A stretch of DNA of 51,501 nt from an uncultured Verrucomicrobiota bacterium (GTDB lineage Bacteria; Verrucomicrobiota; Kiritimatiellia; CAIKKV01; CAITUY01). Under the pieces are notes generated by a model, which saw only the letters and a program-made list of their open reading frames with translations, did no database searches and was not told the DNA's origin. This document shows, piece by piece, positions 1 through 51,501 of this stretch; within the stretch, counting starts at the first letter, position 1, and each line of letters starts with the position of its first letter. The position numbers and the translations under genes are program-made. The DNA is taken from the NCBI GenBank assembly GCA_964584205.1, contig CAZOZF010000005.1, forward strand, positions 1 through 51,501, in the 5' to 3' direction.

Positions 1-2
1 CG

Positions 3-1331
3 GGAGCGCGTGACGACCTGAAGTGGTTTGCCCTGGTCAATACCGACCGGACCACGATCTGGGCGCAGTTCAAGGGCGTGAATCCCAACGAGCAACTCGT
101 GGAAATCAACGTGCGCCGCGCGGTGTTCTATCCCGACCAGCCCGGGCGCAACTACATCACGGTTCGGGGCTTTGGCCTGCGGCATGCGGCCACGCCCTGG
201 GCGCCGCCGACCTCGGAACAGGTGGGGCTGATCGGGACGCACTGGAGCCGGGGATGGATCATTGAGGAAAACGATATCAGCCACTCGGTTTGTACCGCGG
301 TCACGCTCGGCAAATATGGCGATGAATGGGACAATCAGTCGGCCAATAGCGCCGAAGGGTATGTCAAGACGATCGAGCGCGGTTTCGCGAACGGGTGGAA
401 CAAGGCGACCGTCGGCCATCATGTGGTGCGGAACAACACCATAGCCCATTGCGAGCAGGCGGGAATTATCGGCAGTTTAGGCGCGGTATTCAGCACCGTC
501 ACCGCCAACACCATTCACGACATTCATGTGCGCAAGCTCTTCGGCGGTGCGGAAATGGCGGGGATCAAGTTTCACGGAGCGATCGATACTGAAATCAGCC
601 ACAATCACATCTACAACACCTGCCTCGCGATCTGGCTGGACTGGATGGCCCAGGGGACGCATGTGACGCGCAATCTCATGCACGACAACGGTGAGGATCT
701 GTTTACCGAGGTGGACCACGGGCCGATCCTGGTCGACAACAATATTTTCCTGTCGGCCCGGAACCTGGCCTCCAACTCCCAGGGCGCAGGTTATGCGCAC
801 AACCTGTTTGCGGGGGCGGTTGTCGAGAATTTGCTCGACCGGCGCAAGACGCCCTACATGAAGCCGCATTCCACGGAAGTCGTCGCCCTTCCCGAGAACC
901 CGACCGGTGACCACCGCTTCTACAACAACGTGTTCGTGGGGCGTGGCGACATGAGTACCTTTGACCGGGCGGAATTGCCCATGCAGGTGGACGGCAATGT
1001 CTTCTTTAAGGGGACAAAGCCCTGCAAACATGAGCTGAATCCGCAGGTGAACGCCGGATCGAATCCCGAGGTCCACTTGGTTGACAAGGACGGGAGCCTG
1101 TTCCTTGACATGACCCTGCCCGAGGGCTGGGCCGGCCCGCGCGCACGCTCAATGGTCACCACGGACCTTCTTGGCAAGACCGCCATCTCGCAGCTGCCGT
1201 TCGAACAGCCGGATGGCATGCCCCTCCGCCTGGATACGGATTATTTTGGAAAGCCCCGGAATGGCGCAAACCCAACCCCGGGTCCCTTCGAGGTGCCAGG
1301 GAACGGAAAACTCAACTTCAAGGTTTATTGA
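3..1331 (+). CDS. Right-handed beta-helix glycoside hydrolase, GH120 (XylC-like beta-xylosidase)-like; 5' end lies outside the window
   Basis: Frame is open from base 3 (GARDDLKWFALVNTDRTTIWAQF), matching the paralogue at 35015-36913. Contains AATPWAPPT, GIKFHGAID, IWLDWMAQG and EVDHGP motifs. Confidence 0.8.
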   Translation, partial: GARDDLKWFALVNTDRTTIWAQFKGVNPNEQLVEINVRRAVFYPDQPGRNYITVRGFGLRHAATPWAPPTSEQVGLIGTHWSRGWIIEENDISHSVCTAVTLGKYGDEWDNQSANSAEGYVKTIERGFANGWNKATVGHHVVRNNTIAHCEQAGIIGSLGAVFSTVTANTIHDIHVRKLFGGAEMAGIKFHGAIDTEISHNHIYNTCLAIWLDWMAQGTHVTRNLMHDNGEDLFTEVDHGPILVDNNIFLSARNLASNSQGAGYAHNLFAGAVVENLLDRRKTPYMKPHSTEVVALPENPTGDHRFYNNVFVGRGDMSTFDRAELPMQVDGNVFFKGTKPCKHELNPQVNAGSNPEVHLVDKDGSLFLDMTLPEGWAGPRARSMVTTDLLGKTAISQLPFEQPDGMPLRLDTDYFGKPRNGANPTPGPFEVPGNGKLNFKVY

Positions 1332-1466
1332 TCAATGGGTTCAGGGGCGGCAGGGAGTGAGATGGTCCTGCGGTGGGGGCAAGTGTTGAGGTGTTATGGT
1401 CACAAGGAGGCTATCTCGGTGTTTTCCTGGATCTCCCCTTGTCACCCGTAGAGGAGGAAGGGGATT

Positions 1467-3014
1467 ATGAGACATTGGCTTTATCAATTGGGGTCTGTCA
1501 TTTGGGTCGTGTTGTTGTGTAACACCGGAACGGCGGGGGGGCGGCCTAATATCCTGTTGCTGTTTTCCGACCAGCATAACGCCGACGCCATGGGCTGTGC
1601 GGGGCATCCGATTGTCAAGACGCCTCAGCTGGATGCGCTTGCCCGGCAGGGGGTGCGGTTCTCCCGCACCTATTGTCAGGATGCGATCTGTGTGCCGTCC
1701 CGCATTTCCTTGATGACCGGGCTTTATCCGCGCACCACGGGATGCCTGGACAACGGCAATGAGGACCAGTTTGACGACCAGGTGGATTTTCTGCCGCTCC
1801 AGCAGTTGTTGCAGGCCAACGGCTATTTCACAGTTTTCTCCGGAAAACTCCATATGGGGCGGAGGCGGCTCGTTGGAGGGTGGGACCGTAGCGCCACGGT
1901 TTTGCCATTGAAGGCCGAGCCGCTGCAGGAGAGTTATTTCGACTGGATTCGGGAAAAGGGGTACGAGGCAGCCCACAACCGTGACTGGGAAGGTTCATTG
2001 AAGTCCGATCTGGGCGCGCATCTCTCGAGTGTGCCGGATGAATTTCGTTCGGAGGCCTATACGGCCCGTAAGGCTGTGACCTTCATCAAGGAGGCTGTGC
2101 GGCAAGGGAAACCATTTTTCTGCTGGGCCTCCTTCCATGGACCGCATCAGCCCTACACTCCCACAAAACGTTGGGCCGACCTGTATCCGCCGGAAAGCAT
2201 CCCGTTGCCGCCGACGTGGAACGAGGCCGTTACGAACCTGCCTCCGGATCTTCAGAACTTGCGGAAGAACGTGAAGCCCCCCTGGAACTTGGCCAAGGCG
2301 GCGCTGAATCCGGACCTCTACCGGCGCTACATCGCCTACTACTATGCCCAGGTGTCGGAAGTTGACGATGGCATTGGGCAGGTGCTCCGATGTCTCGATG
2401 AGCTTGGACTGCGCGACAATACGATCGTCGTCTATGCGTCGGACCATGGTGATTTCATCGGGCGGCACGGGATGGTGGAGAAGTGCGCGGTGGGGCATAA
2501 CGTCTATGAGGAAACGTTGCACGTTCCGCTGATTATCTCGTGGCCCCGGCATTTCCAGGCGAACGGCAGCTGCGAAAGTCTGGTGGAACTGGTGGATCTC
2601 TATCCGACGCTGATGGAACTGGCCGGCGTGACGCGTCCGGCGGGCACTCCACGATTGGCGGGGCATTCGCTGGTCCGGACCCTCAAGGAAGGCAAACCCA
2701 CGGGGCGGCCGTATGCGTTCTCCGAGAATTGGTCGCAGACGACGGTTATCGGCGAACGCTACAAGCTCGGTGTGTGGCAGGATCCGGGTCCGGCCTATCC
2801 CAAACGCGATTGGCGCGGAAAGACGCCTGATCAGCTTTATGATCGCGTTAATGATCCCGGGGAAGTCCATAATCTCTGCGGCGCGCCGGAAGTGGCGGCG
2901 GTTGAGAAGGAGCTTCGCGAAGCTTTAGCGGCCTGGCAGGAACAAACGTCCGATGCTGGGAAACTCGCCTTGGCGGCAAAACTCCGGAAGCCGGCAACGG
3001 GTAGGAAGAGGTGA
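1467..3014 (+). CDS. Secreted Cys-type (formylglycine) S1 sulfatase
   Basis: Signal peptide, RPNILLLFSDQH, CVPSR signature, GKLH, PHQP, SDHG. Purine-rich RBS upstream. Confidence 0.92.
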   Translation: MRHWLYQLGSVIWVVLLCNTGTAGGRPNILLLFSDQHNADAMGCAGHPIVKTPQLDALARQGVRFSRTYCQDAICVPSRISLMTGLYPRTTGCLDNGNEDQFDDQVDFLPLQQLLQANGYFTVFSGKLHMGRRRLVGGWDRSATVLPLKAEPLQESYFDWIREKGYEAAHNRDWEGSLKSDLGAHLSSVPDEFRSEAYTARKAVTFIKEAVRQGKPFFCWASFHGPHQPYTPTKRWADLYPPESIPLPPTWNEAVTNLPPDLQNLRKNVKPPWNLAKAALNPDLYRRYIAYYYAQVSEVDDGIGQVLRCLDELGLRDNTIVVYASDHGDFIGRHGMVEKCAVGHNVYEETLHVPLIISWPRHFQANGSCESLVELVDLYPTLMELAGVTRPAGTPRLAGHSLVRTLKEGKPTGRPYAFSENWSQTTVIGERYKLGVWQDPGPAYPKRDWRGKTPDQLYDRVNDPGEVHNLCGAPEVAAVEKELREALAAWQEQTSDAGKLALAAKLRKPATGRKR

Positions 3015-3099
3015 TGTGGGCCGTGATGGCGGGTTGCTTACGCTTTACGTCAGAAGAGAATATTTGTTTTACCGCCTGGTTTTTTGCTTGCGTAACAAT

Positions 3100-3111
3100 A
3101 CCACTTCTGGT
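3100..3111. promoter_or_regulatory. Putative operator ACCA-N4-TGGT
   Basis: ACCACTTCTGGT in the AT-rich intergenic region. The motif recurs at six other upstream regions. Confidence 0.45.
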
Positions 3112-3210
3112 CTACTGTATTCAGTCAGTTCGGTTCATCCCGCGGAGATCGGCCAGAAGCAATGCTCCGTGCTTCCCCTCAAACGGGTCTGGAATCATGT
3201 TTGACCGAAG

Positions 3211-3300
3211 GCTGTAGTAACCGCAGCCTTCCCTGAGCTTGTCGAAGGGGTGTCGGCGGTATCTTCATGCTATGCCGGCGAGAACGCCGGCTACTACAGC
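3211..3300. repeat. GTAG-type REP/REPIN-like inverted repeat with a nested CCCTGAGCTTGTCGAAGGG hairpin unit
   Basis: Ends gctgtagtaaccg and cggctactacagc are inverted repeats (1 mismatch). The nested unit is at 3231-3249. Confidence 0.65.
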
Positions 3301-3382
3301 GGAGAAATACATAACTATATTCTGCAAGTCTCAATAAGATTAAGATTATGACTTTGTTCGGGGTAGTGTCGAAAGGAAGAAC

Positions 3383-5485
3383 ATGAGAACATCGGTTAGG
3401 GAATGTGTTGTGTGGATTGCGGTATTGTTGTTGGGAAGCCTGGTGGCGGATCTCCATGCCGATGTTAAGCTGGCGGATGTGTTCAGTGATGGCATGGTGC
3501 TGCAGCAGGGCATGAAGGTGAATGTCTGGGGCGATGCCGCGCCCGGGGAAGCCGTGACCGTGGAATTGGCCGGCAAGACGGTCCGTACGGTGGCCGATGA
3601 CCGGGGGCAGTGGCGCGTAAAGCTACCGGCTTTACCGGCCAGCGATAAGCCGTGTGACTTGAAAGTTACCGGGAATCTCAAATCTGTAATTTCTAATCAA
3701 ACATGCACGAATGTGCTCGTGGGCGAGGTATGGCTGTGTTCTGGACAGTCCAACATGGAGTGGACGAATAAGGGCACGCTGTTAAGCAATGTCTGTGCCC
3801 AGGTATGCGCCGAGGCGGACTTTCCGCAAATCCGTGTGCTGACGGTGCCCCGAACGACGGCCCTGGAGCCGCAACGGAACATGACCGGGGCCTGCTGGAG
3901 GGTCTGCAATCCCACCAATGCCGCGAATTTCTCCGCAACAGGATATTTCTTCGGGCGCGAACTTCACCGTGCTCTCAAGGTTCCGGTCGGCTTGATTGTC
4001 AGCGCCGTGGGGGGGACGCCGTCGGAATCCTGGACAAGTCTCCAGGCCGTGGAGAAGGATCCAGCCTACCCGGTGATTGCCGACGAATGGGTCAAGATTT
4101 TGGCCGATTATCCTGCCGCTACCCAGCGGTATGAGCAGGTGGCGATCCCGAACTGGAAGAAGGCCGTGGTCAAGGCCAAGGCCGAAGGGAAACCGGTACC
4201 CAACAGGCCCGGTGAACCCAAGGGGCCGAAACATGCCTGGCGGCCCGGCAACCTGTTCAATGCGATGATCGCGCCGCTGATCCCCTATACGATCCGCGGG
4301 GTGACGTGGTACCAGGGGGAAAGTAATGCCGACAAGATGGACCGGGCCCTTCAGTACTACACGCTCTTCCCGACGATGATCAAGGATTGGCGCGCGCGGT
4401 GGGATCAGGGCAATATTCCTTTCCTGTTCGTCCAACTGGCGAATTTCAAGTCCGTCCAAACGAATGCGGTGGAGGACAGCAACTGGCCGTTCCTGCGCGA
4501 GGCCCAGACACGAACCCTATCGTTGCCGGATACGGGAATGGCACTGGCGATTGACGTGAACAATGAACCCGACAACATCCACCCCCGGAACAAACCGGAA
4601 GTCGGCCGGAGGTTATCGCTCGTTGCCCTGGCCCAGGTGTATGGGCGAAAAGTTGTGTGCTCCGGACCGGTATATGATGGAATGAAAATCAAGGCCGACA
4701 AGGTTATCTTGCGCTTCAAGAACACCGATGGCGGGCTGATGGCTCAGTCGGAGGATACTCCGCAAAAACTGAAGGGTTTTGCCATCGCGGGAGAGGACAG
4801 GAATTTCGTTTGGGCCGACGCGGTCATTGATGGAAGCAAGGTGGTGGTGTCCTCGCCCGCCGTGCCCAAGCCGGTGGCGGTGCGCTACAGCTGGGCGATG
4901 AATCCGATCGGGAACCTCTATAACGGGGCCGGACTGCCGGCGTCGCCATTCCGGACGGATGACCGATCAAAAGGGAACGCGGGCCAAGAAAACGTGGCAA
5001 AACCCAACGTCGTCTACATCCTCGCGGATGACCTTGGCTGGAGCGACCTTAGCACGCATCCGGGTGGCGGCATTCCGACACCGAACATTGACAGGTTGTT
5101 TAAACAGGGAGTTCAACTCAACAACTTCATGGGCTGGTGCGTCTGCTCGCCAACGCGGGCGATGCTGCTCACGGGGCGTCATCCGTTTCGTGTTGGCACT
5201 GGGCCGGAGACCGGCGGCGAATTGGGAAAAGCCGAAACGACCATTGCCGAGGGGTTCAAGGTGAACGGCTATCGTACCGGGATCTTTGGCAAGTGGCATA
5301 ACGGCGATGACCCTGATACACCTGAGTATCGCGCGGCCTTTGCGGAGGCCTTCAAGGCGATGCCGAACAAGAGGTTCAAAGGCGGTCTCGGCGTCAATGA
5401 GCACGGCTTCGATGAGGCGTGGGTCTATTATGGAGGCGGCGCGGATTACTTCACGCGACGCACTGTGGGGGCAAAGGCCCGGTGA
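3383..5485 (+). CDS. Sialate O-acetylesterase-like (SASA, SGNH) esterase fused to the N-terminal half of a sulfatase; frameshifted at 5467-5471
   Basis: Signal peptide, GEVWLCSGQSNM, WYQGESN and NIHP motifs, then KPNVVYILADDLG, CSPTR, GKWH, GFDE. Confidence 0.85.
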   Translation: MRTSVRECVVWIAVLLLGSLVADLHADVKLADVFSDGMVLQQGMKVNVWGDAAPGEAVTVELAGKTVRTVADDRGQWRVKLPALPASDKPCDLKVTGNLKSVISNQTCTNVLVGEVWLCSGQSNMEWTNKGTLLSNVCAQVCAEADFPQIRVLTVPRTTALEPQRNMTGACWRVCNPTNAANFSATGYFFGRELHRALKVPVGLIVSAVGGTPSESWTSLQAVEKDPAYPVIADEWVKILADYPAATQRYEQVAIPNWKKAVVKAKAEGKPVPNRPGEPKGPKHAWRPGNLFNAMIAPLIPYTIRGVTWYQGESNADKMDRALQYYTLFPTMIKDWRARWDQGNIPFLFVQLANFKSVQTNAVEDSNWPFLREAQTRTLSLPDTGMALAIDVNNEPDNIHPRNKPEVGRRLSLVALAQVYGRKVVCSGPVYDGMKIKADKVILRFKNTDGGLMAQSEDTPQKLKGFAIAGEDRNFVWADAVIDGSKVVVSSPAVPKPVAVRYSWAMNPIGNLYNGAGLPASPFRTDDRSKGNAGQENVAKPNVVYILADDLGWSDLSTHPGGGIPTPNIDRLFKQGVQLNNFMGWCVCSPTRAMLLTGRHPFRVGTGPETGGELGKAETTIAEGFKVNGYRTGIFGKWHNGDDPDTPEYRAAFAEAFKAMPNKRFKGGLGVNEHGFDEAWVYYGGGADYFTRRTVGAKAR

Positions 5486-6858
5486 GTTGGTGGCACAACC
5501 GCGAATACCGTCCGCAGGACGCAGGCTACACGGAAGACTTCATCGTGCAGCACGCCCTGGAGTTCATCCGCGACAACAAGGACCGGCCATTTTTTTGCTA
5601 TGTGCCGTTTCACATCGTTCACGCGCCGCTGCAGGCCAAGCCGTCTGACCTGGCGCTCGCCGACGCGGATGCTGACAAGAGCGCCAAGCCCACGGATGAA
5701 TCCAAGCGCACTTACAAGGCGATGGTGGAGGCGATGGACCGGAACGTGGCGGCAATCCTGGCCGAACTGGAACGACTCGGTTTGAGCAGCAACACGATCG
5801 TTGTTTTCACTAGCGATAACGGCGCGACCAAGGATGGCAGCAATCTCCCGTTCAGAGGCGGCAAGCATACAGTCTTCGAAGGAGGCACGCGCCTCCCCAC
5901 GGTGATGTATTGGCCGAACGGCAAAGTCACCAGCGGCGCGTGGGACGGTCTCTGCGGCGCTCTCGATATGTTCCCGACTTTGATGGCGATGACTGGCTCG
6001 AAGATGCCCGAGACCCGCCCGCTCGACGGCAAGAACATCTGGCCCGCGCTCCGCGGCCACACCGTCAGCCCCGTCGAGAGCTACTACTGGGCATGGCACA
6101 ACGAAGATGCAATCCGTACATCCGATTGGCGCTTGCACCGCTTTTTCGACCACGTCGAACTCTACAACATCCGTGAAGACATCGGCGAAACGCAGAACGT
6201 CGCGGCCGCGAATCCCAATGTGGTAAAAGCACTTTCCGCAAAGATGAACTCATGGGTCGATTCGCTCTCGGCCGCGCTGTCCCACCAGACCGTTCCCTCG
6301 AGGCTTGACGCCAAGCCAGCGCCGGAAGGTGATGTGTTGGAAGTCTCTGTCACCGCGACCGCTCTGGCGAAACCGAAGGACATGCTCGTCGTGCCGTTCG
6401 CCGGTCTGGAAGAGCCACAGTTCGCCACCGACTATGTCGAGTATGATATTGCAACCGCTGCGGGCAGTTTGCCGTCCGGCTTCTTCTACTCGCCGTTCAA
6501 AGGCAACGACCTCAAAAACGTGACGCTTGAATTCAAGCGCGGGCAGGGAATTGACCAATTCGGAAGGGAGCAGGTTCTTGGTCCCGAACCCAAGGGCGGT
6601 CCGGGAGTATGGGAACATCGCATCATCGGACTCTGCAGCAGCGCTCCCGGAGTTCTGCCGCGTCACGGCCTCGTGTTCAAGGGTGGCAAACCCGGCACCT
6701 ACAAAGTCTATCTCGACAACCTCCGTATCCGTCATGCCGATGGCAGCACGACGCCGCTGTGGACTGGCGGGAAAGACACGCGATTTCCAAAGATGGCTGA
6801 ATCTGGGGCGTTCACGAATATCCGTGTAAGCGCCGTGCTGTCTGACCAAGCAAAATGA
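5419..6858 (+). CDS. C-terminal half of the same sulfatase plus an extra beta-sandwich domain (continuation of 3383-5485 after the frameshift)
   Basis: RPFFCYVPFHIVHAP, FTSDNG, KHTVFEGGTRLP, ELYNIREDIGE. No sulfatase N-terminus of its own; adding one G at 5467-5471 joins the frames. Confidence 0.8.
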   Translation: MGLLWRRRGLLHATHCGGKGPVSWWHNREYRPQDAGYTEDFIVQHALEFIRDNKDRPFFCYVPFHIVHAPLQAKPSDLALADADADKSAKPTDESKRTYKAMVEAMDRNVAAILAELERLGLSSNTIVVFTSDNGATKDGSNLPFRGGKHTVFEGGTRLPTVMYWPNGKVTSGAWDGLCGALDMFPTLMAMTGSKMPETRPLDGKNIWPALRGHTVSPVESYYWAWHNEDAIRTSDWRLHRFFDHVELYNIREDIGETQNVAAANPNVVKALSAKMNSWVDSLSAALSHQTVPSRLDAKPAPEGDVLEVSVTATALAKPKDMLVVPFAGLEEPQFATDYVEYDIATAAGSLPSGFFYSPFKGNDLKNVTLEFKRGQGIDQFGREQVLGPEPKGGPGVWEHRIIGLCSSAPGVLPRHGLVFKGGKPGTYKVYLDNLRIRHADGSTTPLWTGGKDTRFPKMAESGAFTNIRVSAVLSDQAK

Positions 6859-6916
6859 AAACAGCACTCAACGATGTGATCCGCCTCCCTGTTGCCGAAA
6901 AATAAGCAAAAGGTTG

Positions 6917-9814
6917 ATGATGCAGCGAAAACTAGCCGCACTAATGGCATGGAGTCTTCTGGCGTTTGCCAGTCGGGCGGCGGTGCAATGCCCGCTTGAG
7001 TTTGCGCCCCGGGAGGGAATCGTCAAATTCCCGGAGCAACCCTATCGCCAGGAACTGTGTCTCAACGGCTCTTGGCAATTCCAGCCGATCTCTTTGCCCG
7101 AGGAGTTTGCTGCGACCCAAGGCGTTGCCCCGGAACTGACTCCGCCACAAGCGGGGCGATGGTCGGCGACGCCCATCAAGATTCCTTCACATTGGAACGT
7201 CAACACCTGGGGCGGTGGACGGCCAAACCGGAAGAAAGCAAACCAGATGTATTGGCCTGACTCGATCTACTATCCGAGTTATCCGATAGCGTGGGATGCG
7301 GCGAAAATGGGCTGGCTACGACGAAGATTCCGGGTGCCCGACAAATGGAATGAACAGCGGCTTGTTCTGCACTTTGAGGCCGTATCGGGGGATTGCCAGG
7401 TGTGGTTGAATGGAGAAAAAATCAAAGAGCATTTTGACAACTACCTGCCATTTGAAGTGGATGTGTCCGGCCAGGTCCGTAGAGACGCCGAAAATGAACT
7501 CCTTGTCGGTATCCGCGGGGCGAACCTGTATAACAAGACCAATTCACACTTTCCGAAGTTTGCGGTGACCCATCCTCCAGGTTCCGAGACAGATCCGCTG
7601 ATCGGTATATGGCAGGACGTGTTCCTGCTTGCATTGCCTCTGGTTCACATCGCCGATGTGTTTGTGAAGCCATTGGTCAAACAAGGGTTAATCGAAGCCG
7701 AGGTGACTCTTATAAATGCCAGCCAGCAGGATCAGACCGTGCAAATTGGAGCCGAGATTTGTCCTTGGACACGTTCCGCAACGGAACCCGGTTGGCGTTT
7801 GGATCCGGCAGTGTTGTCCATAGAGGCTCGTAAAGTGACTGTTAAAGCAGGGCTGAAGGCAACAATCGTTCTGCGCCGAGCTGTGGAAGACCAACTGCGC
7901 CTCTGGTCGCCCCGGTCGCCAAACCTGTATGGGTTGGTGTTGTTGATGAGCGCGCAGGGGAAATCGGTGGATCGCCATTATACCCGATTCGGATGGAGGG
8001 AGTTCACGATACAGAATTCAGACCTGCTGCTCAATGGCGACAAGATCAAACTTATGGGAGAGTGGGCCCATCCGTTCGGTGCTTACGTCATGAGTCCACG
8101 CTATGTTCAAGCATGGTATCAGATGGTCAAGGATTTCGGAGGCAATGCCGTTCGTCCCCACGCCCAGATCCATCCCCGCTTCTATATGGAGCTTGCTGAT
8201 GAGATGGGGATCTTGATCCTGGATGAAACGGCTATCTTCGGCAGTTCGGTCAGGCTCAATACAGAAGAACCGGTATTCTGGGAGCGCTGCGCGTCGCAGT
8301 ATGACGGGTTGGTGCTCCGCGACCGCAACCATCCGAGCGTGATGGGATGGAGTTTTGCCAATGAAATGTTTGCCATTCCCCGACATAACAAATTTTCCCC
8401 GACGGCAATGAAGAGCTATAACGAAAAACTGAGTGCGCTAAGCCGGCGTTCCTTGGCGCTCGATCCGACCCGGACATGGATCACCAGCGATGGGGATGAA
8501 GATTTGAACGGTAGTCTACCGGTGTGGAGCCGGCATTTTGGCGTCGGAAACCATGTGGACGAGCTGCCGAAAGATTTGAACAAACCCCTGGTAGTCAGCG
8601 AAAGCGGCGGTGCATATTTTGCCACGCCGGAACAACTCTCGGTTTTCAATGGAGACCGTGCCTATGAAAGCTATCTCGGTCGCAACGAGGCGCTGGCTAT
8701 CGATCATTACGACAATGCGGTAAATATGGCCCTGCCATACCTGACCTATTTTTCAACCCGCCAGATTGTTTGGTGGGGCCTGGAGCATCTCAATCTCGGA
8801 TACAATGAGTTTTCCAGACTTCCCAATGAGGCGGACGGCGTGTTTTTCGTAAAACCCTTCGTGGAGGGGAAACCAGGCATGCAACCCGAGCGCATTCCTC
8901 CCTATGCCACAACCCTTAACCCCGGATGGGATGCTTCGCTGCCCCTGTCGAAGCCGCTTCCGGTATTCTATGCAATGAAGGCGGCGCTGGCTCCCGGTGG
9001 GCCGAAGCCTTGCCCGTGGGATCACAAGTCCAAACCTGTTACGGCAGGAATCGCACCTCCCATCGCTGAAGGACAACCGGTCTATTTCACAGGCTCAGGT
9101 CGTTCGCCCCTGCGGAAGCAACTGATTGAGTGGGGCGTGTCCCTGGCGGAAGCCGGGGCGACGCACGCGGGATTCATGGTTATTGACGGTCAATCGTTGG
9201 TCGATGATCAGTTGGCGGACATTCGCGGAAAGATGGAGGGCATTTTTGCCTCCGGAGGAACCGTGCTGCTGATGGTCTGTGATGATAAGGTTCCCATTGC
9301 GTGCATCGATCGCCTCTTGCCGGCCCCGCTTGAACTGACACAACGACGGCAGACGATGGTGGCTCCCTGTGGCGGAGATCCTTGGTTGGCTGGGCTCAGA
9401 TTAAAGGATTTCTACTTTGCCGGGGAGGAGGGGGATTGTGATATCCTTAAGTGCGGACTGGCTGGTCCACTCGTGAAGAAGGGTTCGGTGGTTCTGGAAG
9501 CAGCTGCAACCGATTGGGCTTTGTTCAATAATATGCCACAAAAATCCAAGGCCGCCGCCGTAACCTTGTATGAGCATCTTCAAAAGCCATCCGGCTCAGC
9601 CCTTGTCCGCATCCCGCAAGGAAGCGGAACTCTGGCCGTGTGCAGCCTGGACTACCGTCTCGCATCTCCGTCAAGCCAGTCGATGTGGCAGCACTTGTTG
9701 GCCAATATGGGAGTGGAAGTGAAATGCAGCAAGCATCAGGTCGAAACACAATCCAGCACAAAAAATAAAGAAAATAATCAAGGAATAGATCCCTTATTTC
9801 TGAACGAAAAGTGA
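6917..9814 (+). CDS. Glycoside hydrolase family 2 (beta-galactosidase/glucuronidase-like) with C-terminal extension
   Basis: CLNGSW, LHFEAV, GIWQDV, LWSPRSPNLY, FGWREF, RDRNHPSVMGWSFANE (acid/base), VSESGG (candidate nucleophile). Signal peptide. Confidence 0.88.
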   Translation: MMQRKLAALMAWSLLAFASRAAVQCPLEFAPREGIVKFPEQPYRQELCLNGSWQFQPISLPEEFAATQGVAPELTPPQAGRWSATPIKIPSHWNVNTWGGGRPNRKKANQMYWPDSIYYPSYPIAWDAAKMGWLRRRFRVPDKWNEQRLVLHFEAVSGDCQVWLNGEKIKEHFDNYLPFEVDVSGQVRRDAENELLVGIRGANLYNKTNSHFPKFAVTHPPGSETDPLIGIWQDVFLLALPLVHIADVFVKPLVKQGLIEAEVTLINASQQDQTVQIGAEICPWTRSATEPGWRLDPAVLSIEARKVTVKAGLKATIVLRRAVEDQLRLWSPRSPNLYGLVLLMSAQGKSVDRHYTRFGWREFTIQNSDLLLNGDKIKLMGEWAHPFGAYVMSPRYVQAWYQMVKDFGGNAVRPHAQIHPRFYMELADEMGILILDETAIFGSSVRLNTEEPVFWERCASQYDGLVLRDRNHPSVMGWSFANEMFAIPRHNKFSPTAMKSYNEKLSALSRRSLALDPTRTWITSDGDEDLNGSLPVWSRHFGVGNHVDELPKDLNKPLVVSESGGAYFATPEQLSVFNGDRAYESYLGRNEALAIDHYDNAVNMALPYLTYFSTRQIVWWGLEHLNLGYNEFSRLPNEADGVFFVKPFVEGKPGMQPERIPPYATTLNPGWDASLPLSKPLPVFYAMKAALAPGGPKPCPWDHKSKPVTAGIAPPIAEGQPVYFTGSGRSPLRKQLIEWGVSLAEAGATHAGFMVIDGQSLVDDQLADIRGKMEGIFASGGTVLLMVCDDKVPIACIDRLLPAPLELTQRRQTMVAPCGGDPWLAGLRLKDFYFAGEEGDCDILKCGLAGPLVKKGSVVLEAAATDWALFNNMPQKSKAAAVTLYEHLQKPSGSALVRIPQGSGTLAVCSLDYRLASPSSQSMWQHLLANMGVEVKCSKHQVETQSSTKNKENNQGIDPLFLNEK

Positions 9815-9824
9815 GAGGATAAAT

Positions 9825-11531
9825 ATGCATCAAATATATCATGCTTATTTCTTATTTCTGGTTTTGTCCTGCTTTCCTGGGGGAGGTTTGATCCCTTGCG
9901 CTCATTCTCAGGAACCCGGCCCGGGATCCAAACCGTACGATCTGGTTGTCTACGGGGGCAATCCCGGCGGAATAACGGCGGCCATTGCGGCTGCCCGGGA
10001 GGGAGCTTCGGTGCTCATGATCGAACCGGGCAAACACCTTGGCGGCATGCTCAGCGGAGGACTATCGCGTACCGATATCGGGAACTCGGCGGTTGTCGGT
10101 GGGATTGCCCGGGAATATTTCACTCGTGCTGATGCGAAGTATAATGACCCCAAAAAGACGGCCAGCCCGAACTTCTGGAACACCGAACCCCATGTTGCGG
10201 AGCAACTTCTCAACGAAATGGTGCGCGAGGCCGGCGTCACGTTGGTCATGGGCAAGCAAATACAGCGAACACAGTGCGAAGGTAACCGGATTGTTGCCAT
10301 CATGACGAAGGACGGCAAGGTATACCGGGGGAAGGTCTTCATCGATGCCACCTACGAGGGCGATCTGATGGCGCAAGCCGGGGTCAAGTTCACCGTCGGG
10401 CGAGAAGGCCGCGATCAGTATGGGGAATTGCTGGCGGGCTTCTATCCCGCCCCGTTGCGGCCCCGTAGCGTGGAATACATGGCCAAGCCGCGTACGGCTT
10501 ACAGTCATGGCACGCCCTGCGAACTCCCCGCGCGCGATGCCTCGGGTAAGCTGCTGTGGGGAGTTACGGATAAGCCCTGGCCTGCCTCGGGTACCGGGGA
10601 TAAGCTGGTGCAAAGCTACAATTTCCGGGTCATTGCCACTGCCAACAAGACCAATCAGGTGCCCTTCCCGAAACCAAAAAACTACTATCCCGAGCGGTAC
10701 GAGGGCTTGCTTCAAATGGTACTCAAATATCCCGGGATCCGTTTCGAGAAAATCGTCTATATCGGAGGGGGCATCCCCAACGGAAAAAACGACTTGAATG
10801 CCGCAGGACTCATCTGGGGAACGGATTATTTCGGTGGAAACACCGATTACCCCGAGGGTGATGAGGCGACGCGGGCCCGGATTTGGCAGGACCATGTGGA
10901 TTACGTCCAGGGCTTTCTGTGGTTTCTCGGCCACGATGAGCGGGTGCCGGAGGAGTTGCGCAAACAGACCAACCGCTGGGGCCTGGCCAAGGATGAGTTC
11001 ATCGATAACGACAACTGGCCCTATGCGCTCTATATCCGGGAAGCCCGGCGCATGATTGGGGCCTATGTGATGCGCCAGCAGGACTGCCAGAAGGAGATCA
11101 CCAAGCCGGACTCCATCGGGATGGCCTCCTTCATCCTCGATTCACATGCCTTGCAGCGCCTGGTGACCCCCGAGGGTAACCTCATTGATGAAGGCAACTT
11201 TGACGTCAGCGCCCCTCCTTACCAGATTCCCTACCGGGCGATCACCCCTCGCAAGGAGCAATGCGCGAACCTGCTGGTGCCGGTTTGCCTGTCGGCCACT
11301 CACGTGGCATACGGCTCCATTCGAATGGAACCCCACTTCATGAATCTGGGGCATGCCGCCGGTCTCGCGGCCGTCGCGGCCGGGCGCGCCGGAGTCGCCG
11401 TGCAGGACATCGATGTGAAAGCACTCCAGGAGAAACTGCGCGCCACCAAACAGGTTCTTTCCCTAGATAGTCTTCCTGTCGCATCCGCCCGTTCCGTAGT
11501 TGACAAGTCGATAATGAAGGAACACCCATGA
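9825..11531 (+). CDS. Secreted FAD-dependent oxidoreductase (FAD_oxidored family)
   Basis: DLVVYGGNPGG Rossmann motif, HLGGMLSGGL, FIDATYEGDLMA, LYIREARRM, SIRMEP. Signal peptide. Confidence 0.88.
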   Translation: MHQIYHAYFLFLVLSCFPGGGLIPCAHSQEPGPGSKPYDLVVYGGNPGGITAAIAAAREGASVLMIEPGKHLGGMLSGGLSRTDIGNSAVVGGIAREYFTRADAKYNDPKKTASPNFWNTEPHVAEQLLNEMVREAGVTLVMGKQIQRTQCEGNRIVAIMTKDGKVYRGKVFIDATYEGDLMAQAGVKFTVGREGRDQYGELLAGFYPAPLRPRSVEYMAKPRTAYSHGTPCELPARDASGKLLWGVTDKPWPASGTGDKLVQSYNFRVIATANKTNQVPFPKPKNYYPERYEGLLQMVLKYPGIRFEKIVYIGGGIPNGKNDLNAAGLIWGTDYFGGNTDYPEGDEATRARIWQDHVDYVQGFLWFLGHDERVPEELRKQTNRWGLAKDEFIDNDNWPYALYIREARRMIGAYVMRQQDCQKEITKPDSIGMASFILDSHALQRLVTPEGNLIDEGNFDVSAPPYQIPYRAITPRKEQCANLLVPVCLSATHVAYGSIRMEPHFMNLGHAAGLAAVAAGRAGVAVQDIDVKALQEKLRATKQVLSLDSLPVASARSVVDKSIMKEHP

Positions 11532-13882
11532 ACAAACTGAGACTCCTGGCTTCTACGGCCTTACTGCTCACCGTGCTTGCCGGCATGGCCGGATGGGGGT
11601 TTCCGTTTACCGCCGGTGCCTTGGCTCTGTCGCCAGCCGATCGCGTCGATTGGCCGGCCTTCATGGCGAGGCATGACCTGGTGTGGGAACGCCTGCCTGA
11701 CAAGCCGCGGGATGCCCCGCATTTCGGTAACGGACTGCTGGGCTCGATGCTGATCGCGGATGTGCGAAAAAAGATCATCCGACTCCAGGTATTCCGTTCT
11801 GATGTGAGCGACCATCGCGACGACTCCTGGGGTCCGACTGCCTACAGTCGTCCGCGTTTGTTGATCGGTGAATTCCGTCTCACCACGGTCGGCGCTCTGA
11901 CCGGTTGCCGGATGCGACAGGATCTGTGGAATGCGGAACTGAACGGATTCATCACCACCGACAAGGGGCGGATCGGTATCCGCCATTTTGTTCATGCTGA
12001 GGATCTCGTCATCGCCACTGAACTGAGGCCGGATGCGGGGGAGAATGGTTGTGTCTGGAGCTGGCATCCAGCCCCGGCTGTGACCACGCGTGCCGGCCTG
12101 CCCACCACCGAGGGCGAGCGGCTGGCCTTCATCCAACGTTACGGCGAAAAATGGAAAGACATCAAATTATGGGTGCCCAACCCCGCTGGTCGGAAGGAAG
12201 AACGCCAGGGGGTATCGGTCTGGGTTCAGGATTTGCTCGTTGGCGGACAATACGCAACTGCTTGGCAGGAACGAACCGGCAACGATGGGACGCGCACCAG
12301 CATGATCTCGATAGGAAACAGTTTCCCTGAACGGACGGCCGCGGATGCGGCGGTGGCCTGCGTTGCCGCTGGCGCAGCCAGACCCGCGGTCGCGTGGCGT
12401 GAAGCGCATCAGCGCTGGTGGCACGACTATTACCGCCAGAGTTTTGTCAGTATCCCCGATACCCGGCTGGAGAGCGCCTATTGGGGCAGCGTCTATCGTT
12501 GGGCGGCCAGCGCCCGAGCCGGACGCGGTTATATGGATACCTCGGGGATCTGGTTTCAGGGTGGGGGATGGCCGTACACCACTATGAACTTCAACCTGCA
12601 ATCGTGCCTATGGGGTGTCTATGCCGCCAATCGCCTGGGCGTGGGCCAGTCGCTTGTGGAGGCGCTGCAACGCAACCAGCAGGCCCTGATCGATAACGTG
12701 GCAAACCCGGAGTGGCGCTCGGATTCGGCGTATGTTGCACGCGCCGTGGCACCGGATTTCCGTGGCAACAGCAACAGCGGTAAGCCGGGAGAGCCGGAGG
12801 TCGGCCTGCTCCCGTGGACACTCCACAACGCCTGGCTCCAGTACCGTTACAGCATGGATGAGACCCTATTGCGGGACACCGTTTACCCATTGTTACGTCG
12901 CGCGGTGAACTACTACCGCCATTTGGCAAAAGAAGGCGATGATGGCCGCATCCATTTACCGGAGACGTTCTCGCCCGAAAGCGGAGCGCATCCCGACTGC
13001 AACTTCGATCTCTCGCTCTTCCGATGGGGCATCGAGACGCTGCTGTGGAGTTCCTCACGCTTGAAGATTGAAGACCCCCTCATTCCCGTGTGGAAGGATC
13101 TGCTCGCCCGACTTGTCGCCTTCCCCGCCGATGCAAAGGGTTTCCGCTTCGGTTCAGATCGCCCCTTCGACGGCTCGCACCGGCATGCCTCGCACCTGCT
13201 CATGGTATACCCCCTGGGTATTGTCACGGTTGATCAACCCGAGTGGCGCGATGCGATCCGGGCCTCGGCGCAGAGCTACGCCGCTTGTGACAGTCGTCTA
13301 TTGGCCATGGTGGGGTTGCAGTCGGCGCCCATCGCCGCCGTTTCTGGATTTCCCGAACTGGCCTATAACCGTATCCAATGGCATAACGATGACCTCTCGC
13401 CTGCGGGCTTCGGCGATTCGAGCGGCTGGTGCATGGAAGGCGCCGTGGGTATCGCCAACAGCATACAGATGTTGATGATCCAGAGTCATGGCGACCGGAT
13501 CCGTATCTTTCCGGCGATGCCAGCCGCCTGGCAGGATGCCGTGTTCCGCGATCTACGTGCCGAGGGGGCCTTTCTCGTCAGTGCCCGCCGCGAGGGCGGG
13601 CGGACGCAGTGGGTACAGATCACCAGCCTGGCTGGCGAGCCTTGCCGGGTAGAGCCGAATCTGCCGGGGACCGTCCGTATTGCCGGGGGAAATTCCAGCG
13701 TCAAAATTACGGAGCGGGGTAGCGGCATTTATGATCTTTCTCTTGCCAAAGGGCAGACAGTGGTACTCGCAGGCGATGAAACCCCTGGCCCAATGGTCAT
13801 TGAAGCGATGCCAGCCCAGGCAGGGCGCAGCAACACATTTGGTCTGAATGCAGTAGGGGACGCCTATCGGGCTGCCAAATAG
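11528..13882 (+). CDS. GH95-like (alpha-L-fucosidase/galactosidase-type) glycoside hydrolase
   Basis: FGNGLLG, NFNLQ, FSPE, HRHASHLLMVYP, MIQSH..IRIFPAMP, LRAEGAFLVSA. ATGA overlap with the upstream gene. Confidence 0.8.
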   Translation: MNKLRLLASTALLLTVLAGMAGWGFPFTAGALALSPADRVDWPAFMARHDLVWERLPDKPRDAPHFGNGLLGSMLIADVRKKIIRLQVFRSDVSDHRDDSWGPTAYSRPRLLIGEFRLTTVGALTGCRMRQDLWNAELNGFITTDKGRIGIRHFVHAEDLVIATELRPDAGENGCVWSWHPAPAVTTRAGLPTTEGERLAFIQRYGEKWKDIKLWVPNPAGRKEERQGVSVWVQDLLVGGQYATAWQERTGNDGTRTSMISIGNSFPERTAADAAVACVAAGAARPAVAWREAHQRWWHDYYRQSFVSIPDTRLESAYWGSVYRWAASARAGRGYMDTSGIWFQGGGWPYTTMNFNLQSCLWGVYAANRLGVGQSLVEALQRNQQALIDNVANPEWRSDSAYVARAVAPDFRGNSNSGKPGEPEVGLLPWTLHNAWLQYRYSMDETLLRDTVYPLLRRAVNYYRHLAKEGDDGRIHLPETFSPESGAHPDCNFDLSLFRWGIETLLWSSSRLKIEDPLIPVWKDLLARLVAFPADAKGFRFGSDRPFDGSHRHASHLLMVYPLGIVTVDQPEWRDAIRASAQSYAACDSRLLAMVGLQSAPIAAVSGFPELAYNRIQWHNDDLSPAGFGDSSGWCMEGAVGIANSIQMLMIQSHGDRIRIFPAMPAAWQDAVFRDLRAEGAFLVSARREGGRTQWVQITSLAGEPCRVEPNLPGTVRIAGGNSSVKITERGSGIYDLSLAKGQTVVLAGDETPGPMVIEAMPAQAGRSNTFGLNAVGDAYRAAK

Positions 13883-13942
13883 GTTCTTTCCCTCAATAGT
13901 CTTCCAGCCGCGTCCGTGCCTGCCCGGTCCGTAGATGAAAAA
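13868..13942 (+). repeat. Degenerate direct repeat of the 3' end of the FAD oxidoreductase gene (11439-11507)
   Basis: Translates RAAK*VLSLNSLPAASVPARSVDEK versus RATKQVLSLDSLPVAS--ARSVVDK. Confidence 0.8.
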
Positions 13943-14197
13943 ACTGTTGTACTATCGCCGACCCCTCACAGAAGCTGAAAGAAGAGTGCGTTTCCCTCGA
14001 TGGCCAATCCGTCATCATTCCTCTGCCGCAAGGTTTTGATGCCGGCAGCAGTGTGAACTGGCCGATCCAGAGTTTCGGGAAATGAGGCCCAGTTCTGCGG
14101 TCTCCGGCCGGATGATTATCCACCCATTTGGGTGGTTGCCATATTAAAATTTATTCGGTATGGTTTCGGAAAGGTAATGCCAAAATTGGTGCTATTT

Positions 14198-15556
14198 ATG
14201 AAAATGATCTATTCGCTGGTGTTCTGTTCGTTGTTATTGCCTGACTTGTCCGGGTTGGGTGCGGCTGAGCCGGTTCGTCCGAACGTGCTGGTAATGGTTG
14301 CCGATGACCTCGGGTATGGCGATGTGAGCTGCCTGTCGCATGGCGTCGTGCAGACTCCCAACATCGATCGCCTCGCCACGATGGGCATCAAGTTCACCGC
14401 CGGGCATGTGACGGCGCCCTTGTGTGCCCCGTCACGCGCCGGGTTCTTTACGGGGCGCTATCAGCAGCGTTTTGCCTTCCTGAACAATGAAGGGACCATT
14501 CCCACCGATATCCCGCTACTCCCGGGTGTGCTGAGGGAGGCGGGTTACTATACCGGGCTCATGGGAAAATGGCATAGCGAGGGGCCGATGCCCTTCGAGC
14601 GCGGCTGCTTTGACGAGACACTGACTCCCCCGAAGTCCAGTCCCTGGGTCGACTATTTCAACCCGCCTATGGCCAGGAACGGCAAGGCTGAGAGAATGAA
14701 GGGCTATAGCACGGACCTCCTGGCGCAGGAGGCCGAAAAGTTTATCGAGAAGAACAAGGGCAAGCCATTCTCATTAACCGTGACCTTCAACGCGCCGCAC
14801 ATCGGCCCGATCAAGGTGCCTGCCGGTAAGATCCGCGATGCCTACGATGCCGCCCGGGCCGCCGGCAAGGTTTATGATGTGCCGAAGACGCGCACCGCCC
14901 GTCCCGGTGAGGCGGCCAAGTACGCATCCCAGTTCCCCGGCGACACGGCGCGGGCCGACACGGTGGCCACGATTGCCGCCCTTGACCAGGCCGTAGGGCG
15001 GATCCTCGATAAGCTCCAGCAGGCCGGGGTGGCGAGCAACACCGTGGTGTTCCTCTTTGCCGACAACGGCGGGCATCCGGAAAACCGCTCCGAGAACGGC
15101 GTCTTGCGGGACTACAAGTGGAGCCATTACGAAGGAGGAATTCGCGTGCCCTTCCTGGCCACCTACCCTGGCGTATTCCCGGCGGGCGTGGAATATGCCA
15201 AGCCGGTCAGCACATTGGATATTTACCCCACCGTGATGGCCCTGACAGGCGTGAAACCGCCGGCAGGATTGGATGGCGTGAACCTCGTCCCGTATCTGAA
15301 GGGTGAGCAGACCGGCTCGCCACATCAGTCGCTGTTCTTCTTGACGGGCGACAAGGGGGCGGTCGTCCAGGATCAATGGAAGCTGGTGGTATTTCCCCGC
15401 GCCGCCGCAGAGTTGTACGATGTGGATAAGGATCTGGGGGAGAAGACCAATCTGGCGGCGACGGAACCCAGCCGGGTGCAGGCGATGTTAGCGCAATGGA
15501 AAGCATGGAAAGCCCGGACATCAATTAAAACAACAGGAACGGAACCCAAGTTATGA
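14198..15556 (+). CDS. Secreted Cys-type S1 sulfatase (paralogue of 26933-28261)
   Basis: RPNVLVMVADDLGYGD, CAPSR, GKWH, NAPH, ADNGG, YEGGIRVP. Start chosen from the tggtgctatt(t)ATGAAA context shared with the paralogue. Confidence 0.92.
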   Translation: MKMIYSLVFCSLLLPDLSGLGAAEPVRPNVLVMVADDLGYGDVSCLSHGVVQTPNIDRLATMGIKFTAGHVTAPLCAPSRAGFFTGRYQQRFAFLNNEGTIPTDIPLLPGVLREAGYYTGLMGKWHSEGPMPFERGCFDETLTPPKSSPWVDYFNPPMARNGKAERMKGYSTDLLAQEAEKFIEKNKGKPFSLTVTFNAPHIGPIKVPAGKIRDAYDAARAAGKVYDVPKTRTARPGEAAKYASQFPGDTARADTVATIAALDQAVGRILDKLQQAGVASNTVVFLFADNGGHPENRSENGVLRDYKWSHYEGGIRVPFLATYPGVFPAGVEYAKPVSTLDIYPTVMALTGVKPPAGLDGVNLVPYLKGEQTGSPHQSLFFLTGDKGAVVQDQWKLVVFPRAAAELYDVDKDLGEKTNLAATEPSRVQAMLAQWKAWKARTSIKTTGTEPKL

Positions 15557-17928
15557 AAATGAACAGTTTGATCACATTCATTGCTGGTGCCTGCGTGTGC
15601 GCCCAGGCCGCTACCATTACCGTGGATGTGGCTAAGCCGGGAGTGAAAGTCAGCCCGTTGTTGTACGGCATCTTCTTCGAGGAGATCAATCGGGCGGGGG
15701 ATGGAGGCATCTACGCTGAGATGCTCCAGAACCGGTCATTCGAGGATGCCCCCGTGCCGCTCGGTTGGACTATTGTGAAGGGCGACGGCAGGATGACGCT
15801 CGATAAATCGCAACCGCTCAATGCGAACAACCCGACCAGCCTCCGGCTCGACGGTAAGGTCAGCGTCGCCAACAACGGCTTCAAGGGTGCTCCGTACAAA
15901 TATGAGGAGGAGCCTGGCAAATGGATGCCTGCCTTTGAGAAGGGAGCGAAGGAAATGCCCAACGGGGTGGCCGTTCAAAAGGGCAAGGACTATCAGCTTT
16001 CGCTTTATGCCCGCGGTCAGGGGCCGGTGACGGTTACCCTCGAGAAACAGGATGGTACGGCGCTGGCTTCGCACGAAGTCGGTGGCATCGGGACGGAGTG
16101 GAAGAAATTCGATGTTACCTTGACACCCGGCGCGACAGAGCCGAATGCCCGGCTCGTAATTACGTCTACAGGAACCGTGTGGCTCGACATGGTGTCGCTG
16201 ATGCCGAAGGGCGAAATCTTCCGAGCTGACCTGCTCAAGATGCTGGCCGACATGAAGCCGGCGTTCCTACGGTTTCCCGGTGGTTGCTGGGTCGAGGGCG
16301 AACAGATGCGTTTTGCGTACCGTTGGAAGAAAACGATAGGAGATGTCGCCGAGCGGCCCGGACTCTGGAACCGGTGGGGCTACTACTCCACAGACGGATT
16401 GGGGATGTACGAATACTTGCTGCTGTGCGAAGCGCTCAAGGCCGAGCCGCTGTTTGTGATCAACTGCGGCATGTCGCACAAGGAGGTTGTTCCGCTGGAC
16501 AAGATGGACGAGTACATCCAGGACGCGCTCGATGCCATTGAGTACTGCAATGGCCCTGTTGATTCGAAGTGGGGTGCGCTCCGCGCGAAAGCCGGCCATC
16601 CGGCACCGTTTAATCTGAAATACATGGAAATCGGGAATGAAAACGGCGGCCAGGCGTACCAGGATCGCTACCCGCTGTTCCACGACGCGATCAAGAAACG
16701 GTATCCCGACATGCATCTGATCCTGGACTATGTTCCCTGCAAGACCCGCTCCTCTGAAATCGTGGATGAGCATTACTATAACTCCCCGGAATTCTTCATG
16801 CGCAATGCCGACCGGTACGACAAGTACGACCGCGCCGCGCATAAGGTGTATATCGGCGAATATGCCGTCACCCATGGCTCGGGTCTGGGCAATCTGCGCG
16901 GGGCGATTGGCGAGGCCGCCTTCATGACCGGCATGGAACGCAACGGCGACGTCGTTGTCATGGGCAGCTACGCGCCCTTGTTCGAGCATGTCGGCTGGAA
17001 GCACTGGAACCCGAATGCCATCCTGTTCGATGCCGCGCGCAGTTACGCCACGCCCTCCTGGCACGTTCAGACCCTGTTCGGACGCAACCGCGCGGAGGTG
17101 GTCCTGCCGACGACCGTTTCCGCACCGGGGATGGACTCCACCGAAACACGCGGTGGTTTCGTCGGAGTCGGAGCCTGGAACACGCAGGTCGAGTACAAGG
17201 ATATCAAGGTCACGCAGGGCGACAAGGTGCTGCTCCAGGGGCGGAAAGGCTGGTCGTTTGAAAGCGGCAACTGGGCATGGGACGGCGATGTCCTCCGCCA
17301 GAGCGGCAAGGGCGAGGACTTGCGCGCCTATGCGGGCCGGAAAGATTGGAAGGATTACACGATCACACTCAAGGCCCGCAAGCTTGGTGGAGCCGAAGGT
17401 TTCCTTGTCATCTTTGCTGCCCCGGACAAGCGGGGTAAATCCTGGTGGAATATCGGGGGGTGGGGCAATTCGGCGCACAGCCTGGAGATCCGCGATGTGG
17501 AACACGAGCGTGTTCCCGGCCGCATCGAGACCGGACGCTGGTACGATCTCAAGGTTGAACTCGAGGGGCAGGCGATCCGTTGCTACCTCGACGGTAAGCT
17601 GGTCCACGAAGTCACCGCGCAGGGAGTCAAGTCCATGTACGCGGTCGCCGGTCGCGCCGGGAACGATGTCATTCTCAAGGTTGTCAATGCCGCCGGAGTG
17701 CCGGCGGAGACGACGATTAACCTGCAGGGGGGCGCGAAACTTGACGCCACGGCTGCGGCGACGGTGCTCACGAGTGCCAGCGGCGACGATGAGAACAGCT
17801 TCGACGAGCCGGTGAAGGTCGCGCCGAAGGATATGACCATCCCGGGCATCGCCCCGAGTTTTCATCATACCTTCCCGGCGCATTCGGTGACGGTGCTGCG
17901 CGTGAAGACTGGCGAGCCGGGCCGTTAG
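15553..17928 (+). CDS. abfA: GH51 alpha-L-arabinofuranosidase with inserted beta-sandwich domain
   Basis: YGIFFEEIN..GDGG.YAE, FLRFPGGC, EIGNEN (acid/base), DEHYY, IGEYA (nucleophile), SYAPL. Confidence 0.92.
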   Translation: MKMNSLITFIAGACVCAQAATITVDVAKPGVKVSPLLYGIFFEEINRAGDGGIYAEMLQNRSFEDAPVPLGWTIVKGDGRMTLDKSQPLNANNPTSLRLDGKVSVANNGFKGAPYKYEEEPGKWMPAFEKGAKEMPNGVAVQKGKDYQLSLYARGQGPVTVTLEKQDGTALASHEVGGIGTEWKKFDVTLTPGATEPNARLVITSTGTVWLDMVSLMPKGEIFRADLLKMLADMKPAFLRFPGGCWVEGEQMRFAYRWKKTIGDVAERPGLWNRWGYYSTDGLGMYEYLLLCEALKAEPLFVINCGMSHKEVVPLDKMDEYIQDALDAIEYCNGPVDSKWGALRAKAGHPAPFNLKYMEIGNENGGQAYQDRYPLFHDAIKKRYPDMHLILDYVPCKTRSSEIVDEHYYNSPEFFMRNADRYDKYDRAAHKVYIGEYAVTHGSGLGNLRGAIGEAAFMTGMERNGDVVVMGSYAPLFEHVGWKHWNPNAILFDAARSYATPSWHVQTLFGRNRAEVVLPTTVSAPGMDSTETRGGFVGVGAWNTQVEYKDIKVTQGDKVLLQGRKGWSFESGNWAWDGDVLRQSGKGEDLRAYAGRKDWKDYTITLKARKLGGAEGFLVIFAAPDKRGKSWWNIGGWGNSAHSLEIRDVEHERVPGRIETGRWYDLKVELEGQAIRCYLDGKLVHEVTAQGVKSMYAVAGRAGNDVILKVVNAAGVPAETTINLQGGAKLDATAAATVLTSASGDDENSFDEPVKVAPKDMTIPGIAPSFHHTFPAHSVTVLRVKTGEPGR

Positions 17929-17990
17929 AAAACGGTCTGGGAGAACCTGGGCGGAAGCGAAGCAACGAAACGGCGACGAAGGGTGCCTGA

Positions 17991-20900
17991 ATGTTTTTTC
18001 GCAGTTCACGAAAGAATGGCCAATGTTTCGATACTGCCCGCACGCCTTTTTTGATGGCGGGAATGATTCTTTTGGCTCATGCCGGTGTGGCGATGGACAA
18101 GGAGATTTCGTTGGTAACCCGGCAGCCGATTGGCGAACTGGCCGTTGCGGGACGCCTTTCGGTTGATCTTCATGCCGAATTCATGGTCTCCCGCAGCTAC
18201 GGGACGGAAACGGTCCTCAACTGGTACAACTGCGGGTATTCCGGCGGAGGCGGCAAGGATGGCAAAGTCACAACGGTGGGCGGGGATTTTGGGGACTTCG
18301 GGTTCCAGGTGCCTTATGCCGACCGGGAGAGGCGATATCCTCGTGCTGTGACCATCGACAACGTCCGTGCCGTGCATTTTGACGGCAACAATTTCCTGAA
18401 GGGAAATTTCCCTGCCGAAAGCAAGATAGCAGGAGCGCAGGGGCTGGCGCTTGAGGTCTGGTTCCGCTCCGGGACTCCGGCGAAGGGAGATGTGGTTCTC
18501 GGATGGCAGTCGAGGGACGGCAAGGAAACCTCGGCGTCGCTGGCTTTTCCCGTTGGGTTCACGGGATCCGGCATGTGGCGGCATTTTCTGGTAAATTGCA
18601 CTCCCGAGACGGAGGACTGGTACCTGGATGGGATGAAAATCTCCAGCGGGAAACGCAGCTTACTCATCAGGGAAGGGCATATCATGGTGCTGGGCGGGGC
18701 ATCGGCCTCGCAACCCTCCTTCAAGGGGGAGCTCGTGGCGGTCAGGCTCCATGATGAGACGATGACGGGTGAGGAGATCGCGCATAACTTTGCAGGCGGG
18801 GTGATGCTGGGGACCGCGATGCAGAACTGGTGGAGGACCGAACCGGATAAATGGTATGTGGTTGAATCCGAGCATTTCCGTCACGCGGTGGACAGGGAGG
18901 ATATGAAGAAGTGGGATGCGCGGGGGCTCAAGGAGTTCACCGAACGCGTTCCCGGAATGTTCAGGATGGCAGAGCTCATTTATCATATCTATTCCGAGCG
19001 TCTGGCCATGCGGTCATCAGTGGTGAGCCGGATGCCGGAGCACCGGGGTGATGGCATCAAATATAAGACGCCAATTCAACCTACTCCGGGGAACAGCGTG
19101 ATGGGGTGCGATGACGATTTCGGCTGGGCGTGCCAGTTCGCGGGGTTCATCAACCCCCATGAGCTTGTTCATGGTTGGGATGCACAGACGGGGGGCATGG
19201 CCGGCAACTACTGGGAGGTTCATGCCAATTTTCCGCAGACGTTTGCAGGAATCTATCAGCAGACGCCGGTCAGCACGGTATGGACGTCCCATCTCTTTCC
19301 GGCGAATGGGCGCACCTATTATGGTGACCAGTCCCTGTTTCAGCATTTGGCCCAGACCCCTGAATACGGCCCGATGTTCATCGCCAAACTTTGGTATGAT
19401 GGCCCAACGAAAAAGGGTGAGAACCCGTATCCATGGATTACGTTCAATCGGGTCAACCCGTATCCGGGCCGAACCCTGGCTGTGGAGCATGCCAGGATGG
19501 CGATGCGCAATGTTACGTGGGATTATGTGACCTACGCGGAGGCAAGGGACGGACTCGGTGGCAACACGCCCTTTGGGAATGACGGGGTTGTCAGCGGGGA
19601 AAACATCTTCCGTAGGGAATGGAACCAGCCGAATGACCGGAATAATCGGCATGGCCGCGCCATTCTTGAAAAGATTCCGTATGCGTCGGAGTGGTGGCGC
19701 GTACCGAAGTCCCAGGCGCCCCAGCAGTTGGGCTACAACATCTGCCCGCTGAAATTCAAGCCGGGCAGGGTGTCGGCCACACTGGCAGGCTATGTGGATG
19801 AGAATCGCGGTGGTGACTGGCGGGCTGGATTCGTCGGTGTTGATCGCGACGGCAAGCCAGTCTATGGGAATGTCTTCGCCCCCGGGACTGTGCAGGACTT
19901 TGACGTGACGGATGCCATCCGGGAGCTCTATCTGGTGGTCAGCGCCGTGCCCAGGAAGATAGTGGATATTGACATGTGTGGGGATTTCCGCTCATTCGCG
20001 CAGGAACCTTTCCCCTACAAGGTGAAACTGCAAGGCTGCGAGCCGCTGGATGTGCTTGTGCCTGAAAGACCGGATGTCCCCGGCAAAAGGCATGTTAATG
20101 GAGGCGGGTTCGTTGCAGCTTCCGCCAAGGTTGATGCGACGGCCTACGTCGGGCCCAAGGCCCAGGTACTCGGAAATGCCGTCGTTACCGGCAAAGCGAG
20201 GATCGAGGACTTCGCAGTTGTGAGAGATAACGCCAGGGTTTCGGATAGTGCCATTGTATCAGGCCATGCGCTGGTAATGGAAAGTGCGACGGTTTCCGGG
20301 AACGCAAAAATCCGCGATTATGCCAAGGTTAAGAACCGTACGGCCGTGTCAGGAATGGCGAGGGTGCTCGAGCATGCGACGATTGACACCGATAAGGCTT
20401 GTACTGACTGGGTGACCGTCAAAGGGAGTCCCTATGTCTACGGCGGGCGCCTGAGCGGGACCACGATGATCGACGGGTTTTATGCCAAGGGGCAGGACAA
20501 CGCGAAAGGAAAGTGGTTCACCTGGAGCTGGGGTAGTGGGAAGAATCCGGGTGAAAGTGATGAGGATTTCGGCGGGCTTTATGCCGCCTATGACTTTGAT
20601 AGCCCGCATGGGTGGATGGCCATTGACTCCTTTGGCGCCACCTGGGGCTATCTGGTCAATGGCGCCAAGGTCGAGATCATAAAGGGACGGAAAGGTGAAG
20701 TTCCTGTGGAGATAGGGGTGTTGTCCCTGAATGGCAGGGACCAATTTGTCGAATTGCCGAAGGATGTCGCCGACCTGCGAGACGCCACGATCAAGGCCCG
20801 CGTGTTATGGCAGGGTGGGGCGAATGAGCGGATCTTTGAGTTCTCGAATGATCGGAGGGATTTGGCCTATCTCACGCCATCCGCCAACCGGCGATGCGAG

Positions 20901-21188
20901 TTTGTGATGCGCGTGGGCAGCACGGAGCAACGCCTCGCAGGGCCGGAACTGGCGCGGGGAAAATGGACCGACCTGATGGTGGTCTTGCGCGAGGGGCATG
21001 CCACCCTGGTTGTGGATGGCAAGGTGGTGGCCGAAACCAACGCCTTGAAGCTCCACCTGGAGGATATTGCAGCAACGGAATGCACGCTCGGGCGGGGGAG
21101 GAATGGCGCATATTTCAAGGGGATGATTGATAGTTTCGTACTCCGTTTGGTAGGAGGCGAGATAGCATTGCCGCGGCAGGTTCTTTGA
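17991..21188 (+). CDS. Svx/AvrXca-like (DUF6055-type) HEXXH metallopeptidase with hexapeptide-repeat domain and two LamG-like domains
   Basis: HELVH at 19158-19172 followed by YWEVHANF, PQQLGYN, DWRAGFV, RHVNGGGFVAASAKVDATAYVGP and hexapeptide repeats. LamG-like ends (FKGELVAVRLH, YFKGMIDSF). True start may be slightly downstream. Confidence 0.7.
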   Translation: MFFRSSRKNGQCFDTARTPFLMAGMILLAHAGVAMDKEISLVTRQPIGELAVAGRLSVDLHAEFMVSRSYGTETVLNWYNCGYSGGGGKDGKVTTVGGDFGDFGFQVPYADRERRYPRAVTIDNVRAVHFDGNNFLKGNFPAESKIAGAQGLALEVWFRSGTPAKGDVVLGWQSRDGKETSASLAFPVGFTGSGMWRHFLVNCTPETEDWYLDGMKISSGKRSLLIREGHIMVLGGASASQPSFKGELVAVRLHDETMTGEEIAHNFAGGVMLGTAMQNWWRTEPDKWYVVESEHFRHAVDREDMKKWDARGLKEFTERVPGMFRMAELIYHIYSERLAMRSSVVSRMPEHRGDGIKYKTPIQPTPGNSVMGCDDDFGWACQFAGFINPHELVHGWDAQTGGMAGNYWEVHANFPQTFAGIYQQTPVSTVWTSHLFPANGRTYYGDQSLFQHLAQTPEYGPMFIAKLWYDGPTKKGENPYPWITFNRVNPYPGRTLAVEHARMAMRNVTWDYVTYAEARDGLGGNTPFGNDGVVSGENIFRREWNQPNDRNNRHGRAILEKIPYASEWWRVPKSQAPQQLGYNICPLKFKPGRVSATLAGYVDENRGGDWRAGFVGVDRDGKPVYGNVFAPGTVQDFDVTDAIRELYLVVSAVPRKIVDIDMCGDFRSFAQEPFPYKVKLQGCEPLDVLVPERPDVPGKRHVNGGGFVAASAKVDATAYVGPKAQVLGNAVVTGKARIEDFAVVRDNARVSDSAIVSGHALVMESATVSGNAKIRDYAKVKNRTAVSGMARVLEHATIDTDKACTDWVTVKGSPYVYGGRLSGTTMIDGFYAKGQDNAKGKWFTWSWGSGKNPGESDEDFGGLYAAYDFDSPHGWMAIDSFGATWGYLVNGAKVEIIKGRKGEVPVEIGVLSLNGRDQFVELPKDVADLRDATIKARVLWQGGANERIFEFSNDRRDLAYLTPSANRRCEFVMRVGSTEQRLAGPELARGKWTDLMVVLREGHATLVVDGKVVAETNALKLHLEDIAATECTLGRGRNGAYFKGMIDSFVLRLVGGEIALPRQVL

Positions 21189-21276
21189 AGAGCAATGTGT
21201 TCACTACTATTGGGTGACCTTTAGCGGCGGACGACATCACTTAAAAAAAGTCGCATAAAAAAAGTTGATCATAATA

Positions 21277-21305
21277 TTGACGACAACCAGATTTGGTATT
21301 ATAGT
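21277..21305 (+). promoter_or_regulatory. Sigma70-type promoter with a palindromic operator in the spacer
   Basis: TTGACG-17 bp-TATAGT, A-tracts upstream, ACCAGATTTGGT at 21286-21297. Confidence 0.75.
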
Positions 21306-21374
21306 GTTAAATACAGAAATCAAATATTGGTTTCAGCTAGCGATTTGTCGGTAAAATCAACTCGTGATGGGGGC

Positions 21375-24300
21375 ATGAAAATGAAAAAGGCAAAATTGTT
21401 AAGTCGCAGCTTGGTTTCCTTGGTTGGTGTAGCGGTATGGATGGCGCTGACAGGACCGGTGCAGGCGGTGAACTACACCAACATAGCGTCGGGGAACTGG
21501 GATTCGACGTCGGTGTGGTCAAACGGTGTGGTTGCTGTTCCGGGGGCCACGAATAGCGTCTACTTCTGGAATCCCAATCCGAGCTACAGCACCAATAACC
21601 AGTCCGGATCGTTCGTGCTCAACAAGTTACAGTTCGCGAGCAATAGCGTGACGTTTTCCGGAAACGATCTGCTGTTCACGAACAACGGCGCCACCATGCC
21701 CATGCTGTTCAAGGACGTCGCCTTTGCCATGACAAATAATGTGAACATGACGGCGGCAACAAATATGACAGTCTACGTGAATAACACGGTTGGCTCCGTC
21801 TTCATGAATGGCGCTGTGACGAGCTCATGTACATTGACCAAGACTGGGAACGGGGCAGTGTCTTTCGACAATGACAATGGATCCTCGTTCAGCGGAGTGC
21901 TTTCGATTATGAATGGTACGGTGCAAAGTATGCTCTCGGGCGCTTTGTCCGCCAAGCCCTTCGGTGCGGGCAGCATATCGCTTTACGGATGGGGGTCGGC
22001 CACGGTGACGCAACCCATGCTCTCACTCGTTCCCTCCCAGTCGGGGACTACGACATTGGCGGGTGGAACGACTCCGGGCAGCAAGCTCAGTTTCGAAGGT
22101 CTGACGTTCATCAATCTGACGACGAACGGGGCGGGGAGCCCCCTGACATTTACTTTTGGCCCAGGCAGTGGATCTGTCTTGAATCGCGTCAACCGCGGTG
22201 TTCTGGTATTCTCGGACCAGAATTCGGCAGACAACTTTCCCAACGTCACCGTCAATATGGGCGTGTCGAGCGGCAATAATTTCCTCATCAGCGGTGATGC
22301 GCCGGAAGTGAATAACGGAATGATTGAGCCCTACATGTTGGCCGCACGGCCGGGAGGACAAGGGAACGGAAGTTTTATGACCTATGATCCAAGTTATGGA
22401 TTTAAGGCTGTGACGACATACGACCTTACGAATACTTTTGACGGCTCAACAAGCGCCAAAAAAGTGATGATAACCGTTGCTACGAATCTTGCAGGGGCCG
22501 CTTCAGCTTACGCGGTGGCATTGTATGAAGGCCTGACATTGAACGGCACCCTGACCATCGGTGACGGAACGCACGTCGCAGGATTGGTGTTCAATGGGCC
22601 TGGCGGCGTGAGATCCATTTCCGGCAGCGGGACGCTGAATTTCGGTAACTCGGAGGGTGTTATCTACGTCAACAACTACAACAACATCATCGGAGTGCCC
22701 ATTACTGGTGCCAGCGGCATCACCAAGGCGCAAGGCAGGATTGTAAATGGCGCACTCATCCTGACGAACGATAGTCCCAACCTTATCGGGACAAGTACTG
22801 TCACCGACGGAACCCTTCAATTTGGCAATGGCGGGACCAAGGGGTCCATCGGTGGCAACTTAACTTTTCATCCGTCTGCCACATTGGCATACAGTCGGAC
22901 AGATACCAATTCACCGATCGGGGGGAAAATTATTCCCAATGGATGTAACATCAGCGTTAACTCCGGTACGCTGATCCTCAACTCCTCCAACCTGCCCGCT
23001 GACTCGTCGAACACCTTCGGCACGGCAACAGCGACTTATGGATTGGTTCTGAACGGTGCCGCGACATCAACGAATGTATTTAGTCTCATCAAGCCGAATT
23101 ACGCCACGGGGTCGCTGACCGTGAAGTCGGGTGTTAATATCGTCACGACGGCTAACTGGGCATTCGACCCCGCGGCCGGTACCAGTAGCGCAATGTACCT
23201 GACTGGCGGCGAATTGAATTCTTCCGGTTGGTTCATCCTGCCATACTCGTCCGGTGCGTCCTACTATATTGGGTTGACCGGAGGCACATTGAAGCCTGGT
23301 TCACTAAGTCTTGGGCGCACCGGCATAGGCCTGATCGATGTGTATAGTGGCGCCTTGGCGACAACGACCATTAATGTCCCACACGGTACATCCGGTAACA
23401 CAAGCGTATGGTATCAGGTTGGCGGGACGGTTTCCGGGACCTCTTTGGGGATCGGTGCGCAAGGAAATTACCCCAGCGGCCGGGGAGAACTCACTCTGGC
23501 GGGAGGGACGATGAGCGTCGGTACCGCAAACCTGTCCTATTGTACGAATGGCATCGGCGTGGCTAACCTGAACGGCGGCGTGCTTACCGCAGGTTGGGTT
23601 GGCCCTTTTGCTGGGGCGGGGAGCGCCAGTACGGGCCTCCTGAACTTCAATGGCGGAACTTTGCGGGCCGGTAAGGCCAACACCCCCTTCATTACCGGCC
23701 TGAGTGGTATATACGTTTATACCAATGGCGCCACGATTGATGACGGCGGATTTGCAGTCACTATCCCACAGGCATTGCAGGCGCCGACTGGCAAAGGGGT
23801 GATAGCGCTTCCGTGGGGCGGAACGTTAACAGGCTATAACGGAGCTCCCTATGTGTGGATCTCCGGAGGTAGTGGAACTGGCGCGACGGCTGTGGCGTTA
23901 TTCGACTACACTACCGGAAGTGTGACTGGGCTTGTTGTTACCTGCTCTGGGTGTGGTTTCAATGACAATGATATCGTAAATGTTACGCTGGTGGCTGGTG
24001 GCAAAGCCAACAACAGCCTTGGTACGGCCACCGTCGGCCCCATTTCCAGCGGTGGGTTGACCAAGTCGGGAGCCGGGACGCTGACCTTGAGCGGCACGAA
24101 CACATACACGGGTGTGACGACGGTCAGCAACGGGAAGCTAGTGATTTCGAGCACAAACGCACTGGCCTCATCGAGTGGGATAAATCTAACTGGCGGGACG
24201 CTGGTGGCAACAAATGTGCCCGGAGTCTTCCGTATTCCTTCGAGCAGCACAGTCAGCGTCGGGGCGAACAGCTCGTTCCTGGTGACAAACCTCTTGGTGG

Positions 24301-24683
24301 ATGCCGGGGCGACGATCTCACCCGGCGGGCCGGCGGCGATCGCGACCAACACGTTTGGGGTGAATTCGACTCACAAGCTGTCTATCTACGGGACGTACGA
24401 AGTGAACCTATCGAACGACGGGTCAGGCAGTTGCGACCGTATACAGGCAACGGGGGACCTGGACCTGAACGGCATGATGATCAGCTTGCCGGGTACCGTT
24501 GTTTACGATCAGGGGGTGGATTACGTGATTGCGACTTGCAGCAATACGCTCACGCAGACGGGGATAAGCATCAAGGAGCCGGCGCAGCAGGGGAAGTGGG
24601 TGCTTCGATATAATACTCTTACCACGCCTAAACAGGTCATCCTACGACGTGCGTCAGCCGGTGCGATGTTGATCGTGTACTAA
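21375..24683 (+). CDS. Large secreted beta-strand-repeat protein with passenger-associated (PATR-type) repeats; no beta-barrel
   Basis: Signal peptide, G/T/S/N-rich, LTKTGNGAV and GGLTKSGAGTLTLSGTNTYTGVTTVSNGKL repeats. Ends SAGAMLIVY. Confidence 0.85.
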   Translation: MKMKKAKLLSRSLVSLVGVAVWMALTGPVQAVNYTNIASGNWDSTSVWSNGVVAVPGATNSVYFWNPNPSYSTNNQSGSFVLNKLQFASNSVTFSGNDLLFTNNGATMPMLFKDVAFAMTNNVNMTAATNMTVYVNNTVGSVFMNGAVTSSCTLTKTGNGAVSFDNDNGSSFSGVLSIMNGTVQSMLSGALSAKPFGAGSISLYGWGSATVTQPMLSLVPSQSGTTTLAGGTTPGSKLSFEGLTFINLTTNGAGSPLTFTFGPGSGSVLNRVNRGVLVFSDQNSADNFPNVTVNMGVSSGNNFLISGDAPEVNNGMIEPYMLAARPGGQGNGSFMTYDPSYGFKAVTTYDLTNTFDGSTSAKKVMITVATNLAGAASAYAVALYEGLTLNGTLTIGDGTHVAGLVFNGPGGVRSISGSGTLNFGNSEGVIYVNNYNNIIGVPITGASGITKAQGRIVNGALILTNDSPNLIGTSTVTDGTLQFGNGGTKGSIGGNLTFHPSATLAYSRTDTNSPIGGKIIPNGCNISVNSGTLILNSSNLPADSSNTFGTATATYGLVLNGAATSTNVFSLIKPNYATGSLTVKSGVNIVTTANWAFDPAAGTSSAMYLTGGELNSSGWFILPYSSGASYYIGLTGGTLKPGSLSLGRTGIGLIDVYSGALATTTINVPHGTSGNTSVWYQVGGTVSGTSLGIGAQGNYPSGRGELTLAGGTMSVGTANLSYCTNGIGVANLNGGVLTAGWVGPFAGAGSASTGLLNFNGGTLRAGKANTPFITGLSGIYVYTNGATIDDGGFAVTIPQALQAPTGKGVIALPWGGTLTGYNGAPYVWISGGSGTGATAVALFDYTTGSVTGLVVTCSGCGFNDNDIVNVTLVAGGKANNSLGTATVGPISSGGLTKSGAGTLTLSGTNTYTGVTTVSNGKLVISSTNALASSSGINLTGGTLVATNVPGVFRIPSSSTVSVGANSSFLVTNLLVDAGATISPGGPAAIATNTFGVNSTHKLSIYGTYEVNLSNDGSGSCDRIQATGDLDLNGMMISLPGTVVYDQGVDYVIATCSNTLTQTGISIKEPAQQGKWVLRYNTLTTPKQVILRRASAGAMLIVY

Positions 24684-24728
24684 ACCCGTCCTGATTGTTC
24701 ATTCAGCGACTTTCGTGGGGGGGTGGTA

Positions 24729-26834
24729 ATGAAACTTAAACTGGTAAAATATCTCGCGGGTCTGATTGCGGCAGCGGTCTTGATGCCGGCCTGGGCGGTG
24801 GTGACTCCACCGGTCTATGAGGGATTCGAGACGAATGCGGCAGGGACGACACTATCGAGCATGACCAACCAGGGTTGGTCGGCCTCGGATGTGGACGTGG
24901 TGGTGATCGCCTCGAACTCGATGGGCGCAGCGGTGGCGGGGGGGACGAATGCGGTGGCCATCCCGCTGGGTGCGGTGGTTTCGAACCTGATGACCTCCGC
25001 CAGCCCCTCGGTGATCTGGGTGGATTTCCAGAAACGACAGTCGGTAATCCAGGCGGTGGATGAAACCGCTCTTCAGGTTGACAGCAATGCGGCGGTCCAG
25101 GTGTGCCTGAACACCAACCGGTCGGTGTGGTTGTATGACAAGGGTATCCCAGGGTGGACGAACCTGGTGACCGACTACTGGGGGACGAATGTATCCGCCT
25201 TCAGTACCAGTGACTGGACGCGGGTCTCGATATGCGAGAACTTCTCAACCAACAAGGCGGCCCTTTTCCTGGACGGCCACCTGATCCGGGATCAGATTCC
25301 GTTCATCACGAACCGCTCGTCCTTTGCCGGGTTCCGCTACGAGAATGGCGCCAGCGGGACGAACTATCTGGACGAGGTGCGGGTGTGGACCAACGTTCCG
25401 ACTGGTCTCTCGGAAGATCTCGACAGCGACCTGGTGGCGGATGCCCAGGAACTCCAGACGTATGGTAATATCTCAACGTGGCATCGTTGGACCAATACCG
25501 TTGCCACGACCGGTTCTGGTAGTGGTACGGTGACGCCTCCGTCCGGAACGACAACGACGGTGACGAACGGGGCTACGCTTTCCTACACCTTCACGGCGGC
25601 GGCGGGGAGCGGGATCAGTACGGTCAGGACGAACGGTGGGGCCTATACCTACAGCGGTGACGCCAAGACCGGCGCCTGCTCATGGGTGATATCGACGGAC
25701 GGCACCTTTACCGTTGTTTTTGATACGAAGACCAACTGGGCGGTTCCTTCCGATCTGGCGACGATCACCGGGGCGGTAGCCAATGCCCAGGCTGGCGACA
25801 CGATTGTGATCTCCAACGGCATGTCGGCCACGGATGTAACGCTGGACAAGCGATTGACGCTGGCCGGCACGAATGTGTCGATCACAGGAACATTGACGCT
25901 CGGCGAGGGAATCACCAACACGTTGAGCGCTTTTTCCAATCTGACCGTGTCCGTTGGACACGTTGGGACCAATGCCAGCCTGATAGTAAGCAATTCGTCA
26001 GTTGCCTTCACCTCGCTGGCAATCAGTTCCGGTGCTGTCGTACGGGTGATCAACGGTACGGTTACTGACAATGGTATTACATTGAGCGGAACCTTCACGC
26101 TGGATTCGACCTGGGGGCAAGGGTTGACACCGGTCGCGCTGAACTTTCTGGATACGTTTGAAGTCTATGGGGCGGGAACACGTGTGAGTGCGCTTGGAGC
26201 CTTTGGGTGGGGTGCTTCGTCGACGGGGGTTGTGGTTCAGGGAACAACTAAGTACGCGGGGAGTGGGGCGATGCAGGTCCCAACGGTAGCGGTGGTGTCC
26301 AACGCCATAGCCTCCAAGGCGGGTGAGACGAATATCTGGACCGATCTCTGGCTCAACGAGAGCAGTCATGTGGGGGATTTCCTGGCTGAGTCCATTGATA
26401 CCAATGCGTCGGTGCAGGTGTGTCTGACCACCAACAAGTTTCTGGCGGTCTATTATAACGAGGCTTGGCATATCTGCTCCAATGATGTGAGGAACATGAG
26501 TGTTGCGGGGGTCTACTCAAGTGGATGGGCCCGGGTGACCATCAACCAGAATTATGGAACCGGGAAAAGCGCGATTTTCCTGAATGGACGGTTATTGAGA
26601 CAGAACGTGCCGTTCATCAAATCGAGCCTGACCAAGTGCGCGGGACTGAAAGTGGTCGGAGGCGCGGAATCGGCGACGTATCTGGACAATGTCAGTCAGG
26701 CCACCAATGTTCCGGCGGAACTTAACACGCTGGCCTATGATGAGAATCTCAACGGCATTCCTGATGTGCAGGAGATCCACGGGAGTGGCGTGATCGCGCC
26801 ATATTCCGCTGGTTCGATATACTATATTCGGTAG
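24729..26834 (+). CDS. Secreted hypothetical protein with a duplicated beta-sandwich domain and DxDxDxxxDxxE-like calcium motifs
   Basis: Signal peptide. N- and C-terminal domains align (DSNAAVQVCLNTN / DTNASVQVCLTTN; ALFLDGHLIRDQIPFI / AIFLNGRLLRQNVPFI). Ends SAGSIYYIR. Confidence 0.8.
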   Translation: MKLKLVKYLAGLIAAAVLMPAWAVVTPPVYEGFETNAAGTTLSSMTNQGWSASDVDVVVIASNSMGAAVAGGTNAVAIPLGAVVSNLMTSASPSVIWVDFQKRQSVIQAVDETALQVDSNAAVQVCLNTNRSVWLYDKGIPGWTNLVTDYWGTNVSAFSTSDWTRVSICENFSTNKAALFLDGHLIRDQIPFITNRSSFAGFRYENGASGTNYLDEVRVWTNVPTGLSEDLDSDLVADAQELQTYGNISTWHRWTNTVATTGSGSGTVTPPSGTTTTVTNGATLSYTFTAAAGSGISTVRTNGGAYTYSGDAKTGACSWVISTDGTFTVVFDTKTNWAVPSDLATITGAVANAQAGDTIVISNGMSATDVTLDKRLTLAGTNVSITGTLTLGEGITNTLSAFSNLTVSVGHVGTNASLIVSNSSVAFTSLAISSGAVVRVINGTVTDNGITLSGTFTLDSTWGQGLTPVALNFLDTFEVYGAGTRVSALGAFGWGASSTGVVVQGTTKYAGSGAMQVPTVAVVSNAIASKAGETNIWTDLWLNESSHVGDFLAESIDTNASVQVCLTTNKFLAVYYNEAWHICSNDVRNMSVAGVYSSGWARVTINQNYGTGKSAIFLNGRLLRQNVPFIKSSLTKCAGLKVVGGAESATYLDNVSQATNVPAELNTLAYDENLNGIPDVQEIHGSGVIAPYSAGSIYYIR

Positions 26835-26932
26835 GATGCTGCCCTGTCGGCCAGGGTGGTGTTGGTTGGGTTATTCTGTAATAAGGTGTTCAGTATTGTT
26901 CTGGAAAAGTTTATCCCATAAATGGTGCTATT

Positions 26933-28261
26933 ATGAAATTGATCCATGCTGTTTTGTTGATGGCGCTGTCAGGGGTTGCGCTGTCCGGGCTTGGTGTCGC
27001 TGCGCCTGCTCGTCCGAACATCCTGGTGATGATCGCCGATGATCTCGGGTATGGCGACGTGAGTTGCCTGTCGCATGGTGTCGTGCAGACTCCCAATATC
27101 GATCGCCTCGCAACGATGGGCGTCAGGTTCACCGCCGGGTATGTGACGGCGCCCTTGTGCGCCCCCTCGCGCGCCGGCTTCTTCACTGGCCGCTACCAGC
27201 AGCGCTTTGCCTTCCTCAACAACGAGGGAGCCATCCCTGCGGATATTCCCTTGTTGCCGGGGGTGCTCCGGGCGGCGGGCTACTACACGGGGCTCATGGG
27301 CAAGTGGCATAGCGAGGGGCCGATGCCCTTCGAGCGCGGCTGCTTTGACGAGACACTGACTCCCCCCAAGTCCAGTCCCTGGGTCGATTATTTCAACCCG
27401 CCTATGGCCAGGAACGGCAAGGCTGAGCGGATGAAGGGCTACAGCACCGACATACTGGCGCATGAGGCCGAAGCGTTTATTGATAAGAATAAAGGCAAGC
27501 CATTTGCCTTGACTGTGACCTTCAATGCGCCGCACATCGGCCCGATCAAGGTGCCGCATGACAAGATCCGTGTGGCCTACGAGGCTGCCCGAGCCGTAGG
27601 CAAGGTCTATGACGCACCCAAGACGCCTACCGCCCGTCCCGGCGAGGCGGCGCAGTACTCCTCCCAATTCCCCGGAGACACGGCGCGGGCTGATACGGCC
27701 GCGACCATCGCCGCACTGGACGAGGCCGTGGGGCGCATCCTCGACAAGCTCCAGCAGGCTGGGGTGGCCAGCAACACCGTCGTTTTCCTGTTCGCCGACA
27801 ATGGCGGTCATCCTGAAAACCGTTCCGAAAACGGGGTCCTGCGCGACTACAAGTGGAGCCATTACGAGGGTGGCATCCGCGTGCCCTTCCTGGCCGCCTA
27901 TCCCGGAGTCTTTCCGGCGGGGGTGGAATATGCCAGGCCGGTCAGCACTCTGGACATCTATCCCACAGTGATGGCCCTGACCGGCGTGAAGCCGTCATCC
28001 GGACTGGATGGCGTCAATCTCGTTCCGTATCTGAAGGGAGAACAGGCGGGCTCACCGCACGAGTCGCTGTTCTTTCTCACCGGCGACAAGGGGGCGGTTG
28101 TCCAGGACCAATGGAAGCTGGTGGTGTTTCCCCGCGCCGCGGCCCAGTTATTCGATCTCTCGAGGGATATAGGGGAAAAGAATGATTTGGCCTCCGCCGA
28201 GCCCGCCAGGGTGCAGGCGATGAAGGCGCAATGGACCGCGTGGAAAACCCGGATGCCATAG
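26933..28261 (+). CDS. Secreted Cys-type S1 sulfatase (paralogue of 14198-15556)
   Basis: RPNILVMIADDLGYGD, CAPSR, GKWH. Near-identical to the paralogue. Confidence 0.92.
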   Translation: MKLIHAVLLMALSGVALSGLGVAAPARPNILVMIADDLGYGDVSCLSHGVVQTPNIDRLATMGVRFTAGYVTAPLCAPSRAGFFTGRYQQRFAFLNNEGAIPADIPLLPGVLRAAGYYTGLMGKWHSEGPMPFERGCFDETLTPPKSSPWVDYFNPPMARNGKAERMKGYSTDILAHEAEAFIDKNKGKPFALTVTFNAPHIGPIKVPHDKIRVAYEAARAVGKVYDAPKTPTARPGEAAQYSSQFPGDTARADTAATIAALDEAVGRILDKLQQAGVASNTVVFLFADNGGHPENRSENGVLRDYKWSHYEGGIRVPFLAAYPGVFPAGVEYARPVSTLDIYPTVMALTGVKPSSGLDGVNLVPYLKGEQAGSPHESLFFLTGDKGAVVQDQWKLVVFPRAAAQLFDLSRDIGEKNDLASAEPARVQAMKAQWTAWKTRMP

Positions 28262-28313
28262 CCGATGCTACAGGGAAATCGCCCGAAAAACAACTTTCAC
28301 AAAAGAATCAAGC

Positions 28314-29885
28314 ATGAGGAAATTTATTAGACTTGGTCTGGTAGGGTTTTTGCTTCCGGTGGTTCTTCAGGGCGCACAGACAGTTCAAACTGATGTCTGT
28401 GTTTACGGGGGGGCGTCAGGGGGCGTTGCCGCCGCCGTGCAGGCGGCGCGGCAGGGCAAGCGGGTTGCCCTTCTCGTGTTTAACAACCACCTCGGGGGAA
28501 TGAGCTCTTCGGGGCTTGGATGGACGGATATCGGGCATCTCGGAGATGCCTACATCCAGGGGTTGTCCCGTGAGTTTTATCAGCGTATCGCTAGAAAGTA
28601 TGGCACCGCTAAGATCAAGTGGGTATTCGAGCCGCATGTCGCAGAGAGTGTCTTTAATGACCTTATCAAGGAGGCGGGGGTGTCGGTGTATTTCGGGGAA
28701 CACCTGGCCCGAACCACCCTGGATGGGCGGACGATCACGCAAGTCACCATGGACAATGGCGATGTGTTCCATGCGAAGGTCTTTATTGATGCCTCCTATG
28801 AAGGTGACCTGATTAAGCAGGCAGGGGTGAGCTACACCGTGGGGCGCGAGGCCAACGCACAGTACGGCGAAACCCTCAACGGCATCCAGACCAGGACCCA
28901 CGGCAACCAGCTTCCCCACGGCATTGATCCCTATCGCGTCAAGGGCGATCCGGTGAGCGGTCTGCTTCCGGGCGTCAATGCGACGGCGGGCGGACCGGAT
29001 GGTAGCGCCGATACCAGGATCCAGGCCTACTGCTACCGGCTGTGCCTCACCGATGTCTCCTCCAACCGGGTCATGGTCGCCAAGCCCTCGGGATATAATG
29101 AGGCCGATTACGAGCTGCTATTCCGGGCCATTGAGGCCGGCCAGAAAAGCTCTTTCTTCAAGACGCAGGACCGTATGCCGAATCGAAAAACGGATTCCAA
29201 CAATGCGTCCGGAATCTCTTTCGATTTCATCGGTCATAATTACGACTATCCGGAGGCCGACTATGCGACACGCGCGCGGATCGCCAAGGCTCATGAGAAC
29301 TGGCAACGGGGCATGATCTGGACGCTGCAGAATCATCCGCGGGTACCCTCGGAGATCCGTCAAGCTTATGCGCCGTGGGGGTTGCCGGCGGATGAGTTCA
29401 CGGATAATGACCACTGGCCCTATGAGCTTTACATCCGGGAGGCGCGCCGGATGGTTTCCGACTACGTGATGACGGAGAAGAACTGCACCGGCGCCGTGGT
29501 CGCCGAGGATTCCATTGGCCTGGCGGCCTATACGATGGATTCCCACAATTGCCAGCGGATCGTGCTCAAGGGCGTCGTGAAGAACGAAGGGGACGTGCAG
29601 AAACGGCTCACGAAGCCGTTTCCCATTTCGTACCGGGCGCTGGTGCCGAAAGCAGGCGAGTGCGGCAATCTGTTGGTCCCCTGGTGCGTGTCGTCCACGC
29701 ATGTCTCATTTGCCTCTCTCCGGATGGAGCCCGTTTTCATGATCCTGGGCCAATCGGCGGGCGCGGCGGCCTGCCTCGCCATTGATGAAAAGTGTGCCGT
29801 GCAGCAGGTCCCTTATGAGAAGTTGAAGGCCCGGTTGCTCAAGGACGGCCAGCGGCTATCAGTTGACGAGGTCAAGTTGAAATAA
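28314..29885 (+). CDS. Secreted FAD-dependent oxidoreductase (FAD_oxidored family)
   Basis: DVCVYGGASGG, HLGGMSSSGL, FIDASYEGDL, LYIREARRM, SLRMEP. Signal peptide. Confidence 0.88.
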   Translation: MRKFIRLGLVGFLLPVVLQGAQTVQTDVCVYGGASGGVAAAVQAARQGKRVALLVFNNHLGGMSSSGLGWTDIGHLGDAYIQGLSREFYQRIARKYGTAKIKWVFEPHVAESVFNDLIKEAGVSVYFGEHLARTTLDGRTITQVTMDNGDVFHAKVFIDASYEGDLIKQAGVSYTVGREANAQYGETLNGIQTRTHGNQLPHGIDPYRVKGDPVSGLLPGVNATAGGPDGSADTRIQAYCYRLCLTDVSSNRVMVAKPSGYNEADYELLFRAIEAGQKSSFFKTQDRMPNRKTDSNNASGISFDFIGHNYDYPEADYATRARIAKAHENWQRGMIWTLQNHPRVPSEIRQAYAPWGLPADEFTDNDHWPYELYIREARRMVSDYVMTEKNCTGAVVAEDSIGLAAYTMDSHNCQRIVLKGVVKNEGDVQKRLTKPFPISYRALVPKAGECGNLLVPWCVSSTHVSFASLRMEPVFMILGQSAGAAACLAIDEKCAVQQVPYEKLKARLLKDGQRLSVDEVKLK

Positions 29886-29904
29886 CAGGCAAGGAAACCA
29901 AGGT

Positions 29905-32280
29905 ATGAAAACGATAAATCTGATCACCCTCATCGTCGTCGCCTGTGCATGCGCCCAGGCGGCCACGATTACAGTGGATGTAGACAAACCCGGCGTGAAG
30001 GTCAGCCCATTGTTGTATGGGATCTTCTTCGAGGAGATCAATCGAGCCGGGGATGGTGGCATCTATGCCGAAATGCTCCAGAACCGGTCACTCGAGGATG
30101 CCACCGTGCCGCTTGGTTGGACCGTTGTCAACGGCGCTGGCAAAATGACGCTCGACAAATCGCAACCGCTCAACGCCAACAACCCCACCAGCCTCCGCCT
30201 CGACGGTCAGGTCAGCGTCGCCAACAACGGCTTCAAGGGGGCGCCATACCAGTATGAGGTGGATCCGGCGAAATGGATGCCTGCATTCGAGAAGGGGGCG
30301 AAGGAGATGCCCAACGGGGTAGCCGTCCAACAGGGCAAGGAGTACCAGCTATCGCTTTATGCCCGCGGCCAAGGGCCGGTGACGGTTTCCCTCGAGAAGC
30401 AGGATGGCAAGGCGCTGGCTTCGCAAGAAGTCGGCGGTATCGGCGCGGAGTGGCGGAAATTCGATGTTGTCCTGACGCCGGTCGCGACGGAGCCGAATGC
30501 CCGGCTCGTTGTTTCATCCGCCGGTACCGTCTGGCTTGACATGGTGTCATTGATGCCGAAGGGCCGGATCTTCCGTGCCGATCTGCTCAAGATGCTTGCC
30601 GACATGAAGCCGGCGTTTCTCCGGTTCCCCGGTGGCTGCTGGGTCGAGGGTGATGAAATGCGTTTTGCATACCGCTGGAAGAAGACCCTTGGCGATGTCG
30701 CCGGGCGGCCGGGCCTCTGGAACCGGTGGGGTTACTACTCCACGGACGGATTGGGGATGCACGAGTACCTGCTGCTGTGCGAAGCGCTCAAGGCCGAGCC
30801 GCTATTCGTGATCAACTGCGGCATGTCGCACAAGGAGGTTGTTCCGATGGACAAGATGGATGAGTACGTCCGGGACGCGCTCGACGCCATCGAGTACTGC
30901 AACGGGTCTGTCGAGTCGAAGTGGGGCGCACTCCGGGCCAAGGCTGGCCACCCGGCGCCATTCAACCTGAAATATATGGAAATCGGCAACGAGAACGGCG
31001 GGCCGGCCTATCAGGAACGCTATCCGCTCTTTCACGACGCGATCAAGAAACAGTATCCCGACATGCACCTGATACTCGATTATGGGCCATCCAAAACGCG
31101 TCCGTCGGAAATCGTGGACGAGCATTACTACAACTCGCCTGAGTTCTTCATGCGGCAGGCCGACCGTTACGATCGTTATGACCGCGCCGGATTCAAGGTG
31201 TACATCGGCGAGTATGCTGTCACCCAGGGATCGGGCCGCGGAAATCTCCGCGGTGCGGTTGGCGAAGCCGCCTTCATGACCGGCATGGAACGCAACAGCG
31301 ATGTCGTCATCATGGGCAGCTACGCGCCTCTATTCGAACATGTCGGCTGGAAACGTTGGAATCCGAACGCCATCCTGTTCGATGCGGCTCGCAGCTATGC
31401 CACTCCCTCCTGGCATGTCCAGACCCTGTTCGGTAGCAACCGCGCCGATGTGGTCCTGCCGACGGCGGTCATGGCGCCAGAGATGGCGTCCACCGAGATC
31501 CGGAGCGGTTTCATCGGCGTCGGCGCCTGGAACACGCAGGTCGAGTACAAGGACATCAAGGTGACACAGGGCGACAAGGTCCTGTTGGAAGGCAGGAAAG
31601 GCTGGAAATTTGAGAGCGGCGATTGGAAATGGGATGGCGATGTGCTCCGCCAAAGCGGCAAGGGGGTGGACCTCCGCGCCTATGCCGGCCGCAAAGACTG
31701 GAAGGATTATACGCTGACGCTCAAGGCCTGCAAGCTCGGCGGGACCGAAGGGTTCCTCGTCATGTTTGCCGCGCCGGACAAGCGGGGCAAGTCCTGGTGG
31801 AACATCGGGGGATGGGGCAATTCGGCGCATTGTCTAGAGATCCGCGATGTCGAGAACAAGCGCGTTCCCGGCCGCATTGAGAGCGGGCGCTGGTACGACA
31901 TCAAGGTTGAGCTCAAGGGGCAGGCGATCCGCTGCTACCTCGACGGGAAGCTGATTCATGAAGTCAGTACGCCAGTGGTCAAGTCCATGTATGCGGTTGC
32001 CGGCCGTAGCGGGAATGATGTCATTCTCAAGGTTGTCAATGCCGCCAGTGCTTCGACAGAGACGACCATTGACTTGCGGGGTGTCACGAAACTCGCCTCC
32101 AAGGCTACGGTGACGGTCCTCACCAGCGCGAGCGGAGATGATGAGAACAGCTTCGATGAGCCGGTGAAGGTCGCGCCCAGGGAGACGACGATCACGAACA
32201 TGGCCCCGAGTTTTCAGCACACCTTCCCGGCCAATTCGGTGACGGTCCTGCGATTGCAGGCTGGTGGGCTGGAGCGGTAG
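29905..32280 (+). CDS. abfA: GH51 alpha-L-arabinofuranosidase (paralogue of 15553-17928, same 791 aa length)
   Basis: Same GH51 motifs (EIGNEN, IGEYA); colinear with the first copy. Confidence 0.92.
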   Translation: MKTINLITLIVVACACAQAATITVDVDKPGVKVSPLLYGIFFEEINRAGDGGIYAEMLQNRSLEDATVPLGWTVVNGAGKMTLDKSQPLNANNPTSLRLDGQVSVANNGFKGAPYQYEVDPAKWMPAFEKGAKEMPNGVAVQQGKEYQLSLYARGQGPVTVSLEKQDGKALASQEVGGIGAEWRKFDVVLTPVATEPNARLVVSSAGTVWLDMVSLMPKGRIFRADLLKMLADMKPAFLRFPGGCWVEGDEMRFAYRWKKTLGDVAGRPGLWNRWGYYSTDGLGMHEYLLLCEALKAEPLFVINCGMSHKEVVPMDKMDEYVRDALDAIEYCNGSVESKWGALRAKAGHPAPFNLKYMEIGNENGGPAYQERYPLFHDAIKKQYPDMHLILDYGPSKTRPSEIVDEHYYNSPEFFMRQADRYDRYDRAGFKVYIGEYAVTQGSGRGNLRGAVGEAAFMTGMERNSDVVIMGSYAPLFEHVGWKRWNPNAILFDAARSYATPSWHVQTLFGSNRADVVLPTAVMAPEMASTEIRSGFIGVGAWNTQVEYKDIKVTQGDKVLLEGRKGWKFESGDWKWDGDVLRQSGKGVDLRAYAGRKDWKDYTLTLKACKLGGTEGFLVMFAAPDKRGKSWWNIGGWGNSAHCLEIRDVENKRVPGRIESGRWYDIKVELKGQAIRCYLDGKLIHEVSTPVVKSMYAVAGRSGNDVILKVVNAASASTETTIDLRGVTKLASKATVTVLTSASGDDENSFDEPVKVAPRETTITNMAPSFQHTFPANSVTVLRLQAGGLER

Positions 32281-32307
32281 ACTCTGGCCGGAGAACAATA
32301 ATCGGAA

Positions 32308-34845
32308 ATGGCAATGAACAGATTTAACCCTATCAATATATTCATGCTTCCTGTCGTTGCCATGGCTTCCTCCGCGTGGGGAGGGGAAGGGGCATTGCCT
32401 CCCTTGGGTATGCCGGCGGTGACGAATGCCGTTGTCATGCAGGTTGAGCCGTTTGACCTCGCGGATGTGAGGTTGCTGGATGGCCCTTTCAAGCACGCGC
32501 AGGACGTCAATCGCGGACTGCTTGTGGACATGGATTTTGAGCGGCTGGTCCATCCCTTCCGGCGGGTGGCGGGGCTGCCCTCGCCCGTCGACTGGCCTGC
32601 AAACCTGGGGTATGCGGCAACGGGGCATACCGCGGGGCACTATCTTTCCGCCTGCGCGTTGCACTACCGGAACACGGGCGATACCGCGGTGAAACAGAAG
32701 GCTGATGCCGTGGTTGCCGAGATGGCGCGCTGCCAGGCGAAGATCGGTACGGGCTACCTGGGGGGCTTTCCGGAACGTTCCATGCAGGTTCATGCGCGGC
32801 TGGTGGATGATCCCGCGTTGAACGCCGCCGTGCCTTGGTATTGCCTGCACAAGATCTATGCCGGCCTGCTCGATATGTATGTGCTGACGGGGAACCGGCA
32901 GGCTCTGGAGGTGCTGATGAAGGTGGTGGATTGGGCCGATCAATACACGGCACAGTTCAACGACGCGGTGCTGCAGGGGATGTTGCGGGCCGAACACGGC
33001 GGCATCTGCGAGTTGTGGGCGAACCTTTATGCCGCCACGGGCGATGCGCGCTGCTTGCGGCTGGCGCAGCGGTTTGTCCATCAGGACCTGGTGGCCCCCG
33101 CGGCGCGGGGCGAGGATCTGCTGGACGGCCAACATGCCAACACGCAGATCCCCAAGTTCAGTAGCGTGGCCCGCTTGTATCAACTGGACGGCAACCTGAC
33201 GAACCTGTTGGGCGCGGCAAATTTCTGGCATTGCGTTGTGAACCATCATTCCTTTGTCACCGGGGGCAACAGTTATGCCGAAGCCTTCCGGCGTGATCTC
33301 TCCGCTTACCTGGGCACACGGGACGCCGAGAGTTGCAATGAATACAATATGCTGAAACTGACCCGCTACCTGTTCACTGTGGAACCGCGGGCGGAGTATG
33401 CGGACTACTATGAAAGGACGTTGTACAACCATGTGTTATCGTCGAGGCACCCGCAGACCGGGGGGCAGCTCTATTTCCAGCCGCTGCAAAGTGGCAATAT
33501 CAAGGGCGATCCCCTGGTAAACCGGGGGGTCCTGGGCTGGCGCTTCATGTTCAACAAGCATGCTCCTGAAGGGTGCCGGCCCGGCGGCGAGATGTGCTGC
33601 TGCTCCGGCTCAGGCTTGGAGAGCAATGCTAAATACGCGGACAGCATCTACTTCCATCATGCGGAAAGGGATCTCTATGTGAACCTGTTTATCCCGTCGG
33701 TGCTGGAGTGGAAGACCGCCGGGATCAAGATGCGGCAGGAGACCCGTTATCCCGAGCAGGCATCGACAACGCTGTTGCTGGACTGTCAGAAGCCCGTCGC
33801 CATGACTCTGCATGTCCGGCGTCCCTGGTGGGCCACCCAGTCGTTCGAGATCCGGGTGAACGGCCAACGGCAGGAAGTAGCCGCCCCCCCGGGGGCCTAT
33901 GTCAGCGTTGAGCGTACCTGGCAGAGCGGGGACAGGATGGATGTGTTCATGCCGATGAGCTTCCGAATGGAGGGTTTCCAGGATGAGCGCAGGCGGGGGG
34001 CCGTGATGTACGGGCCGCTGGTGATGGCCGCCGTGACCGGCTATGGAAACCCCTTTTCAGCGATCGGGGCGAAGGACGAGGAGGCCCTCGCCTCCCTCAA
34101 GCCTGTGGAGGGTAAGCGGCTGGAGTTTACGGGCTCACCTGAAATTTTCCGCACCTCGCCGCTGAAGGTGGCGGATCAAACGGTGGTGTTTCGTCCCTTG
34201 TACCAGATCTTTGAAACCCCGTCCGCGATCTACTGGGAGGTGATGGATCCGGCGATTCTCCGTAACGAGATGGCGCTTTTGGACAGGGAACTTCAGCGCC
34301 TCAAGGACCTGGAGCCCCGTACGGTGGATTGGGTGCTGTGTTATCCCGGAAACGAAATCTTCACGTTCCAGAGCCAATTACTAGCCCAGCCGGGTTGGCT
34401 ACCACGCCCGGCGCAACAGGTCACTGAACGGGCGCACGGCGTCAAGAACAAGGAGAACAGCCGCAAGCATTATCCGTGGCGGTTGGCCGAGATGTTCCTC
34501 GGTTACAAGGGTGAGTTCCGTCTGCTTGAACCTGGAACCTGGTGTTCTTACCGGATGAAGGTGCGCCCCGGCAGGGGCCAGACGTTGGAGGTCATCGTCT
34601 GGAAAACCAGGTTCAACGCAGAGAACACGCTTCTCAATCAAGGGGTTCTGGAAGTCGTGGTCGAGGGCCAGATGCTCGGAACGTGCGAGCCCGCCTCGTT
34701 TCCTGGTGGCCAGTTTACGAAGGTGTGCTTTTCGCTCCCGCCGGAGCGGATCGGGGCCAAGCGCGAGGTGGAGGTCCTGTTACGCGTGCCGGAGAAATCC
34801 CGTCCGGTGAGCGGGATCTACGAATGTCGAATGGTGACGAACTAG
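32308..34845 (+). CDS. GH127/GH146 beta-L-arabinofuranosidase-like protein
   Basis: GHYLSA, PWYCLHKIYAGLLD, EHGG, HANTQIPK, ESCNEYNMLKL, CCCSGSGLES (Zn-Cys site), YGPLVMA. Confidence 0.9.
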   Translation: MAMNRFNPINIFMLPVVAMASSAWGGEGALPPLGMPAVTNAVVMQVEPFDLADVRLLDGPFKHAQDVNRGLLVDMDFERLVHPFRRVAGLPSPVDWPANLGYAATGHTAGHYLSACALHYRNTGDTAVKQKADAVVAEMARCQAKIGTGYLGGFPERSMQVHARLVDDPALNAAVPWYCLHKIYAGLLDMYVLTGNRQALEVLMKVVDWADQYTAQFNDAVLQGMLRAEHGGICELWANLYAATGDARCLRLAQRFVHQDLVAPAARGEDLLDGQHANTQIPKFSSVARLYQLDGNLTNLLGAANFWHCVVNHHSFVTGGNSYAEAFRRDLSAYLGTRDAESCNEYNMLKLTRYLFTVEPRAEYADYYERTLYNHVLSSRHPQTGGQLYFQPLQSGNIKGDPLVNRGVLGWRFMFNKHAPEGCRPGGEMCCCSGSGLESNAKYADSIYFHHAERDLYVNLFIPSVLEWKTAGIKMRQETRYPEQASTTLLLDCQKPVAMTLHVRRPWWATQSFEIRVNGQRQEVAAPPGAYVSVERTWQSGDRMDVFMPMSFRMEGFQDERRRGAVMYGPLVMAAVTGYGNPFSAIGAKDEEALASLKPVEGKRLEFTGSPEIFRTSPLKVADQTVVFRPLYQIFETPSAIYWEVMDPAILRNEMALLDRELQRLKDLEPRTVDWVLCYPGNEIFTFQSQLLAQPGWLPRPAQQVTERAHGVKNKENSRKHYPWRLAEMFLGYKGEFRLLEPGTWCSYRMKVRPGRGQTLEVIVWKTRFNAENTLLNQGVLEVVVEGQMLGTCEPASFPGGQFTKVCFSLPPERIGAKREVEVLLRVPEKSRPVSGIYECRMVTN

Positions 34846-34900
34846 CGGAAAAGGTGCAGGTAGATACGATGATCATTTTCTTTTCCAAGGAGGCATCATC

Positions 34901-34987
34901 ATGCTCATGCTGAAGATGCTAGGGCTCGGATTGTTTGTGGTTGGGGGCTTGGGTTTACAGCACGGAGCGATGGCGGTTCCCGCATAG
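34901..34987 (+). pseudogene. Signal-peptide-only remnant of the beta-helix gene at 44595
   Basis: MLMLKMLGLGLFVVGGLGLQHGAMAVPA* versus MRTLKILSLGLFVVGGLVLQDGVIAAPTQ. The RBS context cttttcca.ggagg is also shared. Confidence 0.8.
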
Positions 34988-35014
34988 GGTTGCTGATGTT
35001 TCGAAAGGAGCCAA

Positions 35015-36913
35015 ATGAAACACGTGATAGATAATGTTTTGCGGGTTGGACTTATGTGTGTGGCCGTGGCGGCACCGGTTCTGGCCACGGAGTTCCATGT
35101 TTCCGTTAACGGCAAGGACGATCAGGCTGGAACCGCCGCGGCTCCGCTGCGCACGATCCAGCGCGCGGCGGACCTGGCACAGCCCGGGGACGCCATTACC
35201 GTTCACGCCGGCATCTACCGGGAGCGCGTCAATCCGCCGCGCGGGGGTGAGTCCGAGGCGAAGCGGATCGTCTATCAGGCCGCCCCGGGGGAGAAGGTCG
35301 AGATCCGGGGCTCGGAAGTCATCAGGAATTGGGAACGGGTCCAGGGTGATGTGTGGAAGGTGACCTTACCCAACTCGTTCTTCGGTAACTTCAATCCTTA
35401 CAGCGACTTGATCTATGGCGACTGGTTCGGCGCCAAAAACCGCCAGCACCACACCGGTGCCGTCTATCTCAACGGGGAATGGCTCGTCGAGGCGGCCACC
35501 ATCGGGGAGTTGCTCAATCCGATCACAAAGCCCAAGGGCAAGGAGGAGATTCTCGTCAACCGCATCATGACTATCCCCAGGCCGGGGGCGCGCGACGACT
35601 TGAAGTGGTTTGCCCTGGTCAATACCGACCGGACGACGATCTGGGCGCAGTTCGGTGGCGTGAACCCCAATGAGCAACAGGTGGAAATCAATGTTCGCCG
35701 CACGGTGTTCTATCCCGACCAGCCGGGGCGCAACTATATCACGGTGCGCGGCTTCGGCCTGCGGCACGCGGCCACGCCCTGGGCGCCGCCGACCTCTGAA
35801 CAGGTGGGCCTGATCGGGACGCACTGGAGCCGGGGCTGGATCATCGAGGACAACGACATCAGCCATTCGGTCTGTACGGCGGTGACGCTGGGCAAGTACG
35901 GCGACGAGTGGGATAACCAGTCCGCCAACACGGCCGAGGGCTACGTCAAGACGATTGAGCGCGGGTTCGCGAACGGCTGGAACAAGGCGACCGTCGGCAG
36001 TCATGTGGTCCGCAACAACACTATTGCGCACTGTGAGCAGGCCGGGATTGTCGGCAGCCTGGGCGCGGTGTTCAGCACGGTTACGGGCAACACCATTCAC
36101 GATATCCACGTGCGCCGTTACTTCGGCGGGGCGGAGATGGCCGGGATCAAGTTCCACGGGGCGATCGACACGGAAATCAGCCGAAATCACATCTACAACA
36201 CCTGCCTGGCGATCTGGCTGGACTGGATGGCGCAGGGGACGCATGTGACGCGCAACCTCATGCATGACAACGGCGAGGATCTGTTCACCGAGGTGGATCA
36301 CGGCCCGATCCTCGTGGACAACAACATTTTCCTGTCGGCCCGGAACCTGGCATCCAATTCCCAGGGCGCAAGCTATGTACACAACCTGTTTGCGGGGGCG
36401 GTCGTCCAGAACTCGCTCGATCAGCGCAAGACGCCTTACATGAAACCGCATTCCACGGAGGTCGTCGCCCTCCCCGATAACCCGACGGGCGACCACCAGT
36501 TCCATAACAATGTGTTTGTGGGACGGGGGGACATGAATACGTTTGACCGGGCCACGTTGCCGATGGTGGTGGACGGCAATGTCTTCTTCAAGGGGACAAA
36601 ATCCTGCAAGTTCGCGGTCAACTCGCACTTCAATCGCGAGTTGGATCCCGGGGTCAAGCTGGTTACATCGGCGCACGGGGCTCAACTTGCACTGACGCTG
36701 AATCCGGGGTGGGCGGGCGAAGCCTCCCGGAAACTGGTCACCACCGAACTGCTGGGCAGGACTGCAATCTCTGATGCGGCTTATGAGCAGCCCGACGGCA
36801 GTCCGCTGCGGATCGACACCGATTATTTCGGCAAGCCCCGGAATGCATCGAATCCGACGCCGGGTCCGTTCGAGAATCCCGGCGAGGGAAAGCTGGTGTT
36901 GATCGAAAAATAA
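35015..36913 (+). CDS. GH120-like right-handed beta-helix glycoside hydrolase with DUF1565-type N-terminus
   Basis: AAGGAG RBS, signal peptide, PLRTIQRAADLAQPGD..VHAGIYRERV, WAPPT, WLDW, EVDHGP. Confidence 0.82.
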   Translation: MKHVIDNVLRVGLMCVAVAAPVLATEFHVSVNGKDDQAGTAAAPLRTIQRAADLAQPGDAITVHAGIYRERVNPPRGGESEAKRIVYQAAPGEKVEIRGSEVIRNWERVQGDVWKVTLPNSFFGNFNPYSDLIYGDWFGAKNRQHHTGAVYLNGEWLVEAATIGELLNPITKPKGKEEILVNRIMTIPRPGARDDLKWFALVNTDRTTIWAQFGGVNPNEQQVEINVRRTVFYPDQPGRNYITVRGFGLRHAATPWAPPTSEQVGLIGTHWSRGWIIEDNDISHSVCTAVTLGKYGDEWDNQSANTAEGYVKTIERGFANGWNKATVGSHVVRNNTIAHCEQAGIVGSLGAVFSTVTGNTIHDIHVRRYFGGAEMAGIKFHGAIDTEISRNHIYNTCLAIWLDWMAQGTHVTRNLMHDNGEDLFTEVDHGPILVDNNIFLSARNLASNSQGASYVHNLFAGAVVQNSLDQRKTPYMKPHSTEVVALPDNPTGDHQFHNNVFVGRGDMNTFDRATLPMVVDGNVFFKGTKSCKFAVNSHFNRELDPGVKLVTSAHGAQLALTLNPGWAGEASRKLVTTELLGRTAISDAAYEQPDGSPLRIDTDYFGKPRNASNPTPGPFENPGEGKLVLIEK

Positions 36914-36995
36914 AACACTTTGCCGATTCTCTTGGTCCTATACACTTAGTCAGAATTCCCAGTCGTTCATGGAAGCATCAAGACGCGAGGTAGCA

Positions 36996-39761
36996 ATGAG
37001 AAGACAATTACTCAAGGGAGCCGCCCTACTAGTGGCGGCGGCTGTGATTCAGGCTGTGGCTCATGGTGACGTGCCGCAACGGGCAGATAATGCCGTAGCT
37101 CCCTATCCCGAACGGGAAACGATCGCGTTGCGATCGGAATTCGGGCATAGCGGTTCCTTTTCCTGGGTCATGAAAAAGGCCGGGGAGCCCCTTGAGGGCG
37201 CCGCCATCTCCGATCCGGCCTTTGCCGCTGACGGTTGGCAAAGGGCTGTTGTACCGGGGACGGTGTTGAACAGTCTGGTCGCGAACGGGGTCTATCCGGA
37301 ACCCTACTACGGGGTCAACAACCAGTTGACGCAAAACAGGATTCCTGACATCAGTCAAATGGGCGCGGCTTTCTATACCTACTGGTTCCGGACGACATTC
37401 CAGGTGCCAAAGTCCTTTGAGGGTCGCCGTGTCTGGCTGCAACTCGACGGAATCAATTACACGGCCGATGTCTGGCTGAATGGCCAGAAGCTCGGCAACA
37501 TGGCGGGCATGTTCAACCGGGGGCTGTTTGATGTCACCCGATTGGCCCGGATCGGTCAGGATAATGCCTTGGCCATCCTGGTCCACCCGATTGATCCGCC
37601 TAATGGCTTCAAGCAACGCGTGGATACCAAGGGGAACGCCAAAAACGAAAACCGGAACGGGGCGGATGGAACCATCGGTGCCTATGTGACGATGCTGATG
37701 ACCTGCGGGTGGGACTTCACGTTCAAGGACGGGATTCGAGATCGCAACACGGGCATCTGGCGCGATATCAAGGTGTTTGCCTCCGGTCCGGTGCTTCTGC
37801 GGAATGCCTTTGTCAAAAGCGAATTGCCGCTGCCGGAGCTCACGTCTTCGCGAGAAACCATTTCCGTTGAAGTCCGGAATGCGACAGGGTTGCCGCAACG
37901 CGGAGTGCTGAAGGCTGTCGTGGCTGAAAACCAGGTGGCGGTTCAGCAGACCCTCACGCTTGAACCCGCTGAAACCCGGATTGTGCGTTTTACGCCGGAC
38001 GAGTTCCGCAGTCTGGTGTTCAAGGACCCGCTGATCTGGTGGCCGTTTAACAAGGGGGGGCAGCCCTTGTATCACCTACAGCTGAGTTTTGAGCAGGACG
38101 GGGGAGTGTCTGATGTGCTCAAGACACGGTTCGGTGTCCGGGATGTGCGCAGTGATCAGAATACTCCGGACAAAAGCCGGGTGTTCCATGTCAACGGCAG
38201 GCGCTATTTTGTTACGGGGTCCAATTGGATCCCGGAAGCCATGTGCCGCACATCCCCGGAGCGCACCCGTGCGGAACTCCTGTATACCCGTCAGGCGGGA
38301 GTCAGCTTTCTGCGCTTGTGGGGTGGGGGCATCACGGAGTCGGATGAATTCTTCGACCTGTGTGACGAACTTGGCATCCTGGTATGGATCGAGTTCTGGG
38401 CCAGTGGTGACACGGTCACTGCAAGGGATGCGGCGTTGTTCAGGGAAAACGTGAAGGACACGGTGAAGCGCATCCGGAACCATCCCAGCCTGGCCTATTA
38501 TGTTTCCGCGAACGAGCGCAACGCGAAGACCATCATCCCGATCAAGGATCTCCTGGATCAGCTGGATGGAACGCGCGGGTATCAGCCGGGTTCCGAAACC
38601 GATGGTGTTCACGATGGCAGCCCCTATGGGACCTGCAATCCGATGTGGTACTACGAAGACACAGGATCAACTCGTGGTACCCGGCTCAGCGGGTTCAACC
38701 CGGAATACGGCACGCCGATCCTGCCGACGATCGATGCGCTGCGTGAAATGATGGATGAGAAGGATCTCTGGCCGATCAACAAGCCGGTCTGGTGGTATCT
38801 GGATGGCGATGGATTCCACGGCATGACCGGCTTGTACGACCAGGCGGTGCGACAGTACGGCCCCAGTTCCTCGATTGAGGAATATGCCTGGAAGGCCCAG
38901 ATGTTCGGTTCGTTGGCCTACAAGAGCCTCTGGGAGTGCTGGAACGCCCAGCGGTTTGAGTATGGAGAGCGCTTCAGCACGGGGGTACTGTTCTGGTATC
39001 ACAACAGTCCCAACCGGCAGACCTGCGGCCGAATGTGGGACTGGTCGCTGGAGCCGACAGCGGCGCTGTATGCCAGTCAGAGCGCCCATGAGCCCCTCCA
39101 TATTCAATACGACTTTCTCAAGAACACCGTGGGCGTTAACAACGAGATGAGCAAAGCCTTTCCAGGCCTCACCGCGACCCTCCGGATCCTGAATCTCGAC
39201 CTGAAGGAGGTTTACCGGAAGGCGGTGACCCTCGATGTGCCGGCAGATCGTTTTGTGAAGGACGTCATTCATGTCGAGCTGCCGCACAATCTCAGCCCGG
39301 TGTATTTCCTCAAGCTCACCCTTGCGGATGACTCGGGCAAGGTGCTTTCGGATAACTTCTACTGGAGTTCCAACATGCCCTACAAGCCGGGCCGCACCCT
39401 CACCGGGCCGCTCTTCGAAGGCATGTCGCCGCTTAGCAACCTGCCCAAGGCTATTGTCCGGTGCGAGGTCTCCCGGCACCAGTCCAACGGGCAGGAGGAA
39501 TACCAGGTTTCCTTAACCAATCCGTCCCCGACGATTGCCTTCATGGTCTGGCTCCGGCTGCAGGATGCCATAACGGGGAAACCGGTACGGCCGGCATTTT
39601 ACGACGACAATTTCTTTTCACTGCTTCCCGGTGAATCCCGGATGATCCGCATCGGGTATGGCAGCGAAGTCAGGCAGCCCCGGCTCATTGTCGATGGCTG
39701 GAATATTGCCCGCAGGCAGTATGAGAACGGCAAAGTGACAGACCTGCCTGGGGGTCGATAG
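36996..39761 (+). CDS. GH2 of the beta-mannosidase/exo-beta-glucosaminidase subgroup
   Basis: AVVPGTVL, GWDF, RDRNTGIW, FGVR, LRLWGGG, RIRNHPSL..YVSANE, FNPEYG, DNFFSLLPGE. GAGG RBS before ATG 36996; ORF is open from 36969. Confidence 0.88.
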   Translation: MRRQLLKGAALLVAAAVIQAVAHGDVPQRADNAVAPYPERETIALRSEFGHSGSFSWVMKKAGEPLEGAAISDPAFAADGWQRAVVPGTVLNSLVANGVYPEPYYGVNNQLTQNRIPDISQMGAAFYTYWFRTTFQVPKSFEGRRVWLQLDGINYTADVWLNGQKLGNMAGMFNRGLFDVTRLARIGQDNALAILVHPIDPPNGFKQRVDTKGNAKNENRNGADGTIGAYVTMLMTCGWDFTFKDGIRDRNTGIWRDIKVFASGPVLLRNAFVKSELPLPELTSSRETISVEVRNATGLPQRGVLKAVVAENQVAVQQTLTLEPAETRIVRFTPDEFRSLVFKDPLIWWPFNKGGQPLYHLQLSFEQDGGVSDVLKTRFGVRDVRSDQNTPDKSRVFHVNGRRYFVTGSNWIPEAMCRTSPERTRAELLYTRQAGVSFLRLWGGGITESDEFFDLCDELGILVWIEFWASGDTVTARDAALFRENVKDTVKRIRNHPSLAYYVSANERNAKTIIPIKDLLDQLDGTRGYQPGSETDGVHDGSPYGTCNPMWYYEDTGSTRGTRLSGFNPEYGTPILPTIDALREMMDEKDLWPINKPVWWYLDGDGFHGMTGLYDQAVRQYGPSSSIEEYAWKAQMFGSLAYKSLWECWNAQRFEYGERFSTGVLFWYHNSPNRQTCGRMWDWSLEPTAALYASQSAHEPLHIQYDFLKNTVGVNNEMSKAFPGLTATLRILNLDLKEVYRKAVTLDVPADRFVKDVIHVELPHNLSPVYFLKLTLADDSGKVLSDNFYWSSNMPYKPGRTLTGPLFEGMSPLSNLPKAIVRCEVSRHQSNGQEEYQVSLTNPSPTIAFMVWLRLQDAITGKPVRPAFYDDNFFSLLPGESRMIRIGYGSEVRQPRLIVDGWNIARRQYENGKVTDLPGGR

Positions 39762-39860
39762 ATCATCTTCCCTGCCAGCCTGTTATTCTTCCTTGCCATA
39801 CCACTTGTGGCATTGCATCCTAAGGTTTGAAGTTCAATTGGTATGATGGGGGTGAGATGT

Positions 39861-40931
39861 ATGAATAAAGTTCAAGTGTCGATGAGTTTGATCCGTAAGC
39901 GGATTCAGCATGGGGATCATGCTCTGGAAGGATTCCCGAGCGAACGGGACCTCGCCGAGGAGACCGGCATGAGCCGGGTGACCATTCGCGCGGCCCTTCA
40001 GCAGTTGGTAAAGGAGAAGGTCCTTAAGCGGGAAAGCAACGGACGACTCACGGTGGCCGAGCAACACCGTGCCGCAGGGACCCGGCCCGTGATCGGGTTC
40101 GTGACGCCTTGCCACTTCTCTCCTGACTACGAGATCTGGAAACGGGGACTTGATGGCGCGTTGGAAGGGTGCGATGTCACGCTCCGTCCCGTGTCGTATG
40201 CGCACTGGGGGGAATCCGCCCTCAGCGATGCTTTGGCCGGCTTCGACGGTATGTTTTTCATTCCGCCATCTGAAAAGATTCCAAGCTGGTTATCCACGAA
40301 AATGAAGAGCTCCCGTTGCCGGGTGGCGGTACTGGACGAAAACGAGGTCGATGCGGGGTTGTTGTCGGTGGTCATGTTTCCGGCCCGGATGGAACGGAAA
40401 TTGTTTGAACACCTGGTGAGTCTTGGCCATCGGCGGATTGACTGTGTGAACACCCAGTCCGAGGATGAGGTGATCAAGGATCGTATCGCCCACTGGCGGG
40501 AATATCTGGCGAAGAATGGACTCAGTGGGCAATTGCGGTCGCTGACGATTCATCGGAGTATGGAGGCGGGGTATTCGCTCATTCGGGATGTCCTGCGCGA
40601 GGGGCGTCCGTTGGGAACAGCGCTGTTCTGTACGACCGGTCCGGCGGCGATTGGTGTAATGCGGGCTCTTCATGAAGCCAAGCTGGAGATTGGTAAAGAT
40701 GTGTCGGTATGCACCGTCAATGATGAGGGAATAGGCCCTTATTTGTTGAAAACCCTGACGTCCATAGAATCGCCATCCCGCGCCCGTTATCTCCGCCCCG
40801 TGGTGGAGTGGATGTTGTCAGGGAAGAAATGGCAGGGTGAGTTGTTAATCCAGCCCAAGGAAATGTCCCTCTATGCAGGGGAAAGCACGGGTCCAGCACC
40901 CAAGCTCGATAAAGTCGTCCTCGCCCAGTAG
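39861..40931 (+). CDS. GntR-LacI hybrid (AraR-like architecture) transcriptional regulator
   Basis: FPSERDLAEETGMSRVTIRAALQQLVKE winged HTH followed by a LacI-type sensor domain (HLVSLGHRRI, TALFC, IGKDVSV, LTSI). ORF is open from 39843. Confidence 0.88.
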   Translation: MNKVQVSMSLIRKRIQHGDHALEGFPSERDLAEETGMSRVTIRAALQQLVKEKVLKRESNGRLTVAEQHRAAGTRPVIGFVTPCHFSPDYEIWKRGLDGALEGCDVTLRPVSYAHWGESALSDALAGFDGMFFIPPSEKIPSWLSTKMKSSRCRVAVLDENEVDAGLLSVVMFPARMERKLFEHLVSLGHRRIDCVNTQSEDEVIKDRIAHWREYLAKNGLSGQLRSLTIHRSMEAGYSLIRDVLREGRPLGTALFCTTGPAAIGVMRALHEAKLEIGKDVSVCTVNDEGIGPYLLKTLTSIESPSRARYLRPVVEWMLSGKKWQGELLIQPKEMSLYAGESTGPAPKLDKVVLAQ

Positions 40932-41034
40932 TGGAAGCTGATGTAGTCCCGGTCTAACTTGACGGCATATGTAACTCACGACTGACGCGACGCAAGGGTG
41001 GCCTGGCGGCGATAATGCCTGTTCTTCTAAAGGG

Positions 41035-41154
41035 GCAGACCGGGGACAGGCAGCCTGTTGCGATTTCCAATGGTCCTGGCTTCAGTAGGCGCGTCTTCAG
41101 TGGTGGTTGCGCGAATATCCTGCCTATCCCAGTTAGGTCTTGCTCCTGTGAATA
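41035..41154. repeat. 120-bp repeat, copy 1 (copy 2 at 42126-42383, interrupted)
   Basis: gcagaccggggacagg...cctgttg.gattt...gttaggtcttgctcctgtgaata aligns with 42126-42156 plus 42284-42383. Confidence 0.85.
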
Positions 41155-41155
41155 C

Positions 41156-41587
41156 TCACCCCGGAAGCGAATGGGGTGGGCGAAGTTCTACCAGCAGATC
41201 CTCGGGGCCATATACTTTCGATACGGCGTGTTTGAAGTCTTTTTGGTTGCGTGTGACAATGAGCGAGGCGCCAGCCAGTCTGGCTGCCTGATCCAGGACG
41301 GCGTCTTCAAAATCCACCATCTTGCTTTGTAACGCCTCTTCCAGGACGGCCCGGGTTACGGGCGAAATTTCGAATAGTTCCAGGAGTTTCCGCAAGGTCT
41401 GGCGGGCGACTGGCCGGGGCAGGCTTTGAATGAGAAGGTAATCAAGGGTGGTGACCGTTGTTGCGCAGAGGATTCCCTCAAGTTTGGATTGCTCAATCAA
41501 CGCAAACACTTCTGATGCGGCGTATGAGAACGGGCGACGGTCCAAAAGCACGTCCAGTACGACGTTGGTGTCCATCAGCACCTTCAT
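41156..41587 (-). CDS. vapC: PIN-domain toxin (VapC-like)
   Basis: MKVLMDTNVVLDVLLDR, DFEDA, IVTRNQKDF. ATGA overlap with the antitoxin. Confidence 0.88.
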   Translation of the reverse strand: MKVLMDTNVVLDVLLDRRPFSYAASEVFALIEQSKLEGILCATTVTTLDYLLIQSLPRPVARQTLRKLLELFEISPVTRAVLEEALQSKMVDFEDAVLDQAARLAGASLIVTRNQKDFKHAVSKVYGPEDLLVELRPPHSLPG

Positions 41588-41823
41588 GAGTATTTTTCCT
41601 TCAGATGCTGCTTGTAGGAGGCCTCTGACAGATTGCGTTGCTTCAGGACCCCGAGTAAGGATGTGGTGAGGGGGGGGAGTGTCGCGGGCTTCCGTGAACT
41701 GGAGGTCAGGGAACCCAGGAACTCGCCCACCATTTTGGAGACAGATTTGCCCCTTTTGTCCGCCTCGATCTTGGCGATGTGGATCAGATCTTCGTTCATA
41801 CGCAAAGTCAGTTTTGCATTCAT
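41584..41823 (-). CDS. Ribbon-helix-helix antitoxin (DUF6364-like)
   Basis: MNAKLTLRMNEDLIHIAKIEADKRGKSVSKMV...YKQHLKEKY, directly upstream of the PIN toxin. Confidence 0.82.
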   Translation of the reverse strand: MNAKLTLRMNEDLIHIAKIEADKRGKSVSKMVGEFLGSLTSSSRKPATLPPLTTSLLGVLKQRNLSEASYKQHLKEKYS

Positions 41824-41859
41824 GACGTACACATTATAAGTGCTTGTACGTCATGTCAA
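41821..41859 (-). promoter_or_regulatory. TA promoter with perfect 11-bp inverted-repeat operator
   Basis: CATGACGTACA-N13-TGTACGTCATG. Minus strand has TTGACA with TATAAT (15 bp) or TAATGT (17 bp). The repeat covers the start codon. Confidence 0.78.
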
Positions 41860-42125
41860 CAATTCTTCCAAAAGATACTGGGTCTTTTGGGGTATCACTT
41901 TGCGGGGATAGTATTGCTCAATAATATGACACGCCTCGCCAACTGTCTTTATGCCCAAGTGGGCGAGCAGAAACTTCGTGTCATCCAGGTCATGCGAGTC
42001 AAAGCGGGCTGATACACATTTCATTGCAAGCATATATTCGGCTTGTGGCGCCCAGACCCGGAGATTGGACATTTCCACGACATCCCGAATCGGCGGAGCT
42101 GTGAGGAAGTATCCTTTGGCGGCAA
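41851..42125 (-). pseudogene. 5'-truncated DUF6036-like nucleotidyltransferase
   Basis: AAKGY...PQAEYMLAMKCVSAR..HDLDDTKFL resembles the C-terminal half of the family. The N-terminus is replaced by the repeat starting at 42126. Confidence 0.65.
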
Positions 42126-42383
42126 GCAGACCGGGGACAGGTAGTCTGTTGAGATTACGCTGAAAACCCCCATACCGACGGTCCGCGAGGCCGCGGACCC
42201 TCCCAAGATTCTTCAAATGGCGGGCTTTTTCAGTACGGGAGGGACGGCGGCCTCGCCGTCCGTCGCGGTTTTTCAGCGGAATCCTGTTGAGATTTTCAAT
42301 GGTCCCGGTTTCAGTAGGCCCGTCTTCAGCGGTGGTTGCTCGAATATCCTGCCTATCCCGGTTAGGTCTTGCTCCTGTGAATA
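42126..42383. repeat. 120-bp repeat, copy 2, split by a MITE-like insertion
   Basis: Aligns to 41035-41154 on both sides of the insert. CTGTTGAGATT is duplicated at 42146-42156 and 42284-42294. Confidence 0.8.
42153..42283. mobile_element. MITE/REPIN-like non-autonomous element
   Basis: 17-bp terminal inverted repeats gattacgctgaaaaccc / ggtttttcagcggaatc (2 mismatches). Internal inverted GC-rich hairpins end in ccctccc / gggaggg. Confidence 0.65.
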
Positions 42384-42457
42384 GTGCATAACCCATTTAG
42401 CATGGGTGATTGTAAAACGCTCTCTCTCGTTCAGCACCTGTGGCGCAGTCACTGAGG

Positions 42458-42670
42458 GTAGAGTCCCGATCAACCGGCGGGATGCTCTCGCCCGCCTACG
42501 ACAGAAGACACAGGCTCCCCGGCTGTCGCCGGGAAAGCCTGTCCTACAAGGTGGAAACGATATAGGGTGTGCTTCCACAGTGTAGGACACGCTTCCCGTA
42601 TGTCGGGAGCGTGTGGATGAGGGGCCGGTCAGGCGACGATCAAGACACAGGCTCCCCGGCTGTCGCCGGG
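42458..42670. repeat. Cluster of GTAG-type REP hairpins with a 29-bp exact direct repeat
   Basis: aagacacaggctccccggctgtcgccggg at 42505-42533 and 42642-42670. Hairpins are bounded by gtag / cctac. Confidence 0.7.
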
Positions 42671-42684
42671 GGTCTTTGTTGAAC

Positions 42685-42712
42685 TTGCCTGAATCGGTAT
42701 GGCGAGTATACT
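42685..42712 (+). promoter_or_regulatory. Promoter for a probably leaderless nucleotidyltransferase operon
   Basis: TTGCCT-16 bp-TATACT, 7 nt before ATG 42720, no SD. Confidence 0.6.
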
Positions 42713-42719
42713 GGGATTC

Positions 42720-43271
42720 ATGAACAAGTCGGAACTACTGGGATATTTGGAACGGTTGGATCAATCTCTCAAGGCGCCGGCAACGCTTCATATTTATGGA
42801 AGTGCCGCCTTCATGCTTTTGGATGAGCCGGAGCGGACCAGTTTGGACATCGATGTGGCGGCCGCGTATTCGATGGTCGATGTGGGAGATCTCCGGCAGG
42901 CCGCCGCCGTCGCAGGGATACCGCTGAATCCTCCCGACGATTATGCGTCGGATCACTTGGAATGGATCTCCGCGCTCAGGCTGTGTCTTGCAAAACCAAA
43001 TCCGGAAACAGATCTGTTACTCTGGCGGGGAGAAAAGCTGACGATCAAGACGGGTTCGATACCTCAACTCATGGCCAGCAAGTTGATCCGATATGATGAA
43101 ATTGACAGGAGCGATGTCCAATATCTGTATCGCCAGACATCGGTGGATATTGCCGCGGTTGCCGCCGCTGTAGATCAGTTGCCGCCGTCTTTCAATCGGG
43201 ACCCGTTGGTCCTGGAGAATCTGGAGAACCTCAAGGTCGATATGAAGCTGTGGTCGGGCGGTGAGCCGTGA
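42720..43271 (+). CDS. DUF6036/AbiEii-like nucleotidyltransferase (putative toxin)
   Basis: IYGSAAFMLL..PERTSLDIDV motif; LMASKL.R..EIDRSDV C-terminal motif. Confidence 0.75.
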   Translation: MNKSELLGYLERLDQSLKAPATLHIYGSAAFMLLDEPERTSLDIDVAAAYSMVDVGDLRQAAAVAGIPLNPPDDYASDHLEWISALRLCLAKPNPETDLLLWRGEKLTIKTGSIPQLMASKLIRYDEIDRSDVQYLYRQTSVDIAAVAAAVDQLPPSFNRDPLVLENLENLKVDMKLWSGGEP

Positions 43272-43615
43272 CCTCGCGCGAACGCCTGCAGTTGGCCTAT
43301 GAACTCGCCTTCTACCCGCCTCGCCTGAACGAGGTGTGGAGGGGGATCGTGAAACACCCGGAGACAATGAATGGGGAACTGGGCGATGTTTTGGATCAGG
43401 CGTGGTTGTTACATCAGGCGCTACCAGAACGGGGCTATGCTTCCCAGCGCGCCTTAAACAGGTTGGCACTGTACCAGGCGAGGTCTCGTGCGTTTGGCAT
43501 GGTGACATTCTTGCGGAATATCCGCAGGCATTTGGGGCGGCCGTTGATAGATACGCATGTCGTTCCCGGGAGCATGGTGAGGGACATAGGTTTGCCGCCG
43601 ATACACCGCTCCTAA
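43268..43615 (+). CDS. Hypothetical helical protein coupled to the nucleotidyltransferase
   Basis: GTGA start/stop overlap; 115 aa; fills the gap up to the convergent vapC. Confidence 0.7.
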   Translation: MTSRERLQLAYELAFYPPRLNEVWRGIVKHPETMNGELGDVLDQAWLLHQALPERGYASQRALNRLALYQARSRAFGMVTFLRNIRRHLGRPLIDTHVVPGSMVRDIGLPPIHRS

Positions 43616-43623
43616 TTCCCTTG

Positions 43624-44061
43624 TCAAGGTTCGGATAGACGGTTGACGAGATCCGGAGCGAGACGGCGGAAATCATGGAGATTGAAGGTGTAGATTCGAT
43701 CGGCCTGGGATTGGCGCGCGCATTCAAGTAACAGCGCGTCGTATACTTTGCCACCTCCCAGTCCGCGCCCGACGCAGATTTCCATCGCACGAGCATACAT
43801 TTCTGGCGTGACTGCCACGAGTTGGAAGTGCCTCCTGATATTGGTGGCGATGATATCCCTCGCTTCGGAAGGCAGGATCCGCGGGATGATTGGTGCTGAA
43901 GACAGCGCGGAGAATGTCTCCGCCAGGCTATGGACGGAAATAAACCCGATCTCCTTGCCGCTGGCGATGGACTCCAGGAGAGGGTGAGCCCGCTCATAAT
44001 GTGGATGTTTACGAATGCAGGCGGCAACCAACACGGAAGTGTCGCAGAATGCTGTCATCAT
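43624..44061 (-). CDS. vapC: PIN-domain toxin (VapC)
   Basis: FCDTSVLVAA, HSLAE, GGKVYDALL, IYTFNLHDF. Confidence 0.9.
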   Translation of the reverse strand: MMTAFCDTSVLVAACIRKHPHYERAHPLLESIASGKEIGFISVHSLAETFSALSSAPIIPRILPSEARDIIATNIRRHFQLVAVTPEMYARAMEICVGRGLGGGKVYDALLLECARQSQADRIYTFNLHDFRRLAPDLVNRLSEP

Positions 44062-44321
44062 CGTAGTCCCAGAACGTCTGCATCGCGAGCGGATCGGCTC
44101 CCGGAAACAGCCTTGGTCAGGTCACCCGTTGGTTCGCCTTCATGCACGAGTAAACCGCCCTCTTCGATGAGATATGCCTTTTGATTTTGGGCATGGAGGA
44201 ATATGCCATCGGGCAAGATTTGAAGATCAAGACGATCCCCTGCAACAAGGTTAAATTGCCGTCGAACCGCTTGAGGGAGAACCACTCTTCCCGCTTTATC
44301 AATACTCAGTTCAGTCTTCAT
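44058..44321 (-). CDS. vapB: AbrB/MazE/SpoVT-family antitoxin
   Basis: MKTELSIDKAGRVVLPQAVRRQFNLVAGDRL. ATGA overlap with vapC. Confidence 0.88.
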   Translation of the reverse strand: MKTELSIDKAGRVVLPQAVRRQFNLVAGDRLDLQILPDGIFLHAQNQKAYLIEEGGLLVHEGEPTGDLTKAVSGSRSARDADVLGLR

Positions 44322-44357
44322 GCCATTGATAATGCCAAATGGCATATTTGATGGCAA
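44320..44357 (-). promoter_or_regulatory. vapBC promoter/operator with four TGCCA half-sites
   Basis: atgccattgataatgccaaatggcatatttgatggcaa. Minus strand TTGCCA-17 bp-CATTAT, 7 nt before the ATG. Confidence 0.7.
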
Positions 44358-44594
44358 TTATTTTCATTCGTGATCCCGTAATCGAAATGGAGGTCGCTCC
44401 CCACTCCGCTAAAACGATTCGCATCACAAACCCAGGAAAATGACTTTTGTGAAAATACCGAAATTGGTAGTATATTCATTTGACGCATGATGTGTCGGAG
44501 TGATAGGTTCATTGATAGGTTTACTACGAATGGCTTAAATGGGGTTCGCAAAAAGGGATATGATAAGACGACTCTTTTCCACGGAGGTATTAGC

Positions 44595-46139
44595 ATGCGT
44601 ACACTGAAGATTCTCAGTCTCGGATTGTTTGTGGTAGGGGGCTTGGTGTTGCAGGATGGAGTGATTGCGGCGCCCACACAGGGCCGTCCCGTTGTTCCTG
44701 GGGTTGACATTCAGGCGATTCTGGACAAGGGACAGGACCTGTTGCTTCAGCCGGGCAGGATCTATCCGGTTAAGTCCACCCTGAAATTCAAGGTGCCTAA
44801 CCAGAGCATCAGCACCTTCGGGGCCACAAACTTGTCGGACTACGCGGTGCTTCGGATTGACGAACCAACCTGTGCGCAACTGGTGAACGGAAACAACCAG
44901 GATGGGGTGAGGCTGGAACGATTGGTGCTGGATGGGAACCGCTATCAATTGTCCAGCATGGGGCTTTCCAACGAGGGTGGCGCGGCCCTGGTGCATTTCG
45001 GGGGCGGGCACGTCAAGAACCAGATGGTTCGCAACTGCGTGTTGATGAGTACGCGAAGTTGGTCCTCGCTCAAGTTCCATGAGGGGGGTACTGGACTCCG
45101 GGCGGAATCGAATATCATTCTCGGCGCGGGCAGCGATATCCATGGCAACGGGCGCGACGGTCGTGAACGCGCGCCGGGCTGGGGGGACGGCATCACCTGC
45201 GCGGCACGCGGATCCGTCATCCGGGATAACCTGATCATTGATCCAACGGACGGGGCGGTTGTGGTGTTCGGAGCCCCGGGCACCCTCGTGGCGGACAACG
45301 TGATCGCATCCATTTCCCGCGAGTCGCTCGGTGGGGTTAACATGGTGGATCCCCTCCATTTTTATGCCGTGCCGGGAACCACCAACCGGACGGACTACGG
45401 GGGTACCGTGGTGCGGGACAACCTGTTCGATGCCTTTGGCGCGAGAATTCACATCACGATACCGATGGGAGGGGCGGTTTGGGCGCCCAAGAATCTTGGA
45501 CAGATCCTGGTGGGGGCTTCGGTAGTCAACAACACGATTCGTGGCGGGGCGGCAGCCTATGGCCTGGTGGCACATGAGATTGACGGGTTCACCATCACGG
45601 GTAATGTGTCGACTGCCTCCTACTCGGGAATTGCCGAAGGAAAGGGGCCGAAACTTCCGCCGGATGATCCGGGGCCATTCCTGTACACGGCGGATGCTGT
45701 GGGGAACAGCGTCCTGCAATCGGAATTCAAGCCCGCGCAGCGGCATCTGCAGCACCTGCTCCGCTGCAATCACGCCAAGCCGAACATGCTGGGCTACAAG
45801 GCCTATACCTATGGCGAAGCGGAGGCCAGGGCGATCGTGCAGGCGGCCTATGGTGAGATGCTGGGGCGAAAGCCCGGTTGGCGTGAGGCTGCCTATGCGG
45901 TCAAGTGGTTGAATGAAGCCAAGGCCAACGGCGACGAACTGCGCCGGAGCCTGATGATGTCCAGGGAATTCACGTCGCGATTCGGTTTCGTTCCACCGGA
46001 GGAACTGCATCCGTATCGAATCCAGCTGTGGTTGGGGACGCTCGACCAAGTGCGCCGGGATTATTATGGCAAGCATGGGGAGTTTCCGTCAGCCAAGGAA
46101 CTGTACGGAAAGTCACTGAGCAGGATCTGTCGACGGTAG
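44595..46139 (+). CDS. Secreted right-handed beta-helix protein with a DUF4214-like C-terminal helical domain
   Basis: GGAGG RBS, signal peptide, beta-helix coils (WGDGITCAARGSVIRDNLIIDPTDGAVVVFGAPGTLVADNVI), C-terminal AYGEMLGRKP...MSREF. Confidence 0.75.
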   Translation: MRTLKILSLGLFVVGGLVLQDGVIAAPTQGRPVVPGVDIQAILDKGQDLLLQPGRIYPVKSTLKFKVPNQSISTFGATNLSDYAVLRIDEPTCAQLVNGNNQDGVRLERLVLDGNRYQLSSMGLSNEGGAALVHFGGGHVKNQMVRNCVLMSTRSWSSLKFHEGGTGLRAESNIILGAGSDIHGNGRDGRERAPGWGDGITCAARGSVIRDNLIIDPTDGAVVVFGAPGTLVADNVIASISRESLGGVNMVDPLHFYAVPGTTNRTDYGGTVVRDNLFDAFGARIHITIPMGGAVWAPKNLGQILVGASVVNNTIRGGAAAYGLVAHEIDGFTITGNVSTASYSGIAEGKGPKLPPDDPGPFLYTADAVGNSVLQSEFKPAQRHLQHLLRCNHAKPNMLGYKAYTYGEAEARAIVQAAYGEMLGRKPGWREAAYAVKWLNEAKANGDELRRSLMMSREFTSRFGFVPPEELHPYRIQLWLGTLDQVRRDYYGKHGEFPSAKELYGKSLSRICRR

Positions 46140-46149
46140 CCCGCAAGAC

Positions 46150-46245
46150 TTGGAGCCGGAGTTGCCCTCGCCCACGGCGGATGGGTGGGCTGTGAGTCCC
46201 ATCAAGTTCTCTTCCCCTTGGAACGTCAACACCTGGGGCGGGGGG
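46150..46245 (+). pseudogene. Internal fragment of a GH2 gene homologous to 7124-7219
   Basis: PELPSPTADGWAVSPIKFSSPWNVNTWGGG versus PELTPPQAGRWSATPIKIPSHWNVNTWGGG, with a 24-nt exact DNA match. Confidence 0.8.
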
Positions 46246-46508
46246 ATGCTCGCCGTATCCAGTTTGGAACCGGATTACGGCTCCGGTGAGCCAGGCAATG
46301 TGACGGCGGTTGTTCGGCAACATGGGGGGGCAAGTTGTTGCCTCCCAAAGGCCATGAGGCAAAGGGAGCGGGAAAGGGCTAAAAACATGACCTTCTCCTA
46401 AATGGTCGCATGGAGTAACGTGAGGTGAGAAATAATTTCTGCCAGAAGATCTCGCGTATGATGGAGGGTGACTGGACGCCGCGGCGCGTCTCGTGTTACG
46501 GTTTGCAA

Positions 46509-48188
46509 ATGTGGTTCCGTTGTCATGTCATATTGGTGATTGGTTTCTTCCTGCTCCGTGCCGCGCTGGCTGACGGCCTGCCACCGCCACAGGTGGTAGG
46601 CCTCTGGGTTGATGGGCGCCCGGTATCGTTGGGAGTGCCAGAGGCAGGGCACGCGCCCGCCATCAGGATCCCGTCCGGATATGTGCGGATCGAGTTTGGC
46701 GCGCGGGCGAAGGATCAAGGCCGGGCGAGACGTTTCCGGTGCAAGTTGGAGGGCCTTGATGGTGACTGGTCGGAGGCCAGGGAACCGATGCGCCTAGTCA
46801 TGGTCTTCAGTGACGAGCACGATAACTGGCTCTCTGAAGTCTCCTTTCCAGCCAGGGGGGAGAGTCCCGGATGGAGGGGAACGGTGGGCAATTCGTCCTT
46901 GGTGTCACGGAACGAACTTGTCCGGGTGCCGGAACGGGCCAGGACCTGTTTTGTTGTCCTGTCCTCAGCCGGGCCGGCCGCTGTAGTCGGCACGATGGCC
47001 ATTGGAGCGTTGACGGTGTCACTGTCGGGGAAAGGGGTGGAGTCCAAGCCGCTTCTGGAGATGATCGATTCCGATCCTGTTGCAGGCGCGTTGGGTATTC
47101 CCCACGGGTGGCACCGGAGTGGCACGCGTCCCAACATGGCCCATGTCGTTGAGTCCTTGACGGTTCCCCCTGGCAAGTTGCTGGCCGTGATTGACGAGGA
47201 TGACAAGGCGCACGCCGAATGGCAGAGCCCGCGGATCAGCATCGGTGATGCAGTTGGAAAGTTTCTCAGGGTGGAATGGTTGCAGTGTTTCAGTATCGGC
47301 TATGCAGAGACGACAAGCGCTGTCGTCTTTGGTTCCCTGGAACCCGGCAGGTATGTGTTCCGGATAAACGAGTTGAGCCTGTCGGGGCAGCGCACCGAGG
47401 TGGAGTCTTCACAGGTCCTGATCGTTGTGGCGCCGTTCTGGAACCGGGCGTGGTTTCTGGTGTTGTGCGGCATGGTGGCCGGCGCGCTGGGTCTCGGCGC
47501 GTTCCGTTATTATTCGTGGCGGCGAACGCGGCGTGAGCTGGCCGCCATGCGGCAGCAGGAGGCATTGGCCCAGGAGCGGATGCGGATCGCGCGTGACTTG
47601 CATGATGATTTGGGCTCGACCCTGACTCAGATCCTGATGCTGGCCCAAGCCATGGAGGATGAAGGGCCTGTCACTCAGGATGAGGTCCGCACCCTGTTGA
47701 AGCAAATCCACGGCTCCGCCCTGGCGATGACGGTCTCGATGGATGAGATCGTCTGGGCCTTGAGCCCGAAAAATGACCGGCTCGACCATCTGGTGGCCTA
47801 CCTGATCGCCTATGCTCAGACCTTCCTGGGGAACGCGAAAGTCGGTTTCCGGTCGACGCGCTCGGACGGATTGAGCGACACCACGGTGCCCTCGCCGGTC
47901 CGGCATCATCTCTTCCTTTCGTTCAAGGAGGCGCTGGCGAATGCAGTGCGGCATGCGAAGTGCCGGACCGTCTTCGTCTCCTTTGTCCGGGACAAGGACG
48001 AGCTGTTGCTGACTGTGAAGGATGACGGGGCCGGGTTTGATCCTGCCGGGTTGACGGAGCCGGGGAACGGCCTGGAGAACATGAGGCAGCGGATGGCGGA
48101 GGTGCAAGGTGAATACCGGGTCGATAGCCGCCCCGGAGCGGGAACGAGCGTACAGTTTCGCATTCCGCTGGCGGGGTTGAGCAGTTAG
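46509..48188 (+). CDS. Membrane sensor histidine kinase (HisKA_3 type) with a split Y_Y_Y domain
   Basis: ERMRIARDLHDDLGSTL, KEALANAVRHA, DDGAGFD, GNGLENMRQR. TM helix after PFWNRAWF. Start uncertain; ORF is open from 46425. Confidence 0.9.
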   Translation: MWFRCHVILVIGFFLLRAALADGLPPPQVVGLWVDGRPVSLGVPEAGHAPAIRIPSGYVRIEFGARAKDQGRARRFRCKLEGLDGDWSEAREPMRLVMVFSDEHDNWLSEVSFPARGESPGWRGTVGNSSLVSRNELVRVPERARTCFVVLSSAGPAAVVGTMAIGALTVSLSGKGVESKPLLEMIDSDPVAGALGIPHGWHRSGTRPNMAHVVESLTVPPGKLLAVIDEDDKAHAEWQSPRISIGDAVGKFLRVEWLQCFSIGYAETTSAVVFGSLEPGRYVFRINELSLSGQRTEVESSQVLIVVAPFWNRAWFLVLCGMVAGALGLGAFRYYSWRRTRRELAAMRQQEALAQERMRIARDLHDDLGSTLTQILMLAQAMEDEGPVTQDEVRTLLKQIHGSALAMTVSMDEIVWALSPKNDRLDHLVAYLIAYAQTFLGNAKVGFRSTRSDGLSDTTVPSPVRHHLFLSFKEALANAVRHAKCRTVFVSFVRDKDELLLTVKDDGAGFDPAGLTEPGNGLENMRQRMAEVQGEYRVDSRPGAGTSVQFRIPLAGLSS

Positions 48189-48195
48189 GGGATTT

Positions 48196-48837
48196 ATGGC
48201 GATACGGGTTGCAATCGTTGAAGACAATGCCCAGATCCGACAACTGTTGGCCGGTTGGATACGGCGTGTGGCGGATATGACGCTGGTCAACACCTATCCG
48301 GACGCCGAGAGCGTTGTGTGCGAGGAGGGGGCCTGCGACGCGGATGTGATCCTGATGGATATCAACATGCCCGGCATGAGCGGGGTTGAATGTGTGCGCC
48401 AGCTCAAGCCGTTGAAGCCCGCTACCAATTTCGTCATGTTGACGGTCTACCATGACGCGCAGATCATCTTCGATGCCCTGTCAGCGGGGGCGAGTGGTTA
48501 TCTGCTGAAGCGGGCGACCCGGGATGAACTTTTAACGGCGATCCGTAATGTGGCGGCGGGCGGTGCTCCGATGAGTGCGGCGATCGCCGCGATCGTGGTG
48601 GAGGCCTTCAAGAATAAGGCCCCCACGCCCGCGTCCGATGACGAACTGGACCGGTTGACAGCACGAGAGTACGAAGTGCTCTCGCTCCTATCGCAAGGAC
48701 TGTTGTACAAGGAGATCGCCGACCACTTGTCGGTGAGTTTCAATACCGTGAATACCCTGGCGCGCCGCATCTACGATAAGCTCCATGTGCATTCGCGTAA
48801 GCAGGCGATCGGTAAGTTCAACCGCGACAAGGGGTAG
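48196..48837 (+). CDS. NarL/LuxR-family response regulator
   Basis: IVEDN, ILMDINMPGMSG, GASGYLLK, LTAREYEVLSLLSQGLLYKEIA. Confidence 0.94.
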   Translation: MAIRVAIVEDNAQIRQLLAGWIRRVADMTLVNTYPDAESVVCEEGACDADVILMDINMPGMSGVECVRQLKPLKPATNFVMLTVYHDAQIIFDALSAGASGYLLKRATRDELLTAIRNVAAGGAPMSAAIAAIVVEAFKNKAPTPASDDELDRLTAREYEVLSLLSQGLLYKEIADHLSVSFNTVNTLARRIYDKLHVHSRKQAIGKFNRDKG

Positions 48838-48871
48838 CCGGTCTCATGCCGGATCCGGTGGGGACCCCGTC

Positions 48872-48930
48872 TGTCACATGTTTGTCACATGTTTGATCTT
48901 TTGATTTCTGCGGACCATATCTGGTATCGT
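48872..48930 (+). promoter_or_regulatory. Putative promoter with an 11-bp tandem repeat and an ACCA-N4-TGGT site
   Basis: TGTCACATGTT x2 (48872-48893), TTGATT at 48901, ACCATATCTGGT at 48914-48925. Confidence 0.55.
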
Positions 48931-49059
48931 CTGAATATGAGGACGGGGTGGGGCACATGCACATGAAGAAGATTCGACGTTCTGTTGGATGACGTGGTTC
49001 TGGCCACCGAGCGGATCAACGAGGACAAATTCGGGTAATTCATGCGGAAGATCTAAAAG

Positions 49060-49181
49060 ATTCCCCCGAAGTCACGCAGAGCAAGAGCTCCGTCCGGGTG
49101 AAATTTCAGGCGAAGAAGGGTCGCATGACTGCCAGCGTGTTCGAGTGTCGGACGGTGAAGACGAAAGCGGTGGGCAAATAA
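49060..49181 (+). pseudogene. Orphan 3' end of a GH127/146-type gene
   Basis: PEVTQSKSSVRVKFQAKKGRMTASVFECRTVK resembles the C-terminus of 32308-34845 (PERIGAKREVEVLLRVPEKSRPVSGIYECRMV). Confidence 0.65.
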
Positions 49182-49284
49182 GCTGGCGATCAAGAAGGAA
49201 CAAGATCGCCACAGGAGTGGTCAACTTGCTGATATTGAAGCTTTATTTTGGCGTATTGTGGTGAATCAAGGAAGCAAAATAACT

Positions 49285-51501
49285 ATGAAAAGATATAACT
49301 GCGGATATGTGTTCGAAGTCCTTTCTATCGTTTCTCTGGCCCTCCTATCGCTGGGTCTTCCCTCGCGGCTATTGGCCGACCGGCTGGATCCGATGGCCAT
49401 CCAGGTTCCCGATAAAGTTGCCCCCAAGGCTTATGCTTTTGATCTCAATCAGGTCACACTTCTGGAAGGTCCTTTCAAGCATGCCCAGGAGATCCAGCGG
49501 CAATATCTCTTGGAGACCAAGCTCGATCCGCTCCTCTATCCCTTTCGGCGCGAAGCGGGACTACCCAACCCGGCTAAGGGAAGTGACTATTTGGGTTGGG
49601 GGACCACCGGCCATGCACTAGCCCATTATCTTTCGGCCTGCGCTATGATTTACCGCAACACGGGGGATGTGGAGCTGAAAAAATCTGCCGACGAGCTTAT
49701 TGCGAAGCTGGCCGAGTGCCAGGCGGCCATGAAAAACGGATACCTGGGGGGCATGCCCGAAAAATCCATTTTACATATGGAAAAACTTATCAACGAGCCG
49801 GCCTATCAGGTCGGTCCTGCCTGGTATGTTCAACACAAAATCTATGCCGGACTGCTGGATATGTATGTTCTCACCGGTAACCGTCAAGCGCTGGACGTTC
49901 TGGAAAAGACCATCGACTGGGTGATCCAGAACACCAATCAGCTCGATGAGAAGCAGATGCAGGAGATGCTCGGAATCGAGCATGGGGGGATGAACGAAGT
50001 CCTGGCCAACTTATACAGCGTGACCGGGAAGGAAAAACACCTCCTGCTGGCCCAGCGTTTCAACCAACGTAAGGTCATCGATCCGTTGGCCGAGAATCAG
50101 GATGTTTTCGATGGTATGCACGCTAATACCCAGTTCCCCAAGTTCATCGGTGCAATTCGGCAGTACCAGTTAACCGGCGAGGAGAAGTTGGGGAAAGCCG
50201 CCCGAGCGTGCTGGGAAACTGTGGTTTCGGAGCGTTCCTATGTTACCGGCGGCAACAGTATTGGTGAAGCTTTCAGTCCCAAGGGCCACCTTTCCGAGTA
50301 TGTGCATCTGAACACCACGGAAACCTGTAATGAATACAATATGCTAAAGCTGACTCGGGGGCTCTTTACCACCGAACCGCAGGCCCGGTATGCCGATTAT
50401 TATGAGCGAACGCTCTGGAATCAGATTCTTTCGACGGTGCATCCGCAAACCGGCGGCCAGCTTTACTTTCAACAGCTGGAATCGGGCAGATCAAAGATAA
50501 ATTGGGGCTTGTTCGCAAAAGGGGGGAGCAGTTGCAGTTGCTGTGCCGGAACAGGCCTGGAAAGCGTCGCCAAGTTCGCAGATAGCATCTATTTCAATGA
50601 TGGAGCTGAAGGGCTTTTTGTAAATCTCTTTATTGCTTCGGAATTGAACTGGAAAGCCCGCGGTGTCCAGGTTCGCCAGGAGACGCGCTATCCCGATGAG
50701 GGGGCGACGCGCCTGGTGTTTTCTTGCCCAGCCCCCGTCGGCCTGACGGTTCATCTGCGTCATCCCTGGTGGGCGACTCAAAGTTTTGAGATCCGCATCA
50801 ACGGTCAAAAGCAGGCAATCACCAGCGTTCCGGGGAGCTATGTGCCGCTGCAGCGGCAGTGGAAAAACGGCGACACCCTGGAGATCCTGATGCCCATGAC
50901 GCTGCATCTGGAAGGGTTTAAAGATAACCCCAAGCGGGCGGCGGTCATGTATGGTCCTCTGGTTATGGCGGGCATGACGCCGAAGGGGAATCATTTCTCG
51001 GCACTGGTTGGCGAAAATGAGACGATTTTCAAGCAATTCAAGGCACTGGAAGGCAAATCCCTGGAATTCTCCGCTCCGGCGGCAATCTGCCGCACATCTC
51101 TGGAGGCGGTGGCGGCAGAACCGGTGGTCTTCAAACCGCTTTTCCGCGTGGTTGACGAAACGTACTCGGTCTATTGGGATTGCCTGAGTTCCCAGGAATT
51201 CGCCGCTTTGCCTGCGGTGTTTCAAGAGGAAATCGCGCGGCACAAAGCGCTCGAGCCCAAAACCGTCGATCTGGTGTTGAGCTTCGTCAATACCAAAGAG
51301 TTTCGGGAAAACGGCCGGGAAACCATGCAGGGATATCTGCTTGGCCGGGGTGTTTTGCCCAGAACCCTCGAGCAGGTCAGTGAGGATGCTCATGGCGTGA
51401 AGGTCACCATCGGAGCCCCCGGCTGGCTGGGTAAGTCAGGCGTCGCTCATGACGACATGTATCCGAATGTGTTTCGCTTCCCCGGGGATCTGGCCTATCG
51501 C
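49285..51501 (+). CDS. GH127/GH146 beta-L-arabinofuranosidase-like protein, runs off the 3' end (absent from the ORF track)
   Basis: Read by hand: MKRYNCGY.., TTGHALAHYLSAC, HKIYAGLLDMYVLTGN, EHGGMNE, HANTQFPK, ETCNEYNMLKL, CSCCAGTGLES. No stop seen before the window end. Confidence 0.9.
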   Translation, partial: MKRYNCGYVFEVLSIVSLALLSLGLPSRLLADRLDPMAIQVPDKVAPKAYAFDLNQVTLLEGPFKHAQEIQRQYLLETKLDPLLYPFRREAGLPNPAKGSDYLGWGTTGHALAHYLSACAMIYRNTGDVELKKSADELIAKLAECQAAMKNGYLGGMPEKSILHMEKLINEPAYQVGPAWYVQHKIYAGLLDMYVLTGNRQALDVLEKTIDWVIQNTNQLDEKQMQEMLGIEHGGMNEVLANLYSVTGKEKHLLLAQRFNQRKVIDPLAENQDVFDGMHANTQFPKFIGAIRQYQLTGEEKLGKAARACWETVVSERSYVTGGNSIGEAFSPKGHLSEYVHLNTTETCNEYNMLKLTRGLFTTEPQARYADYYERTLWNQILSTVHPQTGGQLYFQQLESGRSKINWGLFAKGGSSCSCCAGTGLESVAKFADSIYFNDGAEGLFVNLFIASELNWKARGVQVRQETRYPDEGATRLVFSCPAPVGLTVHLRHPWWATQSFEIRINGQKQAITSVPGSYVPLQRQWKNGDTLEILMPMTLHLEGFKDNPKRAAVMYGPLVMAGMTPKGNHFSALVGENETIFKQFKALEGKSLEFSAPAAICRTSLEAVAAEPVVFKPLFRVVDETYSVYWDCLSSQEFAALPAVFQEEIARHKALEPKTVDLVLSFVNTKEFRENGRETMQGYLLGRGVLPRTLEQVSEDAHGVKVTIGAPGWLGKSGVAHDDMYPNVFRFPGDLAYR

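Follow-up and report, generated by a model that had tools for sequence, protein, structure and literature searches.

Genes and Features of the Locus

The window, that is, the whole analysed stretch of 51,501 nucleotides from an uncultured Verrucomicrobiota bacterium, includes a polysaccharide-utilisation-type locus in which all genes lie on one strand (Table 1). Its glycoside hydrolases represent families GH120, GH2, GH95 and GH127 along with two GH51-type arabinofuranosidases, and it further encodes five sulfatases, a SASA esterase, two FAD oxidoreductases, a DUF6055/LamG protein and a GntR/LacI-type regulator. Two adjacent genes of this locus, hereafter the cassette, code for large proteins with similar C-termini. 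The likelier start of the upstream gene is an ATG at 21375 or 21381, which yields a protein of about 1100 aa with a Sec-type signal peptide. The downstream gene starts at GTG 24723 or ATG 24729, about 40 nt after the upstream stop.

Table 1. Coordinates of the locus, the cassette genes and their terminal peptides in the window.
Feature	Position	Strand	Description and basis
Polysaccharide-utilisation-type locus	1..40931	+	All genes on one strand; domain matches
Upstream cassette gene	21327..24683	+	1118 aa ORF; PATR beta-helix protein; Q-type tail
Terminal nonapeptide and TAA stop, first protein	24654..24683	+	ORF translation
Conserved heptapeptide, first protein	24660-24680		Gly, one residue, four hydrophobic residues, Tyr
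TAA stop, first protein	24681-24683
Downstream cassette gene	24723..26834	+	703 aa ORF; Arg-type tail
Terminal nonapeptide and TAG stop, second protein	26805..26834	+	DNA pattern match 26811-26834; conservation profile
Conserved heptapeptide, second protein	26811-26831		G-S-h-Y-x-h-R

The first-pass annotation of this DNA had reported that the two proteins end in SAGAMLIVY and SAGSIYYIR, and both ends are real in the ORF translations, with Ser-Ala-Gly at positions -9 to -7 in each. It had also described the first protein as an autotransporter-like passenger without a beta-barrel; indeed, the PATR repeat (PF12951/TIGR02601) was its sole match in Pfam and NCBIfam, and the C-terminal 12-stranded barrel (PF03797) of classical (type Va) autotransporters was not found in it, whereas Salmonella relatives retrieved via the same repeat carry PF03797. 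The tail of the first protein is identical in P0025 and P0026, its closest homologues among the matches listed. The second protein consists of a signal peptide and two ConA-like lectin/CBM-like domains flanking a beta-rich middle part; it also has a DxDxDG loop resembling an EF-hand, and a free linker leads to the R-type tail. No Pfam family was matched by this protein, and structure comparison of its model points to a lectin-like fold. A single-protein search for related loci retrieved one close relative only, in an uncultured bacterium; the source names of the homologues read Verrucomicrobia and nothing narrower.

Among the 25 ORFs kept in the window, the tail is found on the two cassette ORFs only; the enzymes and the other listed non-cassette genes of the locus lack it, just as had been claimed for the enzymes.

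Definition, Abundance and Conservation of the Tail

Both tails represent a lineage-specific, strictly C-terminal tag of 7-9 residues with the form (P)-x-G-[ST]-h-h-x-h-X-COOH, where h is a hydrophobic residue. The motif proposed initially, SAG followed by one residue, four hydrophobic ones and Tyr or Arg, was right in being a terminal motif, but its Ser-Ala pair is not conserved. The regular expression suggested along with it matched 5 out of 2719 called ORFs of this genome, two of these being transmembrane ends. With regular expressions tuned post hoc, when the data were already known, five full-length proteins and one fragment were accepted for the Arg-type (0.37 matches expected by internal frequency) and six proteins for the non-Arg type (0.28 expected) among the same 2719 ORFs. 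At the DNA level, a pattern for the Arg-type tail plus stop gave 14 matches in this genome vs. one for the reversed control, and a true stop follows the tail in 10 of the 13 matches listed.

The second protein has 24 database homologues, with identities of 28-100%, and every one of them ends in G-[ST]-[VI]-[FY]-x-[IF]-R. In this family, position -9 is Pro in 17/24, position -7 is Gly in 23/24 and position -1 is Arg in 24/24 sequences, while -8 is free; entropy is 0 to 1.6 bits at positions -9, -7, -6, -5, -4, -2 and -1, compared with 2.5 to 3.5 bits in the freely varying linker before the tail. The peptide is encoded by varied codons (TCN or AGC for Ser, CGN or AGR for Arg). The tail is under protein-level selection. 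Stop-codon read-through or recoding was rejected as an explanation, since tail genes use all three stop codons and the protein of the following gene carries a signal peptide of its own.

Proteins Carrying the Tail

In this genome, 13 large proteins bear the tail, and each of the 12 whose start is intact appears to be exported via Sec. The predicted enrichment in signal-peptide proteins was borne out (12/12 vs. 690/2435 other ORFs; Fisher p = 2.9e-7), as judged with a home-made gene caller and a home-made, liberal signal-peptide rule that scores 26% of ORFs as positive. The architectures are unrelated, as had been anticipated from the two window proteins, and include PATR, fn3/BACON, PKD/DUF4457 and no-Pfam families. 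The median length of the tail proteins is 844 aa vs. 389.5 aa for other signal-peptide proteins, and no catalytic Pfam domain was found on any of the 13. Tail cassettes are located downstream of regulators and upstream of glycoside hydrolases and sulfatases. The cargo is Sec-exported, mostly large, of lectin, beta-helix or Ig type, and heads polysaccharide-utilisation loci.

In the AlphaFold2 model of the second protein (mean pLDDT 82), the tail is a coil with pLDDT falling from 56 to 39, and in that of an unrelated 245-aa protein from contig C372 (pLDDT 88.5; pTM 0.86), it is a coil with pLDDT 44. For the latter model, Foldseek gave no match at E up to 0.001, and VIA-align gave DUF4876 (4q1z) with a Z of 7.8, which lies in the range that the tool itself terms common. 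The two models, in which the tail is a low-confidence part of a monomer, weakly suggest that it is a free strand, and, in agreement with the first-pass annotation, neither predicts it as a strand of the last domain, its residues following the final strand of each model. A low-confidence coil in a monomer model is also the expected look of a degron or a cleaved propeptide.

It is highly improbable, in our estimate, that the tail lacks a function of its own, whether as the structural strand that closes the final domain or as the decaying remnant of a truncated PEP-CTERM. Such an origin would suit a hydrophobic, strand-like segment that derives from PEP-CTERM positions (see below), but the tail is modelled as coil in two otherwise confident structures, follows unrelated last domains, shows much stronger conservation than the linker next to it, and is retained at 28-35% overall identity. 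Tail-specific proteases read nonpolar C-termini, and the tail, being free, hydrophobic and strictly terminal, could in principle be a handle for a periplasmic, C-terminal-recognising PDZ-type protease, marking either a maturation site or a degron that clears cargo stuck in the periplasm. We regard this as very unlikely: the invariant Arg and the upstream Pro-x-Gly differ from the preference generally attributed to such proteases, and a degron poorly explains why two tail flavours are kept apart on paralogues.

Two Flavours on Adjacent Genes

The tag comes in two flavours, located on adjacent genes that head polysaccharide-utilisation loci, a feature that is new in this analysis. The R-type conforms to the consensus given above for the homologues of the second protein, while the Q-type has Gly and four or five hydrophobic residues followed by Gln or, less often, by Asn, Glu, Lys, Tyr or Trp. 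The first-pass annotation had treated the two window tails as one shared signal; they do belong to one tag, but to different flavours of it. In genome G081 of the same genus, for which the flavour consensus is a by-eye reading of the tails, 17 of the 20 R-type genes adjoin a same-strand gene with a hydrophobic non-R tail, and in 16 of the 17 pairs this partner lies upstream. Four of the five R-type genes with visible neighbours are paired in the window's genome, and flavour pairs are present in G122 and G099 too. In this genus, the flavours usually occur on adjacent co-oriented genes with the Q-type first, and the window contains one such cassette. In four cassettes, the partners are 46-67% identical to within one residue of the last 12, and the tails still differ; a fifth pair aligns at 33% identity. 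Pairing is not general because R-type tails in G034, G064 and G011 occur without Q-type partners. Unpaired single-tail genes exist as well (L073, and R13 in L083), and an excess of the Q-type is clear only in G081 and perhaps in G001.

Tight pairing, distinct flavours on near-identical bodies and tails that are free in the monomer models are what would be expected if the proteins joined by donor-strand assembly, in which the R-type tail would insert into the upstream partner, or the reverse, with the other flavour anchoring the pair, so that the tails would order a two-part surface complex by analogy with the donor strands that order pilus subunits. This arrangement seems unlikely, though, as an explanation of the tag, considering the abundance of partnerless R-type tails in the three genomes named above and the single-tail genes.

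Among 301 genomes of the phylum, a clear excess of tails is confined to some genomes of the window's own class, and in the other classes (roughly 200 genomes) at most 8 pattern matches per genome were obtained. G064 has 23 matches vs. 3 for the control; G034 has 40 vs. 6, although kin are not independent and these 40 belong mostly to one paralogous beta-helix family, and G050, of the same genus as G034, has only 2. It may be that cassettes multiply by duplication.

Relation to PEP-CTERM and Exosortases

In relatives of three unrelated families, PEP-CTERM is found at exactly the position of the tail. Among the matches listed, 7 of 120 in the PATR family have PEP-CTERM-like ends, and in the C372 family 12 of 150 have such ends while 9 have tails; P0150 is a PEP-CTERM relative in the C212 family. 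In one homologue (P0241), a Pro-Glu-Pro motif stands directly ahead of the tail. The tail is the positional equivalent of PEP-CTERM, and it looks like a shortened form of it. Because it is located where related proteins carry a known surface-sorting signal, it probably represents an address or docking label that has not been described before.

Like PEP-CTERM, the tail is strictly C-terminal, occurs on Sec-exported surface-type proteins of diderms, including PATR proteins, and has a similar order of elements, namely, a Pro-containing motif, small residues (Gly-Ser/Thr), a hydrophobic run and a terminal basic residue. In contrast to PEP-CTERM, it is only 7-9 residues long, has no membrane-spanning segment, ends in a single Arg or in no Arg at all rather than in an Arg cluster, comes in two flavours and is plentiful in exosortase-free genomes. 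The PEP-CTERM model (TIGR02595/PF07589) gave no match to the whole window proteins or, at E values of up to 10, to their 40 C-terminal residues. As the first-pass annotation had stated, neither protein has a PEP-CTERM, LPXTG or type IX secretion system (T9SS) tail, given that no Pfam or NCBIfam match and no motif was found at the ends, and, in the same searches, the tail matched no curated sorting domain.

The window's genome contains four exosortase-family genes and only one PEP-CTERM match over the cut-off; canonical substrates are very few, with PEP-CTERM or VPDSG-like proteins present. Tail-rich G034 (94% complete) and G064 (93% complete) have neither an exosortase (PF09721) over the cut-off nor a PEP-CTERM match. 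In these two genomes, the tail is independent of exosortase, and exosortase was rejected as the tail reader on account of its absence there. The shared position, the similar element order, the Pro-Glu-Pro of P0241 and the surplus of exosortase-family genes over PEP-CTERM matches would fit a PEP-CTERM reduced to miniature size but still serving an exosortase-family enzyme as a substrate for cleavage or transfer. This, too, is hardly probable, since the tail has no membrane-spanning segment, tails abound in the two exosortase-free genomes, and genomes with exosortase hold their own small canonical PEP-CTERM proteins.

Comparison with Other Systems

The LPXTG/sortase, GlyGly-CTERM/rhombosortase, MYXO-CTERM/myxosortase and PGF-CTERM/archaeosortase systems resemble the tail in that a small C-terminal tag is carried by unrelated exported proteins of one lineage. 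Tripartite C-terminal sorting domains are described, in the preprint 10.1101/2023.06.07.544157, as a signature motif, a transmembrane helix and a basic cluster, with cleavage by an intramembrane enzyme. Unlike them, the tail lacks a helix and an invariant Cys and has no known enzyme, and neither an LPXTG motif nor a hydrophobic helix nor a sortase-related model match was found at the examined tail ends. The T9SS C-terminal domain (TIGR04183) likewise marks surface and secreted proteins, including glycan-degrading ones, but it folds as a domain of some 80 residues, and its Por_Secre_tail model matched neither window protein in Pfam or NCBIfam.

The beta-signal of outer-membrane proteins, which is read by BamA/BamD, is like the tail in being the strand at the end of an exported protein and in conserving its last residue. 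It is, however, the last strand of a barrel, with alternating hydrophobic residues and a terminal aromatic one, whereas Arg is the final residue of R-type tails, and the cargo models appear as lectin-like sandwiches or beta-rich domains, with no barrel among them.

The donor strands of chaperone-usher and type V pili belong to pilin folds, and their strand flavours specify different sockets. By analogy, the tail may be compared to these strands and to the TonB box, both being short hydrophobic strands that are unfolded alone and act by beta-strand addition. The likeness concerns a likely mode of action only; moreover, the TonB box is N-terminal on TonB-dependent transporters, while the tail is C-terminal on non-transporters. 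In this genome, a TonB gene adjoins a TonB-dependent transporter, and three transporters have ordinary N-terminal boxes of the form D-x-I-V-V-T-[AG]. Judging from the sequence, the tails are probably not clients of an 'orphan' TonB, as the transporters carry ordinary boxes and nothing points to the tails.

A literature search found no description of such a tail, and in a term search of the first Kiritimatiella genome paper (PMC5148204), PEP-CTERM, exosortase, sorting and C-terminal all gave no match.

Proposed Function and Significance

For the reading that we favour, in which the tail is a free strand for docking or sorting and holds glycan-binding proteins at the envelope of the cell, we put the chances at about even. 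After Sec export, the tail would remain unfolded and, as a free beta-strand, would give the protein a handle for docking, by strand addition, to a putative envelope receptor; the glycan-binding proteins would in this way stay on the cell surface or at the outer membrane, beside the enzymes of their locus, and the two flavours would correspond to two different sockets. We infer the localisation, the docking and the existence of a reader. The dedicated export or anchoring system envisaged by the first-pass annotation was not seen: no machinery and no recurrent reader candidate was found among the neighbours of tail genes in five loci of this genome, 20 regions of G081 and four regions of G034, where regulators, ABC transporter parts, TPR proteins, glycoside hydrolases, esterases and PQQ-type propellers occur. 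Outer-membrane proteins encoded in this genome comprise BamA, two FadL-family barrels, porins and several small barrels without a family. Overall, the earlier interpretation of the tail is partly supported.

A further, rather unlikely possibility is that the tails form a novel envelope assembly code, with two flavours of free C-terminal donor strands and two distinct sockets on an outer-membrane platform or a partner protein. If so, each polysaccharide-utilisation locus would be headed by a two-component glycan-capture device, a functional counterpart of the SusC/SusD-type front end that would need no sortase-like enzyme or membrane anchor.

These bacteria specialise in the degradation of sulfated and complex polysaccharides, and the tag would bear on how such degraders hold many large binding proteins at the cell surface. 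Should the docking or sorting role hold, the catalogue of sorting signals would gain a type of seven residues that takes the place of PEP-CTERM, has no membrane segment, is exosortase-free and occurs in paired flavours. It would also provide a very small tag for surface display, as well as a simple sequence rule by which the surface proteome of a whole uncultured class might be predicted.

C-terminal tails of two adjacent window proteins

Translation of two co-oriented ORFs bore out the first-pass annotation, according to which two neighbouring proteins end in nonapeptides with Ser-Ala-Gly at the same distance from the stop: the tripeptide occupies positions −9 to −7 in both. The first tail has four hydrophobic residues and a final Tyr, and the second is of the Arg type. 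Since only about 40 nt separate the stop of the first gene from the start of the second, which is preceded by a G-rich stretch, the two genes are probably co-transcribed.

Features of the window in and around the tail-gene cassette
Feature	Coordinates	Strand	Remarks
SASA acetylesterase fused to first 129 sulfatase-model positions	3344-5485	+	profile match
ORF in another frame, beginning at sulfatase model position 129	5416-6858	+	profile match
1065-aa protein: DUF6055/Svx-AvrXca-like region, hexapeptide-repeat beta-helix stretch, C-terminal LamG	17991-21188	+	directly upstream of cassette
First protein gene, 1118 aa	21327-24683	+	stop TAA 24681-24683
Second protein gene, 703 aa	24723-26834	+	start GTG 24723 or ATG 24729

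The PATR repeat (PF12951, E-value, 7.2 × 10−10; TIGR02601) is the sole match of the first protein, and no beta-barrel, PEP-CTERM or T9SS domain was found in it with Pfam and NCBIfam, in agreement with its earlier description as autotransporter passenger repeats lacking a barrel. The second protein belongs to no Pfam family, and its single NCBIfam match (15.8 bits against a cut-off of 300) is meaningless. The last 40 residues of both proteins gave no NCBIfam match even at E-values up to 10; the claim that neither carries a PEP-CTERM or T9SS-like tail thus agrees with both databases.

The window is a one-strand locus with genes for GH120, five sulfatases, an acetylesterase, GH2, GH95, GH127, two GH51-type arabinofuranosidases, FAD oxidoreductases and a GntR/LacI-type regulator. 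As had been stated for the window enzymes, the tail is absent from the GH120, sulfatase, acetylesterase, GH2, GH95, GH51-type, GH127, oxidoreductase and regulator products, and the DUF6055/LamG protein lacks it as well. Other tail loci of the genome are similar, with AraC- or LacI-type regulators followed by tail genes and then by GH95, GH2, GH120 and esterases. The first two ORFs of the table resemble parts of a single esterase-sulfatase gene interrupted by a frameshift, which would be either an assembly error or a pseudogene.

Abundance of the tail in the genome

A home-made ORF caller predicted 2719 ORFs, covering 88% of the DNA, in the window's genome (3.58 Mb, 424 contigs). The regular expression proposed in the first-pass annotation did recover matches, five in all, yet two of these are the ends of transmembrane helices. 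Based on inspection of the most hydrophobic ends, 13 tail proteins were accepted, two each on contigs C2, C4, C5 (the window's pair), C11 and C17, and one each on C158, C212 and C372; further tail fragments, at contig edges or on a short ORF, are found on C94, C128, C145 and C371. The frequency of the motif inside proteins predicts 0.37 Arg-type and 0.28 non-Arg-type ends by chance among the 2719 ORFs, and the loosest form (G-x-h-h-x-h-x, where h is hydrophobic) matched 19 called ORFs against 8.4 expected, with expressions tuned after the data had been seen. At the DNA level, the pattern for an Arg-type tail plus stop matched 14 times, compared with once for the reversed control, and a true stop ends 10 of the 13 listed places. 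Tails precede all three stop codons, and recoding is therefore ruled out.

The proposed enrichment among proteins with signal peptides is evident: a liberal rule of our own assigned a signal peptide to each of the 12 tail proteins whose 5′ end is intact and to 690 of the 2435 other ORFs (Fisher p = 2.9 × 10−7). Tail proteins have a median length of 844 aa, compared with 389.5 aa for other signal-peptide ORFs. Thirteen tail proteins in all were searched against Pfam: PATR is found in seven, one of which also has Invasin/Big_1, fn3 with BACON in one, and PKD with a DUF4457/discoidin-like end in one; the remaining ones had no Pfam match, and a catalytic family was detected in none.

Conservation and predicted structure

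An Arg-type tail ends all 24 database homologues of the second protein (28–100% identity). A profile of 24 right-justified sequences (the window protein and 23 homologues, one identical fragment being left out) has Pro at −9 (17/24), Gly at −7 (23/24), Ser or Thr at −6 (19/24), Val or Ile at −5 (24/24), Phe or Tyr at −4 (24/24), a free, variable position at −3, Ile or Phe at −2 (22/24) and Arg at −1 (24/24). Entropy reaches 2.5–3.5 bits at −8 and at −10 to −18. As −8 is variable and Pro is favoured at −9, the Ser-Ala of the window pair is not the conserved part, and the earlier proposal of SAG as the shared core has to be revised. The heptapeptide is encoded by differing codons among genes and genomes (Ser by TCN or AGC, Arg by CGN or AGR), which points to selection on the protein, not the DNA.

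The first-pass annotation had considered that the tail might simply be a structural strand of the last domain. For the second protein, AlphaFold2 (24-row alignment, mean pLDDT 82) predicts two jelly-roll domains flanking a beta-rich middle; the last helix ends at residue 688, and residues 689–703 form coil whose block means are 56 and 39. The C372 protein of 245 aa (21-row alignment, pLDDT 88.5, pTM 0.86) was modelled with its last strand at residues 234–236 and, once more, with the tail as coil (mean 44). Within the limits of monomer prediction, both models speak against a strand of the last domain.

The best PDB matches of the second protein model are lectin-type modules (E-values 3 × 10−6 to 4 × 10−4): the sialic-acid-binding wing of Vibrio cholerae sialidase, domain 4 of arabinanase AbnA, mannose-binding protein YwfG and the lectin-like half of clostridial neurotoxin binding domains. 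This predicted likeness is a resemblance of fold only. After each lectin-like domain comes a loop of EF-hand or dockerin type, DxDxDGxxDAxE(I/L) (residues ~232–248 and 673–688), which is conserved throughout the family and may be a calcium site; the tail adjoins the second copy only. The C372 gene (C372:137-874, locus L006) encodes a small tail protein of one domain that was modelled with confidence; among its PDB neighbours, only BT_1938, a DUF4876 protein of Bacteroides, is of note (Z 7.8, a common value; rmsd 4.2, 183 aligned).

Paired tail types on adjacent genes

On C2, C5 and C11, a gene with a non-Arg tail lies directly upstream of an Arg-tail gene, and on C158 such a gene is followed by a paralogue of the second protein that is truncated where the contig ends. 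C17 has the opposite order, and three genes separate the two tail genes on C4. In G081, a genome of the same genus, 20 regions around Arg-type matches hold 20 Arg-type genes, and for 17 of these the next gene on the same strand encodes a hydrophobic end without terminal Arg (12 by strict expression, 2 by relaxed expression and 3 by eye only). This partner lies upstream in 16 cases; the other three Arg-type genes have no adjacent partner. Gln is the usual last residue of the upstream tails, with Glu, Asn, Lys, Met or Phe in some. G122 has such pairs too, as does G099 in another family.

After removal of the last 12 residues, 40 G081 proteins formed 8 BLAST clusters, with detectable similarity in 21 of 190 upstream–upstream and 61 of 190 downstream–downstream pairs. 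In four cassettes the partners are paralogues whose alignment, at 46–67% identity, stops no more than one residue short of the removed part, one partner being of the Gln type and the other of the Arg type; a fifth pair shares 33%. Such paralogues with different endings indicate that the tail type is held apart from the protein body. At four G081 loci (L075, L084, L085 and L086), the downstream Arg-tail proteins consist of a unit repeated in tandem two or three times, and this unit shares 46–96% identity with the entire upstream protein; duplication and fusion seem to be how the cassettes grow.

Range among genomes

A scan of 301 genomes of the phylum with the Arg-type DNA pattern revealed a clear excess only in certain members of the class to which the window belongs. 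Besides the window's genome, matches against controls, in related genomes that are not independent, numbered 40 and 6 in G034 (largely from one paralogous beta-helix family), 23 and 3 in G064, 16 and 2 in G011, 11 and 5 in G068, and 8 and 1 in G303. For G081, of the same genus as the window's genome, the count was 25 against 2. About 200 genomes of other classes had at most 8 matches, with controls similar in size, by a pattern narrow enough that variants may occur in other lineages. Homologues carry the label Verrucomicrobia in their source records. For the Gln-ending pattern, enrichment is clear in G081 alone (20 against 3), with a perhaps similar excess in G001 (14 against 5) and none in G034, G064 or G011; pairing is thus a feature of the window's lineage and not of all tail users. 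G034 loci L067–L070 contain repeated units of a PQQ/BamB-like beta-propeller protein (~715–755 aa) with its own conserved end, an Arg-tail beta-helix protein (~460 aa) and a GH123-type enzyme.

Relationship to PEP-CTERM and exosortase

The closest known system is PEP-CTERM/exosortase. Among the best 120 relatives of the first protein's C-terminal third, seven ends were classed by regular expression as PEP-CTERM-like and six as tails; most others are Salmonella autotransporters with a barrel, and several more have tail-like Gly-Thr-hydrophobic ends as judged by eye only. In the C212 family, P0150 has a Pfam PEP-CTERM domain right after the conserved last strand, and the protein of the window's genome, P0145, P0146 and P0153 have tails at that position. 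The C372 domain has 982 relatives at E-values up to 0.001; among 150 representatives, 12 are PEP-CTERM-like, 5 have another helix with a basic end and 9 have tails, the other 124 being mostly long proteins with the domain internal. MAFFT alignment placed these tails in register with PEP-CTERM domains, and one homologue retains a Pro-Glu-Pro motif just before its tail. With both endings at the same place in three unrelated families, the tail resembles a PEP-CTERM reduced to a Pro motif, Gly-Ser/Thr, a short hydrophobic stretch and a single basic residue. PATR relatives P0030, P0032, P0042, P0045, P0047 and P0065 share another recurrent end (an aromatic residue, Arg, a few residues and a final Pro), by sequence a third kind of ending in this family.

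Exosortase was considered as the reader of the tail. The window's genome has four exosortase-family genes on C65, C68, C3 and C15 (loci L008–L011): one XrtA-like with EpsI, one XrtC-like with a PrsT-type TPR protein, one fused to a ~1000-aa TPR protein and one divergent. As this genome yielded just a single PEP-CTERM match (C343) and a single VPDSG-like end (C24), the substrates of these enzymes are largely unaccounted for. G081, G011 and G303 have exosortases and a few small canonical PEP-CTERM proteins. In G034 and G064 (94% and 93% complete), the genomes richest in the Arg-type pattern, both an exosortase over the cut-off and a PEP-CTERM match are absent; exosortase is therefore unlikely to read the tail. 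Two defining features of the PEP-CTERM system, a membrane helix with an Arg cluster and exosortase dependence, fail for the tail. A tripartite rule for all such C-terminal sorting signals is given in the preprint 10.1101/2023.06.07.544157, where the part of the text covered contains neither Kiritimatiell- nor Lentisphaer-. No description of such a tail was found in the titles and abstract openings of the literature searched, or by term search in PMC5148204; the C-terminal tag is real and probably undescribed.

Possible role of the tail

Neighbourhoods of tail genes in five loci of the window's genome, 20 regions of G081 and four regions of G034 contain no recurrent candidate for a reader. TonB of the window's genome has ordinary clients, and none of the outer-membrane candidates of this genome could be linked to tails. 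In its likely mode of action, the tail may be likened to docking and donor strands, such as the TonB box and pilus donor strands. The most likely role, which we infer and which fits the data, would be that of a free C-terminal strand, read by a receptor after Sec export, so that glycan-binding proteins would remain at the envelope close to the enzymes that their locus encodes. The two tail types suggest two sockets, or assembly of the two cassette partners. The proposed function of the tag is plausible, and what is new here is the pairing of tail types together with the exclusion of exosortase.
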